In this document: one piece after another, positions 1-64,000 of the stretch
How positions within the stretch are numbered: the stretch's first letter is position 1
Layout of the letters: every line of letters begins with the position of its first letter
Assembly (NCBI GenBank): GCA_963704885.1
Contig: CAVPIB010000004.1
Coordinates: 896,001-960,000, forward strand
From: an uncultured Actinomycetes bacterium
GTDB lineage: Bacteria > Actinomycetota > UBA4738 > HRBIN12
Length of the DNA: 64,000 nt
Reading direction: 5' to 3'
Made by a program: the position numbers and the translations under genes
The notes under the pieces: generated by a model
Told to the model about the DNA's origin: nothing
The model's database searches: none
The model's input: only the letters and a program-made list of their open reading frames with translations

Positions 1-479
1 ACGTCGGCCTCTTCGCGCTTGGCGAAAGGCTCCAGCACGTAGTCGGCGGGCTCCTGACGACCGGGCGGCCTGCCCACCCCCAGACGCACGCGCAGGAACT
101 CCGGCGTGCGTAGCGCCTGCTGCAGCGACTTCAGCCCGTTGTGACCGGCCGTTCCGCCGCCCGACTTGACGCGGAGCGCGCCGAACGCCAGATCGATCTC
201 ATCGTGGACCGCGATCACGTGATCGGGCGCGATGTCGTGCTTCTTCGCGGTGGACGCATACGAGGGACCCGACTCGTTCATGTAGCGGAGGGACTTGGCC
301 AGCCACAGACGCTCACCGTCGATCGTCAGCTCCGCGACCTCCACAGGGACGAATCGTGCTTTGCGGAAGCGTTCGCCCGCTGTGCTGGCCAGCTCGTCGA
401 CGACCATGGCGCCGATGTTGTGGCGGGTCTTCGCGTAGCGGTCGCCGGGGTTGCCCAGACCGGCGACGAGCCAGGCCAT
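1..479 (-). CDS. pth: Peptidyl-tRNA hydrolase (3' end beyond window start)
   Basis: Manual minus-strand translation from ATG at 479 gives MAWLVAGLGNPGDRYAKTRHNIG, then YMNESG, HDEIDL and GHNGLKS motifs; directly downstream of rplY. Confidence 0.95.
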   Translation of the reverse strand, partial: MAWLVAGLGNPGDRYAKTRHNIGAMVVDELASTAGERFRKARFVPVEVAELTIDGERLWLAKSLRYMNESGPSYASTAKKHDIAPDHVIAVHDEIDLAFGALRVKSGGGTAGHNGLKSLQQALRTPEFLRVRLGVGRPPGRQEPADYVLEPFAKREEAD

Positions 480-482
480 GAG

Positions 483-1184
483 CTAGCTCTCGCCGCCCTC
501 CTCGGCAGCGGGAGCAGGCGCGCCCTCTTCGCCCTCGACGGGAACCTCCTCGCCCTCGACAGGAACCTCCTCGCCCTCTGCGAGCTCGGGAGCTTCCTCT
601 CCGGGGAGCAGCAACTCGGCCTCGGTGCGGAGGGCAGCCGGAGTGATCACCGACAGGACCGCATCCTCGGGGTTCGTGAGCACGGTGACGCCCGCGGGAA
701 CGCCCACGTCCCGAACATGGATCATGTCGCCGATGTTCAGCTCTGAGATATCGACGTCGAGCTGATCCGGGACGTCCTGAGGGAGACACTCGACGAGGAG
801 GTCGCGGAGGTGGTGCTCGACCACGCCGCCCTCTTTCACGCCGACGGCCTCGCCGAACTCGATCACGGGGACGTTCGCCGTGATGGTCTCGGTGCGGGAG
901 ACGGCCAGGAAGTCGATGTGGATCAGCTTGTTGTGGACGTGGTCACGCTGGATCTCACGGGGCATGGCCAGGCGCGCCTTGCCGTCGACGATCAGATCGA
1001 GCAGGACGTTGGAGCCGCCCGAGGAGCGCAGCACGTGCACCATCTCGCGCGAATCCACCGAAAGTGAGATGGATTCCTGGTCGTGTCCGTAGAGCACCGC
1101 CGGCACGCGGCCAGCGGCACGGAGCTTCCGCGCCACACCCTTGCCGGCGTCGCTGCGACGCTCCGCTTCCAGCTTCGTTTCCAT
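483..1184 (-). CDS. rplY: 50S ribosomal protein L25/Ctc
   Basis: GKGVARKLRAAGRVPAVLYG and HIDFL motifs, acidic C-terminal tail; GAAGGA RBS before ATG at 1184. Confidence 0.95.
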   Translation of the reverse strand: METKLEAERRSDAGKGVARKLRAAGRVPAVLYGHDQESISLSVDSREMVHVLRSSGGSNVLLDLIVDGKARLAMPREIQRDHVHNKLIHIDFLAVSRTETITANVPVIEFGEAVGVKEGGVVEHHLRDLLVECLPQDVPDQLDVDISELNIGDMIHVRDVGVPAGVTVLTNPEDAVLSVITPAALRTEAELLLPGEEAPELAEGEEVPVEGEEVPVEGEEGAPAPAAEEGGES

Positions 1185-1270
1185 GGTCGTTCCTTCTGAA
1201 GAGGTCCCCGGGTTCGGCCGCATATGGTACCGGCTGACCGGCGCGAACGACCTGCAGGGATACGCCCAGG

Positions 1271-2251
1271 CTAGACCTGGTTGTCGCCTCGGAAGATCTC
1301 GCTGACGGAGTTGTCTTCGAAGACGGCGCGGAGCGCCATGGCGATCAGCGGGGCGATCGACAGCACCTTCAGCTTGTCGAACTGCCGCTCCTCAGGGATC
1401 GGGACCGTGTTCGTGACCACGACCTCCTCTATAGGAGCCTCCTCGAGCGACTGGCGAGCCTTCCCGGAGAAGATCGCGTGCGTCGCCGCCGCGTAGATCG
1501 GGCCGGCACCCTGCGCCTGCAACGCCTCAGCACCTTTGGCCACCGTGCCGGCAGTGTCGATCATGTCGTCGACCAGCACGCACGGCCGGCCGTCCACCTC
1601 ACCGACGACCGCCATCTCTTCGATCTTGTGCGCCTCTGTGCGCGAGCGGCGCTTGTACATGAACGCCAGGTCCGCATGCAGGTACTTGCGGAGCACCTCA
1701 GCGGTCTTGATCCGTCCGGCGTCCGGCGCCACGATGACCAGGTCGTCGCCCGACAGGCCCAGCGTGTTCTCGAGGTAGTCGGACAAGATGGGCAACGCCG
1801 TCAGGTGGTCGAACGGCGCGTCGAAGTAGCCCTGGATCTGTCCCGAGTGCAGGTCGACCGAGACGATGCGGTCGGCGCCGGCGCTCGTCAGCAGGTCCGC
1901 GACCAGCTTGGCGCTGATCGGTTCGCGTGACAGCGCCTTGTGGTCCTGGCGTGAGTAACCGTAGTACGGGATCACCGCGGTGATGCGCTTGGCAGATGCC
2001 CGCTTCATGGCGTCGATCATGATGAGCTGCTCCATGATCGCCTCGTTGACCGGCTCGTAGTGCGTCTGGACGACGAAGCAGTCGGCGCCGCGCACGCTCT
2101 CCTTCGCCCGGAAGTAGAGCTCGGTGTTCGCGAACCGCCGGATCTCCGCTTCGCTGATCGGTATCCCCAGGCAGTCGGCGATCTCGTTCCCCAGCGCTGG
2201 ATGGATGGTGCCGGTGAACAGCATCATCCGTTTCTTCGTGATGATCTCCAC
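1271..2251 (-). CDS. prs: Ribose-phosphate pyrophosphokinase
   Basis: YYGYSRQD, DLHSGQIQGYFD and VDDMIDTAGT motifs; GTG start with AGGGGG RBS. Confidence 0.96.
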   Translation of the reverse strand: MEIITKKRMMLFTGTIHPALGNEIADCLGIPISEAEIRRFANTELYFRAKESVRGADCFVVQTHYEPVNEAIMEQLIMIDAMKRASAKRITAVIPYYGYSRQDHKALSREPISAKLVADLLTSAGADRIVSVDLHSGQIQGYFDAPFDHLTALPILSDYLENTLGLSGDDLVIVAPDAGRIKTAEVLRKYLHADLAFMYKRRSRTEAHKIEEMAVVGEVDGRPCVLVDDMIDTAGTVAKGAEALQAQGAGPIYAAATHAIFSGKARQSLEEAPIEEVVVTNTVPIPEERQFDKLKVLSIAPLIAMALRAVFEDNSVSEIFRGDNQV

Positions 2252-2261
2252 CGCGATCCCC

Positions 2262-3656
2262 CTAGGCCTTCCCCGTGCGCCGATGTTGGACGTCTTTCCG
2301 CTTGCGATACCCCGGAACATTCTTCTGCTCTCCGCGTTCAACGGCGAGAGCGCCCGCCGGAACGTCCTGCGTGATCACCGACCCCGCTCCCGTGCTCGCG
2401 TCCTTGCCCACCGTGACCGGCGCGATCAACATCGTATCCGAGCCGATCGAGGCGCCGTCCCCGATCACGGAACGGTGCTTGCGGTATCCGTCGTAGTTGA
2501 CGGTGACGGTCCCCGCGCCCACGTTCACGTCCTTCCCGAGGGTCGCATCGCCCACGTAAGCCAGGTGCGGGACCTTCGATCCCTTGCCGATCGTAGCCTT
2601 CTTGATATCTACGAACGGCCCCGCATAGGAGTCATCGGCCATCACGGTCCCCGGCCGGAGCCGCGTGAACGGTCCGACCCTCGCGTGACGTCCGATAGTG
2701 GAGCTCAGCACGACCGCGAACGTGACCTCGGTGCCGTTCCCGATCTGAGAGCCAACGATCCGCGTGGAGGGGCCGATCGTGCATCCAGCGCCGATCCGCG
2801 TGTCGGTCTCCAGGAACGTGTTGGGCAAGATCACGGTTTCCGGGCCGATCTTCACATCGACATCTATGTAGGTGACGGCCGGGTCCACGATCGTGACGCC
2901 GCTCGCCAGATGTGCCTCGTTGACTCGTTCGCGGATCACGCGCTCGACCGCCGCGAGTCCCCCGCGTGAATTGACGCCGAACGTCCCGCCGGTGTCGACC
3001 GGAACGACCGACACCCGCTCGCCCTTGTCCATCAGGATGGGCAGGACCTCATTCAGGTAGTACTCGCCCTGACGATTCTCCCGGTCGACGGCCGGAAGCG
3101 CACGGAAGAGATCCGTGCGTCGGAACACCATGGTGAGCGGCGAGACCTCATGGCTGGCGCGCAGTTCGGCGGGCGCGTCAACGCCCTCCACGATCCGCTG
3201 GAGCCGACCGCGGTCGTGCACCACGCGCGCATATCCGCCCGGCTGATCAAGCTCTGTCACGAAGATCGAGGCTGCGCTCTTCGTTCGCCTATGGAACTGG
3301 ACCAGTCGCTTCACGTCGTCACCGGCGATGGGGTCGAAGTCGCCGCCGGCCACCAGGACATCGTGTGCCCGGCCGACGGCGCGCTCGGCGGCGAGCACGG
3401 CGTGCCCCGTGCCCAGCAGCTCGGTCTGCTCCACGAATACCGGCTTCGGCTTGACGCCCCAGGACCTGACCGCTTCGCGCACCTGGTCGGCGCCGTGGCC
3501 CACCACGATGACGATCCTGGTCGGACGGGCAGCTGACACGGATCGAAGGACGTGCCAGAGCGCCGGACGTCCGCAGATGGGATGAAGCACCTTGGGCGTC
3601 TGCGACTTCAGACGCTTGCCCTTGCCGGCGGCGAGAACGACAGCCGCGAGCGTCAT
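2262..3656 (-). CDS. glmU: Bifunctional UDP-GlcNAc pyrophosphorylase/glucosamine-1-P acetyltransferase
   Basis: LAAGKGKRLKS..PKVLH, GEYYL, hexapeptide repeats, NYDG. Confidence 0.95.
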   Translation of the reverse strand: MTLAAVVLAAGKGKRLKSQTPKVLHPICGRPALWHVLRSVSAARPTRIVIVVGHGADQVREAVRSWGVKPKPVFVEQTELLGTGHAVLAAERAVGRAHDVLVAGGDFDPIAGDDVKRLVQFHRRTKSAASIFVTELDQPGGYARVVHDRGRLQRIVEGVDAPAELRASHEVSPLTMVFRRTDLFRALPAVDRENRQGEYYLNEVLPILMDKGERVSVVPVDTGGTFGVNSRGGLAAVERVIRERVNEAHLASGVTIVDPAVTYIDVDVKIGPETVILPNTFLETDTRIGAGCTIGPSTRIVGSQIGNGTEVTFAVVLSSTIGRHARVGPFTRLRPGTVMADDSYAGPFVDIKKATIGKGSKVPHLAYVGDATLGKDVNVGAGTVTVNYDGYRKHRSVIGDGASIGSDTMLIAPVTVGKDASTGAGSVITQDVPAGALAVERGEQKNVPGYRKRKDVQHRRTGKA

Positions 3657-3722
3657 GGGCTTCTTCGTGTTCTCGGCCAACCGCGCACCCAGAGGTCGAG
3701 GGACACACATCATCGAGGGTGA

Positions 3723-3748
3723 GCGGTCCGCGTGACAAACCGGACCGC
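3723..3748. terminator. Hairpin downstream of tRNA-Gln
   Basis: GCGGTCCG-N10-CGGACCGC inverted repeat just 3' of the tRNA; no clear U-tract. Confidence 0.45.
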
Positions 3749-3756
3749 GGTCGAGA

Positions 3757-3830
3757 TGGTTCCGGGGGGAGGGGTCGAACCTCCATCTAGGGCTCCAAAG
3801 GCCCGCGTCTTGCCGTTAGACCACCCCGGA
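3757..3830 (-). tRNA. tRNA-Gln (TTG)
   Basis: Reverse complement TCCGGGGTGGTCTAACGGCAAGACGCGGGCCTTTGGAGCCCTAGATGGAGGTTCGACCCCTCCCCCCGGAACCA folds as a cloverleaf with anticodon loop CTTTGGA, T-loop TTCGA and encoded CCA; usual position upstream of glmU. Confidence 0.95.
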
Positions 3831-3852
3831 TCGAGGAAGGTCGCGCGACCGA

Positions 3853-4734
3853 TTATCCCGCGCCCGGCGGTCCCGACACGACGAACGAGCCGGGAACCGC
3901 CTCCGCCAACCGGTCGGCGTGCATCATGTGCCGGGCGAGCGCGACCACGGTCGGACCGCTCCCGCTCATGACGGCCCCGAGGGCTCCCGCGTCCAGGAGC
4001 GCCCGCTTCACCTTGGCCACCTCCGGATGACGACGGCTCACGCAAGATTCGAGATCGTTGAAGAGCGCGTGGCCGAGCAACTCCACGTTGCCGGTCTCGG
4101 CCGCGGCCACCAGCGCGCCCGGGTCGTGGCCTGTCGCCCCGCCGTCCTCGTCCCACCATCGATAGGCGTCGGGCGAGCGCGTGGGGAAGTCGAAGGGATG
4201 CACCACCCACCAGGTCGTTACCACAGAGACCGGGACGACTTGTTCGCCGCGACCGCGGATCATCACCGGCTCGTTCGCCAGCATGGCGGGCACGTCCGAT
4301 CCGATCCGTTCGCCGATCGAAAGCAGGGTGTCCAGTCCAAGCTGACAACCCCAGAGTTCGTCCAGCGCCAGCAGCGTGGCGGCCGCGTCGGCGCTCCCGC
4401 CACCCAGCCCGGCGGCCACGGGGATGCGCTTCGCGATCCGGATCTCGGCACCGCGCGCGGGACCCCCGCAGGCCTCGGCGAGGGCGAGCGCCGCTACGAG
4501 CGCCAGGTTCATGCCCCCCGCGTCCGCGGACCCCGCGAGCGAGCTTTCCGTCCGCGCGTCCAACCGCAGGCGATCGGAGTCGGTGACCGTCACCTGGTCC
4601 GCGAGCGAGATCGGCAACACCAGGCTCTCCAGGTCGTGGTAGCCGTCGGCGCGCGCCCCCAGCACGCGTAGGAAGACGTTCAGCTTGGCGTTCGCCTGGC
4701 GCGTGACGGAACGTACGTCGGAGGCGGTCGTCAC
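3853..4734 (-). CDS. ispE: 4-diphosphocytidyl-2-C-methyl-D-erythritol kinase
   Basis: AKLNVFL, DGYHDL, KRIPVAAGLGGGSADAA, MSGSGPT. Confidence 0.96.
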   Translation of the reverse strand: MTTASDVRSVTRQANAKLNVFLRVLGARADGYHDLESLVLPISLADQVTVTDSDRLRLDARTESSLAGSADAGGMNLALVAALALAEACGGPARGAEIRIAKRIPVAAGLGGGSADAAATLLALDELWGCQLGLDTLLSIGERIGSDVPAMLANEPVMIRGRGEQVVPVSVVTTWWVVHPFDFPTRSPDAYRWWDEDGGATGHDPGALVAAAETGNVELLGHALFNDLESCVSRRHPEVAKVKRALLDAGALGAVMSGSGPTVVALARHMMHADRLAEAVPGSFVVSGPPGAG

Positions 4735-5555
4735 GCGAACGCCTCGGCCAGACGGGCGAAGTCCCCGAGGGAGAGCTGCTCGGCGCGGGCGCGCGGGTCT
4801 ATGGCGCTCGCACGGAGAAGGTCGTCCGCGCGCCCTGGGTCCGCGCCCAGCCGGACGACCGCGCTCCGGATGCCTTTACGCTTCTCGGCGAACCCGGCGT
4901 CGACCACTCCCCAGAGCGAGGCCGGATCGGTGTCAACCGGTGGACGCTCGAGGCGGTCCAGGCGGACGACCACAGAGGCGACCTTCGGGCGCGGCCAGAA
5001 CACGGATGGCGGGACGGTGCGAACCAGCCGACCGCGGGCGCGATACGCGACGCGCAGGCTGGCCGGTCCGTAACCTCGGTCGCCGGGCCCGGCCACGAAC
5101 CGCTCGCCCACCTCGCGCTGAACCATGACCACCAGCCGGTGCACCGACGGAGCCCGATCCAGGACCGCGAGCACCACGTCCACCGAGATGTTGTACGGGA
5201 GGTTCGCACAGAGGACCCACGGCCCGCCGTCCGCGAGCTCGGCCCCCCAATCGATCCGCGTGGCGTCGGCAGCCACGACCTCCACTCGCTCGGGTCCGGC
5301 CGTCACCTCGAGGAGCGCCGGCAGCACCGCCCGGTCGAACTCGATCGCTCGGACGTGCGCTCCGGTTGCCGCGAGCGCCAGAGTGAGCGATCCCATCCCG
5401 GCGCCAACCTCCACCACGCGATCGGCAGCGCCCACGTCCGCGTCGGCGGCGATCGCGCGCGCCAGGTTCGGATCGATCAAGAAGTGTTGCCCGAGGGCCT
5501 TCGTCGGATGGATCCCGTGGCGCGCCGCCAGCTCCCGGACTGTCGCAGCGCCCAG
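4731..5555 (-). CDS. rsmA: 16S rRNA m6,2A dimethyltransferase (start uncertain, CTG proposed)
   Basis: KALGQHFLID, EVGAGMG, ANLPYN, MVQREV; the conserved N-terminus lies upstream of the first TTG. Confidence 0.92.
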   Translation of the reverse strand: MGAATVRELAARHGIHPTKALGQHFLIDPNLARAIAADADVGAADRVVEVGAGMGSLTLALAATGAHVRAIEFDRAVLPALLEVTAGPERVEVVAADATRIDWGAELADGGPWVLCANLPYNISVDVVLAVLDRAPSVHRLVVMVQREVGERFVAGPGDRGYGPASLRVAYRARGRLVRTVPPSVFWPRPKVASVVVRLDRLERPPVDTDPASLWGVVDAGFAEKRKGIRSAVVRLGADPGRADDLLRASAIDPRARAEQLSLGDFARLAEAFA

Positions 5556-5576
5556 ACCAGCGCGGCGAGCGCCTCG

Positions 5577-6711
5577 CTACCAGTCGATGCGGACGTCGAG
5601 GACCCCGCGGCCGAGGGGCGCGAGCGCGGAGAACGCCTCGGGCGAGAGGTCGATGATGCGTCCTGCGCCGAACGGTCCCCGGTCATCGATCACGACGATA
5701 ACCGTCCGGCCGGTCGCCAGGTCGGTCACGGTCACGCGCGTGCCGAACGGGATCCAGGGGCTCGCGGCCGTGAACCCGGACCATGGCGGGTCGTACCAGG
5801 TGGCCTGGCCGGTCGCCCGGCTGCCTCCCGAGGCCTCCTTCTGGATGGTGGGGCTCGCGGGGCCGGCGAGCCGGATCTCCGCCCGGGGCGGGCGCAGCAT
5901 GTGCTCGGCCACCGGGCCGCGCGACTCCACGCGGCCGTTCAACCACACCACCGCCTCCGTCGACGTAGGCGAGCCCCGCGCTCCCGGGACTCACGACACG
6001 GACCTCGCCGGGTGCGAGTTCGCTCGTCCACGTGGTCCGCACCGGGAACGGGATCGAAACGAGGTGGGTGGCGGTCAGTTCGCTGACGCGATCGAACGAG
6101 ACGGTCGCGCCGACGTGAAGGGGGGTGCTGGGCAGTGGCAGGACGCGATCATCGACGTCGGGAGCGATCCCCATGGCCGAGAGGAGCTCCCCGGCGGTAC
6201 GAGCGTTGGTGAGGACGTCGTGGACCTTCCCAGCCACGACGGCTCGAACGCTCACCACCGGAGATGTTCCGACGTTCGACGCGGAGGCCGAAGCCTCGAC
6301 GAGCTCCGCCGTGATCCTCACGGCGGGTCCGCTGCTCGTTCCTTCCACCACCCAGACCCCCACACCTGTGAGTGCCTGGAACACCGTGCCGATCCCGGAG
6401 TCGCGCAACGCCGATGGCGCCGCGGGAGCGGGACTGACCACAACGGTCATGCCGTCGGCCAGCACCGTGGCCAACGGCGGCACCACCCGGGTGTCGTGAG
6501 AGAGCTCGATGCCCTCGCCCTCCAACAGATCCCGGACGTTTCCCGAGCTCGTGCTGATCGACTCGACGTGCGAGCCGACGATCAACGTGACGTTCGTCTG
6601 CGCCGCGACATACAGCACGCCGCCGGCGAGCGCGAGACCCGCGGCGAACATGCTCGCCTGGATCGTTCGATGGATCCGCAACCTGCGGACCCGCGAGGGT
6701 CGAACAGCCAA
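5577..6711 (-). pseudogene. Ubiquitin-like (DUF348)-G5-RlpA/DPBB cell-wall protein, frameshifted near 5965
   Basis: N-terminal frame has a TM segment, DUF348-like repeats and the start of G5 (IPFPVRT..GEVRVVSPG); a second frame continues G5 (VWLNG..PP..I..G) and the RlpA domain (GQATWY..DDRGPF..IIDLS). Typical position between tatD and rsmA. Confidence 0.75.
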
Positions 6712-6802
6712 CCTTCCTCCACTCCATCGAGGAAGGCTTCAGGGGGAAGCGGCGTGGCCGGACCGAAGCCATCACGTGCACGGGTCGTGACCCTAGCAAA
6801 CC

Positions 6803-6826
6803 CTCAACCCTCACTGCAATCTTGAG
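6803..6826. promoter_or_regulatory. Candidate palindromic operator CTCAA-N14-TTGAG
   Basis: Imperfect palindrome upstream of the G5/RlpA gene; resembles actinobacterial MerR-family (FtsR-type) sites as recalled. Confidence 0.35.
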
Positions 6827-6902
6827 ACCGAACGCACGTTCGGTGGATAACAGGGGGCATCCGGCGCGTTCTTGTGCCTTCTCGACCGGTTCCGTTCGCT
6901 CC

Positions 6903-7697
6903 CTACAGCAAACCGGGGAACGCCGCGCGAGCGTTCATCGCCGTCGCGGCGACGACCTCGTCGACGTCGTCGCCTCGAACGCGTGCGATCTCGGCGATCG
7001 TCGCCATCACGTTGGCCGGTTCGTTGTCGCGACCGCGCAGTTTCTGCGGCGCCAGGAACGGGCTGTCGGTCTCGACCAAGATGCGGTCCAGGTCGATCAC
7101 CTGAGCGGCTTGACGGAAGTGTTCGTTCTTCGGGTACGTGATGTTGCCGGCGAAGCTCACCCAATATCCACGCGCAGCGCACTCGCGGGCGATGTCGGCG
7201 TCGCCGCTGAAACAGTGGATCACCACCCGCTCCGCCGATCCCTCATCCAGTACTCGAAGGACGTCCGGCCACGCGTCGCGGACGTGCACCACGAGCGGCT
7301 TGCCGGTCTCGTTGGAGAGCGCGATGTGGATCTTGAAGACGCGCTCCTGATCCTCTACAGGCGAGCGCATCCGGAAGAAGTCCAGGCCGCATTCCCCCAC
7401 TCCCAGCACGCGCGGATCGTGGAGCAGCTCCTCGATCCTTGCTCCCGCCTCAGCATCGAAGACACTCGCGTCATGCGGGTGCATACCCGCCGTGGCGAAC
7501 ACCCCCTCGAGCCCGTCCGCCAGCTCTAGCGACCGCCGGCTCGTCTCGGGGTCCACACCGACGCAGATCAGCCGCTCCACGCCGGCGGCCCTCGCAGCCT
7601 CGACCACATCTGGAGGTTCGCGGTCCATCAGGAACAGGTGGCAGTGGGTATCCACCGCCCCCGGCTGCACCCTCAGTTCAGGGTTCTGGTCGCCCAT
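6903..7697 (-). CDS. tatD: TatD family DNase
   Basis: DTHCH, GMHPH, GECGLD, HVRDA, HCFS, ETDSPFL. Confidence 0.95.
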   Translation of the reverse strand: MGDQNPELRVQPGAVDTHCHLFLMDREPPDVVEAARAAGVERLICVGVDPETSRRSLELADGLEGVFATAGMHPHDASVFDAEAGARIEELLHDPRVLGVGECGLDFFRMRSPVEDQERVFKIHIALSNETGKPLVVHVRDAWPDVLRVLDEGSAERVVIHCFSGDADIARECAARGYWVSFAGNITYPKNEHFRQAAQVIDLDRILVETDSPFLAPQKLRGRDNEPANVMATIAEIARVRGDDVDEVVAATAMNARAAFPGLL

Positions 7698-7741
7698 CGA
7701 GCGGCCACGATACCGACTCTCACGCTGCGGTCAATCCGGGG

Positions 7742-7757
7742 AGCTTCACGTGAAACA
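7742..7757. promoter_or_regulatory. parS-like centromere site
   Basis: AGCTTCACGTGAAACA matches TGTTTCACGTGAAACA at 14 of 16 positions; intergenic between tatD and metG. Confidence 0.7.
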
Positions 7758-7797
7758 CGGATCCGGAAAGACTCACCTGCGAGTGGAGGCGTGGACC

Positions 7798-9339
7798 CTA
7801 CTCGGCCTCCAGCCGGGGGAAGAGCGAGGGGCCCTTCGTGGTCCGCGTGCCGGCCTCCAGGCCTCCCCACGCGGCGGCCGCCGGGAGACGTTGGGAACCC
7901 AGGTCCTGCAGGCCGAGCTGAGACCAGAGCTCAGCCGCGGCTCGAGGCATGATCGGAGAGATGAGGACGGCGAGGATCCGGAGCGTCTCGGCGGAGGCGT
8001 ACAGGACGCCCGCGAGCTCGTCGCGGTTCGACTCGTCCTTCGCGAGCTTCCACGGCGACTTCTCGACCAGGTATCCGTTCGCGCGCCCAACGATGTCCCA
8101 CACCGCGGCGAGCGCCGACGACAGATCGACGTCGAGCATGTGCGCATCGAACCGCGCCGCGGCTTCCGCGGTGACGGCCGGGAGGTCCGCCGCGGCATCG
8201 GCCTCGGTTGCCTCGGGAACGACGCCATCGAAGTAGGACCCGAGCATCGCGAGCACCCGGCTCGCCAGGTTCCCCAGCCCGTTCGCGAGGTCTGCGTTGT
8301 GCCGATCGATCATGGACTCCCAGCTGAAGCTGCCGTCCTGACCGAACGTCATCTCGCGCATGAAGTAATAGCGGTATGAGTCCACGCCGAACCGATCCAA
8401 CAACTCGGACGGATGGATGCCCGTGAGGTTGGTCTTCGACATCTTCTTGCCGCCGACCGTGAGGTACCCGTGCGCCCAGACCTGGCTCGGCGGCTCCACG
8501 CCTCCGGCCATCAGCATGGCCGGCCAGTAGATCGCGTGGAAGCGAAGGATGTCCTTGCCGATCATGTGGATGTTGGCCGGCCACATCCGCGCGAACCGCT
8601 CGGGATCGTCCGCGTATCCGGCCGCGGTGATGTAGTTGGTGAGGGCGTCGAACCAGACGTAGGTCACGTGCTCTGGATCCCACGGGATCGGGATCCCCCA
8701 GTCGAACGTGGTCCGGCTGATCGAGAAGTCCTGCAGGCCGCTGCGGATCAGCGAGAGGACCTCGTTGCGACGGGATGACGGCTCCACGGCGCTCGGGGTC
8801 CGCTCGTAGTGCTCCAGCAGGCGGTCGGCGTATGCGGACAGCCGGAAGAAGTAGTTCTCCTCCGTCATGCGCTCGACCGGGCGCTCGTGGACCGGGCAGA
8901 GGCTGCCTTGAAGCAGGTCGGCCTCCACGTAGTAGGCCTCGCACGAGACGCAGTAGAGGCCTTCGTAGGTCCCCAGGTAGATGTCGTCTCGCCCGTTGTC
9001 GTGGACCGCTTGGAGGAGCTTCGCGACGGCGGCGGCGTGTCGCGGCTCGGTCGTGCGGATGTAGTCGTCGTACCCGATGTCGAGGCGAGCCCAAACCTCT
9101 CGCCACTTCGGCTCCATATCGTCGACCCAGGCCTTCGCCGAAGAGCCGGCGGACTCGGCGGCGCGCTGAAGCTTCAGCCCGTGCTCGTCGGTCCCCGTGA
9201 GATGGAAGACCTCCTCGCCACGGAGTCGATGGAACCGCGCGACGAAGTCCGTGGCCACCGCGTCGTACGCGTGCCCGATGTGCGGCACGTCGTTCGGGTA
9301 GTAGATCGGCGTGGTGATGTAGAAGACGTCGCGGCCCAT
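7798..9339 (-). CDS. metG: Methionine--tRNA ligase (short form, no C-terminal tRNA-binding domain)
   Basis: YITTPIYY, HIGH, TGTDEHG, CVSC, KMSKT. Confidence 0.97.
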   Translation of the reverse strand: MGRDVFYITTPIYYPNDVPHIGHAYDAVATDFVARFHRLRGEEVFHLTGTDEHGLKLQRAAESAGSSAKAWVDDMEPKWREVWARLDIGYDDYIRTTEPRHAAAVAKLLQAVHDNGRDDIYLGTYEGLYCVSCEAYYVEADLLQGSLCPVHERPVERMTEENYFFRLSAYADRLLEHYERTPSAVEPSSRRNEVLSLIRSGLQDFSISRTTFDWGIPIPWDPEHVTYVWFDALTNYITAAGYADDPERFARMWPANIHMIGKDILRFHAIYWPAMLMAGGVEPPSQVWAHGYLTVGGKKMSKTNLTGIHPSELLDRFGVDSYRYYFMREMTFGQDGSFSWESMIDRHNADLANGLGNLASRVLAMLGSYFDGVVPEATEADAAADLPAVTAEAAARFDAHMLDVDLSSALAAVWDIVGRANGYLVEKSPWKLAKDESNRDELAGVLYASAETLRILAVLISPIMPRAAAELWSQLGLQDLGSQRLPAAAAWGGLEAGTRTTKGPSLFPRLEAE

Positions 9340-9387
9340 GGTCGGCTCATGGTACCGGCCGGACAGCATCCGATCCGCAGAACGGCC

Positions 9388-9410
9388 CACTAGTCTGATA
9401 CAGACTAGTG
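9388..9410. repeat. Palindrome CACTAGTCTG-ATA-CAGACTAGTG (copy 1 of 2)
   Basis: Perfect 10-bp arms; a near-identical copy is at 43596-43616. Confidence 0.8.
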
Positions 9411-9417
9411 ATAGATC

Positions 9418-10209
9418 CTATCTAGCTGGCAGGCACCCAGCTTCCCGCCCGAGGAGCGCGAGTCCCTTCAGATCGCCTGGGCCCCAATCCGTCAACGACT
9501 GGTCGGGATACCGGGCATGTCGGCCCCGCACCCGCGAGGACCACATCAGCTCATGCGCGGAACCAACGTGCCCAAGTCCCATGACGTGCGCCAGCTCATG
9601 CATGAGCACCGGACCCATGCTGTAGCGCGACCCGAAACCGGCGGGGAGCCCCTGATCGGCGTCGATCGCCACCACTCCGCTCACGTACTCATGCGCGAGG
9701 TCGCCGTCGCCGCGTGCCGGCAGGCCGAACGCGATCGCATGATCGCCGTCGGTCAGGAACGTGAAGTGATCCTCGGGGACGAACGCGATCAGCAGCGGCA
9801 GGTACCGGGGCTCATCCGGCAGGTTGGCCTGGAACGAGGCGCCGATCTGCTGATCCACCGTGATGACCGTGGATCCGTCATCTACGAACCGTATGCCCGT
9901 GGCGGACGACACCCGGTCGATCGCCTCCCGGATGTCCGCTGCCGAGCCGGCCGGACGATGCCTCTCGTTCACCAAGTAGTGGACCGGCTGACAGGGATTC
10001 CACCGATACGGCGACCCATCCGGCAGCTGCTCCAGGAAGGCGTGCTCGCCTGGAGGCGCCACCAGTACCGCGGCGGCGGGCAGGACGAACGCCACGACCA
10101 TGAGCACGAGGGCGACCACCAAGAGTCCGGTCCGCCGCTGAGCCACGGGGGGCGGGGGCAGAGGCGGCGGAGTATGGAAGCCCGGGGGCGCGGGCAGGTC
10201 CATGGCCAT
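9418..10209 (-). CDS. Matrixin (M10) family metallopeptidase, membrane-anchored
   Basis: HELAHVMGLGH zinc motif, Met-turn ELM, RWNPC, N-terminal Pro-rich stretch plus TM. Confidence 0.85.
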   Translation of the reverse strand: MAMDLPAPPGFHTPPPLPPPPVAQRRTGLLVVALVLMVVAFVLPAAAVLVAPPGEHAFLEQLPDGSPYRWNPCQPVHYLVNERHRPAGSAADIREAIDRVSSATGIRFVDDGSTVITVDQQIGASFQANLPDEPRYLPLLIAFVPEDHFTFLTDGDHAIAFGLPARGDGDLAHEYVSGVVAIDADQGLPAGFGSRYSMGPVLMHELAHVMGLGHVGSAHELMWSSRVRGRHARYPDQSLTDWGPGDLKGLALLGREAGCLPAR

Positions 10210-11048
10210 CAGCCGGGTTCCTCGTTCTCCGGTTCCAGCAGATGCCGGTAGATCCGGTTCGCCGACGTATCGTGGCGCTCCGCCACGATCCGGGCGGCAT
10301 CTCGGGCCCGGGTCCCCTCGGCGACCAAGACGCGCGCCTCCCCGACCAGATCCCGGGCGTCCTCAGCGGCCGGATCCGCCCCGGCGATCACCACGACCAC
10401 CTCGCCCTTCAACGGCTCGTCACCCATACGCTCCAGGAGCTCCGACAGCCGACCGCGAAGCACCTCTTCGTGGAGCTTCGTCAGCTCGCGCGCCACCGCC
10501 GCCCGCCGATCGCCGAGCGCGATCAGGGTCTCGGCCAGCATCGCCCGCAGCCGCTTGGGCGACTCGAAGCACACGATGGTTCGCGGGTCGTCGGCCAGTG
10601 ACGCCATCCGGCGGCCGCGCTCCCCCGCCTTTCGCGGCCAGAACCCCTCGAACACGAACCTGTCGGTCGGCAGTCCGGAGACGGCGAGCGCTGCGATAGC
10701 GGCCGACGGACCCGGCACGACCCGTACGTCTATGCCCTCGGCGGCGCACGCGCGGACCAACCGGAATCCCGGGTCGGAGATGGTGGGCATACCGCCGTCG
10801 GTAACGAGCGCCACCGTCGCGCCTTCGCGCAGCCGCCGCATCACCTCCTCGGTCCGCTCACGTTCGTTGCCCTCGAAGAACGACAGGAGGCGCCGATCCG
10901 GAAGCTCCATGTGGGCCAGCAGCCGGCCCGTCCGTCTGGTGTCCTCGGCGGCGATCAGGTCGGCGGCGGCCAGCGTCTCTCGGACACGGGGAGCCAGATC
11001 GCCCAGGTTGCCGATCGGCGTTCCCACCAGGAAGAGCGTTCCGGTCAC
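10209..11048 (-). CDS. rsmI: 16S rRNA C1402 2'-O-methyltransferase
   Basis: LVGTPIGNLGD, AEDTRRT, DGGMPTISDPG, RELTKLHEE. Confidence 0.96.
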   Translation of the reverse strand: MTGTLFLVGTPIGNLGDLAPRVRETLAAADLIAAEDTRRTGRLLAHMELPDRRLLSFFEGNERERTEEVMRRLREGATVALVTDGGMPTISDPGFRLVRACAAEGIDVRVVPGPSAAIAALAVSGLPTDRFVFEGFWPRKAGERGRRMASLADDPRTIVCFESPKRLRAMLAETLIALGDRRAAVARELTKLHEEVLRGRLSELLERMGDEPLKGEVVVVIAGADPAAEDARDLVGEARVLVAEGTRARDAARIVAERHDTSANRIYRHLLEPENEEPG

Positions 11049-11100
11049 GCATCGATGGTGGCAGGATGTCCCGCCTACGGCCACGACCAGGAGCGCGCAG

Positions 11101-11538
11101 ATGGCGAGCGACGACAAGGACTACTCGGGAACCCCGCTGCCGAAGAAGCTCGGCATCCGCGAAGGCTCTCGCGTCATGCTCGTCAACGCGCCCGACGGAT
11201 TCGTCGACCTCCTAGCGCCCATGCCGGACGGGGTGACGATGCTGAAGAAGGCCAGCGGGACGATCGAAGTCGCCGTACTGTTCGCCCTGGAACGGACCGA
11301 TCTGATCGAGTGGTTCGACCGGCTCGCAGCCTCGCTCGCAACCCCCGGACGTCTGTGGATCGCCTGGCCCAAGAAGGCCTCGAAGGTCCCCACAGACATC
11401 GACTTCGCGTTCGCGCAGGGGATCGGCTTAGACGCCGGTCTGGTCGACAACAAGAGCGCATCGATCACCGACGTGTATCAGGGGCTTCAGTTCGTCTACC
11501 GCCTTAGGGATCGTCCGAAGTCGCCGCCGGTACGCTGA
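11101..11538 (+). CDS. DUF3052 family protein
   Basis: YSGTPLPKKLGI, LWIAWPKKAS, GLVDNK. Confidence 0.85.
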   Translation: MASDDKDYSGTPLPKKLGIREGSRVMLVNAPDGFVDLLAPMPDGVTMLKKASGTIEVAVLFALERTDLIEWFDRLAASLATPGRLWIAWPKKASKVPTDIDFAFAQGIGLDAGLVDNKSASITDVYQGLQFVYRLRDRPKSPPVR

Positions 11539-11542
11539 CGCG

Positions 11543-13081
11543 GTGTCCGCGCTCCTGCAACGATTGAACCGTCCCGTCATAGCCATCCTCGCGGTGACCG
11601 CGATCGCCGCGGGTGTGCGGTTCACCGACCTGGGCGAGCCAACCGATCTGATCTTCGACGAACTCTATTACGCGAAGGCCGGCTGCATCCTGATCGGCGA
11701 GAGCGACAAGGTCTGCATGGTCGACAGCCATGACGAGCATTACTGGCGCGACAACAAGTGGGACACGGGCTCGTGGGTCCACCCGCCGCTCGGCAAATGG
11801 ATGGTCGGGCTCGGTGAGAAGGCGTTCGGTGTGACGCCGTTCGGATGGCGGTTCTCCTCGGCGTTCATCGGAACGCTAACCGTGACCTTGCTCGCGGTCA
11901 TCGCGCTCCTTCTGTTCGGGAGCCCGCTCTGGACGTTCGTGGCTGGGACGTTGCTCGCACTCGAGCATCTGAACGTGGTGCAGTCGCGTGTGGCGCTGCT
12001 GGACATACACCTGGAGTTCTGGGTGGTCCTGGGGTTCTTGTTCCTGGTCCTTGACCGGCGATGGATCGACCGTCGAACCCCGCCAGAGCCGGAGGCCGAA
12101 CCGGAGGTCGAAGCCGAACCGGAGGTCGAAGCCGAACCGGAGGCCGAGGCCGAACCGCTCACTCATCAACGGATGGGGGCCGCGCTGCCGTTCCCGGTCT
12201 GGCGACCATGGCGGTTCGCGACCGGGCTCGCGCTGGGCGCGGCGTTCAGCGTGAAGTGGTCCGGCGCCACAGCGATCCTCTGCGCCGTGATCCTGTCGTT
12301 CGCGTGGGAGACGACCCGGCGTCACCGGGGACACGTCTCGCGCAGGCGGGCGTTCGTCCGCACCGTCACGCAGGAGAGCTTAGGGCTCGTGATCGCGTTC
12401 CTATTGATACCGCTCGCTGTGTACATGGTCATGTACTTACCGTGGTTCAACCACTTCGGGTGGAGCCTGGGGTCGTGGTGGGAGAACCAGACCGCCATGC
12501 TCAGGTATCACAGCGAGTTGAAGGCCACGGCGCTGAACGCCGCCAACGGCGCATTCACGCCTACGCACCCCTACTATTCGCGGGCCTGGACTTGGCCGTT
12601 CATGCTGCGTCCCGTCAACTTCTACTACCGGGATCTCGGGGCGAGCGTCGCTCAGATCCTCGCCGTGGGCAACCCGGCGATCTTCTGGGGGAGCGTCTGG
12701 GCCGCCCCGTACGTGGCGATCATCTGGCGCCGTCGCGGCGATTGGCGAGCCGGATTCATCACGACGGCCCTGTTCTGTCAGTACCTGCCGTGGCTCCTTG
12801 TTCCAAGGCCGCAGTTCTTTTTCTATGTGCTGACGCTCACGCCGTTCATGGTGCTCGCGGTGGTGTACGTGATGCGCGACCTGTCTTCGGCCACGATCGT
12901 TTTGAGGGATCACTCTTCAGGTGAGCGGGTGGAGTCCGCCCGCCACCCCTACCTGCCGTTCGTCTGGGGGTACGTGCTGGTGGCCGTGGGACTCTTCCTT
13001 TGGTTCTGGCCTGTGCTGGTTGGGAACCCTCTCTCGCGCACCATGTGGAAGGCACGTGTCTGGTTCCGCGGGTGGGTCTGA
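11543..13081 (+). CDS. Protein O-mannosyltransferase (PMT, GT39)
   Basis: FDELYY, HPPLGK, GWRF, KWSG, HPYYS; multiple TM segments. Confidence 0.9.
   Translation: MSALLQRLNRPVIAILAVTAIAAGVRFTDLGEPTDLIFDELYYAKAGCILIGESDKVCMVDSHDEHYWRDNKWDTGSWVHPPLGKWMVGLGEKAFGVTPFGWRFSSAFIGTLTVTLLAVIALLLFGSPLWTFVAGTLLALEHLNVVQSRVALLDIHLEFWVVLGFLFLVLDRRWIDRRTPPEPEAEPEVEAEPEVEAEPEAEAEPLTHQRMGAALPFPVWRPWRFATGLALGAAFSVKWSGATAILCAVILSFAWETTRRHRGHVSRRRAFVRTVTQESLGLVIAFLLIPLAVYMVMYLPWFNHFGWSLGSWWENQTAMLRYHSELKATALNAANGAFTPTHPYYSRAWTWPFMLRPVNFYYRDLGASVAQILAVGNPAIFWGSVWAAPYVAIIWRRRGDWRAGFITTALFCQYLPWLLVPRPQFFFYVLTLTPFMVLAVVYVMRDLSSATIVLRDHSSGERVESARHPYLPFVWGYVLVAVGLFLWFWPVLVGNPLSRTMWKARVWFRGWV
12086..12157 (+). repeat. 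In-frame 18-nt tandem repeat encoding EPEAEPEVEAEPEVEA...
   Basis: GCCGAACCGGAGGTCGAA units inside the PMT gene. Confidence 0.85.
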
Positions 13082-13154
13082 CCTGACCGTGGATCGCATC
13101 CGCGACGAGCGCACCCGGCCCGCCGCTCCGCCGTCCAGCTAGCCTTCTCGGTCG

Positions 13155-15110
13155 ATGCCCACCAAGCAGCACGTCACCATCGCGATGGCCGACGGCATGC
13201 GATTGGCCGTCAGCCTGTTCCTGCCCGACGACGACGGGCCGTGGCCGGCGATCCTGGAGGCGCTCCCCTACCGCAAGGACGACAACACGGCGTCGTACCG
13301 CCCCGAGTACGTGCGCCTGGCGGAGGCCGGGTACGTGGTCTGCCGGGTGGACGTGCGCGGCACCGGCTCGTCTCAAGGGATCGCGGAGGACGAGTATCCG
13401 GCTGTGGAACGCACGGACCTGCTCACGGTGATCGACTGGCTGGCGACGCAGGACTGGTCGACAGGTTCGGTGGGCATGTACGGCACGAGCTACTCGGGGT
13501 TCAACTCGATCCAGCTGGCCATGGAACACCCGCCCGCGCTGAAGGCGATCATCCCGATCTTCGCGACCGACGACTGCTACGGCGACGACGTCCACTATTT
13601 CGGCGGCGCGCTCAAGCAGCTCGACGTCGTCGACTACCCCACCTACATGATCGCGATGAACGCGCTACCACCCGTACCGTCGATCTACGGCGACGGATGG
13701 CGCGAGGAATGGGCCCGGCGCGTAGCGGAGACCGAGCCGTGGGTCCTGACTTGGCTCGCGCACCAGCGCGCCGACGACTACTGGCGGTTCGGCTCGCTCC
13801 GCCCGGACTACGAACGGATCGAGGCGGCCACCATGATCGTGGCGGGGTGGGCCGACGGCTACCGGAACAACTCGCTGCGGACGTTCGCAGGGCTCCGCTG
13901 TCCGAAACGCGTGGTGATGGGTCCGTGGGCCCACGCCTCCACCGACACGTCGCTCCCCGGTCCGAATGTCGACCTGGTCCCCGAGATGCTCCGCTGGTGG
14001 GACCGGTGGCTGAAGGGAGTCGACAACGGGATCGACCGCGAAGCGCCGATAGTGCTGTTCGCTCAGCGGTCAACACGGCCTGGACCCACGCGTCCGGAGA
14101 TGCGCGGCGCATGGCGGTACGAGCCTACGTGGCCCGCCGAGCGGCTCCGGCCGACCGAGCTGAGGCTCGGCGATGCCGAGGCTCCGGCGGGCGACACGCT
14201 CGTGGTCCGAGGCGACGTCGGGTGGACCGCCTGGATCTCGTGCGCGGGACACCTGCCATGGGGACAGCCCGACGACCAGCGTCCGGACGAGGCGTTCTCG
14301 CTCGCCTACACGTGGCCCGCCCTGGAGGACGAGCTGGAGATCTTGGGTCACGCACGGCTGCGACTGACCGTCAGGTCCACGGCGCCGATCGCCTACCTGT
14401 CCGCGAAGCTCTGCGACGTATTCCCCGACGGATCGTCGTCGTTGGTCGCGCGCGGCATGCTGAACCTGACGCATCGCGACTCTCGGGAGACGCCCTCACC
14501 GCTCGAGCGCGGCCGCCCCTACGAGGTCACCTTCGACCTGGAGGTGGCGTCGTGGACGTTCGAAGCCGGGCATCGCGTGCGGCTGGACCTGGCCGGCACC
14601 GACTGGCCCAACGCGTGGACTCCGCCCGAGCCGGTCACGCTCCGGATCGATCGAGCGACGGCCACCCTCACGCTTCCCGTGCTGGACGGGCCATCGCCGG
14701 TCGGCGACGTGCCGTCGTTCGCCCCGGCGCGCCGGGGCAACGAGGCCATCCCCAACCGCGGGCACGACAGCTACGCCTGGCGGATCGAGCACGACGTGCC
14801 TTCGGGGGAGACGCGCGCCGTGGTTGGGAACTGGGGCGACTACCCCGCCAAGGACGAGGTCCCGCCGTTCGCCGAGCGATACGCGGGGACGGTGACCGTT
14901 CGGCCGGATGACCCGGGGCGAGCCAGCGCCCACGGGGAGGCCTCTTTCGAGATGCGCTGGCCCGAGGCCACGTGTGCGACCGACGTGACGCTCGACGTCC
15001 AGAGCGACCGCGACGCCTATCGGGTGCGGATCGATCTCATGGTTCGCGAGGACGGGCGGGAGCGATGGCACCGGACCTGGGATCGAACCATCCCCCGCGA
15101 CCACCAGTAG
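13155..15110 (+). CDS. CocE/NonD family hydrolase (S15)
   Basis: DGMRLA, PYRK, DVRGTGSSQG, GTSYSG, GPWAH. Confidence 0.92.
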   Translation: MPTKQHVTIAMADGMRLAVSLFLPDDDGPWPAILEALPYRKDDNTASYRPEYVRLAEAGYVVCRVDVRGTGSSQGIAEDEYPAVERTDLLTVIDWLATQDWSTGSVGMYGTSYSGFNSIQLAMEHPPALKAIIPIFATDDCYGDDVHYFGGALKQLDVVDYPTYMIAMNALPPVPSIYGDGWREEWARRVAETEPWVLTWLAHQRADDYWRFGSLRPDYERIEAATMIVAGWADGYRNNSLRTFAGLRCPKRVVMGPWAHASTDTSLPGPNVDLVPEMLRWWDRWLKGVDNGIDREAPIVLFAQRSTRPGPTRPEMRGAWRYEPTWPAERLRPTELRLGDAEAPAGDTLVVRGDVGWTAWISCAGHLPWGQPDDQRPDEAFSLAYTWPALEDELEILGHARLRLTVRSTAPIAYLSAKLCDVFPDGSSSLVARGMLNLTHRDSRETPSPLERGRPYEVTFDLEVASWTFEAGHRVRLDLAGTDWPNAWTPPEPVTLRIDRATATLTLPVLDGPSPVGDVPSFAPARRGNEAIPNRGHDSYAWRIEHDVPSGETRAVVGNWGDYPAKDEVPPFAERYAGTVTVRPDDPGRASAHGEASFEMRWPEATCATDVTLDVQSDRDAYRVRIDLMVREDGRERWHRTWDRTIPRDHQ

Positions 15111-15122
15111 CCCCCAGACACA

Positions 15123-15153
15123 CGAAACCCCGGCGCGCTGGCCGGGGGTTTCG
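15123..15153. terminator. Intrinsic terminator hairpin
   Basis: CGAAACCCCGG...CCGGGGGTTTCG immediately after the CocE stop; usable in both directions. Confidence 0.75.
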
Positions 15154-15159
15154 GTCTTG

Positions 15160-15345
15160 ATGGGATATCCCTTCAGAAGGATACCAGTGTTCCCGCTTTG
15201 GGCAGCCCGGCTTCGGCGGCGGCGGCTTCCGCGGTCCCGTGACAACCGATCGACACCCCAGGCCGTGCTCCCAGCGGGCGGGCGTCCACAGGTTGACGGA
15301 TGCCACCTGCAGAGATAGGCGTCAACCTGTTGACGCCTCGCGAGG
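15160..15345 (-). ncRNA. Candidate structured small RNA (family unassigned)
   Basis: Intergenic between convergent genes; three predicted stems precede the terminator; minus-strand GTGTCA-N17-TAGGGT promoter-like element upstream. Confidence 0.4.
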
Positions 15346-15378
15346 ACGCGACCCTAGATCCGCGTCTACCCGTTGACA
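15283..15378. promoter_or_regulatory. Three palindromic sites CGTCnACnnGTTGAC
   Basis: GTCCACAGGTTGAC at 15284, GTCAACCTGTTGAC at 15321, GTCTACCCGTTGAC at 15364. Confidence 0.6.
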
Positions 15379-15397
15379 CACGCCCGGAGATGCCCGC

Positions 15398-16147
15398 TCA
15401 CGAGAAGCCTGGGAGGTGCTCGCGGAAGAGTATGAACCCGATCCCGGCCGCGACGTCCAGCAGGAAGTGCGCGATCACGAACGGCCAGGTCCGCCGGATC
15501 CGAAGGAACGCGACGCCGAAGAGCACGCCCATCGCCAGGTTTCCCAGGAACCCGCCCCACCCCTGATAGAGGTGATACGAGCCGCGCAGGAGCGCGCTCG
15601 CCGCCACCGCCGCGAAGGGGCTCCACGCGAGCTGCCGCAGACGCGTGATCAGGTAGCCGACGACGATCACCTCTTCGAGCAGGGCCGCGGCGGCAGCGTT
15701 CAGTAGCAGTAGAGGGACGGTCCACCAGTGACCGAGCGGCGGCACCGGGACCACGAACCGGTTCACGCCGAGCGCGACGGCGCCAAGGTAGACGGCCAGC
15801 CCGCCGAGGCCCACCACCGCGAAGAACGCAACCCCGAGCTTGATGTCGGAGCGGGGCCGATCCCAGGCCAAGCCGATCGCGACCGTGCCCTCTCCGCTCC
15901 TGTGCAACAGATGCACGACGAGCCAAACGGGCGCCAGGCCGAACATGAGGCCGACCAGCTGTCGCGCCAGCTCGTTGCTCTGGCTCACCGACGCCACGGT
16001 GACACCCCTGAGCGGCGCCGATAGCAGGTTCAGCACCGCGTAGGCGGCGCTCGCCAGCAGCGAGAGCGCCAGCACCACCAAGATCTCTTCGCGGAGCGTT
16101 CGACGGTCCAGGGAAGTGGTCGGACCCGGGCGCGGCTCGGCCTGCAT
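15398..16147 (-). CDS. CPBP (CAAX/Abi) intramembrane metalloprotease
   Basis: LLEEVIVVGY, SYHLYQG, IAHFLLD. Confidence 0.9.
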   Translation of the reverse strand: MQAEPRPGPTTSLDRRTLREEILVVLALSLLASAAYAVLNLLSAPLRGVTVASVSQSNELARQLVGLMFGLAPVWLVVHLLHRSGEGTVAIGLAWDRPRSDIKLGVAFFAVVGLGGLAVYLGAVALGVNRFVVPVPPLGHWWTVPLLLLNAAAAALLEEVIVVGYLITRLRQLAWSPFAAVAASALLRGSYHLYQGWGGFLGNLAMGVLFGVAFLRIRRTWPFVIAHFLLDVAAGIGFILFREHLPGFS

Positions 16148-16222
16148 CCTGTAACGGTACGCCTCCTACAGGTTCCAGCCCGGCCATCGATACACTCCGC
16201 GCACACCGAGGCGGAGGGATCC

Positions 16223-17439
16223 ATGGCGAAGCGCGAGACGGCAGACCTGGTGGTGGTCGGCGCCGGCATGGTTGGAGGGTGGGCCTCGTGGTTCGCGGCC
16301 ACCGACGGCGCCGATCGGGTCATCGTCCTCGAGAGGGACCTGGCCGGGCAGGGCGCGTCTAGCCGCGCGGCCGGCATGGTGCGCGCCCAGGGGGGCACGC
16401 CGACGACCGTCGCGCTCGGCATGTTCTCGATCGACTTCTACAACCGGCAACGCGACCTGATCGGCACGGACTCCGGGTTCCGCGAGCTGGGATACCTGAT
16501 CCTGGCCACCACCTCACGTGATGAACGCGATGGACTCGACCGCGTCGCGATGCAGCGCGAGGCAGGACTCGACGCGCGCTGGGTAGATGCTGCGGAGGCC
16601 TGTCGACTGAACCCGACCCTCGCCACCCAGGGGCATAGAGGAGGGAGCTACTGCGCCACGGACGGGTCGATCGATCCGCCGCGCAACGTCAGGGCGTACT
16701 CGCTGGCGATGCAACAGGCGGGCGTGCAACTGCGGGAACGGACGCCCTTCATCGGCCTGCGGACCGCAGCGGCGCGCGGCGGGCGGCGGCGCGTCACGGG
16801 CGTGCATACCCCCGACGGCGTGATCGCCACCGAGCGCGTGATCCTCACGGGCGGCCCAACCCTGCGAGCCGTGGGAAGCTGATCGGCGCCCGGATCTTCG
16901 CCGGAGGCGCGCGGCACCAGGTCGTCCTGACGGAGCCGCATCCAGCGTTCGACGTCGAACGACAGCCGATGACGTTCGACGTAAGGGCGGGGATCTACTG
17001 GCGCCTGGAGGAAGGCGGACTCCTGTGGGGGATGTCCAACCCGAAGGAGGCGCCCGGCCCGGCCCTGCAGGTGGACTGGGCCTACCTCCGTCGTATGGAG
17101 CGCCGCCTCCACAAGCTGGTGCCAGTGACACGGGATCTCGGGATACGCAAGGCTTGGTGCGGGACGATCGACTACACCTCGGACCACTTACCCATCCTCG
17201 GCGCCGCGATCACCACGGATGGGGTGACGATCGAGGGAACGACCGTCGCTTCGCCGGGCGGCCACGGCATGATGTGGGGCCCGGCGGTCGCGCGTGCGGC
17301 CGCCGACCTGGCGCTGCACGGTCGAACCGACGTCATCGATGTCACCGACCTGGGGATGGATCGGTTCGACGAACACGGCCGGAGTCCCTTCTACGATCCG
17401 ATCGCGTTGCCCTTCCCGCCCAGCGCAGGCGACGACTGA
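16223..17439 (+). pseudogene. FAD-dependent oxidoreductase (DAO/sarcosine oxidase beta-like), frameshifted at about 16876
   Basis: VVGAGMVG and GASSRAAG in frame 1; the C-half (RHQVVLT..DYTSDHLPILG..GHGMMWGP) is in another frame; one base appears missing in GTGGGAAGCTGA. Confidence 0.8.
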
Positions 17440-17441
17440 CG

Positions 17442-18917
17442 TCAGCGGATCAGCGCGGCCAGATAGCTGAACGCCATCCTGTCGGCCCTGGACGCTCCGT
17501 TGCAGGAGTACGCTCCGCCCGTCCAGCATCGATAACTCGTGCTGGCGTTCGCGTAGACGAGCACCACTCGCCTGACCTGACGCCGACCGAACGGAACGCT
17601 GAGATCGGCGTCGCCGTGGGCGTCCAGCCAAACCGGGATCACACGTAGGTACCCGGCGCGCGTGATCACCATCACACGCGCCGCCGAGCCCGTGCGGGTG
17701 GGCGGCGCGTCGAGCGCGAGACGCAGCGACGCGCGGGCCGGCGCAGCCCGACCCGGGGCGAACGACACCGCGCCGGTCGTCAGATGGTTCAACCGCACGG
17801 TCGCCCAGCCCGCGATCGGATGTTGTTGCGTGAGCCGGTGGCGCCGGACGGTCGGCGCGTGGGGATACGCGGCCCCCTCCTGATAGAAGGCCGAGGGCAC
17901 CAGGTTCCAGATCCCGAATCCAGCCAGGGCGCCGCCCATGGTTCGGTCCCGTTGCTCGAGAGCCTTGGCCACCGCTCGAGCGGAGAACAGGTCGGGGCTC
18001 CCGGGGCTGGAGGCAGCGAGCTCCCACACGCGACGTACGAACGACGTGTCGACGCCTCCGCGAGCCAGGCTCTCGGTCAGGTAACGGAAGAAGATCCAGG
18101 CGCCGTACTCGTGATCGCCCTCGCTGCTGTCGATCGGGACCCATGGTTGTGTGAGCGGACTGGCGCGCAACCACTCGCGGTTCGCGTTCACGTCATCAGC
18201 GAACTGATCCTCCATCCAAGCGGCGGTGCCCTCCATCAACCAGCGATCCTCGCCCGAGTCATAGGCGTACTGAACGGCGTGGAAGAGCTCATGCGCAGCG
18301 GTCACGCGGAGGCCGCCCTGTCCGCCGCTGGATCCCAGCTGCCACGTGGCGAAGTCGTCGTCCACCACCACGTAGGCAGAGTAGTCGCGGTATGCATACC
18401 CACCGTCGCTCGCGTGGGGATCGTCGGTCGCCACGTAGCCCGCCAGGTCGTTAAGGCCGACATCCGCAAGGTACACGTCGAGCCGGCCGTCGGGCCCATG
18501 GTCCTGGGAGCTGGCATCGGGTTTGGGCGGGCGGAACCCCAGGCGACCGACCTCGAATGCCCAGGCGGACTCGAAAGCAGAGAGCGTTCGCTCTACCTGA
18601 TCGGGAGCGCCGTCATCATCGGCGTCGTTCAGGGGTGGGGCGTCCGCAGTGGAGGACACCCAATGGACGCACACGTGCTTGCCGCAGACATGACGGCTTG
18701 GCGCCGAGTAGCCGTGACCTTCCGGATCCCCGCCTCCGTCGGTCGGACGCAGGCGAAGCTCGATCGCCGAAGCGCGGCCCAGCCGATCGGATCCGGCGGG
18801 ATCCACCGTGATCGGCGAGACCCGGGGGACGGAGGACGCGACGATGAACAGCACGAGCGCGGATCCCGAGCGCCCGAGGACGCGCGTGAACGGATGGCCG
18901 GCCATCTCCCTCCCCAT
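17442..18917 (-). CDS. Secreted zinc metalloprotease (MXAN_6640-like)
   Basis: HELFHAVQYAYD, WLMEGTAAWME, signal-like N-terminus. Confidence 0.8.
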   Translation of the reverse strand: MGREMAGHPFTRVLGRSGSALVLFIVASSVPRVSPITVDPAGSDRLGRASAIELRLRPTDGGGDPEGHGYSAPSRHVCGKHVCVHWVSSTADAPPLNDADDDGAPDQVERTLSAFESAWAFEVGRLGFRPPKPDASSQDHGPDGRLDVYLADVGLNDLAGYVATDDPHASDGGYAYRDYSAYVVVDDDFATWQLGSSGGQGGLRVTAAHELFHAVQYAYDSGEDRWLMEGTAAWMEDQFADDVNANREWLRASPLTQPWVPIDSSEGDHEYGAWIFFRYLTESLARGGVDTSFVRRVWELAASSPGSPDLFSARAVAKALEQRDRTMGGALAGFGIWNLVPSAFYQEGAAYPHAPTVRRHRLTQQHPIAGWATVRLNHLTTGAVSFAPGRAAPARASLRLALDAPPTRTGSAARVMVITRAGYLRVIPVWLDAHGDADLSVPFGRRQVRRVVLVYANASTSYRCWTGGAYSCNGASRADRMAFSYLAALIR

Positions 18918-19045
18918 GCCGGTCGAGGGCGCCGTCGGGGCTGGTCAGGGGGCCCGAGGTCGCCGGCGCCATCGTCAGGCGTGGGCGCGGGCTACGTCAA
19001 TCGGCCGTAAGGCCGGATGGGCGGCGTACGTCGCAGGTCGGATGG

Positions 19046-19279
19046 CTAGAGCTGCAGAACCGGGCAGGTGAGGGTTCGCGTTATGCCTTCGATCTCCTGC
19101 ATGGGCATCACGATCCCCTTGGCCAGGGCGTCCAGGTCGGCCGCCTCCGCCCGCGCGATCACGTCGTATGGGCCGGTCACGCCGTCAACCATGGCCACAC
19201 CGTCGATCGCTCGGATCAACTCGGTGACCTGTCCGGCCTTGCCGACCTCGGTCTGCACCAGGATGTATGCGTTGACCAT
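19046..19279 (-). CDS. Lrp/AsnC ligand-binding domain protein
   Basis: AYILVQTEVGK..VTGPYDVIA..TRTLTCPV; GGAGGG RBS. Confidence 0.9.
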   Translation of the reverse strand: MVNAYILVQTEVGKAGQVTELIRAIDGVAMVDGVTGPYDVIARAEAADLDALAKGIVMPMQEIEGITRTLTCPVLQL

Positions 19280-19293
19280 CTCGCTCCCCTCCG

Positions 19294-19620
19294 CTAGCTG
19301 CTCGACGCACCGTCCGTATCGTCACCTTCGTCGCTCTCGTCACCCTTGTCGCTCTTGTCGCCGCCGATGGCATCCTTCGCCTTGTCCAGCAGGCTTCCGG
19401 CGACGTCGCCGGCCTTGTCCACCAGCGGCTTGGCCTTCTCCACCACATCGCCGGTGACGTCCTTCGCCTTGTCGAAACCCTTGCCCGCCGCGTGGCCCGC
19501 CTTGTCGAGGAGCGGCTTGGTCTTCTCGACCACGCTGCCCGTGACGCCCTTCGCCGTGTCGACGACCCCTCCGGCCACGTCCTTCGCCTTGTCGACGAGG
19601 CCCTTATCCTCCTCCGCCAT
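19294..19620 (-). CDS. Small amphipathic repeat protein (LEA-like)
   Basis: Repeated (L/V)DKAKD(V)xG units, acidic tail; AAGGAGG RBS. Confidence 0.75.
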   Translation of the reverse strand: MAEEDKGLVDKAKDVAGGVVDTAKGVTGSVVEKTKPLLDKAGHAAGKGFDKAKDVTGDVVEKAKPLVDKAGDVAGSLLDKAKDAIGGDKSDKGDESDEGDDTDGASSS

Positions 19621-19692
19621 CGCGTGCCTCCTTGTCGGGGATGGATCACCTATCGTGACAGCCCACGCCGGGAACGTCTAACCGACCGAACC

Positions 19693-20541
19693 CTACGGGA
19701 GTCGTTCCAGCGCCCCCGCCAACCCACTGCGGACGAACGCCGGCTGGTGAGTCTGGATGCCGTAGCTCACCTCGTGCCAGGGCATCAGCATGAACGCGAA
19801 CCGGGCGCGCACGAGGAAGCGATCGTCTGGAGCGCCGCCGTAGGCGCCGAGCACCCGAGTCCCGATCTGGGGCCAGGCATGGAGGAGCCATGCAAGGTCG
19901 AAGACGGGATCGCCCACCTCGATGTCTCCCCAGTCGATCACGCCGGCCAGGTCACCTGCCTCGGTGACCAGCACGTGCTCCGGACCGATATCGCCGTGCG
20001 TCACGCATGGCGCGAACCGGAAGTTGTCGTCGTCTTCCAGGAAGGTCTCCGTGGCCAGCTCGGCGCGCGTGCGCGCGTCGGCGTCCAGCAGAGGCAGGAC
20101 GTGCGCGCCGAGCGACCCCACCACCTCGCGTAGCCCTTCGCGAACCGTCGCAGCGGAGATCGAGCGCATCCCGAGGAACTCCGGCGGCGTCATATGCAAG
20201 TCATACAGGAACCGGCCCAGCCGCTCGGGCCAGATCCCTTCGAGCTCCGCGGACACCGGCCGGCCATCGATCCGCCGGTAACCCATGCAGACGGGATCGG
20301 TCGACGCGTACACGGGCACGGGAACCGCCGACGACACCTCTCGATACACCTCGGGAAGCGCCGCGATCTGCTTGCGTAGCCGCTCGTCCGAGTCGGGGAG
20401 CCGAGGGAGCTGGAAGACCCACTCGCCGTTCGCCACGTAGGTGAAGCAGTCCCAGCCCCCCTCGAGCGGCACGAGCGTGTCGATCTCGAGTTCGGGCCAA
20501 CGCCCGAGGATGAACGCTCGGTGATCGTCGGCCGAGGTCAC
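19693..20541 (-). CDS. Aminoglycoside phosphotransferase-like kinase
   Basis: HGDIGPEH, VIDWGD, GDPVFDLA. Confidence 0.88.
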   Translation of the reverse strand: MTSADDHRAFILGRWPELEIDTLVPLEGGWDCFTYVANGEWVFQLPRLPDSDERLRKQIAALPEVYREVSSAVPVPVYASTDPVCMGYRRIDGRPVSAELEGIWPERLGRFLYDLHMTPPEFLGMRSISAATVREGLREVVGSLGAHVLPLLDADARTRAELATETFLEDDDNFRFAPCVTHGDIGPEHVLVTEAGDLAGVIDWGDIEVGDPVFDLAWLLHAWPQIGTRVLGAYGGAPDDRFLVRARFAFMLMPWHEVSYGIQTHQPAFVRSGLAGALERLP

Positions 20542-21746
20542 GAGGGGACAGGCCCGGTCTCAGCCGCCGGTGCCTCCGGCTCCGCGAGGGCGGGGGTGGA
20601 AAGTGCGAACCACGCCACGACGCCCCCCGCCAGGGCCAGGACCGAGGCCCCGGCGTACAGGACCATGGTGCCGGCGTGTTCGTACACGTAGCCCCCGATG
20701 CCGGCTCCCAGGATCGGGCCGATGCCGAAGCCCACCATCTGCGCGACCGAGTTCCCCGTGGAATAGAGGGTGTTCGGAAGCAGCCGGCCCACGACCACCA
20801 CGGCCGTCGTGAACAGCAGGCTGAACGCCATGCCTTCGAGGACCGTCAGCAGCGACACGATCGTCGGGTCGTCGATCAGACCCCAGAGCAGGAACCCGAT
20901 CGCGTAGAGGAGGCACCCCAGAGCGAAGACGCTCCGCAGACCCCAGCGCGACTGCCACTTGGAGGAAGCTCGCATCATCGGAACCTCGACCAGCCCGCCC
21001 GCCGCCGCCCCCAAACCGATGAGGAACGGGCCGCCCCCTTCGCTCACGATCTTCAGCGAGATGAAGTTCCAAGCGGCGTTGAACCCCGTCCAGACCAACA
21101 GGATCGCGACCAGGAAGAACCAGAACCGCGGCGCCTCTCGGAAGACAGCGCCCACCGCTCCCAATCTGCCGTGCACCACCACGTCGGTCGGACGATCTCG
21201 CTCCAGGGTCTCGCTCCACACCAACACGGCCAAGCATGCGACCGCGAAGATCGGCATCGCCCAGTCGAGCCCGGCCAGTTGCAGGACCGCGCCGTAAACG
21301 AGGCAACCGAGGGCGTAGGATGCGCTCTCCCACCCGCGGATCCGACCGTAGTCGGACATCCGTTCGTCGCCGAGCTGCACCAGCACTATCGCGTCGATGT
21401 TCGGCCCGGTCGAGACCATGAACGCCGCGATCACGATCGCCGCGACCGTGATCATCGGAAGACCATCGGCCTGGCTCATGATGATCGCGCCCACGGCGGT
21501 CCCCGCCGCGCCCAGCTGCAACGCCGTCAGCCGCCCGATCCTGGTGTCCGCGTAGTGACCCCAGAGCGGGTTCGTCACTATCCGGGCGAACGCCATGATG
21601 GCGATCACGATCCCGATCTGGTCCGCCGAGAGTCCGCGGTCCTGCAGGTAGATCGCCAGGAACGGGAAGAACGCTGCAACGACGAACCCGAAGGTGACGA
21701 ATAGCCCCTGCACCGCTGCCGGCGGTTGAACGCGTCCCCGGATCAC
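20538..21746 (-). CDS. MFS transporter
   Basis: About 12 TM segments; WGHYAD and YGRIRGW motifs. Confidence 0.88.
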   Translation of the reverse strand: MIRGRVQPPAAVQGLFVTFGFVVAAFFPFLAIYLQDRGLSADQIGIVIAIMAFARIVTNPLWGHYADTRIGRLTALQLGAAGTAVGAIIMSQADGLPMITVAAIVIAAFMVSTGPNIDAIVLVQLGDERMSDYGRIRGWESASYALGCLVYGAVLQLAGLDWAMPIFAVACLAVLVWSETLERDRPTDVVVHGRLGAVGAVFREAPRFWFFLVAILLVWTGFNAAWNFISLKIVSEGGGPFLIGLGAAAGGLVEVPMMRASSKWQSRWGLRSVFALGCLLYAIGFLLWGLIDDPTIVSLLTVLEGMAFSLLFTTAVVVVGRLLPNTLYSTGNSVAQMVGFGIGPILGAGIGGYVYEHAGTMVLYAGASVLALAGGVVAWFALSTPALAEPEAPAAETGPVPS

Positions 21747-21845
21747 GGGGCGGGTCCAACCATGGTCGGATCGCTCTTGCCGGCCATGTCAGGGTCTGCA
21801 AGCGACACGTGCATGTCCGGCATGGTATCCGCGAGCGCCGGGTGC

Positions 21846-23846
21846 TCAGACCTCGTCACAGGACAGGCGGGCGTCTCCCCAGTCGGCGTGGTCGGACGCC
21901 GGGCCGTCGCCCGCGGGCGTAACGACGAGCGCGATGCTATCGAGCCCGGTGACGTCGGCCGCTAGCGGGACGGGGGGTTGCGATCCACGCACGAGGCCGC
22001 TGGTTGCCAAGCGCCGACCTTCGGCCCACACCTCGAACACGACCGAGCCTGCGTCGCCCACTTCCTCGTCGAGGCCGATATCCGCCAGGAACAACGAGCA
22101 CCTACCTCCGAGGTCGAGGACGATCCGGCTCGGAGCGTGCACGCCGATCCCATGGTCGAAGGCAAACAGCCCGACGACGATAGGGATACCGTCGTCGGGA
22201 GCTCGCTCGCCGTTGCTCCTGTCGATCTCCGGCGGGCCCCACCCGTTCTTCACTTCCAGCCACTCAATGTCACCGGCGTACGTAACCGGTCCGGAGATCG
22301 AAGGGGTGGGCGAGGGCGGCGGTCCTGGCACCTCGAACGCCCCCAGGTCGATCCCGCCGGCTTGGGCTCGGGGTTCGCCCGCGAGATCGATCGCTCCGGA
22401 AGCAGCCAGGAACGCGCCGGCGTCCACCGCCGGCGAGCCGGTCTGGAGCGTGTAATCGTGGCCCCCGGCGTCGGCGAAGGCCGGGTCGACGAACGCCGAC
22501 GCGCGGTCGTTCCCTGAAAGCGCGCCCCACGTGTCGAAGTCTTCGTAGTCGATGCCCTTCCACTGCCAGGTGCCCGTGGGGCTCCCGTCGACCGAGTAGT
22601 AAAGGTTGTGGTCGAGGATGTTGCCTAGGTTCTCGCGATACGGGTTCTCCACGAAGTCGTGCCGCGGTCCGGCGACGATCACGTTGTTCGCGATCACGTT
22701 GTTCCTGGTGTCGAACTGCACGAGCAACTCGACCCCATCGGTGTTCACGATCGTGTTGTTCACGATCACGCAGTCCTCTGTGCTCCCTCGGCGCCGGTCA
22801 TAGCCGCCGATGGCGATCCCGATCGCGGTCGCGTCGTAAACGAGGTTGTTGCGTGCCGTGATGTTCCGCGTGGAGCGGCCGGTATGCTCGCTGGCAAGCT
22901 CGATCCCGATGTTCACGTCGTGGATCACGTTGCCTTCGATCAGGATGTCGCGGCCGCCGTCGACGTAGATGCCGTCGGCGCTGCGGTCCTTCCCATACGC
23001 GGGGTTCCCGTAGCTGTCGATGTTCCACACGGTATTGCCGCGCACGATCCCGTCGCGGGCCTGGTCCACGGTCGGATCCGGAGCGGTCCCCTCGAACCCG
23101 ATCACGTCTATCCCGATGTTGTTGGTGTCGTGCACCCGGTTGCCCTCGATCAGGAAGTCCTTCACGTTGCCGTTCACGACGAGGGCCTCCGAAGAGCCGA
23201 GCGTGAGGTTCGCGAGCTCGTTCTCGACGATCTCCACCTCCCCGATCGGGTGGTCCGCGGTGGTGCCGAACACGGCGATGCCGTGGGCGTCCCCACCGTT
23301 CCGGCCCTCGAAAGTCGTCCCCATGTCGTGGACGAAGTTGCCGGCTAGCCGGATGTGGTTCGAACCCCCTGTTACGAGGATGCCGATGGGCACGTGGCCT
23401 GACACGCCGCTGCGGTACCCAGTGATCTCGAAGCCCTCGATCGCCACATACGCCACCGAATCGAGCAGGATCAGGGCGGACTGTCCGGCGGGCACCTCGA
23501 GCGCCGAGCCGTCGAGCACGACGCGCTCATCGGGAGCCGCCGCGAACGTGATGGGGCTTCCGGCCTCGCCCGAGACGCGGATCTCGACCCGTTCAGCGTA
23601 GGAGCCGCCCGCCGCGTAGACCGTGTCGCCAGGCAGGACGGTATCGGCCGCGTGCTGGATCGTGGCCCACGGGTCGTCGCGGGTCCCCGGCCCGGCGTCG
23701 TCGCCCCAGGTGGCCACCCAGAAGGCGGGTCTCTCGGTCGAAGGAGCCACCGCATCGTCGCGTGTGGCGAGAGCCCACGCGGTCACGCACAGCAGACCGA
23801 CGCACGCGGTTGAGAGCGCGGCCACGAGTCGTCGCTCTGTGATCAT
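21846..23846 (-). CDS. Secreted right-handed beta-helix protein with C-terminal NPCBM/NEW2 domain
   Basis: PWATIQHAAD, Asn-rich beta-helix repeats, GIGVHA..DHADWGDARL (NPCBM). Confidence 0.82.
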   Translation of the reverse strand: MITERRLVAALSTACVGLLCVTAWALATRDDAVAPSTERPAFWVATWGDDAGPGTRDDPWATIQHAADTVLPGDTVYAAGGSYAERVEIRVSGEAGSPITFAAAPDERVVLDGSALEVPAGQSALILLDSVAYVAIEGFEITGYRSGVSGHVPIGILVTGGSNHIRLAGNFVHDMGTTFEGRNGGDAHGIAVFGTTADHPIGEVEIVENELANLTLGSSEALVVNGNVKDFLIEGNRVHDTNNIGIDVIGFEGTAPDPTVDQARDGIVRGNTVWNIDSYGNPAYGKDRSADGIYVDGGRDILIEGNVIHDVNIGIELASEHTGRSTRNITARNNLVYDATAIGIAIGGYDRRRGSTEDCVIVNNTIVNTDGVELLVQFDTRNNVIANNVIVAGPRHDFVENPYRENLGNILDHNLYYSVDGSPTGTWQWKGIDYEDFDTWGALSGNDRASAFVDPAFADAGGHDYTLQTGSPAVDAGAFLAASGAIDLAGEPRAQAGGIDLGAFEVPGPPPSPTPSISGPVTYAGDIEWLEVKNGWGPPEIDRSNGERAPDDGIPIVVGLFAFDHGIGVHAPSRIVLDLGGRCSLFLADIGLDEEVGDAGSVVFEVWAEGRRLATSGLVRGSQPPVPLAADVTGLDSIALVVTPAGDGPASDHADWGDARLSCDEV

Positions 23847-24973
23847 CCCGGTCGGATCGCCAGCCCGCTCGTCGCGTCGAACATGCGGACGTCCTCTGGC
23901 GCGATGGCCACGTGCAGCCGTGTTCCGATCTTGGGGCGCTCGTGGGGTGAGAGGCGAAGGGTGATGGTGGCTCGGTCATCGGCGGTATCGGCCAGGAGCG
24001 TCCCCCGCTCTTCCGTGATGCGGATGCCGGCGTCGCGCGCCTCAACGGAGCCGTGCGCCAACACCTCGTCACCCAGCGGCTCGACCACCTCGACGCGGAC
24101 CTCGAGACCCGGCCCGGGATGCTCCTCGCCCACGGCACGCATCGCCTCGGGCCGGATGCCGACGAACACGTCGCCATCGGGCACACCGGTGACCTCGAGC
24201 TCGAGGTCACCGGCCACGACATGCCCGGTCGCCACCGTTGCCTTGAGCAGGTTCATCGGCGGGGAACCGATGAAGCCGGCCACGAACACGTTGTCCGGGT
24301 GGTCGTAGACGTCCTGTGGGCGCCCGACCTGCTGCAACACCCCCTCCGATAGCACGGCGATCCGCTCGCCCAGGGTCATCGCCTCCACCTGGTCGTGCGT
24401 CACATAGATCGTCGTCACCCCGAGGCGATCTTGGAGCCGCTTGAGCTCCGCTCGCATCTCGACCCGGAGCTTCGCGTCCAGGTTCGACAGGGGTTCGTCT
24501 AGAAGGAAGACCTCGGGCTCGCGCACGAGGGCTCTACCCATAGCGACGCGTTGCCGCTGACCGCCCGAGAGCTGACCCGGTCGCCTGCGCAGGAGGTCCT
24601 CCAGGCCGAGCATCCGACTGACCTCGTCGACCCTGCGGCGCACCTCGTCCCTGTCCGTCTTGCGCTGCCGCAGCCCGAACCCGAGGTTCTTCTCGACGGT
24701 CATGTGGGGATACAGCGCGTAGTTCTGGAACACCATCGCGATGTCCCGGTCCTTGGGGGGTACGTCGTTCACCACTCGGTCGCCGATGGTGATCGTCCCG
24801 CCGCTGATCCTCTCGAGTCCGGCGACCATCCGCAGCGCGGTCGACTTCCCACACCCGGATGGCCCGACGAGGATCAGGAACTCACCGTCCGCCACGTCCA
24901 GCGTGAGATCACTCACTGCCACCACGGAGCCCGGATACACCTTGGAGACGTCCTTGAAGCCGACCCGAGCCAT
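23843..24973 (-). CDS. Sugar ABC transporter ATP-binding protein (MalK/UgpC type)
   Basis: GPSGCGKS, FQNYALYPH, LSGGQRQ, DEPLSNLD. Confidence 0.95.
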   Translation of the reverse strand: MARVGFKDVSKVYPGSVVAVSDLTLDVADGEFLILVGPSGCGKSTALRMVAGLERISGGTITIGDRVVNDVPPKDRDIAMVFQNYALYPHMTVEKNLGFGLRQRKTDRDEVRRRVDEVSRMLGLEDLLRRRPGQLSGGQRQRVAMGRALVREPEVFLLDEPLSNLDAKLRVEMRAELKRLQDRLGVTTIYVTHDQVEAMTLGERIAVLSEGVLQQVGRPQDVYDHPDNVFVAGFIGSPPMNLLKATVATGHVVAGDLELEVTGVPDGDVFVGIRPEAMRAVGEEHPGPGLEVRVEVVEPLGDEVLAHGSVEARDAGIRITEERGTLLADTADDRATITLRLSPHERPKIGTRLHVAIAPEDVRMFDATSGLAIRPG

Positions 24974-24978
24974 GCCGG

Positions 24979-25899
24979 CTACCCCTTGAGACCTTGCGTG
25001 GCGATGCCCCGCACGAAGTAGCGCTGTGCGACGAGGAACAGCGCCAGGATCGGCAGCATCGACATGATGTTCGCCGCAGCGACCAGGTGCCATTGCGTCT
25101 GGTGCGCGCCCTGGAAGGTTGCGAGCCCGAGCTGCAAGGTGAATGCGCCCTGGTTCGTAAGGATCGTCACGAGCGGCCAGAGGAACTCGTTCCATGTCCA
25201 CATGAACTGGATCACGGCGAGCGTCGCTAGCGCCGGCAGCGACAGCGGGATGACGATCCGAAGCAGGATCGACAGCTTGGAAGCACCGTCTATGCGGGCT
25301 GCCTCCTCGAGCTCGATCGGGAGGGTGCGGAAGAACTGGGTGAGCATGAAGATGCCGAAAACGCTTGCCAGGTGCGGCACGATGAGCGCGCCGAGACGGT
25401 CGATGAGACCCAGGTCCTTCACGATCAGGAACGTGGGGATGAGCACGACCTGCAGCGGCACCATCAACGTGGCCAGCAGCAGGAAGTAGACGACGCCGCG
25501 GCCGAGGAACCGCATCCTCGCGAACGCGTAGGCCGCGAGACAGCACAAGACCAGGTTGCTGAGGACGATCGTGACGGTCACGACGGTGGTGTTCCAGAAC
25601 CACGTGCCGAACGCCGAGTCGCGGATCACGTTGAGGTAATTCTCGAACCGGAGGGTCCCCGGCCACAGGATCGGGGGGAAGTGGAACGTCTGCGCTTCGG
25701 TCTCGAGCGAGGTCACCACCATCCACACGAGGGGCAGCAGCATCACCACGGCGAGCGGGGCGAGGAACAGGTGCCAAGGGTCGAAGGGGAGCAGGCGCCC
25801 TCGCCCGCGCTCGACCATCCCGGTCTCTCCCGCGAGCATGGCCGGATCGGAGTGGGCGCTGCGCGCAGCGGCGTGGGTAGGGACGGTGGTGGCGCTCAT
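24979..25899 (-). CDS. Carbohydrate ABC permease (MalG type)
   Basis: ELEEAARIDGA EAA loop, WNEFLWP. Confidence 0.93.
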   Translation of the reverse strand: MSATTVPTHAAARSAHSDPAMLAGETGMVERGRGRLLPFDPWHLFLAPLAVVMLLPLVWMVVTSLETEAQTFHFPPILWPGTLRFENYLNVIRDSAFGTWFWNTTVVTVTIVLSNLVLCCLAAYAFARMRFLGRGVVYFLLLATLMVPLQVVLIPTFLIVKDLGLIDRLGALIVPHLASVFGIFMLTQFFRTLPIELEEAARIDGASKLSILLRIVIPLSLPALATLAVIQFMWTWNEFLWPLVTILTNQGAFTLQLGLATFQGAHQTQWHLVAAANIMSMLPILALFLVAQRYFVRGIATQGLKG

Positions 25900-26804
25900 G
25901 ACTGATAGTGGACGACGCGCCTGCCGAGCCAGAACTGAGCCAGGGTGAGCAGGAGGATCACGAGGAACAACACGTAAGCGATGGCCGCAGCGTATCCGGC
26001 GAGGGACAGGCCCCCGAGGCCTTGCTCGAAGGCGAGCCGGTAGACGTAGAAGACGACGACCGACGTGCGACCCAGCGGGCCTCCCTTCGTGACGAAGAAC
26101 ACCTCGTCGAAGAGCTGGAGCGCGCTGATCGATGACCAGACGACCAGCAGCAGCGTGGCGGGCCCGAGCATGGGCCAAGTCACGCGCCAGAACGAGGTCC
26201 AACGACTCGCGCCGTCGATCGCGGCTGCCTCGAGCAACTCTTGCGGAACGCCCTGGAGCGCGGCCAAGTAGATGATCGCGTCGAAGCCGAGCCATCCCCA
26301 CACGGTCATCAGGACGAGGGCGAACATGGCCTGCCGTGGCTCCTCGAAGAACCCGAACGGTCCCTGTCCCACCTTGCCGAGTAGCCAGTTCGCCAGGCCG
26401 TAGTTCCGGTCGAAGAGCCACAGGAACATGATCCCGGTCGCGATCGTGGAGGTGACGACCGGGATGAATACCGCGAGCCGGTAGAAGCGGATGAACGCGA
26501 TCTTTCGGTTCAGCGCGTGAGCGACGACGAGCGCCGCGAGGATCGAGGTCGGTACGAACAAGATCGTGTAGTAGATCGTGTTGATAGCTGCCTGCTTGAC
26601 CTTAGGGTCGTTCACGAGCCTGGCGTAGTTCTCGAGCCCGACCCACTCGCGGTCCGGTGAGATCAGGCCCGCCTTCTGGAACGACAGGATCAACCCCCAG
26701 ACGATGGGGACGATCCCGAAGACGGCGATCAGGATGACCGAGGGAAGGATGAAGGCCCAGCCGGCGGCGTGATCTGAGACCAGGAACCGCCGGAACCCCT
26801 TCAC
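25896..26804 (-). CDS. Carbohydrate ABC permease (MalF type)
   Basis: VGLENY, LEAAAIDGA, QLFDE. Confidence 0.93.
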   Translation of the reverse strand: MKGFRRFLVSDHAAGWAFILPSVILIAVFGIVPIVWGLILSFQKAGLISPDREWVGLENYARLVNDPKVKQAAINTIYYTILFVPTSILAALVVAHALNRKIAFIRFYRLAVFIPVVTSTIATGIMFLWLFDRNYGLANWLLGKVGQGPFGFFEEPRQAMFALVLMTVWGWLGFDAIIYLAALQGVPQELLEAAAIDGASRWTSFWRVTWPMLGPATLLLVVWSSISALQLFDEVFFVTKGGPLGRTSVVVFYVYRLAFEQGLGGLSLAGYAAAIAYVLFLVILLLTLAQFWLGRRVVHYQS

Positions 26805-26840
26805 CCGTCCTCCGTAGCCCGCCGCCGGATCGGACGCAAC

Positions 26841-28148
26841 CTACCCGCCGAGTGCCAGGGAATCGTTCGCCTGCGCCGCCGCCTCGTCGAGCGCGCCCTG
26901 TGCGTCGTTCTCCCCCAGCATGGCCGAGACGATCGCGAACCCCATCGCCTCAGAGATCTGCGGATAGGAGGCGAGCACCGGCCGCGCCTGCTCTACGTTC
27001 GCCAGGTTCTCAGCGAACACGTCTACCCCGGGGATGGTGGTCCCGAACTCCTCGATGAACGCGGCGTCTTCGATGACGGTGAGGCGGAAAGGAAGGTGCC
27101 CTGCGGCCAGCGCATCTGCCTTCATCTGCTCAGGCGCGGTGAGCCACGCGATGAACTCGAGCGCCGCCTCGGCCCGCCCGCCGCCGTTGTCGAACACGGT
27201 CCACATGTCGGGTCCGGCGATCGTCTGGTGGTCACCGTCGAACCCCGGCAGGATCTCGACGCCGTAGTCCACGTCCGGGAAGCTCGACAGGTCCCAAGGA
27301 CCGGTCACGAGCATCCCGATCTTGCCGCTGTTGAACAGACCCGTGTAGGGCGAGTTCTGCACGTCGAGGAAGACCGACTCGTCCTCGACGGCCATCCCAA
27401 CGAGGACCTCGAGCGCCTCGACACCCTCGGGGGAGTTGAAGGCCGCCTCCGTGCCGTCTTCGTTCAGGATCGAGCCGCCGTTCTGCCACAGGAGCGGATC
27501 GTAGTGCCAGACGGAGTCCTCCGAGGCGTCCATGGGATAGGAGAACCCGAACTGCTTCTGCGCCGGGTCGGTGAGCGCCTTCGCCGCGGCCCGGAAGTCC
27601 TCCCACGTCCACTGGTCGTTTGGGTACTCGAGCCCTGCCTCGTCGAACAACGCCTCGTTGTAGACCACGGCCAAGTTGTCGATGAGCGCGGGGACGCCGA
27701 GCACCGCGCCTTCGAAGGTCGCGGCGTCCCTAGCCCCCTGGACGAAGTCCTCCCAGTTCACGTCGGGCTGCTGCGTCCACGCCGTAAGGTCGACGAGGCC
27801 GGGAGCCGCGGCGAGCTGCGGCAGCGAGGAGCCGTACTGGTAGGTGATGTCCGGCGGCTCGCCGCCCTGCAGCGCGACGGTCAGCTTCTGAAGCGCCTTG
27901 TCGTTGTTCACGAACAGCGGCTCGATCTGTATGTCGGGGTTCGTAGTGTTCCACTCGTCGAGGAGGGCGTTGAGCGAGTCGGCCTCCGCGTCGGTGTAGC
28001 CGTGCCAGAAGGTGAGCTTGACCGAGCCCGTGGGGCCGCCGGTGGGGCCGCCGGTCGGCTCGCCGTTGTCGTCGCCTCCTCCGGTACAGGCGGCTCCGAG
28101 AAGGACGAAAACGGCCCCGATCACGAGGACATGGCTGCGCTTCATCAT
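26841..28148 (-). CDS. Sugar ABC substrate-binding lipoprotein
   Basis: Lipobox GAAC, LTFWHG, YNEALF, GPW; GAGGGG RBS. Confidence 0.92.
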   Translation of the reverse strand: MMKRSHVLVIGAVFVLLGAACTGGGDDNGEPTGGPTGGPTGSVKLTFWHGYTDAEADSLNALLDEWNTTNPDIQIEPLFVNNDKALQKLTVALQGGEPPDITYQYGSSLPQLAAAPGLVDLTAWTQQPDVNWEDFVQGARDAATFEGAVLGVPALIDNLAVVYNEALFDEAGLEYPNDQWTWEDFRAAAKALTDPAQKQFGFSYPMDASEDSVWHYDPLLWQNGGSILNEDGTEAAFNSPEGVEALEVLVGMAVEDESVFLDVQNSPYTGLFNSGKIGMLVTGPWDLSSFPDVDYGVEILPGFDGDHQTIAGPDMWTVFDNGGGRAEAALEFIAWLTAPEQMKADALAAGHLPFRLTVIEDAAFIEEFGTTIPGVDVFAENLANVEQARPVLASYPQISEAMGFAIVSAMLGENDAQGALDEAAAQANDSLALGG

Positions 28149-28177
28149 GCTGTATCCCCCTCTACTCGAGCTCTCGG

Positions 28178-29056
28178 TCATGAAAGAACCACCGATCGCG
28201 TGAGATGGCGCGGTCGATCTGGGTCGAGGCCCTTGGCATCGGCCCCGGCCACCGCCAGTCGTTGGATCATGACGAGCTCGGCCATCGGGTCGCGGCCGCT
28301 CGACAGGACCGTCGCACCCGTCGCTCGGACGTCTTCCAGTAGGTCGTCGCCGACCTCGCCGATCACCCACACGAGTGAGCCGACACCCGCGAGGCTGATC
28401 GGGCCGTGCCGATACTCCATGGCGGGGTAGGACTCCGAGAAGGACCCGCTCGCCTCCTTCACCTTGAGCGCTCCCTCGTTCGCGAGCCCGACCGTCCAGC
28501 CCGCGCCCAGGAACACGAAGTGCTCGTACGCGAGCGGGTCGGCAGGGAGGTCGGCTCCGAGCACGCGCTCGGCCTCGGCGATCGCTGGTGCGAGATCCTC
28601 CCCGAGGTGGGCGCGGAGCAGCGCGAGAACGCTGGTCGGGAACCTCGTTTGCACGACGGAGCGCTCATCCGCGAACGCCAGGGAGACGGCGACTGAGGCC
28701 ATCTCGTGTACGGGCGATCCCTCAACTCCGACGAGCGCTGTCGTTGGGCTCCGGATCTTTTCGAGAAGGCGGATGATCTCAGTGGTCGTGCCGCTCCGCG
28801 AGATCACGACGACGCGGTCGTACGTTCGCTGGGTCGGTGCCTCGGATGCTGGGTAGGCGTCTGTCTCACCAAGCGCGGCGGCTTCGCGTCGAGCGGCGTA
28901 GGCCTGGGCGACGTGCCATGACGTCCCGCACCCGACCGCCAGGACGCGCTCGCCTGCGCTGGGAAGGACGTCCGCTGAACCCGCGGCAAGCCGAACGGCC
29001 GTCTCCCAGCAACCGGGCTGAGACCTGATCTCTTGAGCGATTCTGCTCACTTCCAC
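28178..29056 (-). CDS. SIS-domain sugar isomerase/deaminase (AgaS-like)
   Basis: EIRSQP, GCGTS, ISRSGTT, SVVQT, EYRHGP. Confidence 0.88.
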   Translation of the reverse strand: MEVSRIAQEIRSQPGCWETAVRLAAGSADVLPSAGERVLAVGCGTSWHVAQAYAARREAAALGETDAYPASEAPTQRTYDRVVVISRSGTTTEIIRLLEKIRSPTTALVGVEGSPVHEMASVAVSLAFADERSVVQTRFPTSVLALLRAHLGEDLAPAIAEAERVLGADLPADPLAYEHFVFLGAGWTVGLANEGALKVKEASGSFSESYPAMEYRHGPISLAGVGSLVWVIGEVGDDLLEDVRATGATVLSSGRDPMAELVMIQRLAVAGADAKGLDPDRPRHLTRSVVLS

Positions 29057-29119
29057 TAGTTTCGCCTGGAATCGCTCACGAAGTCAACTCGACTTGCGCA
29101 TCTGGTCTACGATACACGC

Positions 29120-29878
29120 GTGAGGCGGGTGCAGCGGCTCGGCGCGATCCTCGAGGATCTCTCGGACGGCGGGGCGGTGGACGTGTCCGCTCTCAGCGAA
29201 CGCCTCGGCGCCTCACCGGCAACGATCCGCCGCGATCTCGTGTTCTTGGACGAGCAGAGACTTCTCACCCGAACCCACGGCGGCGCGGTCGCCCAGGGGG
29301 TCGCCTACGAGCTCCCCCTGCGCTACAAGGCAGGGCGCCGGCAGGACGAGAAGCGCCGGATCGCTGCCGAGGCGGCCTCTCGGGTGAACGAGGGGATGGC
29401 CATCGGGCTTACGGGAGGGACGACGACGACAGAGGTGGCGCGGGCGATCGTGGCCGTCGACAGGCTGACGGTGGTCACCAACGCACTGAACATCGCGAGC
29501 GAGCTCGCCATCCGCACGAACCTGAAGCTCGTCGTGACGGGCGGGTGGGCCCGGTCGGAGTCCTATGAGCTCGTCGGCCCGCTCGCGGAGGCATCTCTCG
29601 CGGGGTTCAACCTCGACATCGCGTTCCTAGGCGTGGACGGCATCACCGCTGAGGCCGGCCTCACGACGCACCACGACATCGAGGCCCACACCAACCAGGC
29701 GCTGATGGAACACTCGGAGCGCATCGTCGTCGTGGCAGACGGCTCGAAGGTTGGCAGGTTGGCCTTCGCGAGGATCTGCCCGCTGAGGGCCGTGAGCGAG
29801 CTGATCACGGACGGGTCGGCCGATAGCGTTGCGGTAGAGGCAATCATCGAGGCTGGGGTCGCGGTCACCATCGTCTGA
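29120..29878 (+). CDS. DeoR/AgaR family transcriptional regulator
   Basis: SPATIRRDL, RTHGGA, GGTTT, VTNALNIA. Confidence 0.93.
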   Translation: MRRVQRLGAILEDLSDGGAVDVSALSERLGASPATIRRDLVFLDEQRLLTRTHGGAVAQGVAYELPLRYKAGRRQDEKRRIAAEAASRVNEGMAIGLTGGTTTTEVARAIVAVDRLTVVTNALNIASELAIRTNLKLVVTGGWARSESYELVGPLAEASLAGFNLDIAFLGVDGITAEAGLTTHHDIEAHTNQALMEHSERIVVVADGSKVGRLAFARICPLRAVSELITDGSADSVAVEAIIEAGVAVTIV

Positions 29879-29905
29879 TGGCATATCTTCTGGGCCCATC
29901 TCGAC

Positions 29906-31234
29906 TCAGCGGCGCATCGGCGGAGCCGAGCGGATGGGCTCGGGTATCAGGTCGCCGTGCGCGTCGATGAGCTCGTCGACGAGGTCGAGTATCTCCCCGA
30001 TCGTGAGCGTGGCGGCGGTGTTGGGGTCGAGTAGAGCCGCCTGATAGACGAGCTCCCGCGAGCCCTCCACCACGGCTCGAACCGTAAGCTCGGCGACGTT
30101 TTCGAAAGTGCGGTTGAGTGCGAGGCACTGGGGTGGGATCGCGCCGATCGGTATCGGCCGGACGCCCTCCCGGTCCACCACGACGGGGACCTCGACGCAG
30201 GCGTCCGGGGCGAGGCCGTCGATCAACCCTTCGTTGCGCACGTTGCCATAGAGCTCGACAGGTTCGCCGGTCTCGAGCGCGTGGATGAACTGGCTCGCGA
30301 GCTCCTGCGTCGGCTCTACGCCGAGTCCCTCGCCCGCATCGAGCCGTCGCTTCAACTCCTCGAACTCCGCGAGGTTCTCGTCCGATCGGCGGAGGTACTC
30401 GTCGATCTCGGAGCGGAAGCGCTCCACCTGGTCGTCGTGTCGCAGGAACCACGGAACGTACTCGCTCGAGTGCTCGCTGGACTCGGTGGGGAAGTACCCG
30501 AACCGCTTGTAGAGCTCGACTCGCACCCGCCGCCCGAGGCCTTCGGGGTCGGCGTAGACGATCTCCCGCAGCCGCGGGTACAGGTCCTCTCCCGTCGCGC
30601 GGTCGCGGAAGACGTAAACGAAGCACTGGTGGTTGAAGCCGGCCGTGCGGAACTCGACGCGCTCCTCGGGGACGCCGACGGTACGAGCGAGGAACGCGTG
30701 CGTGTCGCGGACGCTGTGGCAGACGCCGATCGTGCGGGCGGCCGGCCACGATGACCCGGCCCAGACGCCCCATGGCACCATGGCCATCGGGTTCGAGTAG
30801 TTCAGGATCAGCGCGCCCGGGCAGAGTTCGGACATCTCCTCGGCCATCGCCACGATGACCGGGATCGTGCGTAATCCGCGGAAGATGCCGCCGATGCCGA
30901 TCGTATCGGCGATCGTCTGCCGGAGACCGTACTGGGTGGGGATGTCGAAGTCCGTGCGCGTGGCCCGGTACCCGCCGACCTGGATCTCGTTGATCATGTA
31001 GTCGGCTCCCTCGAACGCGAGCCGGCGGTCCGGGTAGGCGGTAACGGTGTGCGCCGCGCCGGTCCGCTCGACCAGTGCCCGGGCGGCCTGCTCGGCGTAG
31101 GTCAGGCGCTCGGGATCGATGTCGTGCAATGCGATCTCGAACGCGCCGTGCAGCTCGGGCCAAGATGCGAGATCGCTGACGATGTTCCTGGTGAACTCGA
31201 CGCTCCCGGCCCCGACGATCGCGATCTTCGCCAC
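29906..31234 (-). CDS. GH4 NAD-dependent alpha-galactosidase (MelA-like)
   Basis: KIAIVGAGSVEF, QTIADT, NYSNPM, GVCHS, TESSEH. Confidence 0.9.
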   Translation of the reverse strand: MAKIAIVGAGSVEFTRNIVSDLASWPELHGAFEIALHDIDPERLTYAEQAARALVERTGAAHTVTAYPDRRLAFEGADYMINEIQVGGYRATRTDFDIPTQYGLRQTIADTIGIGGIFRGLRTIPVIVAMAEEMSELCPGALILNYSNPMAMVPWGVWAGSSWPAARTIGVCHSVRDTHAFLARTVGVPEERVEFRTAGFNHQCFVYVFRDRATGEDLYPRLREIVYADPEGLGRRVRVELYKRFGYFPTESSEHSSEYVPWFLRHDDQVERFRSEIDEYLRRSDENLAEFEELKRRLDAGEGLGVEPTQELASQFIHALETGEPVELYGNVRNEGLIDGLAPDACVEVPVVVDREGVRPIPIGAIPPQCLALNRTFENVAELTVRAVVEGSRELVYQAALLDPNTAATLTIGEILDLVDELIDAHGDLIPEPIRSAPPMRR

Positions 31235-31340
31235 GGCGCATAGCTTCCCAGAGCGCCCCGATAACGATCCCGAACGATATCGGTGACCCCGGTAGACGAG
31301 ATCCTCGGATACGGGACCGGGTAACGGCGAGGCGGCCGAC

Positions 31341-32279
31341 CTACACGAGCAGGACCGTCGCTCGTTCGGCGAGAGCCTCGGCCCGCGAGCGGTCCAACCG
31401 GCCCGCGCCCGGAAGCTCCGCGTTCGCGGTGGCGGCACCGAGCGCCAACCGGAGCGCGCCCGCCCAACCCTCGCCACGTTCCAGACCCACGACCAGGCCC
31501 GCCAGGAAGGCGTCGCCGCTACCGACCGGATAGCGACCACGCTCGTAGAGCACGCCCTCGTACAGCGCGCCGTCGGGCGCAGCCAAGACCACGCCGTCGG
31601 CTCCCCGCGTGACGATACCCGCGTGACCTTCACCCCCGGCCAGCTCGCGGAGCTTCTGTGCGGCGGCCAGCGACTCCTCGCGGCGCGCCGTAGGGACGCC
31701 CAACAGCTCGGAGGCCTCGGCGGTGTTCACCTTCACGATCTCGGGTCCGGCGGCCAGGGCCAGACGCAGCCGCTCACCCTCCGCGTCGAGCGCCACCTGC
31801 GCGCCGGCCGCGCGCGCCTCCGCCACCACGTCGCGGTACCCGGCGTCGTCCACGCCGAGCGGCAACGACCCCGAGATGGTCAGCCACGATGTTTCGGGGA
31901 ACCGGACGGAAGCAACTTCGGCCAACTCCGCCCAGGCGGCCGCCGGGATCTCGGATCCGTGCTCGTAGAACTCGGTCAGTCCGCCGGTCTCTCGATCGGC
32001 CACCGACAGCGAGGATCTGTTCTCGCCATGCGTCCACACGAACGATCCCGGAACTCCCTCGGCTGAGAGCATCTCCGCCAGCCACTTCCCGGCGTGACCC
32101 CGCAGGAGCGCGATCACACGGACCTCGCCGCCGAGCGACCGCACAGCGCGCGCGACGTTCAGCCCTTTCCCGCCTGCCGTCTGCTGGAAGCCGACCGGCC
32201 GGTGGATGTCACCTCGCACCAGTCGATCGACCTCGAACAGCTTGTCGATCGATGGGTTCGCTGCCAGGCAGACGATCAT
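31341..32279 (-). CDS. 1-phosphofructokinase/tagatose-6-phosphate kinase family
   Basis: NPSID, GGKGLNVA, ISGSLP, GSGDAFLAG. Confidence 0.9.
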   Translation of the reverse strand: MIVCLAANPSIDKLFEVDRLVRGDIHRPVGFQQTAGGKGLNVARAVRSLGGEVRVIALLRGHAGKWLAEMLSAEGVPGSFVWTHGENRSSLSVADRETGGLTEFYEHGSEIPAAAWAELAEVASVRFPETSWLTISGSLPLGVDDAGYRDVVAEARAAGAQVALDAEGERLRLALAAGPEIVKVNTAEASELLGVPTARREESLAAAQKLRELAGGEGHAGIVTRGADGVVLAAPDGALYEGVLYERGRYPVGSGDAFLAGLVVGLERGEGWAGALRLALGAATANAELPGAGRLDRSRAEALAERATVLLV

Positions 32280-33217
32280 GCGACTCGTCCCTCTTCCAAC
32301 AATGCCAACGCTTCCTCCCGGGTCGCCTGGCCGGTCGAACCGCCGGTGCTCGTGGTCGAGATCGCGCCGCACGCGTTGGCGAACGCGAGGGCCTGATCGA
32401 TCGGCTGGCCGTCGAGCCATGCGGCCAGGTACCCGGCATCGAATGAATCGCCCGCGCCCGTCGTGTCACGAACAGGAACGGCGATGCCCTCGACGCTCGC
32501 ATCCACCCCAACGCTCACGGCCCTGGCGCCACCGGAGTCGAGCTTCACGACCACCGTGCCGGCCCCCGCCTCTCGCAGTCGCGCGATCGCCTCGTCGAGC
32601 TCCGAGATGTGCCCGATGCTGTATGCCTCCATCGCGTTCGGAAGGAACACGTCGACCACTGCCAGGAGCTTCATGAGATCGTCCCCCCACCGCCCCGAGG
32701 GGTCCCAGTTGGGATCGACGGACGTGGTGCCTCCTCGGGTCCGCACGCCGGCGAAGAGCCCCGGCAGATCCGGCGCGAGCGAGCGCTGCAAGAAGTACGA
32801 GCCCACGTGCACGTGGCGCGCCTTGGCGATCAGAGCTGGATCGATATGCGCAGCCGATAGCTCGCCGATCGGGCCCAGCGCGGTGAGCATGGCACGGTCC
32901 TCCGGTTCCGAAAGCACCACCGTCAGCCCGGTCGGACGGTCCGGGTCGACCACGAGTCCGGAGATGTCCACCCCGCGCGCATCCAGCTCCTCGCGCATGA
33001 ATCTGCCGAAGACATCGTCACCCACCAGGCCGGCGAGCCCGACGCGCAAGCCGAGACGTGCCGCGCCACAAGCGAAGATGGCGCCCGATCCTCCGATCGT
33101 GAGCCTCGCCTCGTCCACCAGACGCTCCGCTTGCCCGAACGCCGGCCGAACGTCACCGCCACGCAGCACCAGGTCGGGGTTGGCGTCGCCCAGGACCAGC
33201 ACGTCTAACGCGGACAT
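32276..33217 (-). CDS. PfkB family carbohydrate kinase
   Basis: GGSGAIFA, DPNWDP, DTTGAGDSFDAG. Confidence 0.92.
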   Translation of the reverse strand: MSALDVLVLGDANPDLVLRGGDVRPAFGQAERLVDEARLTIGGSGAIFACGAARLGLRVGLAGLVGDDVFGRFMREELDARGVDISGLVVDPDRPTGLTVVLSEPEDRAMLTALGPIGELSAAHIDPALIAKARHVHVGSYFLQRSLAPDLPGLFAGVRTRGGTTSVDPNWDPSGRWGDDLMKLLAVVDVFLPNAMEAYSIGHISELDEAIARLREAGAGTVVVKLDSGGARAVSVGVDASVEGIAVPVRDTTGAGDSFDAGYLAAWLDGQPIDQALAFANACGAISTTSTGGSTGQATREEALALLEEGRVA

Positions 33218-33283
33218 GTTCGAGAGACTACTTCCCTTCTCCCGCACGGGGGTTCGGAACATCGATGGGGCTACGATCGCCTC

Positions 33284-33796
33284 ATGCCGCCTCGGATAAC
33301 GCTCATCCAGGCCGACATCACGACGCAGGTGGTCGATGCGATCGTCAACGCCGCCAACACGTCTCTGCGACCCGGCGGCGGTGTGGACGAGGCGATCACG
33401 CGAGCCGCAGGCCCGGCGGCGCTCGCCGATCGCGAGCGCGTGATCCGCGAGCGAGGCGTTCCACCTCTCCCGACCGGACTGGCCGTCGCGACGATCGGCG
33501 GCGCCCTCCCCGCCCGCTGGATCATCCACACGGCCGGCCCCATCTATTCAGGCTCCGCCGAGGACCCGCTCTTGCTGGCCTCGTGCCACGTCGAGTCCCT
33601 GCGCGTGGCCGACGAGCTCGGGGCGCTCATCGTGGCCTTCCCCGCGATCTCGACCGGGGTCTACGGCTACCCCCTTCCCGAGGCGGCAACCGTATCGGTC
33701 GGCGCGGTCCTCGCGGCTCGGACGGAGGTCCGCGAGGTTCGGTTCGTGCTGTTCGATGACCGAGCCAAGGCCGCGTTCGAGGTGGCGCTTGGCTGA
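33284..33796 (+). CDS. Macro domain O-acetyl-ADP-ribose deacetylase
   Basis: DAIVNAAN..GGGVD, IHTAGP, FPAISTGVYGYP. Confidence 0.93.
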   Translation: MPPRITLIQADITTQVVDAIVNAANTSLRPGGGVDEAITRAAGPAALADRERVIRERGVPPLPTGLAVATIGGALPARWIIHTAGPIYSGSAEDPLLLASCHVESLRVADELGALIVAFPAISTGVYGYPLPEAATVSVGAVLAARTEVREVRFVLFDDRAKAAFEVALG

Positions 33797-33832
33797 GGGA
33801 ATACGCACCTCGCTGATAGGATTCGCACCTGC

Positions 33833-34168
33833 ATGTTGGAGGAACTGACCACGCCGCGCGGCACGTACGAGCGCCTCGACAAGGTCCAGCTCGTGGACTG
33901 CCGCGAGCCGTACGAGTGGAACGCCGGCCGCGTGGAAGGCGCGATCCACATGCCGCTGAACGCGATCATGGCCGGCATGGGCACAGACCTCGACCACACC
34001 AAGCCGATCGTCGTGATCTGCCGGAGCGGCAACCGAAGCGAACTCGCCACCATGATGTTCCAGGCGCGCGGCTTCGAGGCGTACAACCTCGAAGGGGGCA
34101 TCGAGGCGTGGGCTCGCGAAGGCCTGCCGTACTCGGCGCCCGACGGCTCCCCCGGCCGCATCGCCTGA
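33833..34168 (+). CDS. Rhodanese-like sulfurtransferase
   Basis: DCREPYEW, CRSGNRS, LEGGIEAW. Confidence 0.9.
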   Translation: MLEELTTPRGTYERLDKVQLVDCREPYEWNAGRVEGAIHMPLNAIMAGMGTDLDHTKPIVVICRSGNRSELATMMFQARGFEAYNLEGGIEAWAREGLPYSAPDGSPGRIA

Positions 34169-34216
34169 CCGCGCCCGCCTGCTGGGCCGGCTCCGCGTTC
34201 CACGTACGCTAGCCGC

Positions 34217-35680
34217 ATGGCGGATGTCGACGGAGCCAGACGCGCGCTGGAAGCCGCGCTCGGCCCGGCCGAGGTTCTGGCCGACCCGCTGGCGCTCAAG
34301 CTCTACGCACGTGACGCATCCATGGTCGAAGGCGGCTGCGCGTTGGTCGCGTTCCCTAGATCGACCGACGACATCGTCGCGTGCATGCGGATCGCGACTC
34401 AGCACGGACTGGCCGTCGTACCGCGCGGGAGCGGTACGGGATTGGCCGGCGGGGCCACGCCCATAGGTGACTCGCTGGTCGTGGTCACCTCGAAGATGAA
34501 CACGATCTTGGAGATCCGGACCCAAGATCGCCTGGCCTGGGTCGAGCCGGGGGTGTTCAACCTCGATCTGTCCGACGCGCTCCGGCCGCTCGGATGGACG
34601 TATGCGCCCGATCCCTCGTCTCAGCAGACGTCGTCGATCGGCGGCAACGTGAGCACCAACGCCGGCGGCCCTCACTGCCTGGCCTACGGAGTCACGTCGG
34701 CGCACGTACTCGCGCTCGACGTGGTGCTCCCAGATGGTTCGGTGGAACGGTTCGGCAGCGAGGGACCCGAGGCGCCCGGCTACGACCTCCGCGGGGTCGT
34801 CATCGGCTCGGAGGGAACGCTCGGGATGGTGGCGCGGGTATGCGTTCGTCTCACCCCGCTGCCGCCTGCGGTCCGCACCATGCTTCTGGATTTCGGCAGC
34901 GTCGAGGACTGCGCCGCGACGGTCTCGGACATCATCGCGCGCGGCGTCGTCCCCGCGGCGCTCGAGATGATGGACAACGGCATCGTGGTCGCGGCAGAGA
35001 ACTTCGCGCACGCCGGCTACCCGACCGACGCTGCGGCCATCCTGATCGTTGAGGTCGACGGCCTGCAGTCGGCGGTCGAGTCGCAGACCCGGGAGGTCGA
35101 GGCCGCGGCCGAAACGAACAACGTCCGCACCATCCGGGTGGCGGCCGACGACGCAGAGCGCGCACTCCTTTGGAAGGGACGCAAGTCGGCGTTCGGTGCG
35201 GTTGCACAGATCGCTCCGCACTACCACCTGCACGACTGCGTGGTGCCCAGGACGAAGCTCGTCGAGGTCCTGGCCGGCGTCTACGCGATCGCGAAGCACC
35301 ACGACCTGATAGTCACGAACGTGTTCCACGCCGGCGACGGCAACCTCCACCCGCTGCTCTCGTTCGACCGCAGCGTTCCGGGGACGCTCGAGCGAGTGCT
35401 CCAGGCGAGCGAGGAGATCGTCCGTCTGTGTATCGACGCGGGCGGCGCGCTCAGCGGCGAGCACGGGATCGGCCTGGAGAAACGCGACTTCATGCCGCTG
35501 GTGTTCACGGCGGACGACCTGGCGGCCCAGGCCTGCGTCCGCAACGCGTTCGACCCCGAGCGGCGGATGAACCCCGAGAAGGTGCTGCCCGAAGGCGCCC
35601 GATGCGGCGACTTCGCCATGGCGCACGGGAGCGACGCCGCCGAGGCGGCCGCGAGCCTGCCGGAGGGTTCGTGGATCTGA
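34217..35680 (+). CDS. glcD: Glycolate/D-lactate oxidase FAD subunit
   Basis: PRGSGTGLAGG, APDPSS, GSEGTLG, HAGDGNLHP, GEHGIG. Confidence 0.9.
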   Translation: MADVDGARRALEAALGPAEVLADPLALKLYARDASMVEGGCALVAFPRSTDDIVACMRIATQHGLAVVPRGSGTGLAGGATPIGDSLVVVTSKMNTILEIRTQDRLAWVEPGVFNLDLSDALRPLGWTYAPDPSSQQTSSIGGNVSTNAGGPHCLAYGVTSAHVLALDVVLPDGSVERFGSEGPEAPGYDLRGVVIGSEGTLGMVARVCVRLTPLPPAVRTMLLDFGSVEDCAATVSDIIARGVVPAALEMMDNGIVVAAENFAHAGYPTDAAAILIVEVDGLQSAVESQTREVEAAAETNNVRTIRVAADDAERALLWKGRKSAFGAVAQIAPHYHLHDCVVPRTKLVEVLAGVYAIAKHHDLIVTNVFHAGDGNLHPLLSFDRSVPGTLERVLQASEEIVRLCIDAGGALSGEHGIGLEKRDFMPLVFTADDLAAQACVRNAFDPERRMNPEKVLPEGARCGDFAMAHGSDAAEAAASLPEGSWI

Positions 35681-36705
35681 TCCACCCGCACGCGAAGCAC
35701 GACGTGGTCGAGGTGCTTCGCGACGCCAGCGCACACGGCACGCGCGTCCTCACCGTCGGCGGACGAACCCACATGGACCGGGGCAACCCACGTGAGGTCG
35801 ACGCCGAGCTGTGGACCACCATGCTCGACGAGGTCGCATCCTACGAGCCGGCCGAGATGCTGGCGGCTGTCGAGGCCGGGATGCGCGTCGGCGACCTCCA
35901 GGCCATGCTCGCCGAGGGCGGACAGGAGTGGCCGGTGGACGCGCCGCACGATGCCACCGTGGGCGGGGTGATCGCAGCCGGCGTCTCGTCGTTCCGCCGG
36001 CTGCGCGTCGGCCACGTGCGCGACACGGTGGTCGAGCTGGAGTTGGTGACCGGCGACGGCCGGCTGATCAGGAGCGGCGCGCGGACCGTCAAGAACGTGA
36101 CGGGCTATGACATCCACCGGCTGGCGACCGGCTCCCTCGGCACGCTCGGCGTGATCGTGCAGGCGGCGTTGAAGCTCCGGCCGCTCCCCCAGGTCCGTCG
36201 CCGCATCACGGCCGTCGGCAACGGTCTGGAGCTCGGCTCGCGCTTCCTGGAGCGCATCCCCCTACCGGCCGCGATTCTCGCCGAACCGGAGCGAGCAAGC
36301 GTGTGGCTCGAAGGTTGGATCGAGGAGGTGGAGGAACAGACCGCCGCCGCGCGCACCGCGTCGACGGACCTCTTGATCGACGACGAGCCGCAGCCGTTCG
36401 ACCCGTCGGCGATCCAGGCCCAGGTCGTGGTGGAGGCGGCGGTCGCTCCCTCACGGATCGCGCATGTGGTGTCGGGGCGCGACGGCTGGACCGCACTACT
36501 TGGGATCGGGATCGTCTGGTTCGGCCTGTCGACCGAAAGCGGTGAGCTGGCTCGGATCCGCGACAGTGTCGCCGAGGTTGGAGGGACGGCGCCGGTGATC
36601 AAGGGTCCCGGGGGGCTGGGCCCGACCCACCTCCCCGCGCCGGAGGTTCACGGGCGATTGAAGGATGCCTTCGATCCCGCCGGGATCCTCTCTCCCCCCG
36701 GCTGA
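35671..36705 (+). CDS. glcE: Glycolate oxidase FAD-binding subunit
   Basis: ATVGGVIA, KNVTGYD, GSLGTLG, KDAFDP; overlaps the glcD stop. Confidence 0.85.
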   Translation: MDLIHPHAKHDVVEVLRDASAHGTRVLTVGGRTHMDRGNPREVDAELWTTMLDEVASYEPAEMLAAVEAGMRVGDLQAMLAEGGQEWPVDAPHDATVGGVIAAGVSSFRRLRVGHVRDTVVELELVTGDGRLIRSGARTVKNVTGYDIHRLATGSLGTLGVIVQAALKLRPLPQVRRRITAVGNGLELGSRFLERIPLPAAILAEPERASVWLEGWIEEVEEQTAAARTASTDLLIDDEPQPFDPSAIQAQVVVEAAVAPSRIAHVVSGRDGWTALLGIGIVWFGLSTESGELARIRDSVAEVGGTAPVIKGPGGLGPTHLPAPEVHGRLKDAFDPAGILSPPG

Positions 36706-36711
36706 CCCGAA

Positions 36712-36732
36712 GGTCCCGTGCGCCGCGGGACC
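36712..36732 (+). terminator. Hairpin after glcE
   Basis: GGTCCCG...CGGGACC stem. Confidence 0.45.
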
Positions 36733-36773
36733 CTCGACCCGACTCACCTCGCCTCACACCTCCTAACTTCGCT

Positions 36774-36798
36774 CTAACGGACTGGATAGGTCCGTTAG
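36774..36798. promoter_or_regulatory. Perfect 9-7-9 inverted repeat upstream of nosZ (candidate Rrf2 operator)
   Basis: CTAACGGAC-TGGATAG-GTCCGTTAG immediately before the AGGAAGGAG RBS. Confidence 0.65.
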
Positions 36799-36816
36799 TG
36801 AGGAAGGAGACCTGCG

Positions 36817-38901
36817 ATGGGTTCGGACGGCGGGCCAGACAAGACCGGTACACCCAACGGCGAGCAGGCAACCGGGTCGGGCGTATCACGCCGACCGGTG
36901 AAGCATCGCGGACCGGTGGTGAGCAGGCGCGCGGCGCTCGGGATGATGGCGGGCGGCGCGGCGGCCGGCGTCGTAGGCGCACGGGTCGGATTCGGAGCAT
37001 CGAGCGGAGGGGATCTCTCGCAGATCGCCTCGGATCGAGGACTCGACGGCGACCAGGCGGCCGCAGCACTGAAGACGTTCGTCCCCGGGGGAAGCTTCGA
37101 CGAGTACTTCTTGATGGCGTCGGGCGGCCACTCAGGCCAGATGCTCGTGATCGGCGTGCCGTCGATGCGCCTGCTGAAGGTGATCCCGGTGTTCACGCCG
37201 GAACCGTGGTCGGGCTACGGCTACGGGACGGAACAGTCGATGGCGGTCCTGGCTGGGGGCTCCGATCCCGCTAAGTCGAACCCTCTCGCCTGGGGCGACA
37301 CGCACCACCCGGCACTGTCCGAGACCGAGGGTGACTACGACGGTCGGTTCCTCTACATCAACGACCGGGCCAACGGCCGGATCGGCATGATCGATCTGCG
37401 CGACTTCAAGACGAAGGAGATCTTCGACATCCCGAACCTCCAGACGTCCCACGGCGGGTGCTTCGTCACGCCCAACAGCGAGTACGTCCACATATCCTCG
37501 ATGACACCATGCCCTGCGACCGAGAGCGGCTACGCGCCTCTGTCTCGATACAAGGAGGACTTCCGGGGGTTCTCGACGTGGCTCGCGCTCGACCAGGAGA
37601 CCGGACGGTTCGTGAAGGAGAAGACCTTCCAGATCGAGTTGCCTCCGTACACGCAGGACCTTGCGGATGCGGGAAAGCTCACCAGCTACGGGTTCGGCTT
37701 CATCAACTCCTACAACACCGAGATGGCCACCGGCGGCAACCTGCACGATCCGTCGATGTCCTTAGAGGCCTCAGCGACCAAGAACGACTACGACTTCATG
37801 CACATCATCGACTGGCAGAAGGCCGAGGCGTTCTTCCAGGCCGGATCCGGGATCAAGAAGCTGAACGGCATGTCCGTCATCCCGCTCGACGCGGCGGTAG
37901 GCGAAGGGATCCTGCACTTCGCGCCGGAACCGCGGAACCCACACGGCGTGGACGTGAGCCCCACGGGTGACTACATCTGCGTGAGTGGGAAGCTCGACCC
38001 CAACGGCAACGTCTACTCGATGGAGCGGATCAAGGACGCGATCGCGAACCAGGACTATCAGGGCACCGATGAGTTCGGCGTTCCGATCCTGACGCTCGAG
38101 TCGGTACTCGAGGCGCAGGTCGAGCTGGGCGCCGGCCCACTGCACACACAGTTCGACGACAAGGGCCACGCGTATACGTCGCTCTTCTTGGATTCGGCGG
38201 TGGCGAAGTGGACGCTCGGCCCCAAGGCGGGGCATACCGACGACGCGTTCCAGTTGGTCCAGAAGCTGCCGGTCCACTACAACATCGGTCACCTCTGCAC
38301 GGCCGAGGGCGACACGGTGAACCCGGACGGCAAGTACCTGATCGCGCTCAACAAGTGGTCGATCGATCGCTTCCCGCCGGTCGGCACGCTCCACCCGCAG
38401 AACTTCCAGCTGGTGGACATCGGAGAAGAACCCATGAAGCTCCTATCCGACATGCCGATCGGCCTGGGCGAGCCCCACTACGTCCAGATGATCCACAGGG
38501 ACAAGTTGAAGAACGTCCTGACCGCGTACGAGCCGGCGACCGAACCCAGCGACTGGACGGTTTCCCCGTTCGCCACGGTGGCTGGCGAGGAGCGGATCGA
38601 ACGCGACGGCGACACGCTCCACGTCTACATGACCGCGCAGCGCTCTCACTACACGCCCGACATCGTGGAGGCGAACCTGGGCGATACGCTGCAGTTGCAC
38701 ATCACCAACATCGAGCAGACGCCGGACGCGACCCACGGCTTCGCGATCCCCTCGTACAACATCGAGGCCAGCCTCGACCCTGGCGAGGTCGTGAACATCG
38801 CGGTTCCGCTCGACCGGGCGGGTACGTTCGCCATGTACTGCTCGGAGTTCTGCTCGGCCCTACACCTGGAGATGCAGGGCTGGCTCCAGGTTGCCCCGTG
38901 A
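36817..38901 (+). CDS. nosZ: Nitrous-oxide reductase, clade II-like, with Tat signal
   Basis: SRRAALG twin-Arg; SGGHSGQ..GVPSMRLLKVIPVF; CuZ His motifs DTHH, SHG, PHG, PLH, IGH, EPH; CuA motifs THGF and CSEFCSALHLEM. Confidence 0.96.
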   Translation: MGSDGGPDKTGTPNGEQATGSGVSRRPVKHRGPVVSRRAALGMMAGGAAAGVVGARVGFGASSGGDLSQIASDRGLDGDQAAAALKTFVPGGSFDEYFLMASGGHSGQMLVIGVPSMRLLKVIPVFTPEPWSGYGYGTEQSMAVLAGGSDPAKSNPLAWGDTHHPALSETEGDYDGRFLYINDRANGRIGMIDLRDFKTKEIFDIPNLQTSHGGCFVTPNSEYVHISSMTPCPATESGYAPLSRYKEDFRGFSTWLALDQETGRFVKEKTFQIELPPYTQDLADAGKLTSYGFGFINSYNTEMATGGNLHDPSMSLEASATKNDYDFMHIIDWQKAEAFFQAGSGIKKLNGMSVIPLDAAVGEGILHFAPEPRNPHGVDVSPTGDYICVSGKLDPNGNVYSMERIKDAIANQDYQGTDEFGVPILTLESVLEAQVELGAGPLHTQFDDKGHAYTSLFLDSAVAKWTLGPKAGHTDDAFQLVQKLPVHYNIGHLCTAEGDTVNPDGKYLIALNKWSIDRFPPVGTLHPQNFQLVDIGEEPMKLLSDMPIGLGEPHYVQMIHRDKLKNVLTAYEPATEPSDWTVSPFATVAGEERIERDGDTLHVYMTAQRSHYTPDIVEANLGDTLQLHITNIEQTPDATHGFAIPSYNIEASLDPGEVVNIAVPLDRAGTFAMYCSEFCSALHLEMQGWLQVAP

Positions 38902-38927
38902 TCGGATCGAACAGGAAGGAGCAAGAT

Positions 38928-39368
38928 ATGCGCAGGTTCAGTCTGCTGGCGGCCGCGGCGCTCGCGACCGCCATGGTATTGGCCGCATGTGGCGGCGGTG
39001 ACGATGGAAGTGGTGACGGCGGTGGCGACGGAGGTGGCGACAACGGGGGCGGCGGCTCGACGGCCCTCGCGGTCACGGCCCCGAGCGGCGCTGCGAACGA
39101 CGGGTTCGCGGAGACGTCGCTCAGCGTTGCCGCCGACACTCCGTTCACCATCAACTTCACCAACGAAGACGAAGGCATCCTGCACAACGTGCAGATCTTC
39201 GAGGGAACGGATACGAGCGCAACGGCCGTGTGGACACCCGAGGGGAACGCCATGATCACCGGACCGGACGAAGCGCTCTACGAGATCCCCGCCCTGCCGG
39301 CGGGCACCTACACGTTCAACTGCTTCTCGCACCCGACCACCATGGTCGGGACGTTGACGGTGGGCTAG
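38928..39368 (+). CDS. Cupredoxin (type 1 blue copper) lipoprotein
   Basis: Lipobox LAAC, Gly/Asp linker, HNV and CFSHPTTM ligands; GGAAGGAG RBS. Confidence 0.88.
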   Translation: MRRFSLLAAAALATAMVLAACGGGDDGSGDGGGDGGGDNGGGGSTALAVTAPSGAANDGFAETSLSVAADTPFTINFTNEDEGILHNVQIFEGTDTSATAVWTPEGNAMITGPDEALYEIPALPAGTYTFNCFSHPTTMVGTLTVG

Positions 39369-39381
39369 GGATCTGGAAACG

Positions 39382-40098
39382 ATGAGGATGGCGGCCGACC
39401 CGATCTCCCAGACCGAGCGAGCGAACGTGAACTCAACGCCAGGCCTCGGAGACACCCCTCCCGCCCCCGCGACCCCCTCGCGGACGCCGGGCATGCGGAT
39501 AGGGATCGGGCTCGCGGCCGCCATCCTCGTCATCCTGGCGTGGCGCCTCCCGATCTGGGAGGCAAGGCTCTCGGCGCCGCAGTACCCACTGGGGCTCTCG
39601 CTCAGCGCGGGCGCCCAAGGTGTTAGCGGAGACATCGAACAGATCAACGTTCTGAACCACTACGTGGGGATGGCGGCGTTCGATCCCTCGGACGCGCCTG
39701 AGACGGCTCTTTGGGTGTGGGCGATCCTGTTCGCGCTCGGGGCGGTCGCGGTGGCGACGGCGTTGGACGTTCGTCACCCGCTCGCTCGGCTGGCGCGGAT
39801 CGGACTGTGGCTCGTCCCTCTAGGCGCACTCGCCGACGTGCAGTACCGGCTCTACCAGTACGGGCACAGCGTCCAGCCCGACGCCACGATCCGATTGGAG
39901 CCGTTCACCCCTCTCGTTATCGGACCCACCCGTGTGCTGAACTTCACGACCTGGGCGTTCCCAGGCGGAGCGATCTGGTGCCTGCTCGGCGCAGCGTTCC
40001 TCATGAGCTTCGGGGCTCGCTTGATCTTGTGGGGCCGCGAAAGGTGGGCGACCCGGCCCATCTACGTGGACGATGACGTGGAGATCGAAGCGTCGTGA
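39382..40098 (+). CDS. nosB: NosB-like membrane protein
   Basis: W..LSAPQYPLGL, INVLNHYVGM, LYQYGH, PLVIG..NFT motifs typical of clade II NosB. Confidence 0.85.
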   Translation: MRMAADPISQTERANVNSTPGLGDTPPAPATPSRTPGMRIGIGLAAAILVILAWRLPIWEARLSAPQYPLGLSLSAGAQGVSGDIEQINVLNHYVGMAAFDPSDAPETALWVWAILFALGAVAVATALDVRHPLARLARIGLWLVPLGALADVQYRLYQYGHSVQPDATIRLEPFTPLVIGPTRVLNFTTWAFPGGAIWCLLGAAFLMSFGARLILWGRERWATRPIYVDDDVEIEAS

Positions 40099-41609
40099 GA
40101 CGTCGCGCGGTATTCGCCGTTCTGGCCCTTCTGGTCGTGGCCGCGGCCTCGGCGTACATGCTTGGCTGGTTAAGCAGCCCAACCGACCAGGTGGCTGCTC
40201 CGGTCCGGTCGGTCACCATGCCGGCGGCGCACCTGCAGTCCATGATCGATGCCGCACCCGACGGCTCCACGCTCGAGGTCCCGGCCGCGACCTACGCTGG
40301 ACGCCTGCGCGTCGATCATCCACTCACGCTGGTGGCACAGGGGAAGGTCGTGGTCGACGCGGGCTGGCTCGGCTCGGTCCTACGGATCACAGCTCCCGAT
40401 GTCACGGTTGATGGCTTCACCCTCCGTCGCTCCGGCATCGGCCCGGTCGGAGCGCCATCCGGGATCCTCGTTGAGAACGCGGATCGAGCTTTGATCCGCG
40501 ACGTCAGGATCGAGCACAGCTACATGGGGATCACTGTTCGTCGCTCAAGGAGCGTGTCCATCGAGGGCGTAACGATCGTCGGCGAGGGACTGATCATAGG
40601 GGAGCTCCACGCCGTGAACGCACCGTCCGACGCGCACGCCGGCCACGACATGGCTGATCCGGAGAGGAGCGTGGCATCTCCCGGCGGGCAGATCCGCGGT
40701 GACGGGATCTGGCTCTGGAACACCATCGACGCCGAAGTCAGGAACTCGACCATCACGGGCGTCCGCGATGGGATCTACGTCTCGTACGGGATTCGTTCTC
40801 GCCTGATCGGGAACACGATCGCCGACAGCCGTTACGCGGTTCACGACATGTACGCCGAGGATCTCCTGCTCCACGAGAACACGCTGACTGGCAACCTCTC
40901 GGGCCTGGTCCTGATGTACGGCGGGCCTGTAGACGTGATGGGCAACACGATCACGGAGTCCGGCAGTCCCTCCACAGGCTTCGGCATCCTGGTGAAAGAC
41001 GCCGGCGGCGTCAACGTTCGGCGGAACATCATCGCCGACAACCGCGAGGGGCTTCATATCGACGACGCAGGCCGAACGGGAGGAGAGCCCGTGCAGGTGG
41101 CGGACAACACGATCGCCATGAACCAGGTGGGCGTCCTGATCTTCCCGTCGGCCGACTCCGGGTTCACCGGCAACGGGTTCATCGAGAACTCCACCCAGGT
41201 CGCGCTCGGCGGCAGCGGGACCACGCAAGCAGATTGGACGGTGGGCGGCGTCGGCAACTACTGGAGCGACTACAGCGGATTCGATGGCGGCGGGGACGGA
41301 GTCGGCGACGTCCCCTACTCGGCCAGCGGGCGGGTCAGCAGGCTCCTGGCGGAGGAACCGCTCTTGGCCGCGCTCACCTCCGGCCCCGCCTTCAGGCTCC
41401 TGAACTCACTCGAGGATCGCTGGTCGGATGCCGTGCCCGTCGTGAACGATGACGCCCCGATCCTGACCTCGCGCGGTCCCGCGATGGGGGGTGGCCCCGG
41501 AGGCTCGCCAACCCTCCTGTGGCTGGCTGGAGGCGCCTTGATCACGGCGAGCGCATGGGCGCTGCTGCGCTCGCGAAGGCCGCGGAGGGGGGTGACCGCC
41601 CATGCCTGA
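40095..41609 (+). CDS. nosD: NosD maturation protein with C-terminal TM anchor
   Basis: RGDGIWLWN, RDGIY, RYAVHDMY, GNYWSDYSGFD..GDGVGDVPY. Confidence 0.92.
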   Translation: MRRRAVFAVLALLVVAAASAYMLGWLSSPTDQVAAPVRSVTMPAAHLQSMIDAAPDGSTLEVPAATYAGRLRVDHPLTLVAQGKVVVDAGWLGSVLRITAPDVTVDGFTLRRSGIGPVGAPSGILVENADRALIRDVRIEHSYMGITVRRSRSVSIEGVTIVGEGLIIGELHAVNAPSDAHAGHDMADPERSVASPGGQIRGDGIWLWNTIDAEVRNSTITGVRDGIYVSYGIRSRLIGNTIADSRYAVHDMYAEDLLLHENTLTGNLSGLVLMYGGPVDVMGNTITESGSPSTGFGILVKDAGGVNVRRNIIADNREGLHIDDAGRTGGEPVQVADNTIAMNQVGVLIFPSADSGFTGNGFIENSTQVALGGSGTTQADWTVGGVGNYWSDYSGFDGGGDGVGDVPYSASGRVSRLLAEEPLLAALTSGPAFRLLNSLEDRWSDAVPVVNDDAPILTSRGPAMGGGPGGSPTLLWLAGGALITASAWALLRSRRPRRGVTAHA

Positions 41610-42309
41610 ATCCTCCGACCGGTTCCTGGAGGTCGAGGACCTCACGAAGACGTACCGCGGCGGGTGGGGGCTGCACGACGTGTCGTTCTCGTTGGCCGGG
41701 GGGCGGATCGCCGCGCTCGACGGGCCGAACGGCAGCGGGAAGTCCACGATGCTCCGATGCCTGGCGGGACTGGTCCGGCACCACGGCCGGATCTCGCTGC
41801 GCGGTGAGCCCTTGAACGAGCGGCCCGACCTGCGCGCCGAGATCGGCTTCCTGCCTCAGTCCGTCTCCTTCCCCGAGCAAGCCACGATCGGCGAGGTGAT
41901 GGATCTGTTCGCCCGGCTCCGCGGAACGACGATCGACGACCATCCCTTCCCAGACGGGTTCGTGTCGGAAGACGATCGGCTGATGGGCGAGCTGTCCGGC
42001 GGTCAGCGGCACCGGGTGGCCGTCGCGGTGGCCTTGCTCGGACGCCCCTCGCTCCTGCTACTGGATGAGCCGGTCGCCGGCCTGGACGAGGCCGCACGGG
42101 GAACGTTCTGGGCAGTTCTACGCGACTTGGCCGATCGCGACGGTGTCACGTCGATCGTCTCGAGCCCCTTCCCCGCGGAGCTCCGCGGCGTGGCCGACTG
42201 CGCGCTCCACATGGTCGACGGGGACCTTCGCACGCTCGAGGACCCGATCCAGCCGACCCCTCTGCGGTCCGTTCACGGTCCTGAAGACCAGCTGGAGGCG
42301 AACGCATGA
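41602..42309 (+). CDS. nosF: NosF ABC ATPase
   Basis: GPNGSGKS, LSGGQ, LLLDEP; positioned between nosD and nosY. Confidence 0.85.
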   Translation: MPESSDRFLEVEDLTKTYRGGWGLHDVSFSLAGGRIAALDGPNGSGKSTMLRCLAGLVRHHGRISLRGEPLNERPDLRAEIGFLPQSVSFPEQATIGEVMDLFARLRGTTIDDHPFPDGFVSEDDRLMGELSGGQRHRVAVAVALLGRPSLLLLDEPVAGLDEAARGTFWAVLRDLADRDGVTSIVSSPFPAELRGVADCALHMVDGDLRTLEDPIQPTPLRSVHGPEDQLEANA

Positions 42310-43139
42310 GCACCACGAACGCCACCACCCTGATCGCGTCGTGGGAGTACCGCACGGCGGTGCGCTCGCGGTGGGTCCTGACCATGGCGGCCGTCTTCGG
42401 CGGGCTGTGCGTGATCGTGACGCTCCTGGCCTTCCGCACGGTACGCGAGCTGGGCCTCACCGGGATCGGCCCCGCGTCGGCCACGCTCGTGAACCTCGGA
42501 GTGCTCCTCCCCTCCCTCATGGGACTACTCCTGGGAGCGGGGTCGCTGGCCGGGCAACGCGAGCACGGCCTGCTGGCGTTGGTCTGCGCACAGCCACTCC
42601 GGCGTTCGCAGGTGGCGACGGGAGCGGTGCTCGGCCTCAGCGCCTCGCTGCTCACGACCCTGGGCGTGGGGTTCGGCCTGGCGCTGCTGATCCTGGCCGG
42701 CGTGGCGCGGGGGACAGACCTTCCGGCGCTGCTCGCTCTGGCAGGAACGACCGCGGGCGTCGGTGCCGCGAGCGTGGCCATCGGTGTCGCGATCTCGACG
42801 ATGGTGGCCAGCCGGGTCCAGGGGATCTCGATCGCGGTTGGGCTGTGGATCCTCATGGCCCTCGGCGTGGATCTGGCGCTCGCCGCGCTGGCCCCCAGCG
42901 TCCATCTGGGACCGCTCGGCCTGCTGATAGTCGTGATGCTGAACCCGCTCGAGACGGGCCGGATCCTGGCTCTCCTGGCTACTAACCTCAAGGGAACCGC
43001 GCTCGGCCCGTTCGGCGCGTACATGGTGTCGACGTTCGGCACCGCCGGCGCCGTCGGTCTGCTGGTTGCCGATCTGGTGGCGTGGATCGCGCTGCCAACC
43101 CTTCTTGCCAGGCGCGCGCTGACCCGCGCAGACCTGTGA
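42306..43139 (+). CDS. nosY: NosY ABC permease
   Basis: RSRW, QPLRRSQ, LNP..RIL, LGPFG; about 6-7 TM segments. Confidence 0.87.
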   Translation: MSTTNATTLIASWEYRTAVRSRWVLTMAAVFGGLCVIVTLLAFRTVRELGLTGIGPASATLVNLGVLLPSLMGLLLGAGSLAGQREHGLLALVCAQPLRRSQVATGAVLGLSASLLTTLGVGFGLALLILAGVARGTDLPALLALAGTTAGVGAASVAIGVAISTMVASRVQGISIAVGLWILMALGVDLALAALAPSVHLGPLGLLIVVMLNPLETGRILALLATNLKGTALGPFGAYMVSTFGTAGAVGLLVADLVAWIALPTLLARRALTRADL

Positions 43140-43152
43140 AGGCGAGGTGTGG

Positions 43153-43584
43153 ATGAGGTTCACCAGACAGAGCCGCTACGCGATCGAAGCCCTGCGCGTG
43201 CTCGCGACCCACGAGCCCGACGAGATCGTGGACGCGCGCGAACTCGCCACGGAGGCGGGACTGCCGAGTCCGTACCTGTCGAAGATCCTCCAGCAGCTCG
43301 CGGCGGGCGGAGTCCTCAAAGCCGTGCGAGGGCGCGGGTATCGGCTTGCGCAACCCGCCGAGGAGATCCGGATCGACGAGGTGATCCGCACGGTCGAAGG
43401 AGGCGACGCCATCTGGGACGCCTGCATCTTCTGGCGCGAGGAGTGCAACACGGAGGACCCGTGCCCGCTCCACTTCCGCTGGCGGGAGCTGAAACCCGGC
43501 CTCCAGCTGGCCATGAACACCCTCACGCTGGCCGATGTGCGTGAGCGCTGGGCGCCGATGCCCAACAGCGTCTCAACGGCCTGA
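43153..43584 (+). CDS. Rrf2 family regulator with three Cys
   Basis: YLSKILQQL..RGRGYRLA; CIFWREECNTEDPCPLH. Confidence 0.92.
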   Translation: MRFTRQSRYAIEALRVLATHEPDEIVDARELATEAGLPSPYLSKILQQLAAGGVLKAVRGRGYRLAQPAEEIRIDEVIRTVEGGDAIWDACIFWREECNTEDPCPLHFRWRELKPGLQLAMNTLTLADVRERWAPMPNSVSTA

Positions 43585-43595
43585 GATCAGCGGCT

Positions 43596-43616
43596 ACTAG
43601 TCTGATTCAGACTAGT
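43596..43616. repeat. Palindrome ACTAGTCTG-ATT-CAGACTAGT (copy 2 of 2)
   Basis: Same arms as 9389-9409; overlaps the aminotransferase stop codon. Confidence 0.8.
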
Positions 43617-44767
43617 GCGCGGAGCCTTTCGCCGGCAGCCTCCAACGTCTCGAGCTTCTTGCAGAACGTGAACCGGAGCAGATGCGCTCCCTGCTTGGGC
43701 TCGGAGAAGAACGACGACCCCGGGACGGTCCCCACTCCGATCCGTTCGACCAGATCGTGCGCAGCGGCCACGTCGTCCGGGTAGTCCAGATGCGAGATGT
43801 CGGCCATGACGTAATAGGCGCCCTTGGGCGGCGACGCCTGGAACCCCGTCTCCGCCAGGATGCTCATCAGGAGCGAGCGACGCTCGTCGTACTCGGCCAC
43901 GACACGCTCGTAGTAGCTGTCGGGGAGGTTGAGCGCCGTGATCCCAGCCACTTGCAGCGGCGCGGGTGCCGCCACGGTGAGGAAGTCGTGCACCGGGCGC
44001 AACGCATCGGTCAGCTCACATGCCGCGATCGTCCAACCCACGCGCCACCCGGTCACCGAGTACGACTTGGAGAGCGCGCTGATGGTGACGGTCCGATCCT
44101 CCATCCCGGGGATCGTTGCGATAGGCACGTGCTCCACGCCGTCGTAGGTCAGGTGCTCGTATATCTCGTCTGTGATAGCGATGACGTCGTGGGCTACGCA
44201 GAGCTCCGCGATCAAAGAGAGCTCCTCGCGCGTGAACACCTTCCCGGTCGGGTTGTTCGGCGAGTTCAAGACGATGGCCCGGACGCGACCGGAGAACGCC
44301 GCACGCAGCTCGGCCTCATCGAACGTCCAGTCGGGGGGATGCAGCGTGACCAGACGCGGCACCGCTCCAGCTATCAAGGCGTCGGGTCCGTAGTTCTCGT
44401 AGAAGGGCTCGAAGACCACGATCTCGTCGCCCGGATCCACCAGGCCCAGCATCGCCGCGATCATGGCCTCGGTGGACCCGCAGGTGACGCAGATCTCCGT
44501 CTCAGGGTCGACACGCATGCCGTATAGGCGGTCGTACTGCGCGGCGATCGCCTCGCGGAACTCCGGCACGCCCCAGGTCACCGGGTATTGGTTGTGATCG
44601 TCGGCGATCGCCTGGCGTGCGGCCTCCTTCACCTCGTCCGGCGCCGGGAAGTCCGGGTATCCCTGGCCCAGGTTGACGGCGTCGTGCAGGTCGGCCAGGC
44701 GCGTCATCTCGCGTATCACCGACTCGGTGAACGACGACGACTTCGCGGAGCGACGGGTTCTCGACAC
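43607..44767 (-). CDS. PLP-dependent class I/II aminotransferase (YbdL/kynurenine type)
   Basis: NLGQGYPDF, NSPNNPTG, DEIYE, SKSYSVTGWRVG. Confidence 0.93.
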   Translation of the reverse strand: MSRTRRSAKSSSFTESVIREMTRLADLHDAVNLGQGYPDFPAPDEVKEAARQAIADDHNQYPVTWGVPEFREAIAAQYDRLYGMRVDPETEICVTCGSTEAMIAAMLGLVDPGDEIVVFEPFYENYGPDALIAGAVPRLVTLHPPDWTFDEAELRAAFSGRVRAIVLNSPNNPTGKVFTREELSLIAELCVAHDVIAITDEIYEHLTYDGVEHVPIATIPGMEDRTVTISALSKSYSVTGWRVGWTIAACELTDALRPVHDFLTVAAPAPLQVAGITALNLPDSYYERVVAEYDERRSLLMSILAETGFQASPPKGAYYVMADISHLDYPDDVAAAHDLVERIGVGTVPGSSFFSEPKQGAHLLRFTFCKKLETLEAAGERLRALV

Positions 44768-44856
44768 GCCGTGGAGACTAGCCGTTCGATGGTCGTCGCA
44801 GCGCCGGACCTGCGGGGATGAGCCGGGCCCGGAACCGGGTCGGATACAGTGGCCGC

Positions 44857-46131
44857 GTGGCGATCGGCTCCGACCTCCCCGCAGGCGTACGGTTCATCGG
44901 CGGTGAGTCAGGCGCCGCGGCGGCGTGGCCCTTGCAGGACGCGCCCGCCGACGCGGATCTCTCGTCCTGCGTGGCTTGCGGCCTGTGTCTCCCCCACTGC
45001 CCCACGTACCGGCTGACCGGCGAGGAGTCGGCCTCGCCGCGCGGGCGGATCACCGCCATGCGCGCGGTGAGCGAAGGCACGGCGACCGTCGATAACACGT
45101 TCGCGTCGTTCATGGATCTGTGCCTGGTCTGCCGGGCTTGCGAGGACGTATGCCCGTCGCACGTGCCGTTCGGCAGGATGATGGAGCGCGCGCGCGTCCA
45201 GGTGGAGCCGTTGCGCACCCGGCGGGCGCGGTTCGTTCGGTGGCTGGGGCTCGACATCGTCCTGCCGCACCCGTTCGTGCTGCGGGTCATGACGGCGCTC
45301 CAACCGATCGCGCGTCCGTTCCTGCGTCGCCGGATCCGCGCGATGATCCCGCGGCGTGCGTCGCCCTTCGCACGTCTGCCGCGCGAGACGGTCCCTCCCG
45401 AGGGCGTCGAGATCCGAGGAACGGTGGGGGTCCTGGCGGGCTGCGTCCAAGACCGGTGGTTCCACGAAGCCAACCGCGCCACGATCCGCGTGCTCGCCCG
45501 CAACGGCTGGCGCGTGACGGTGCCGCGCGAACAACGCTGCTGTGGCGCGCTTGGCGCCCACAACGGCCGGCTGAAGATGGCGCGGAAGCTGGCGCGACGC
45601 AACGCCCGGGCGTTCGCGGGCGTGGACCACGTGATCGTGAACGCCGCGGGCTGCAGCGCTCACATGAAGACCTACGTCGAGCTCGAGGAAGGGACGTCGC
45701 TCCCGGTCCGAGACCTGATGGAGTTCCTGGCGGAGGAGGGACTGACGGCCCAGCCCACCGAGCCGCTCACGGACGGCCTGATCGCCTACCACGACGCATG
45801 CCACGCGCTCCGCGCCCAGCGGATCTACGAGCAGCCGCGGACCGTGCTCCGCCAGATCCCGGGCATCCAGATCGCGGAGATCGCCAACGGCGACCGCTGC
45901 TGCGGGGCAGCCGGCCTATACAACGTGCTCGAGCCCGAGATGTCGGGACGGCTGATGCGCCAGAAGGCCGAGGCGATCCGGGATACGGGAGCCCGGGTGA
46001 TCGCGAGCGCGAACCCCGGGTGCAGCATGCAGATCGCCGCCGGACTCCGTGAGCTCAAGGTGGACACCGAGGTGGTCCACCCCGTCCAGCTGCTCGACCG
46101 AGCCTACGCTGCCTCGCCGGGTCAGGGCTGA
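44857..46131 (+). CDS. glcF: Glycolate oxidase Fe-S subunit
   Basis: CVACGLCLPHCP, CLVCRACEDVCP, two CCG domains. Confidence 0.88.
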   Translation: MAIGSDLPAGVRFIGGESGAAAAWPLQDAPADADLSSCVACGLCLPHCPTYRLTGEESASPRGRITAMRAVSEGTATVDNTFASFMDLCLVCRACEDVCPSHVPFGRMMERARVQVEPLRTRRARFVRWLGLDIVLPHPFVLRVMTALQPIARPFLRRRIRAMIPRRASPFARLPRETVPPEGVEIRGTVGVLAGCVQDRWFHEANRATIRVLARNGWRVTVPREQRCCGALGAHNGRLKMARKLARRNARAFAGVDHVIVNAAGCSAHMKTYVELEEGTSLPVRDLMEFLAEEGLTAQPTEPLTDGLIAYHDACHALRAQRIYEQPRTVLRQIPGIQIAEIANGDRCCGAAGLYNVLEPEMSGRLMRQKAEAIRDTGARVIASANPGCSMQIAAGLRELKVDTEVVHPVQLLDRAYAASPGQG

Positions 46132-46145
46132 TAGCGTCAACGGCC

Positions 46146-46688
46146 ATGCGATACGTGGGCGTGGGGCGGCGGTTCGCGGCGGTCCTGATCGACGGGGTCA
46201 TGCTCGGCATCATGTCGGGGCCGTTCGCCGAGATCGAACGGGGACCCGGGTACTTCCGTATCGGCTGGAGCGGTAGCCGCCTGCTGGTGCCGGGCCTGAT
46301 CGGCCTCGTGTACTACTTCCTCCTAGAGGGAGCGGCCGGCGCCACCATCGGCAAGTTCGCCACGGGGATCCGCGTGGTGAAAGAGGATGGGTCCAAGCTC
46401 GACTGGACCAGTGCCCTCATCCGCAACCTCGCACGGATCGTGGATCTGCTCCCGTACTTCGTGCCCTACCTCGTGGCCGCGATCGCCGTTTGGAGTTCGC
46501 CGGACAAGCGTCAGCGGCTGGGCGACAGATGGGCCAACACGGTCGTGGTCACGAAGGAGTCGTTGGATTCGCTCGCGTCCGGACCAGCCCCGCCCATCTT
46601 CGTCGGCGAGCCGCCTCCGCCGATGGCCCCAGGGGCGCCCCCGCCCATGCCTCCCCCGCCGCCGATGCCGCCGGCCTCCGGAGCCTGA
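46146..46688 (+). CDS. RDD family membrane protein with Pro-rich tail
   Basis: RRFAAVLID, GATIGK, QRLGD. Confidence 0.9.
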   Translation: MRYVGVGRRFAAVLIDGVMLGIMSGPFAEIERGPGYFRIGWSGSRLLVPGLIGLVYYFLLEGAAGATIGKFATGIRVVKEDGSKLDWTSALIRNLARIVDLLPYFVPYLVAAIAVWSSPDKRQRLGDRWANTVVVTKESLDSLASGPAPPIFVGEPPPPMAPGAPPPMPPPPPMPPASGA

Positions 46689-46697
46689 CCGCTGGCG

Positions 46698-47198
46698 CTA
46701 CCAGCGGTCCTGATCCGCCTGCAGCGCCTCGGTGCCGGTGCACTCGCCGTCCGAAACCAGATACGTGGTGTCCTGACCGGCGACCTGCTTGATCGAGAAG
46801 CAGGTTCCCGACAGCGTGGGTGACGACGCGGCCCAGGTGTCGTTCGACGAGTAGACGCTCACGGTCCCGGGCCGGTCCGCCGGTTGGTCGGCCGCCACGT
46901 AACTGCGATCCGCGTCCGCCCGCCCGAGCCCCTCGGCGTCGGCCGGAGTGAAGGATCCGCCCTCCGAGTAGATGCGTTCCGCGCCGCTCAGGGCGATCCT
47001 GAGGTCGTTCTGGGTCCGGGATATCGCGTTCACCATAGGGCGGTTGGCGAAGATCTCGACCATCAACACGATGCCGCCGAGCACGATCGTGATGGCCACC
47101 ATCCAGAACCCGCGGTTCGAGGCTCGGCGCGGCTGGATCAGATCGACCCCGTCCAACTCCCGCTCGTAGGCGTCCAAGATGTCGTCGTCGTCAGGCAC
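46698..47198 (-). CDS. Hypothetical single-TM protein, pilin-like
   Basis: RG/FWMV followed by a hydrophobic helix, QNDLR, C-terminal Cys pair. Confidence 0.6.
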   Translation of the reverse strand: MPDDDDILDAYERELDGVDLIQPRRASNRGFWMVAITIVLGGIVLMVEIFANRPMVNAISRTQNDLRIALSGAERIYSEGGSFTPADAEGLGRADADRSYVAADQPADRPGTVSVYSSNDTWAASSPTLSGTCFSIKQVAGQDTTYLVSDGECTGTEALQADQDRW

Positions 47199-47231
47199 GG
47201 GGACCAGCGTACCTTCGAGCCGCTGAGTCAG

Positions 47232-48413
47232 CTACGCGCCGAGCACTCGGCCTAGGTGCTCCAGGCTCTCCAGGTTGTGGCCCGACAGGAACACGTCGAC
47301 CGAGGGCATGGCGGCTGCCATCCCGCGGGCGAGTGGCTCGTAGCGGGGCGAGCCCTTCAGCGGGTTCACCCACACCACCTTGTGGGCCAGGCGGCGGAGG
47401 CGCGCCATCTGCGCCTTGAGCAGATCGGGATCGCCACGCTCCAGACCATCGGAGCAGAGCACCACCACGGCGCCGCGAAGTGCAGCACGCTGGCTCCACC
47501 CGTCCAGCAGCGCCTTGAGCGACTCGCCGATCCGCGTTCCGCCCTCCCAGTCGGCCACCTGCCGGCCGATCTCGTGCAAGGCGCGGTCCGGGTCGCGAGT
47601 CCGGAGCGTCCGAGTCACGCGCGTTAGGCGCGTCCCGAACACGAATACCTCCACGCGTCGGCCCGCGGCCATAGCGGCGTAACCGAACTGCATCAGCGCG
47701 CGCGCGTAGGGCGCCATGGAGCCGCTGATGTCCAGGATCAGGACGAGCGGGCGCGTCCGCGAGCGACGCTTCCGCCATGCGCGATCGAACGGTTCGCCCT
47801 GCGTGCGGAGCGACCGCCGGAGCGTCCGACGGATGTCGAATGTGGGACCCTTCGCGGCCGGGCGCGTCCTGCGCGTGTGCTCCACGGGAACCGTCACCGC
47901 CAGCCTGCGGATCATGGCGGCCACCCGGGCCCGTTCCTCCTCCGTCAGATCCGGGAACGACTTGTCGCGCAGGACCTCGACGCCGCTCGCAAGGATCCGG
48001 ATCGAGGTCTCGTCGCCGGGCTCGGGTTCCTCGTCGCCCGCGCCACGCCAACTGGCTGCGGTCGTTCCCAGCTGGACCTCCAGGTTCTCGGGCTCGTCGC
48101 CCCAGTCGATGGAGCGCTCCGCGTCGCCGCCAGGGATGTTTAGCTCGATCCTCAACGGGCCCTCTGCGCCAAGGCTCCGGTACCACTCCGCGAACGCGTC
48201 GTCGTAGGCCTCGAAGTCCTCCCTGCGGCCGATCATGCTGGTGCGTCCCGCCCAGTAGAGCGAGTCCCGATCGGTGAGGCCGAGCGCCGCGACTGCGCGG
48301 CAGAACGTCAGGATGCGACCGGTTCCCACGGGCAGTCCGCGCGCGCGCAGGTCGCGGCCGAAAGCGACGAGCGGGGCGAGCGGTCCGGCGGTCGACGTCG
48401 AAGACTCAGCCAT
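47232..48413 (-). CDS. vWA domain protein (CoxE-like)
   Basis: DISGSM, FGTRLTRVT, GGTRIG, SDG, WVNP. Confidence 0.9.
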   Translation of the reverse strand: MAESSTSTAGPLAPLVAFGRDLRARGLPVGTGRILTFCRAVAALGLTDRDSLYWAGRTSMIGRREDFEAYDDAFAEWYRSLGAEGPLRIELNIPGGDAERSIDWGDEPENLEVQLGTTAASWRGAGDEEPEPGDETSIRILASGVEVLRDKSFPDLTEEERARVAAMIRRLAVTVPVEHTRRTRPAAKGPTFDIRRTLRRSLRTQGEPFDRAWRKRRSRTRPLVLILDISGSMAPYARALMQFGYAAMAAGRRVEVFVFGTRLTRVTRTLRTRDPDRALHEIGRQVADWEGGTRIGESLKALLDGWSQRAALRGAVVVLCSDGLERGDPDLLKAQMARLRRLAHKVVWVNPLKGSPRYEPLARGMAAAMPSVDVFLSGHNLESLEHLGRVLGA

Positions 48414-49287
48414 CGGAGTCGCCGACGAGCTCGGCGAGTCGCGGCGTCACCATCAGCTGGTCCTCGTGATCCTTCACGACGGTGCCCAGCGTGTCGGCCG
48501 CGAGCGAGCCGTTCAGTCGATCCGCCCCCAGGAACGCCAGGGCGTTCGCCCAGTCGATGGTCTCAGCAACACCGGGGAGCTTGGCCAGGTCCATCTCGCG
48601 CAGGCGCAGGACGGCGGTGGCCACGTCGCGCGCCAGCGCCTCGCTCACGTGCGGCGCGCGCACCCGAACGATCGCCACCTCGCGCTCCAGACCCGGGTGA
48701 TCGATCCAGTGGTAAAGGCAGCGTCGCTTAAGCGCATCGTGCAGCTCGCGGGTCCGGTTCGAGGTGACCACGACGGCCGGCGGGGTCTCGGCGGCCACCC
48801 GTCCGATCTCGGGGATGGTCACAGCGAACTCCGACAGGATCTCCAGCAGGAACGCCTCGAACTCGTCGTCGGCGCGGTCCAGCTCGTCGACCAGCAGGAC
48901 GGCTTTGGAGCCGGCGCGGATGGCGGCCAACAGCGGCCGCTCCACCAGGAAGTCCGGTCCGAACAGGTCCTCCACATGCGTCTCGGCAACCGCCGCGTCC
49001 ATCGCACGGACCGCGATCAGCTGACGCGAGTAGTTCCATTCGTATAGAGCCTGCGAGGCGTCGATCCCCTCGTAGCATTGGAGCCGGATGAGCCGTCGAC
49101 CCAGAAGGGTCGAGAGCACCTTGGCGACCTCCGTCTTGCCGACTCCGGCCTCGCCCTCGAGCAGGAGCGGCTTGTCGAGAGAGAGCGCGAGGTGGATCGC
49201 GGTCGCCAGACCCCGGTCGGCCAGATAGGACTGACCACCGAGTGCCTCCTGCAGCTCGTCCACCGACGGGAACGTCGTGTCACCCAT
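48406..49287 (-). CDS. MoxR family AAA+ ATPase (CoxD-like)
   Basis: GEAGVGKT, LQCYEG, DELDR, TSNRTRELHDALKRRC. Confidence 0.93.
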   Translation of the reverse strand: MGDTTFPSVDELQEALGGQSYLADRGLATAIHLALSLDKPLLLEGEAGVGKTEVAKVLSTLLGRRLIRLQCYEGIDASQALYEWNYSRQLIAVRAMDAAVAETHVEDLFGPDFLVERPLLAAIRAGSKAVLLVDELDRADDEFEAFLLEILSEFAVTIPEIGRVAAETPPAVVVTSNRTRELHDALKRRCLYHWIDHPGLEREVAIVRVRAPHVSEALARDVATAVLRLREMDLAKLPGVAETIDWANALAFLGADRLNGSLAADTLGTVVKDHEDQLMVTPRLAELVGDSDG

Positions 49288-49331
49288 GGCTCAAGGGTAT
49301 CGGCCGCAGGCGCTTCCCGCGACGTGCTTCC

Positions 49332-50219
49332 TCAGGGTCCGGTCGGGTTGGGGGCGATGACCGGGACCGGCGGAGCGACCACGCCGCGCTGCGTCAGCCG
49401 GTTCGACACGCGTTCGCGGAGCGTGCGCTCGATCTCCCAGCGCTTGGACGGGATCGTCTCCGCGACCACCCGCAGGATCTGAGCTGCGTCGGTCAGCTGC
49501 ACCACGCCGAGCACCTCGGGACCGCTCCGGAGCGCTCCGGCGAACGGCTGGGCCTCGCGGATCTCGTCGAAGAGCTCGGTCAGGATCGTGCGCACCACAT
49601 CGATGTCCTGGTCGTAGGCCAGCCGCAGATCGACGATCGCGCGTCCCCAACCGCGGGTCTTGTTGCTGGTCACCACGATGTTGCCGTTGGGCACGATGTT
49701 GAGCGTGCCATCGAACGAGCGGACCATGGTGATCCGCAGCGTCAACCCGGCGACCGTGCCGGAGACCGGGTCCCCGGAGGTCTGCAGCTCCACCGTGTCG
49801 CCCACGTCGTACTGGTTCTCCGCCAGGATGAAGAAGCCCGACAGCGTGTCCTTCACGATCGTCTGCGCGCCGAAGCCGAGCGCCACGCCCGCGATACCGG
49901 CCGTCGCGAGCAGCGGTCCCAGGTTCACGCCGATCGACGTGAGGATGACCAGCACGACGACGGTCCACACGACGAGTTGGAACGTGCTGAGCAACAGGTG
50001 TGCCACGGTCGCGCTGCGCCGGGCCTGACGGAGCCGCTCGCGTTCGGTCCCGTCGGCGAGCTCTGCGGCGCGATGGTCGAGCCGTCGCACGTACCGGCGG
50101 GCGAGCAGGTTGATGATCACCGCCGACAGGAGGATCAGCCCAAGCGCGATGCCTACGGTGAGCCACCACTCCGCGCTGAAGCGAGGAGGGTCTGATTGCT
50201 GCGCAAGAAAGCCGAACAT
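49332..50219 (-). CDS. MscS mechanosensitive channel
   Basis: GVALGFGAQ, ENQYDVGD, VPNG. Confidence 0.92.
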   Translation of the reverse strand: MFGFLAQQSDPPRFSAEWWLTVGIALGLILLSAVIINLLARRYVRRLDHRAAELADGTERERLRQARRSATVAHLLLSTFQLVVWTVVVLVILTSIGVNLGPLLATAGIAGVALGFGAQTIVKDTLSGFFILAENQYDVGDTVELQTSGDPVSGTVAGLTLRITMVRSFDGTLNIVPNGNIVVTSNKTRGWGRAIVDLRLAYDQDIDVVRTILTELFDEIREAQPFAGALRSGPEVLGVVQLTDAAQILRVVAETIPSKRWEIERTLRERVSNRLTQRGVVAPPVPVIAPNPTGP

Positions 50220-50341
50220 GCCGCCCATCCAACAAGGCAGCGTCCACAGCGTCAAAGAACTGGGCGAACGCAGATAGCGAGCTAAGAACCGCAACCCGTG
50301 AGACAAGCCTCGCGACGTAGGGAGAGTTTCTTGTATAGAGG

Positions 50342-50368
50342 TGTCGAACAGGACACCGAACGTTCGTA
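50342..50368 (+). promoter_or_regulatory. ECF42-type promoter
   Basis: TGTCGA-N17-CGTA upstream of the DGPF gene; a parallel TGCCGA-N17-CGTC is at 54674. Confidence 0.55.
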
Positions 50369-50418
50369 GCCAGGGTGAGCGGCGGGACCGACCGCCCCAG
50401 CCACGGGAGGAGTCAACC

Positions 50419-50781
50419 ATGGCCAAGTACCTGTTGTCCGTCCACAGCGTCGAGGGCGAGGTGGGGGCCCCGGTGACCGAACAAGAGATGCAGCGGTTCA
50501 TGGATCAGGTCAACATCCTCGAGGAAGAGATGAGGTCGGCCGGCGCTTGGCTCTTCGGCGGCGCGCTGCACGAACCCGACACAGCTACTGTCGTTCGCAT
50601 GTCCGGCGGCGAGATGCTGACCACCGACGGTCCCTTCGCGGAGTCGAAGGAACACCTGGGCGGCTTCTACATCATCGAAGCCGAGGACCTCGACGCTGCG
50701 CTCGTCTGGGCGTCGAAGACCAGCGCAGCGGTCTCGCATCCCATCGAGGTCCGCCCGTTCCGGCACGTATCCGAGGCCTGA
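50419..50781 (+). CDS. YCII/DGPF family protein
   Basis: TDGPFAESKEHLGGFY, IEVRP; GGAGG RBS. Confidence 0.92.
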   Translation: MAKYLLSVHSVEGEVGAPVTEQEMQRFMDQVNILEEEMRSAGAWLFGGALHEPDTATVVRMSGGEMLTTDGPFAESKEHLGGFYIIEAEDLDAALVWASKTSAAVSHPIEVRPFRHVSEA

Positions 50782-50863
50782 CAGACTGCACGACATCGAC
50801 GCCATACCCAAGCTCGACGGGGCCGAGGTCGGCCGGATCTTCCGCGAAGAGTCCGGCCGATCC

Positions 50864-52018
50864 GTGGCCACCCTGATCCGCGTCTTCGGTGACATCGACA
50901 TCGCCGAGGATGCGGTTCAGGAGGCGTTCGCGGTCGCCCTGCGCAAGTGGCCGGTCGACGGCCTGCCGCCCAATCCGGGTGGCTGGATCACGACGACAGC
51001 TCGCAACCGTGCCATCGACCGCCTTCGCCGCGAGTCGGGTGAGAGGAAGCTGCTTCCCGACGTGGCGGTGCTCTCGCCCGGCAACGACGATCCGGGCATG
51101 CCCGAGGAGATGGGTCCCGTGAAGGACGACCGACTTCGCCTGATCTTCACCTGCTGCCATCCGGCGCTTTCCACCGAGGCGCAGGTAGCGCTGACGTTGC
51201 GCCTGCTCGGCGGGCTGACGACCGGCGAGGTAGCCCGCGCCTTCCTGGTCGCCGAGCCGACCATGGCCCAACGCATCGTCCGCGCCAAACGCAAGGTCAA
51301 GGCTGCGCGGATCCCCTACCGCATGCCGGAAGACCACGAGCTGCCCGGCCGACTGCGTCCGGTGCTGGCCGTCGTCTACCTCGTCTACAACGCCGGGCTG
51401 ACCAGCGCGGCCGAGCTGGGTCTGTGCTCAGAGGCGATCCGCCTGGCACGGATCTTGGCGACACTCATGCCCGACGAGCCAGAGGTGGCCGGCCTGTTGG
51501 CGCTGCTGCTCCTGACCGAATCCCGTCGCCCGTCGCGAACGCGGCCGGATGGCTCCCTCGTGTTGCTCGGCGAGCAGGACCGCACACGATGGAACCGGGC
51601 CTTGATCGAGGAGGGCCAGGCGATCGTCCGCGGGTGCCTTCGCCGCGACCGACCCGGTCCGTATCAGCTCCAGGCGGCCATCAATGCAGTTCATGCGGAC
51701 GCCCCGACGGTCCAAGAGACCGACTGGTCACAGATCGTTGCCCTCTACGACCGATTGCTCGTGGTTGCCCCCACGCCGGTCGTGGCTCTCAACCGCGCCA
51801 TCGCCATCGGCGAGGTGCAGGGCCCCGCCGCCGCGCTGGCCATGGTGGACGGATTGGACCTGGACAACTACCACCCGTTCCACGCCACGCGAGCCGATCT
51901 GCTTCAACGGATGGGCCGGCGCAGTGAGGCCGCGGCAGCCTACGAGCGTGCGGCCGCCATGGCGCCGACAGACGCCGAGCGGGACTTCCTCAGGCTCGGT
52001 GGCCGAGCTTCGCGCTGA
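50864..52018 (+). CDS. ECF42-type sigma factor with TPR-like C-terminus (true start probably upstream, about 50786)
   Basis: AEDAVQEAF, DDRLRLIFTCCHPAL, GPYQLQAAI; conserved IFREESGR lies in frame upstream of the GTG. Confidence 0.9.
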   Translation: MATLIRVFGDIDIAEDAVQEAFAVALRKWPVDGLPPNPGGWITTTARNRAIDRLRRESGERKLLPDVAVLSPGNDDPGMPEEMGPVKDDRLRLIFTCCHPALSTEAQVALTLRLLGGLTTGEVARAFLVAEPTMAQRIVRAKRKVKAARIPYRMPEDHELPGRLRPVLAVVYLVYNAGLTSAAELGLCSEAIRLARILATLMPDEPEVAGLLALLLLTESRRPSRTRPDGSLVLLGEQDRTRWNRALIEEGQAIVRGCLRRDRPGPYQLQAAINAVHADAPTVQETDWSQIVALYDRLLVVAPTPVVALNRAIAIGEVQGPAAALAMVDGLDLDNYHPFHATRADLLQRMGRRSEAAAAYERAAAMAPTDAERDFLRLGGRASR

Positions 52019-52091
52019 GCGGCGAGCATCCCGAGGTCGAAAGGCCGATGGTAGCTTGGGTCAAGCCGATCGAACGAACGAGGAACAGGCG

Positions 52092-52412
52092 ATGGCGACA
52101 GACAAGGCGGACGACGGCGGGCGCAGGGGTGACGAACGACTCCTGGCGCGGGCGGAGGAGGCCCTGACCGAGATCAAGGTATCGAGGGGACTATCGGAGC
52201 CGCACGCGGCGGTGCTGGCCGCGCTACGGATCCGCTTGAAAGGCGATCCGGGCGGGAACCTGGATGACCTCATGGCGGCCGCCGAAGACCTGGAAGGCCC
52301 GAGCCTCGATGACGCCTTCGAGCGATCGCAGGCAAGACCCTCTCCGTCGATCGACGATCTCATGTCGAAGGCCGAGAAGCCGAAGCGCTCGCTCGATGAC
52401 CTCCTCGGCTAA
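52092..52412 (+). CDS. Hypothetical protein with four (S/N)(L/I)DD(L/A) repeats
   Basis: GAGGA RBS, GC3-rich codons. Confidence 0.65.
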   Translation: MATDKADDGGRRGDERLLARAEEALTEIKVSRGLSEPHAAVLAALRIRLKGDPGGNLDDLMAAAEDLEGPSLDDAFERSQARPSPSIDDLMSKAEKPKRSLDDLLG

Positions 52413-52518
52413 GAACTCAAAGAGCCCGGCGCTCGAAGGGGATGCGCAACCCGGATCGCCAGCCCTTGCTGTTGCCGCTACGGGGATAGACTCGGCCAAA
52501 CCCTGGAAGGGGTGCCGA

Positions 52519-53466
52519 ATGGCACACGTCATCGACGGCGATGAGCTGGCCGAGGTCCTGCGCGCCGAGATCGAAGAGGAGGTCTCGGTCCTGCGCCTGT
52601 CCGCCGTCCGTCCCGGCCTCGCGACCGTGATCGTCGGCGCCGACCAGGCCGCCCATTGGTACGAGCGACACCTGCGGAAGCTGGCCGAGAGCCTCGACTA
52701 CCGCTACGAGAGCGAGCAGCTCTACGGCGACGCGATGCTCGACGACGTGCTGGCCACGATCGGCAAGCTGAACGCCGATCCTCGGATCACCGGCATCCTC
52801 GTCCTGCGGCCGCTACCCACTCACATCCCCGAGCACGAGGTGTTCGCGGCCGTGGACCCGCTCAAGGACGTGGAGGGCATGCACCCGTGGAACATCGGAC
52901 TCCTCGCGATCGGTACGCCGCGCTTCGTCCCATCCACGCCGGCGGCGTGCTTCTACCTGCTCGACGCCTACGCGCGTTCGCGCGACACGGACCCATCCTC
53001 GTTCTACCGCGGGAAGACGCTCGTCATCGTCGGACGGTCCACGAGCGTAGGAAAGCCGCTCGCGTTCCTCGGCCTGCAGCGTGACGCGACGGTGGTGATG
53101 TGCCACAGCAAGACCTCCGAAGCGGGCGAGTTGGCTGACTACACCCGTCGCGCCGACATCCTGATCGCGGCCGCGGGCGAACCGGGCCTGATCCACGGGG
53201 ACATGGTGCGGGACGGCGTGGTTGCGGTCGACGTCGGGACCAACGCCGTCCAGGACCCAGACTCGGGCGACGTGTTCCTCACGGGCGACCTGGACGTGTC
53301 TTCGGTCTCGGCGAAGGCGGAGGCGATCACGCCGGTGCCGGGGGGTGTCGGACCGATCACTGACGTCTGGTTGATCGGCAACGTGCTCGCCGCCGCCGCC
53401 ATGAGCGCACAGGTCGAACCCCGATTCGGGGCGCTCATCACCCGGCGCCTGCTGGGGCGCGGCTGA
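52519..53466 (+). CDS. folD: Methylene-THF dehydrogenase (FolD family, divergent)
   Basis: PGLATVIVG, KDVEG, GRS..VGKP, TPVPGGVGP. Confidence 0.85.
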   Translation: MAHVIDGDELAEVLRAEIEEEVSVLRLSAVRPGLATVIVGADQAAHWYERHLRKLAESLDYRYESEQLYGDAMLDDVLATIGKLNADPRITGILVLRPLPTHIPEHEVFAAVDPLKDVEGMHPWNIGLLAIGTPRFVPSTPAACFYLLDAYARSRDTDPSSFYRGKTLVIVGRSTSVGKPLAFLGLQRDATVVMCHSKTSEAGELADYTRRADILIAAAGEPGLIHGDMVRDGVVAVDVGTNAVQDPDSGDVFLTGDLDVSSVSAKAEAITPVPGGVGPITDVWLIGNVLAAAAMSAQVEPRFGALITRRLLGRG

Positions 53467-53561
53467 CCCTTGTACCCCTCTGCGAGCTAGCATCCTGGGC
53501 GGGACGGCAGTGGAAGGAGTGGTTCCCTGGCGCCGAGGAGCCAAGCCGGCAGATCCGACGT

Positions 53562-54602
53562 CTACCTGATACGTCTCACGTCTTCCGCGCGGAGTTCGTC
53601 GACCTCGCGCTCGAACACCTGGCGGAGACCTCGTTTCTCGTCGTCGTCCAGCCACGTCGCCTCGACGCCGTCGAGAGCCACGGCGGCCATGTCCTCGAAC
53701 GACAGGTCGAGCGCCTCGGCGACCGAGCGGTACTCCTTGCCCAGATCCAGGCCGGTCATCGCGGGGTCGTCGGTGTTCAGCGTGGCGAGCAGACCGGCCT
53801 CACGCATGCGCCGGAAGGGATGATCCGCTAGCGACGCGACCCTGTTGGCGATGAGCACGTTGCTGTTCGGACACACGGTGAGCGGGACGCGTTCCGCGGC
53901 CAGGCGTGCCGTGAGGTCTGGATCCTCCAGGATCGAGAACCCGTGGTCGATGCGCTCGGCGCCCAGCTGGTCGAGCGCGGTCCGGATGTTGTCCGGTCCC
54001 GCGTCCTCGCCTGCATGGCCGGTTCGGCGCAACCCCGCCGCGCGCGCCAGCTCGAACGCAGCCGCGTATCCCCGTAGGTCCACGCCTCGCTCCGTCGAGT
54101 CCATCCCGACGCCGATCACGCGGTCGGCGCGGCCGGCTCTCCGGAGTTCCACGAGCCTCTCGACCAGCTCCAGGCCGGCGGCTCCGCCGTAGGCGCGATC
54201 CATGTCGCAGATGGCCGCGCATCGCACGCCGGTCTCGCTCTCCGCCGCCTCGAACCCTCGGGTGATGCCATCGACGATCCCTGCTAGATCCTGGCCCCTC
54301 TCCATGTGCCGCGCCGGAGTGAAGAACGTCTCGCGATACCGCAGGCCATGAGGAGCCGCCTGGACGATCGACTCGTACGCCGCACGTTCCCAGTCCTCAG
54401 GGGTCGCGAGCAACTCCTGGACGAACCAGAAGATGTCGAGGAACCCGTTCAAGGAGTCGTATCGATACAGATCCTCGATCCGAGGCGCGGGCAGGGTACG
54501 CCCGTTCTTGCGCGCGAGCTCGGCCACGGTCGCAGGCGCGATCGTCCCCTCCAGGTGACAGTGGAGCTCGACCTTCGGAAGGCGATCGGCGATGTCGGTC
54601 AT
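53562..54602 (-). CDS. add: Adenosine/adenine deaminase
   Basis: LPKVELHCHLEG, HAGE, RIDHG, NTDDP. Confidence 0.9.
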   Translation of the reverse strand: MTDIADRLPKVELHCHLEGTIAPATVAELARKNGRTLPAPRIEDLYRYDSLNGFLDIFWFVQELLATPEDWERAAYESIVQAAPHGLRYRETFFTPARHMERGQDLAGIVDGITRGFEAAESETGVRCAAICDMDRAYGGAAGLELVERLVELRRAGRADRVIGVGMDSTERGVDLRGYAAAFELARAAGLRRTGHAGEDAGPDNIRTALDQLGAERIDHGFSILEDPDLTARLAAERVPLTVCPNSNVLIANRVASLADHPFRRMREAGLLATLNTDDPAMTGLDLGKEYRSVAEALDLSFEDMAAVALDGVEATWLDDDEKRGLRQVFEREVDELRAEDVRRIR

Positions 54603-54730
54603 CCCGCGCAGCCTACCCGTGGGTCGACTGTCCGGTACCCGCCTTCCTTGGCTATCGTCTCCTCTCGCGGAGATGCCGAGCCTGGCGCTCCCCGTTCGTC
54701 TTGTGATCGACCGTCCGAGCAAAGAAAGCG

Positions 54731-55045
54731 ATGAGATACATGCTGACATGCTGCTGATCCATCAGGGTGACTCCCCCACCCCACGATCGCCGGGGAACTG
54801 GGCGAAACTCTCCAACGAAGAGCGGCGGCGGCTACCTGCTGCTCGAGGCCGAGGACCTGGACGCGGCGATACAGCTGGCCGCACGGATCCCGGCGGCGCG
54901 CCCTGGGCGGCGCGGTCGAAGTGCGACCGATCGTGGAGTGGTAGCGACGACCCTCGAGCTGGTCTTCCGCGAGCTCTGTGGACGCGTCCTGGACCGCGTC
55001 GATCGGCTTCCTAGGCGACTTCGACCTGGCCGAGCAGGAGGCCTT
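54731..55045 (+). pseudogene. Decayed YCII gene plus 5' stub of an ECF42 sigma factor
   Basis: MRYML/LIHQG broken by an ACATGCTG duplication; GGYLLLEAEDLDAAI..VEVRPIVEW; then LELVFRE..GFLGDFDLAE. Confidence 0.75.
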
Positions 55046-55355
55046 CGCGATCGGCGCGGGGACCGACGTGGCGATAGAGACCGCAGACCTCGTGCTGAGG
55101 CGCTCGGACCCGCTCGACATCCCCATCGCGTTTGAGATCGGCCGGGGCACGCTGCGCAAGATGCGCCAGAATCTCGGCTGGGCCGTCGGCTACAACGCGA
55201 TCGCCATCCCGATCGCGGCCGGTGTCTTTCAGCCCGCGTTCGGCTTGGTGCTCCGCCCTGAGATCGCCGCGCTCTCGATGTCGGGCTCGAGCTTCATCGT
55301 CGCCATGAACGCGCTTCTCCTCAAACGCCTCCGACTCCCGACGACGGCCGCTTGA
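55046..55355 (+). pseudogene. 3' fragment of a P1B copper-type ATPase
   Basis: AIGAGTDVAIETAD, QNLGWAVGYN, MSGSS; no DKTGT or CPC/CPH region present. Confidence 0.82.
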
Positions 55356-55405
55356 TCGCGTACAGGTCCCCCACGGGAGGTGACCCGTAGGCCAACCACC
55401 TCGAG

Positions 55406-55852
55406 CTAGCGCCGGAACAACCAGGAGAGCAGCGCGCCTGAAAGCCCGGCCACGGCCCCGAACAGCAGGGCCTGGCGCGGAGTCATCAGGACCTTGCCGC
55501 CTTCCTCTACGGTGATCTTCGGCGATACCACGAGCCCCACGAACGCCCTTTGACCGATCGTGGCACCTCCGGCAGCCAGGATGCTCTGGGTTCCCCCGTA
55601 CTCGATCGAGACATCGCCGTTGGCGACCATCGGACCGCAGCCGCCGTTGCGGATGGTGACCCCGCCGTTCGCGATCACCGGGCCGCACCCTCCGTTGAGG
55701 ATCGAGAAGTTGCCCGCGGCGGCCACGAACCCCGCGCCGGCGTTGGTGAGATGCACGTCTCGCGCCTTCACCAGCCCCACCATGGAGTTCGTGACGGTTG
55801 CATCGGATTCGAACTCCAGCGACCTCGCTACACCTTGACCCATCTCGTCCAT
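55406..55852 (-). CDS. Hypothetical beta-solenoid-like repeat protein with C-terminal TM
   Basis: About 16-aa repeats containing NGGCGP; GAAAGG RBS. Confidence 0.65.
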   Translation of the reverse strand: MDEMGQGVARSLEFESDATVTNSMVGLVKARDVHLTNAGAGFVAAAGNFSILNGGCGPVIANGGVTIRNGGCGPMVANGDVSIEYGGTQSILAAGGATIGQRAFVGLVVSPKITVEEGGKVLMTPRQALLFGAVAGLSGALLSWLFRR

Positions 55853-55910
55853 GTCGACCCCTTTCCACCGGCATCCTAAGGAACGCCGAGATGGCCTGGC
55901 AGGCCTAGGC

Positions 55911-56633
55911 TCAGAGGATCTGCGCGATGTCACGAACCAGTGACGCCAGGGAGACCGCGGTGACCGCGATCAAGCCCGCTCTCCCGGTCCATACGACCGC
56001 CTGTGATCCCCAGAGGCGTCCGATCAGTGGCGCCGTCCGGTGCACGTACCACAGGGCGGGTGTCGCGGCCGCCACCACGAATCCCACCGGTCCGATGAAC
56101 GCCAACAGCAGGAGCGGGATCAGGCCGAGGACCCAGGCTTGCGAGCCACCCGGACCCGAGCCCCCTTGGAGCCACCGTTCGATGAGGCGACTGACCACGA
56201 CGCCGTATGCAGCCGGCAGCGCGATGAACATCGCGATCGCGAGCGGCAGGGGATCGAGAAGCGTGAAGTCGATCCCTCCGGGCCGGATCACCGCGGCGCC
56301 GCCGACGATGCCGCCGAAGACACCGAAGAGCGCAGCCCGCCACCGCTTCGGCGCCCACGATCGCACCGCGAGGTAGAAGATCCCGCCGAAGACGCCGAGG
56401 ATGCTCGTTGCGACGACCAGGAACAAGGTGGCCCCACTGACCTGACCGATGATGAACCCGTCGTCGGTCTCCGCTCCGTGGAGCGATGCGTTCGATGTGA
56501 CCCGCAGCACGAACATCGCGATCCGGCCGCCGATCCCTCCGATCAGCGCGCCCATGGACAGCCCGGCGACCACGGCCGTCGAGGCGCGACGGGCTTGGGT
56601 CATCAGATCCTGCTGCCAAGTGACTCCCACCAT
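55911..56633 (-). CDS. Hypothetical integral membrane protein
   Basis: About 6-7 TM segments, TDDGFIIG, GIDFTLLDP; GGAGG RBS. Confidence 0.7.
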   Translation of the reverse strand: MVGVTWQQDLMTQARRASTAVVAGLSMGALIGGIGGRIAMFVLRVTSNASLHGAETDDGFIIGQVSGATLFLVVATSILGVFGGIFYLAVRSWAPKRWRAALFGVFGGIVGGAAVIRPGGIDFTLLDPLPLAIAMFIALPAAYGVVVSRLIERWLQGGSGPGGSQAWVLGLIPLLLLAFIGPVGFVVAAATPALWYVHRTAPLIGRLWGSQAVVWTGRAGLIAVTAVSLASLVRDIAQIL

Positions 56634-56757
56634 GGTGCCTCCCACAGATGAATCCTGGCGCGGCGGGCTCAGATGTCGAGTAGGCCAGCATCCGGGTGCT
56701 GGGTGGTGGCTCCATCCCACGAGAGGATCTTTGGCCAGAGGCGCTAGCATCCGGACC

Positions 56758-58134
56758 ATGCCGGAGGAGTTCCGCACGATCATCGAGCCGTTCCGGATCC
56801 ACTCGGTGGAGCCGTTGCGCATCACGACCCTCGACGAGCGGCACGCCGCGCTCGTCGAGGCCGGGTACAACCTCTTCAACCTCCACGCCGATGACGTGCT
56901 CATAGACCTGCTGACGGACTCGGGCACCGGGGCCATGTCGCGCGATCAGTGGGCCGCCATCCAGCACGGCGACGAGAGCTACGCGGGCTCACCCTCCTGG
57001 TTCGTCTTCTTGGAGGCCGTTCAGGAGCTCTTCCCGTTCAAGCATGTGATACCGACGCACCAGGGACGGGCGGCCGAGAAGATCCTGTTCTCTGCGATCG
57101 GCGGTCCCGGCAAGGTGGTTCCGAACAACACGCACTTCGACACGACGCGCGCGAACGTGGAGTACACGGGAGCCGAGGCGGTCGACCTGCTGATCCCCGA
57201 GGGACGCCAGCCAGCGCTGGAACATCCCTTCAAGGGCAACATGGACCTCGGGGCGCTCGACGCACTCTTGTCTGAGCGCGCCGCCGACGTGCCGGCCGTC
57301 TTCGTCACGATCACGAACAACTCCGGAGGTGGACAACCGGTCTCCATGGAGAACCTCCGCGGCGTTCGCGCTTTGTGCGATCGGTTCGGCGTGCCGCTGC
57401 TCCTTGACGCGTGCCGGTTCGCTGAGAACGCCTGGTTCATCCGGATGCGGGAGGCCGGCTACGAGGATCGGCCGATCCCCGACATAGTCCGCGAGATGGC
57501 CTCGCTGGCCGACGGCATGACCATGAGCGCCAAGAAGGACCCGCTCGCGAACATCGGCGGCTGGCTGGCCACGAACGACGACACCCTTGCCGAGCGCTGC
57601 CGGACGCTGCTGATCCTGACGGAGGGCTTCCCGACCTACGGCGGCCTCGCCGGGCGGGACCTGGAAGCGATCGCCCAGGGGCTGAAGGAGTGCGTGCACC
57701 CCGACTACCTCAGGTACAGGATCCGCTCGACGGCCTACCTGGGAGAGGCGCTCGACCGCGCCGGAGTTCCCGTCGTGAAACCGATCGGCGGGCACGCCGT
57801 GTACATCGACGCGCGTGCACTGCTGCCTAACATCCCACCGCTCTCCTACCCCGGTCAGGCGTTGGCGATCGCGCTGTACGAGGCGGGGGGCATCCGCGGC
57901 TGCGAGATCGGCACGGTGATGTTCGGTCGCCGGCCCGACGGGACCGAGGAACCCGCTGCGATGGATCTGGTGCGCCTGGCGATCCCGCGCCGCACCTACA
58001 CGCAGAGCCACATCGACTACGTGATCGAGGTGGTCACCTCGGTTGCCACGAGTGCGTCGGAACTCCCCGGCTATCGCATCGCCGAGGAGGCGCCGGCGCT
58101 CCGGCACTTCACCGCCCGCTTCGAGCCGCTCTAG
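56758..58134 (+). CDS. tnaA: Tryptophanase
   Basis: EPFRIHSVE, DLLTDSGT, HQGRAAE, MSAKKD, LRHFTARF (His typical of tryptophanase rather than TPL). Confidence 0.88.
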   Translation: MPEEFRTIIEPFRIHSVEPLRITTLDERHAALVEAGYNLFNLHADDVLIDLLTDSGTGAMSRDQWAAIQHGDESYAGSPSWFVFLEAVQELFPFKHVIPTHQGRAAEKILFSAIGGPGKVVPNNTHFDTTRANVEYTGAEAVDLLIPEGRQPALEHPFKGNMDLGALDALLSERAADVPAVFVTITNNSGGGQPVSMENLRGVRALCDRFGVPLLLDACRFAENAWFIRMREAGYEDRPIPDIVREMASLADGMTMSAKKDPLANIGGWLATNDDTLAERCRTLLILTEGFPTYGGLAGRDLEAIAQGLKECVHPDYLRYRIRSTAYLGEALDRAGVPVVKPIGGHAVYIDARALLPNIPPLSYPGQALAIALYEAGGIRGCEIGTVMFGRRPDGTEEPAAMDLVRLAIPRRTYTQSHIDYVIEVVTSVATSASELPGYRIAEEAPALRHFTARFEPL

Positions 58135-59823
58135 TCACCGAGCGACGAAGTCAGCGCCTGCGTCCAAGTACTCCGGAGGGCGGCGTGCCTGAACCGCCTG
58201 CTCGAACGCATACGCGAACCGCAGCAGCCTCGGTTCCTGCCAGGCGCGGCCGAGGAACGAGATGCCGATGGGCAGCTCGCCGATGAATACCGCGGGCACG
58301 GTCAGGTGCGGATACCCCGCTGCGTTCGAGGGCCCGGCGGCACCGTTGCCCAGGTAGGAATCTCCGTCGATCAGGTCGATCGGCCACGCGCGGACGAACG
58401 TCGGGGCCACGATCGCATCGAGCCGGTGCCGACGCATCACGTCGGCGAAGTCCGCTCGCGCCACGCGCTGCGACCGGCGGAGCGCTCGCAAATACTCGGG
58501 GTTCGGGAGTGGGGCGGAATCGACCGAACCCTCGAGGAGGGCCTGGTTGTGCCACTGTAGTTCCTCGTCATGGTTCGCCTCGTTGAAGGCGACGACGTCG
58601 GCAAGCGTGCGGATCTCGGTGTTCGAGAGCCCGGACATGTAGCGACCGACGCCTTGTTCGAACTCGGAGAACATCACCGACACGTGGTCGCCCGTCGCGG
58701 CCATCCAGTTCGGGAGGTCCACAGGGTCGAATAACGTCGCGCCCAGCTCACGGAACACCGGAAGCACGCCTTCGAAGCGCCTGGAGATCGCGTCGTCCTT
58801 CCAGAGGTCGTGTCGGCGCCAAACGCCGATCCGAGCGCCACGCAGGCCGTCCTCGTCCAGGAAGCGCTGGTAGTCGGGCGGTGTGTGCCCCTCGCTGGCG
58901 GCCGTCAACGGATCGAGCGGATCGACACCGACCATCCCGTTCAACACGATCGCCAGATCGCTGACGGTTCGGGCCAGGGGTCCCATCACGTCCCGCGAGA
59001 ACGAGATGGGGATCGTGCCCGAGCGGCTGACCAGCCCAGTGGTGGGCTTCAACCCGACTACCCCGCAGAGCGATGACGGCATCACGATCGATCCATAGGT
59101 CTCCAGACCCACCGCTCCGGCGGCGAAGCTCGCCGCGACGGCCGCCGCCGATCCAGAGCTGGAGTCGCCCGTGCTGCAGTTCAACGCGTACGGGTTCCGT
59201 CCCACCCCCGCGCGAGCGCTCCAGCCGCCGCGAGTCGGCCACCCACGGAACGCGTTCCACTCGGACATGTTCGCCTTACCGAGGAGGATGGCCCCGGCCT
59301 CGCGGAGCCGCCTCGCCACGCCGGCGTCTCGCGGAACGGTCGATCCGACTAGGGCGAGCGAGCCCGCGGTCGTCTCCATGCGGTCCGCCGTGGCGATCAC
59401 GTCCTTCAGGACGATCGGGATGCCGTGCAGCGGTCCGCGGAGGTGTCCGTCCGCACGCTCCTGATCCAATTCGATCGCGATCGCCTCGGCGTCCGGGTTC
59501 ACCTCGATGATGGAGTTCACGCGCGGACCAGCCCAGTCCATCCCCTCGATCCGAGCGAGGTGGTCACGCGTGATCGACAGCGCCGTAGCCTCGCCCGAGG
59601 CCATCGCCGCTTGCATGTCCGCGATCGTCGCCTCGGTCCATGGGAACGATCCGCCGGGCACCGCCCTCGGACCCCCCGGTGTCCCGACTTCGGCTCTGGC
59701 CACGCCGGTCGCTCCGAGTGCCCCCGCCGCCGATGCCGTCGCTCCGACGACGGCTGAGTACTTGAGGAAGCTCCGCCGATCGATCCCCCGACTGGGAAGC
59801 CGACTCGTTCCATGATCGTTCAT
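58135..59823 (-). CDS. Tat-exported amidase signature family enzyme
   Basis: DRRSFLK, GPLHGIPIVLKD, GDSSSGS, ETYGS. Confidence 0.9.
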   Translation of the reverse strand: MNDHGTSRLPSRGIDRRSFLKYSAVVGATASAAGALGATGVARAEVGTPGGPRAVPGGSFPWTEATIADMQAAMASGEATALSITRDHLARIEGMDWAGPRVNSIIEVNPDAEAIAIELDQERADGHLRGPLHGIPIVLKDVIATADRMETTAGSLALVGSTVPRDAGVARRLREAGAILLGKANMSEWNAFRGWPTRGGWSARAGVGRNPYALNCSTGDSSSGSAAAVAASFAAGAVGLETYGSIVMPSSLCGVVGLKPTTGLVSRSGTIPISFSRDVMGPLARTVSDLAIVLNGMVGVDPLDPLTAASEGHTPPDYQRFLDEDGLRGARIGVWRRHDLWKDDAISRRFEGVLPVFRELGATLFDPVDLPNWMAATGDHVSVMFSEFEQGVGRYMSGLSNTEIRTLADVVAFNEANHDEELQWHNQALLEGSVDSAPLPNPEYLRALRRSQRVARADFADVMRRHRLDAIVAPTFVRAWPIDLIDGDSYLGNGAAGPSNAAGYPHLTVPAVFIGELPIGISFLGRAWQEPRLLRFAYAFEQAVQARRPPEYLDAGADFVAR

Positions 59824-59841
59824 AGCCTGGTCCTTTCGCTG

Positions 59842-60324
59842 CTACGGAGTCAGGTAGAGCGTCGCGACGAAATCACCGTCCTGAACCGTGAATGTGGAAT
59901 ACCCCCGCGCATTGGCGTAAGCGCCGGTGCCCCCGGTGACCGCGCCGGACTCGCCGCTGAAGCCCCGGAACATCCCCGTGATGACGACGGTTCCGCGCTC
60001 GGTGTGCGGACCAGGTTTGAGGATCATGATGTGGGTACAGGCCCACCCGAGTCTCGCGGCGTTCGCGTTGATGCACTCGCAGCGATGGGACCCCACTTCG
60101 TTGCCGTCCGTATCAAGGAGCGGCCCCTTGAACAGGTTGATGGTCGCGCTCCGCCTGCCCTGCGTGTCTCGGATGCGATAATCCGCCGCCGACACATCCC
60201 CGTGGATGAGCTCGATGACCCGAGGTTCGGTGATCTCGTCGCTGCCCCCGTAGGCGTTGCCGACCAACAAGCCGGACAGCAGCATCGCCGCCGTCAGCAC
60301 GGTGATACCGATGTTCCTTCGCAT
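59842..60324 (-). CDS. Secreted dirigent/allene-oxide-cyclase-like beta-barrel protein
   Basis: Signal peptide; AVTGGTGAYANARG motif; GGGAG RBS. Confidence 0.7.
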   Translation of the reverse strand: MRRNIGITVLTAAMLLSGLLVGNAYGGSDEITEPRVIELIHGDVSAADYRIRDTQGRRSATINLFKGPLLDTDGNEVGSHRCECINANAARLGWACTHIMILKPGPHTERGTVVITGMFRGFSGESGAVTGGTGAYANARGYSTFTVQDGDFVATLYLTP

Positions 60325-60365
60325 GCTCCCCTCCCTTTCGTTCGATCTGTTCCTAAAGGCCGCGA

Positions 60366-62291
60366 TCATGCGGCCGGACTGAACCCTTCGATGATCAACG
60401 TGTGATCATCGAGCCAGCTCGGATCAGCGCCCTCGCCCACCATCCGCTGCCGACCGAGACCGACGTCGACGAACTTGATGGGGTGCATGTAGAGCGTCTG
60501 GAATGCGACCTTCGTGCCGTCGGGTGACCACATCGGCCACAGAGCTTCCGTGTCGATCTGACTCATCGAGCAGCACGAATGGCCAACCGGGCGGGCGTGG
60601 GTCCCATCGGCGTCGACGAGCCAGATCGTCCCCGACGTCATCTCCGTCAGGTCGGATCCATCGAAGTCGGTCCTGCGGTAGGCGATCGTCGTCCCGTCCG
60701 GGGAATACGTTCCAAAGGCTCCGGTCAACAGGAAGGAACTCGGGCCCCCTGTCGACGGCACGGTGCGCAGGGTGAGTCGGTGTTCTCGGATCGCCGTGTA
60801 AAGGATGGTTTGCCCGTCGGCGCTGAAGTTGGGCGCCCAGATCTCGCGCCGTTCCTGGATGACGCGCGTGATGTCGCCGGTGGCGGTGTCGAGGAGGAAG
60901 GCCGAGGGACCCTCGCTGAACACGATCGTCGTCCCATCGGGCGACCAATCGGGGGCAGACACACCCCCTTGCGGTGCGAACCAACGGATGTGCGATCCGT
61001 CGACGTTCGCCACGAAGATCGCCTCCCCATCGTCGAACGCGAGCTTCGCGCCGTCGGGCGACACCCGGAAGTGGGCGACCCCGGCGATCGAGCGGATGCT
61101 CTTGGGCAGGCCCGTCGCCTTCCCGGTTCGCAGATCGACGAAGGAAACGTCTGCCAGGCCGAGGGCTTGCGGTTCCGGCAACGCCGCCATGAAGTAGGAG
61201 ACGATCAGGGTGCCCTCGTCGAGCCAGCTGGGCTCCTGCCCCGTCCCGGCGACCCACCGGTCGCCGGAAACCGCGTCGTAGACCCTCACGGAGCCATTCG
61301 GATAGCCATGGAACACACCGCCGCCGCACACGCAGGCGAGATGGGATCCGTCGGGAGACCACACCAGTCGTGTGTGCTCCCAGGTGAGGGCCGACGAGTA
61401 GTACCCGCCGCCGGCGGCCACCAGCCGCCTCCGCCGCGACCCGTCGGCGTCGGCGAGCCGGATCGCCGGCGTCCACCCCCACCAGCTGGACGCCGACTCC
61501 CTGGGTCGGGTCCGGTGATAGGCGATCGTGGTCCCATCCGGTGAGAAGGCGCCGTACGCGGCGTTCTCGATCAACAGCTCCGGCCTGCCACCGGCGGTCG
61601 GGACCGTCCACAGCCCTAGCCATCGACCATGCCCCCCCGTGGCGGTGAATAGGATGCGCCGGCCGTCGGGGCTGAAACTGGCGGTCGCCGCCCCGGCTTC
61701 CCGGAACTCCCGGCCAGACGAGAACGTGATCTGCCGTCGGGCTTGTGATGCCACATCCACGACGGACAGGTTCGTCCGGGCTGCCCTCGGGTTGTTCCAC
61801 TCGAAGACGAGCTCGGAGCCGTCCGGCGACCAACCGGGGTCGGACGCCGACCCCGGTCCCTGGGTCACCTGCCGCAATCCCGAGCCATCGATGCTCGACA
61901 CGAAGATCTGCCCCTCGGACGTGAACGCGAGCTCGGCACCGTCCGGTGAGACCTGGAAGTTCTGAGCACCGGCGACCGCGCGGAGCGCGCGCGGCAGCGG
62001 CCGGGTCCCGCCGTCGCGGACGTCGAGCAAGACCACGTTCTCGAGGTGTTGTACAGCGGGTGCGGCGGAAGAGGCCGAAGGAGCCGCCACCTCGGTGGGA
62101 GCGGCGGGCGACGCTTCCGTTCGATCGGATCCTTCGTCGCCCACCGACAGCACGCGGGCCAACCCGATCGCCAGCAGGACGGCGACACCGACCAACGCCA
62201 CGATGGATGCGGCCCAGAGGGCCCGGGTCTTGATCGGCCTGCGCGGCTCGCGATCGTCACGGCGCACGTGGGGCTCGAGATCCTGTTTCAT
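60366..62291 (-). CDS. Membrane-anchored TolB/PD40 double beta-propeller protein
   Basis: N-terminal TM; many (W/F)SPDG repeats; two homologous halves. Confidence 0.82.
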   Translation of the reverse strand: MKQDLEPHVRRDDREPRRPIKTRALWAASIVALVGVAVLLAIGLARVLSVGDEGSDRTEASPAAPTEVAAPSASSAAPAVQHLENVVLLDVRDGGTRPLPRALRAVAGAQNFQVSPDGAELAFTSEGQIFVSSIDGSGLRQVTQGPGSASDPGWSPDGSELVFEWNNPRAARTNLSVVDVASQARRQITFSSGREFREAGAATASFSPDGRRILFTATGGHGRWLGLWTVPTAGGRPELLIENAAYGAFSPDGTTIAYHRTRPRESASSWWGWTPAIRLADADGSRRRRLVAAGGGYYSSALTWEHTRLVWSPDGSHLACVCGGGVFHGYPNGSVRVYDAVSGDRWVAGTGQEPSWLDEGTLIVSYFMAALPEPQALGLADVSFVDLRTGKATGLPKSIRSIAGVAHFRVSPDGAKLAFDDGEAIFVANVDGSHIRWFAPQGGVSAPDWSPDGTTIVFSEGPSAFLLDTATGDITRVIQERREIWAPNFSADGQTILYTAIREHRLTLRTVPSTGGPSSFLLTGAFGTYSPDGTTIAYRRTDFDGSDLTEMTSGTIWLVDADGTHARPVGHSCCSMSQIDTEALWPMWSPDGTKVAFQTLYMHPIKFVDVGLGRQRMVGEGADPSWLDDHTLIIEGFSPAA

Positions 62292-62412
62292 GGCCTGGCC
62301 TCCTCGTTTCGTTCACGATCCTATCTCGAGGCCGAGGATGCTCCTGCGCCCCCAAGAGCCGCCTGAGCCGTGCGCAAGAACCACGCAAGCCAGGAGGCGG
62401 AGCCGGAAGGCG

Positions 62413-64000
62413 CTATGGGCAGGGATCGACGTGCAGGTACTGGCGGCACTCTTCTGACGTGAGCGACCGTGTGACGTTCGTTCGAGCGATCGCGAGCAGC
62501 TCGTCGATGTCGAGGGTCCAGACGCGCACACCGTCACAGTCCTGCGCCGCGAGGAGCGCGCCGTCGGGACTGAACGCGAGGCCGCCCCCGTAGCAGAACT
62601 CGTGCCCTAGATCCGGCGCCGGCGCAGGCAGCGTGAGACGCAGCTCCCGCGTGTCGGTGTCGTAGAGACGCACCTCCTGCCTCCCGATGACCGCCAGGGT
62701 CGACCCGTCGGGACTGAACGAGACGCGTCCCCTCGCTTCCTCGGGAAACGACCCCAAGAGCTGCGCGGATGCCACGTCCCAGATCCGGATGGGTCCATCC
62801 TCATCCTGCGTGACGATCCTTCCCCCGCGAGGATCGATCGCCACGCTGGTCGCGTGGGTGGGGAGAGTGGCGATCTCGGACCCGTCAGCACCGTCGAGCA
62901 CGACCACGACCCGATCCGGGTCTGCGTCGGCGCCGGCGATGGCGATGGTCCCGTCCGGACCAACCTCCAGGACTCCGATCGACAGCGGCTGCGCCCTCCG
63001 CCAGACCTCGCGACCGTCGAGTCCGACCAACGCGATGGAAGCCTGCGTGGGCGAGACGACGAGGTGGGCGCCATCGGGCGCCCAGGATGCGAACGCTGTC
63101 TCGATCGGAGGTCGGCTGACGCTCGTCCCTTCGACCAGGGCGAGGACCCCACCGCGACGCTGCTGGATGACCGATCCGTCGACCGGGTTCACCTCGAACG
63201 GGGCGATCGGCAACGTGAGGGAGAGTCCGAACGGGGTCGGCGCGGGCGCCCCCAGATCCCACGCGAGGAGGCCCGCCCCGGCCTTCCCATCGTCGGCGAC
63301 GATGATGAGTCGGCTCCCCGACGGCGTGAACTCGACCTGGCCCGACCAGATGGTCGGCAGCGACAGACCGGCCCGCTCCCCGTCGCCCACGGGGCGAACG
63401 TCCCAGATCCGGACGGCATCCGAGGCGGTCACGATCCGCTGACCGTCGGCGGTGAAAGCGACGTCCGTGACGGCGCCGGCGCCGGCGCCGCCGGCCGCGA
63501 GGAACGCCAGTGTCGATCGGAACTCGGTGGAACCGACCTCCCAGACCTTGGCGCTTCCGTCGATCGAGCCCGTGACCAGTCGCTCGCCGTCGGGGCTCCA
63601 GTCGGAGGTGATGACGGTGGCGTCGTGCTGCCAGGCGGTGTACAAGAGCTCCCCGGTCGTCGAATCCCAGACGTAGGCACTGCCCGATAGGAGACGACCA
63701 TCGGGACTCCATGACAGGGGGCCGTTGATCCCCCTGAAGGGCGGCGCTCTGAAAGCGACACCGCGACCACGGCCGATGGTGGGAACGATGCGGCCGCCAT
63801 CATCGCCGTTCCTCTCCACCATGACGATGGCGATGCGCGACCCGTCGGGACTGAGTGCCACGTGGTCGTAGTGGTTCAGGCCATCGAACGTCCTGACCAC
63901 TCGCAACGTCCTGACCACTCGCCCGGTATCGGCGCGAGCCACAACGACTCGGCCGGCCGACGGCCAGCGCGCCGCCACCAGCGAACCCTGCACGTCGAGT
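62413..64000 (-). CDS. WD40 repeat protein, C-terminal part (5' end beyond window)
   Basis: FSPDG repeats, GSIDGSAKVW; C-terminal TRSLTSEECRQYL as seen in STAND-WD40 proteins. Confidence 0.85.
   Translation of the reverse strand, partial: LDVQGSLVAARWPSAGRVVVARADTGRVVRTLRVVRTFDGLNHYDHVALSPDGSRIAIVMVERNGDDGGRIVPTIGRGRGVAFRAPPFRGINGPLSWSPDGRLLSGSAYVWDSTTGELLYTAWQHDATVITSDWSPDGERLVTGSIDGSAKVWEVGSTEFRSTLAFLAAGGAGAGAVTDVAFTADGQRIVTASDAVRIWDVRPVGDGERAGLSLPTIWSGQVEFTPSGSRLIIVADDGKAGAGLLAWDLGAPAPTPFGLSLTLPIAPFEVNPVDGSVIQQRRGGVLALVEGTSVSRPPIETAFASWAPDGAHLVVSPTQASIALVGLDGREVWRRAQPLSIGVLEVGPDGTIAIAGADADPDRVVVVLDGADGSEIATLPTHATSVAIDPRGGRIVTQDEDGPIRIWDVASAQLLGSFPEEARGRVSFSPDGSTLAVIGRQEVRLYDTDTRELRLTLPAPAPDLGHEFCYGGGLAFSPDGALLAAQDCDGVRVWTLDIDELLAIARTNVTRSLTSEECRQYLHVDPCP
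63887..63922. repeat. 18-nt tandem duplication (AACGTCCTGACCACTCGC x2)
   Basis: Encodes RVVRTL-RVVRTF in the WD40 gene. Confidence 0.75.

Follow-up and report, generated by a model that had tools for sequence, protein, structure and literature searches.

Described nitrous oxide reductase systems

According to later papers that cite Hein et al. (2017), the clade II cluster of Wolinella succinogenes has the order nosZ-B-D-G-C1-C2-H-F-Y-L. Available accounts of endospore-forming Bacillota (thermospore MAGs and Schinkia acidoalkalinis CFF1) describe single-membrane cells with a clade II nosZ preceded by a cytochrome c gene (nosC), Sec-type signals, a four-helix nosB adjoining nosDYF and, often, a missing nosL. 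In S. acidoalkalinis CFF1, three of the four nos clusters are without nosL, and NosZ_3 is still made. A Sec-type signal is typical of clade II NosZ but does not define it, with published exceptions in Chloroflexota. The available text of PMC11409646 describes these Chloroflexota enzymes as clade II by structure and sequence, with a Tat-type signal and accompanied by nosB; it mentions neither a cupredoxin gene nor Actinomycetota. In Bacteroidota (Dyadobacter, Flavobacterium), a NosB domain bearing LNHY(I/V)GM and YGH motifs is fused to NosL, as reported in the available text of PMC9697520. In Haloferax mediterranei, NosZ and NirK are Tat substrates located on the outside of the single membrane, and halocyanins, small blue-copper proteins encoded near the reductases, were proposed as electron donors (PMC8301774, available text).

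Published work already describes clade II clusters without nosL, NosB-NosL fusions and clade II NosZ of the Tat type. The gene set called minimal in the first-pass annotation of the locus studied here has precedents in the nosL-less clade II clusters of Bacillota and in the Tat-type, nosB-containing clade II systems of Chloroflexota (PMC11409646). The rarity of nosZ in Actinomycetota, also noted there, agrees with a 2025 survey, in the available text of which 1% are 'terminators' (PMC12569097).

Gene content and layout of the cluster

The window, i.e., the whole stretch of 64,000 nucleotides analyzed, derives from a genome whose presumed actinobacterial origin was supported, as relatives from its GTDB family and order (G021, G032) match Actinomycetes records. 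Between positions 36817 and 43584 of the window, seven tightly packed genes lie on the + strand in the order nosZ-cupredoxin-nosB-nosD-nosF-nosY-Rrf2:

36817..38901, + strand: nosZ, clade II nitrous oxide reductase, 694 aa (TIGR04246, 746 bits; CuZ and CuA ligands)
38928..39368, + strand: lipoprotein type-1 cupredoxin, 146 aa (PF13473, PF00127, lipobox, copper ligands)
39382..40098, + strand: nosB, four-helix membrane protein, 238 aa (motifs LNHYVGM, residues 91-97, and YGH, residues 160-162)
40095..41609, + strand: nosD, beta-helix maturation protein, 504 aa (PF05048, 126 bits)
41602..42309, + strand: nosF, ABC ATPase, 235 aa (PF00005, 93 bits; position kept in relatives)
42306..43139, + strand: nosY, ABC-2 permease, 277 aa (PF12679, 52 bits; position kept in relatives)
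43147..43584, + strand: Rrf2-family regulator, 145 aa (PF02082, 97 bits; TIGR00738, 94 bits)

The spacers measure, in order, 26, 13, -4, -8, -4 and 7 nt, and Shine-Dalgarno sequences are present for nosZ and the cupredoxin gene. The open reading frame coordinates and family matches agree with the seven co-directional, closely spaced genes of the first-pass annotation. The start given there, 36774, is not a start codon; it lies 43 nt 5' of the nosZ ATG, at a conserved palindrome (36775-36797). No CxxCH motif occurs in any of the seven proteins, and no FMN-bind or NosR-type domain was found in the 12 open reading frames scanned in and around the cluster. Profile searches and the CxxCH scan upheld a cluster without nosL, nosR, NosGH or a cytochrome c gene. 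As in clade II clusters, nosB is present and nosR and nosX are absent; the beta-helix protein, ABC ATPase and ABC-2 permease of the NosDFY set are encoded together. The remainder of the window consists of housekeeping genes, and no nir, nor (as noted earlier) or cytochrome c gene was found there.

Like the W. succinogenes cluster, the module has a clade II NosZ, a nosB that follows the nosZ region immediately, and the genes nosD, nosF and nosY. In contrast, it is without NosGH, the cytochromes NosC1 and NosC2, and NosL; its NosZ has no cytochrome c domain and an N-terminus with a twin-arginine motif, probably not of the Sec type; a cupredoxin gene separates nosZ from nosB, and the last gene encodes an Rrf2 regulator. 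The single membrane, clade II nosZ, four-helix nosB next to the nosDFY genes and missing nosL are common to the module and the Bacillota clusters, whereas the lipoprotein cupredoxin after nosZ, the lack of a cytochrome c gene and the RR motif of NosZ set it apart. Chloroflexota have in common with it clade II NosZ and nosB; their Tat-type signal has a putative counterpart in the module. The haloarchaeal NosZ is of a different lineage and the haloarchaeal enzymes are described as lipobox-bearing; a nosB-cupredoxin pairing is not mentioned for haloarchaea in the available text of PMC8301774.

The module is probably an intact, self-contained clade II nitrous oxide reductase system, i.e., a real, probably functional but under-described variant of a known system. 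It would turn the greenhouse gas nitrous oxide into nitrogen, with a small blue-copper protein at its centre and without the usual cytochromes and copper chaperone. The full explanation, comprising an intact inserted module, Tat-exported NosZ, electron supply by the cupredoxin, assembly by NosDFY and NosB, and control by Rrf2, is considered likely.

Clade, copper ligands and export of NosZ

NosZ scored 746.1 bits on the clade II model TIGR04246 (cut-off 625); its scores on the Tat/clade I model TIGR04244 (396 bits, cut-off 625) and the clade III model NF052460 (205 bits, cut-off 700) were far lower, in line with its earlier assignment to clade II. The CuZ histidines (H163, H164, H212, H376, H443, H492, H554) and the CuA ligands (H640, C675, C679, H683, M686) align with the same residues of the solved NosZ 5i5i and are invariant in 15 homologues, except for H443, which is conserved in at least 90%. 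The complete set of seven CuZ histidines and the CuA motif seen at first was thereby corroborated.

A motif search of the N-terminus revealed SRRAAL (residues 36-41), a twin-arginine motif, ahead of a segment of weak hydrophobicity. An [ST]RR motif is present in 62 of 120 NosZ homologues. Among the 60 closest, 54 have it, and the gene calls of the remaining six begin after the motif. TatC was found in the host genome. Judged by the twin-arginine motif, NosZ would reach the outside of the single membrane, probably by Tat export, as in Haloferax mediterranei; the NCBIfam label of the NosZ family, 'Sec-dependent', argues against this route. The conserved, putatively Tat-directing motif in the clade II NosZ of such a cluster is among the new points.

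Cupredoxin and electron supply

The cupredoxin (PF13473, 28.7 bits, cut-off 27; PF00127, 22.0 bits, cut-off 21.2) starts with a signal (MRRFSLL...), a lipobox LAAC (residues 18-21) and a Gly/Asp linker. This lipobox and the hydrophobic anchors at both the N- and C-terminus of NosD substantiate the membrane-tethered partners proposed earlier. The type-1 copper ligands H86, C132, H135 and M139 (His...Cys-x2-His-x3-Met) were predicted from sequence, and weak matches to auracyanin and plastocyanin were obtained. The protein is 49% identical (E 4e-23) to the C-terminal domain of the host NirK, and a two-domain paralogue is located in the caa3 oxidase operon of the host genome. The genome also encodes a Rieske/cytochrome b/cytochrome c complex and the system II cytochrome c maturation pathway. 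Hence, the reported lack of cytochrome c holds for the cluster but not for the genome, where c-type cytochromes (bc complex, caa3 oxidase) and their maturation system occur.

Gene content suggests that electrons would flow from menaquinol via the Rieske/cytochrome bc complex and the lipid-anchored cupredoxin to CuA of NosZ; a dependence on the Rieske/cytochrome bc complex as in W. succinogenes is plausible for the module, too. Conceivably, the cytochrome c subunit of the bc complex, instead of the cupredoxin, may donate directly to NosZ.

NosL (PF05573), missing from the cluster, was not found by a genome-wide search of the host either (completeness 97.15%); since about 3% of the genome is missing and 16,000 bases lay outside the searched sequence, the absence of nosL, like that of nor, is not absolute. 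It was also not found in any of the 41 relatives searched, while as a control the PF05573 model does detect NosL in the related loci L093-L104. PCuAC and Sco were not found in the host genome. Without a detectable NosL, PCuAC or Sco, the cupredoxin might be a copper chaperone replacing NosL, passing copper to NosB/NosD rather than carrying electrons. The distribution of genes fits such a role: among 66 related loci having both nosZ and nosB (Actinomycetota and Chloroflexota), 48 have a cupredoxin gene between the two (43 recognized by Pfam, the remaining 5 by phmmer) and 8 have NosL there, and cupredoxin and NosL were not seen together in this slot. However, a complete His-Cys-His-Met type-1 electron-transfer ligand set, matches to the plastocyanin/azurin families and paralogues at places expected of electron carriers, one joined to NirK and one within the caa3 oxidase operon, make a chaperone quite improbable, and the cupredoxin is preferably regarded as the electron carrier.

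NosB and assembly of the copper centers

NosD, NosF and NosY assemble the CuZ center in this enzyme family, and the NosD, NosF and NosY of the module would build CuZ here. NosD reached 126 bits on PF05048 and 293.9 bits on TIGR04247, just below the cut-off of 300.

NosB has no Pfam or NCBIfam match. Its motifs LNHYVGM (91-97) and YGH (160-162) match the NosB motifs LNHYIGM and YGHN quoted, in the available text of PMC9697520, from van Spanning 2011, and N92, H93, Y94, G96 and M97 are 89-99% conserved (74 sequences). A structure model (pLDDT 88.8) has helices at 36-55, 107-127, 133-162 and 196-223, three of which are supported by hydropathy. By model and position, NosB is predicted to be a polytopic four-helix protein encoded between nosZ and nosD, in keeping with the four or six helices expected of NosB. 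Its fold match was claudin/TARP-like (Z about 9), which is uninformative on copper. Residues conserved at >=80%, including H93, M97 and H162, all lie in two predicted outer loops; the transmembrane helices lack conserved Cys and His residues, and neither a haem nor an Fe-S motif was found.

Homology of NosB was shown here solely with NosB domains in fusions with NosL or NosD. Of the longer homologues, 57 were scanned: a NosD domain was found in 32, a NosL domain in 18 and a redox domain in none. NosB is present in 55/55 loci complete through nosY, and in 30 of these 55 NosB and NosD share one open frame. The common fusion partner in the NosZ subclade of the module is therefore NosD, compared with NosL in Bacteroidota; the module NosB itself stands alone, in a host genome in which no NosL was found. 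A NosB-NosD fusion is not mentioned in the available text of published nos-cluster work. Its occurrence in many relatives and the conservation of NosB in the predicted outer loops are among the new points.

In the literature as available, including PMC9697520, NosB is listed as of 'unknown function', and electron transport is offered as another possible role. The authors who showed NosB to be essential in Wolinella, quoted in PMC9697520, proposed electron transport. NosB would then act in a NosR-like manner on the path from the quinol pool or the bc complex to NosZ, not in copper-center assembly. A membrane link would be welcome in a cluster without NosGH and NosR, and a Cryobacterium locus has NrfC-like and NrfD-like genes after nosB. 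Against this, conserved Cys and His residues are missing from the helices, haem and Fe-S motifs were not found, the conserved residues are confined to the outer loops, and the fusions are to NosD and NosL and not to redox domains; an electron-transfer role is thus deemed unlikely. The NosB-NosL fusion (PMC9697520, available text) is a published hint tying NosB to copper handling. In the preferred assembly role, NosB would be a membrane partner of NosDFY on the outer face and, without NosL, may join the copper hand-over.

NirK and denitrification genes of the host

The putative host NirK, fused at its C-terminus to the cupredoxin paralogue, stayed below the TIGR02376 cut-off (296.3 bits) with 196.9 bits, in an alignment that spans positions 16-311 of the 326 in the model. 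It shows the motifs HSIDFH, YHCG...H...GM, FHVIG and THSF, which we take to be the type-1 and type-2 copper and catalytic Asp/His motifs of NirK. With this probable NirK encoded elsewhere in the genome, its copper and Asp/His motifs apparently intact, the suggestion of a purely non-denitrifying N2O consumer was not supported. Nor, Nar and NirS were not found in the host genome (completeness 97.15%). Thus, the host is nirK- and nosZ-positive without a detected nor, and we infer that it couples NirK and NosZ without a recognizable NO reductase.

Distribution, insertion and use of the module

The order nosZ-cupredoxin-nosB-nosD-nosF-nosY recurs in all four relatives with an orthologous locus retrieved and is thus not a chance arrangement. 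As the nosZ-cupredoxin-nosB layout was also present in loci of Chloroflexota, the next relatives of the host NosZ, and of Limnocylindria, the label 'actinobacterial-type' had to be abandoned; the cupredoxin layout is common in two phyla of single-membrane bacteria. NosZ scored above the cut-off in 5 of the 41 relatives, and within the genus 2 of the 13 genomes carry the module. It is bounded by:

35680..36705, + strand: glcE-like FAD-binding subunit, left insertion boundary (NF008439, 141.6 bits)
43607..44767, - strand: class I/II aminotransferase, right insertion boundary (PF00155, 212 bits; synteny)

In 5/5 nosZ-less genus-mates, the order is glcD-glcE-aminotransferase-glcF without the module, and the ends of glcE and the aminotransferase gene are within about 35 nt of each other in four and about 700 nt apart in the fifth. 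This comparison indicates that the module was inserted recently as one 6.9-kb block between glcE and the aminotransferase gene, which is a new point.

A recent insertion found in 2 of 13 genomes would also suit a module that does not serve energy conservation, be it for detoxification, as an electron sink or as an inactive acquisition. The chain from NirK to NosZ is incomplete as no NO reductase was found, and the cluster encodes no quinol dehydrogenase. Still, none of the seven genes is disrupted, the catalytic residues are conserved, and conserved promoter elements lie upstream of nosZ. That many species keep the layout, at NosZ identities of 57-96%, points to selection. Little probability is therefore given to a module not used for energy conservation.

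Palindromes upstream of nosZ and the Rrf2 regulator

Two palindromes precede nosZ:

36709..36735: palindrome P1, GAAGGTCCCG-N-CGGGACC, some 95 nt 5' of the nosZ start codon; candidate hairpin or binding site of a regulator
36775..36797: palindrome P2, TAACGGAC-N7-GTCCGTTA, 11-1-11 geometry, just 5' of the ribosome-binding site; candidate Rrf2 operator

In 16 aligned nosZ upstream regions, the left arm of P1 (GGTCC) is present in all and the right arm (GGACC) in 15; P2 was recognizable by eye in about 14. The strict form of P2 occurs only three times in the 3.0-Mb host genome: upstream of nosZ, some 75 nt upstream of nirK, and next to a gene of the CRP/FNR family. These two conserved candidate sites, one of them shared with nirK, are among the new points.

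The Rrf2 protein has a winged-helix domain and three C-terminal cysteines, as predicted for an Fe-S regulator of this family; C93, C100 and C106, followed by H109, form an IscR/NsrR-like cluster-ligand pattern. It scored below every equivalog cut-off (IscR 57 bits, NsrR 36 bits). It is encoded by the only Rrf2 gene detected by tblastn in the host genome. Rrf2 genes lie near nosZ in 34 of the 55 complete loci and adjoin nirK in 4 of 10 loci of relatives. An Fe-S-type Rrf2 would control the module via the conserved palindromes, and probably nirK as well. P1-like sites were also seen by eye upstream of nirK in nosZ-less genus-mates, which do not have this Rrf2; thus, P1 at least may serve another regulator, for example the CRP/FNR-family protein encoded beside the third P2 site.

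The nos Module and Predicted Export of Its Proteins

The first-pass annotation had proposed a compact seven-gene N2O respiration cluster without cytochrome c or nosL. The cluster itself was confirmed on the + strand at window 36817-43584, with a spacing of -8 to +26 nt between its genes:

36817-38901, + strand: nosZ, 694 aa; TIGR04246 (clade II NosZ model) 746 bits, cut-off 625
38928-39368, + strand: cupredoxin gene, 146 aa; PF13473 28.7 bits (cut-off 27), PF00127 22 bits (cut-off 21.2)
39382-40098, + strand: nosB, 238 aa; no match in Pfam or NCBIfam
40095-41609, + strand: nosD, 504 aa; PF05048 126 bits
41602-42309, + strand: nosF, 235 aa; ABC ATPase
42306-43139, + strand: nosY, 277 aa; ABC-2 permease
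43147-43584, + strand: Rrf2 regulator gene, 145 aa; PF02082 97 bits

The start at position 36774 proposed earlier had to be abandoned, since no start codon is present there and the position falls on a conserved palindrome. The absence of cytochrome c from the cluster held, as the CxxCH motif is missing from all seven proteins.

NosZ scored 396 bits on the clade I model and 205 bits on the clade III model. Its seven CuZ histidines and its CuA ligands aligned with those of solved NosZ structures and were invariant across 15 homologues, with the exception of H443, which was kept in at least 90%. The cupredoxin starts with MRRFSLL and has an LAAC lipobox as well as a linker rich in Gly and Asp. 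Its ligands are H86, C132, H135 and M139, and it shows weak likeness to auracyanins and plastocyanins. Its reading frame is overlapped by a longer spurious ORF in the ORF list; ORF 38989-39255, which lies in the wrong frame over the gene, had no Pfam match. Judged from these sequences, the module is probably functional. A search of sequencing runs for the module listed no RNA run, and every DNA run shared less than 0.2 of the sampled words.

Residues 36-41 of NosZ read SRRAAL and are followed by a Gly/Ala-rich stretch. A stricter twin-arginine pattern was found in 62 of 120 NosZ homologues and in 54 of the 60 closest, the remaining six of these being gene calls that start after the motif. More distant, Acidimicrobiia-labelled homologues possess a plain hydrophobic N-terminus instead. 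TatC is encoded in the host genome, and the cupredoxin, too, has MRRF at its N-terminus. At the motif level, NosZ would carry a Tat-type signal; the NCBI label for this protein is 'Sec-dependent'. A Tat-type signal on clade II NosZ has a precedent in Chloroflexota in the accessible text of PMC11409646.

Distribution of the nosZ-Cupredoxin-nosB Layout

The layout was surveyed by a NosZ alignment scan with one genome per species, of which the best 80 of 361 loci were analyzed. Among these 80, 55 loci were complete through nosY; all 55 encoded NosB and 34 had an Rrf2 gene nearby. Of the 66 loci in which nosZ and nosB were both present, nearly all had a gap of about 400-650 nt between the two genes. 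The ORF in this gap encoded a cupredoxin in 48 of the 66 loci (43 by Pfam and 5 more by phmmer) and NosL in 8; in the other 10 it had no identity, with one ORF per locus checked, possibly in the wrong frame. A phmmer search with the window's own protein had found the cupredoxin in 17/55 loci, as if it were a clade-specific addition. This was rejected as an artefact of divergence, since Pfam models raised the count to 48/66.

Cupredoxin-type loci in Actinomycetota belonged to Ilumatobacteraceae, Acidimicrobiaceae, Nitriliruptoraceae, Dermatophilaceae, Aeromicrobium and the isolate Cryobacterium sandaracinum TMT2-16, and further loci of this type were titled Chloroflexota and Limnocylindria. The layout is therefore no actinobacterial speciality, and its earlier description as 'actinobacterial-type' was too narrow. 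NosL-type loci came from Dehalococcoidia, 'Candidatus Fervidifonticultor' and 'Candidatus Kapaibacterium'. Judging from synteny, nosZ-cupredoxin-nosB is the usual arrangement in a large subclade of NosZ found mostly in single-membrane phyla.

Two loci were shorter. In the cultured actinomycete C. sandaracinum TMT2-16 (L080, 1922-7806), nosZ-cupredoxin-nosB is followed by NrfC-like (4Fe-4S) and NrfD-like genes, with no nosD, nosF or nosY within 9 kb. In an Aeromicrobium MAG (L070), only nosZ, the cupredoxin gene and nosB were seen.

NosB as a Putative Partner of Copper Insertion

We know of no common nos gene other than nosB that still lacks a function. The window's NosB was recognized by the motifs LNHYVGM (91-97) and YGH (160-162), which match both conserved NosB stretches quoted in the accessible part of PMC9697520. 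A full HMMER scan yielded 781 homologues. Among the 57 scanned homologues longer than 300 residues, NosD domains occurred in 32 and NosL domains in 18, with 7 having neither, and nosB and nosD shared a single open frame in 30 of the 55 complete loci. NosB-NosL fusions have already been published (PMC9697520, accessible part), and their existence accounts for the JGI name 'copper chaperone NosL' on some NosB proteins that stand alone. The accessible parts of the NosB literature contained no mention of NosB-NosD fusions.

In 74 stand-alone homologues, all residues conserved to at least 80% were located in the loops between helices 1-2 and 3-4, including H93, M97, E107 and H162, and the helices were variable. 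The AlphaFold model (pLDDT 88.8, pTM 0.80) comprised four helices and a small beta-sheet built from both loops. Foldseek returned only claudin/TARP/DUOXA1-type four-helix proteins for this model, with TM scores of 0.3-0.5, and VIA-align gave Z values of up to 9.2, i.e., middling by that tool; none of the matches pointed to a copper-binding or transporter fold. The predicted likeness to claudins, TARPs and DUOXA1 is one of topology only. The protein-atlas clusters matching NosB had no Pfam family and were either unnamed or labelled 'putative cytochrome C', a label that was rejected because NosB has no CxxCH motif.

The conserved loops should face outward, since the NosD domain fused to NosB must be extracellular, NosD having an N-terminal helix of its own. 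We read NosB as a membrane protein that partners the machinery for copper insertion. Prediction of a NosD + NosB complex (score 0.01, mark 0.32) spoke neither for nor against binding. NosB is still a 'protein of unknown function' in published work, as far as its accessible text goes, and a role in electron transport has been put forward as the alternative (PMC9697520, accessible part).

Respiratory and Copper Genes of the Host

The host genome comprises 3.0 Mb in 20 contigs and is 97% complete. Its actinobacterial assignment stands, as the closest named NosZ proteins come from 'Actinomycetota bacterium' MAGs. The lack of nosL, noted before for the cluster, extended to the 97%-complete genome, in which no NosL was found. 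Genome-wide searches for NirS, PCuAC and Sco were likewise negative, and NarG gave only matches of 34 and 28 bits, to other molybdoenzymes. Both PF00115 matches belong to one caa3 locus, and no NorB or second haem-copper oxidase was found in the genome. Since this single haem-copper oxidase locus is of the caa3 type, no Nor was recognised.

A NirK homologue of 476 aa is encoded at G000:C1:281152-282579 on the - strand of the host genome (locus L013:1054-2484). It scored 197 bits on TIGR02376 over nearly the whole model, the cut-off being 296; the copper-site and catalytic motifs are visible in the sequence, and an N-terminal membrane anchor is present. Its C-terminal 100 residues form a tethered cupredoxin that shares 49% identity with the nos-linked one. 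NirK-cupredoxin fusions were also seen in 10 of 41 relatives, mostly in genomes without nosZ. By gene content, the host would be a nirK + nosZ organism without a recognised nor, because a NirK homologue is present and no Nor was recognised genome-wide. The suggestion of a non-denitrifying consumer thus probably falls with the finding of the NirK homologue.

A two-domain cupredoxin paralogue is encoded in the caa3 operon, beside genes of system II cytochrome c maturation and of a Rieske/cytochrome b/cytochrome c complex. The host respiratory chain seems to make general use of blue-copper carriers. The operon, which also contains a CoxII-cytochrome c fusion, CoxI, CoxIII and CtaG, is closed by a 358-aa two-cupredoxin protein (host locus L108:15703-16776; G000:C1, about 712.7-713.8 kb).

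Insertion Site of the Module

Of 41 related genomes, 5 had a nosZ above the cut-off and a sixth had a contig-end fragment; the negatives include three unpublished genomes (G008, G029, G037). Genomes from the host's GTDB family and order (G021, G032) possess the orthologous nosZ. In five nosZ-less genus-mates the gene order is glcD, glcE, an aminotransferase gene on the opposite strand and glcF, and the gap between the ends of glcE and the aminotransferase gene is about 26-35 nt in four and about 700 nt in one. In the host and the genus-mate G003, this gap is exactly where the seven genes lie. As judged by synteny, the module is a discrete insertion with a precise site. Its G+C content does not deviate, and the donor was therefore probably related to the host.

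A different clade II nosZ (TIGR04246, 763 bits) was seen in a genome from the host's GTDB family (L004; G015:C5:1-1999). It shares only 37.5% identity with the NosZ of the window, so that nosZ would have entered this family at least twice.

Candidate Operators Linking nosZ and nirK

The Rrf2 protein scored below every equivalog cut-off. It contains C93, C100 and C106, then H109, a pattern that we take to be typical of Fe-S-binding family members. The nos-linked gene was the sole Rrf2 gene found by tblastn in the host genome.

An alignment of 16 nosZ upstream regions, whose flanks are otherwise unrelated, contained two palindromes with a TAnnnT box between them. Five of 20 close loci (L027, L032, L033, L034, L039) had been dropped because the motif anchor did not find their RR codons.

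36709-36735: palindrome P1; left arm in 16/16, right arm in 15/16 aligned regions
36775-36797: palindrome P2; recognisable by eye in about 14/16 aligned regions
L107:4632-5327 (- strand) and L107:5180-5749 (+ strand), host locus at G000:C1, about 369.6-370.7 kb: genes for a CRP/FNR-family regulator and a cNMP-binding-domain protein

The strict form of P2 had three genomic copies, one preceding nosZ, one about 75 nt ahead of nirK and one next to the CRP/FNR-family gene. The third copy lies at the junction of this head-to-head gene pair, and a P1-type match was seen 1.7 kb away from it. P2 is a likely candidate operator for the Rrf2 encoded in the module; if so, this regulator would govern nirK too in the host. 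P1 as a site of the nos-linked Rrf2 alone was rejected, since P1-like sites precede nirK in genus-mates without the module; it is probably the site of another, shared regulator or a structural element.

In 4 of 10 relatives' loci, nirK adjoins an Rrf2 gene of about 30% identity. The relatives' nirK promoters contain, by eye, P1-like sites and a different 11-1-11 palindrome. In several relatives (loci L115-L122) this palindrome separates nirK from a divergently oriented Rrf2 gene and has the form AACGTnTAG...CTAnACGTT. By its looks, it would be another type of Rrf2 operator, distinct from the first.

Proposed Support System for N2O Reduction

To our knowledge, NosZ is the only biological N2O sink. 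Several of the traits first regarded as unusual have precedents. Clade II NosZ with nosB and nosDFY is known, as are, from the accessible literature, nosL-less clusters in Bacillota, blue-copper donors proposed for haloarchaeal reductases (PMC8301774) and the rarity of nosZ in Actinomycetota (PMC12569097). The nosZ-cupredoxin-nosB layout was not found in print in the literature accessible to the search and provisionally stands as new: among the 25 top-ranked of 147 papers with terms for these genes and proteins, none named nosB along with nosZ and a copper protein. The literature found on nosZ in Acidimicrobiia, on Actinobacteria with nosB and on Actinomycetota consisted of surveys only. This work adds the precise insertion site and the cupredoxin-or-NosL slot adjoining nosB, and, by sequence comparison, the frequent NosB-NosD fusion, the probable outward conserved NosB surface and the candidate operators linking nosZ and nirK.

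It is a tentative and, with its cupredoxin, NosB and Rrf2 parts taken jointly, rather doubtful proposal that a minimal all-copper support system runs N2O reduction in single-membrane Actinomycetota and Chloroflexota. The lipid-anchored cupredoxin would take the place of every dedicated cytochrome c and of NosGH. NosB, as a membrane protein resembling claudins and often fused to NosD, would have a His/Met site on the outer face and would be the missing link that supplies or positions copper for NosDFY, making NosL dispensable. The module-borne Rrf2 Fe-S sensor would join nirK and nosZ in one regulon after horizontal insertion.

With seven genes and neither cytochrome c nor NosL, the module offers a compact test of the minimal needs for N2O reduction outside a periplasm, and the slot beside nosB together with the NosB-NosD fusions provides a concrete, testable hypothesis for NosB function. 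MAGs of Actinomycetota and Chloroflexota from soil and sediment commonly have this layout and are easily mis-scored through the JGI name on NosB and the NCBI label on NosZ. If the module works, such organisms would be unrecognised N2O consumers in a phylum usually deemed 'N2O-producing'.

Additional Observations

Subunit I of the caa3 oxidase is split over two overlapping frames (L108:12042-13175 and L108:13157-13879; G000:C1, about 709-711 kb), which cover PF00115 positions 1-313 and 321-436, respectively. The cause may be a frameshift or a mistake in the assembly, or the gene may truly be split. The longest ORF of the glcE-like gene (window 35170-36705) has a 170-residue Arg/Pro-rich N-terminal extension without counterpart in relatives, whose alignments begin at about 35680. 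The gene therefore probably starts close to 35680, where it would overlap the glcD end (34217-35680). At the end of the window, two adjoining large beta-propeller proteins (WD40, PD40 repeats) are encoded on the - strand at 62416-63999 and 60369-62312.
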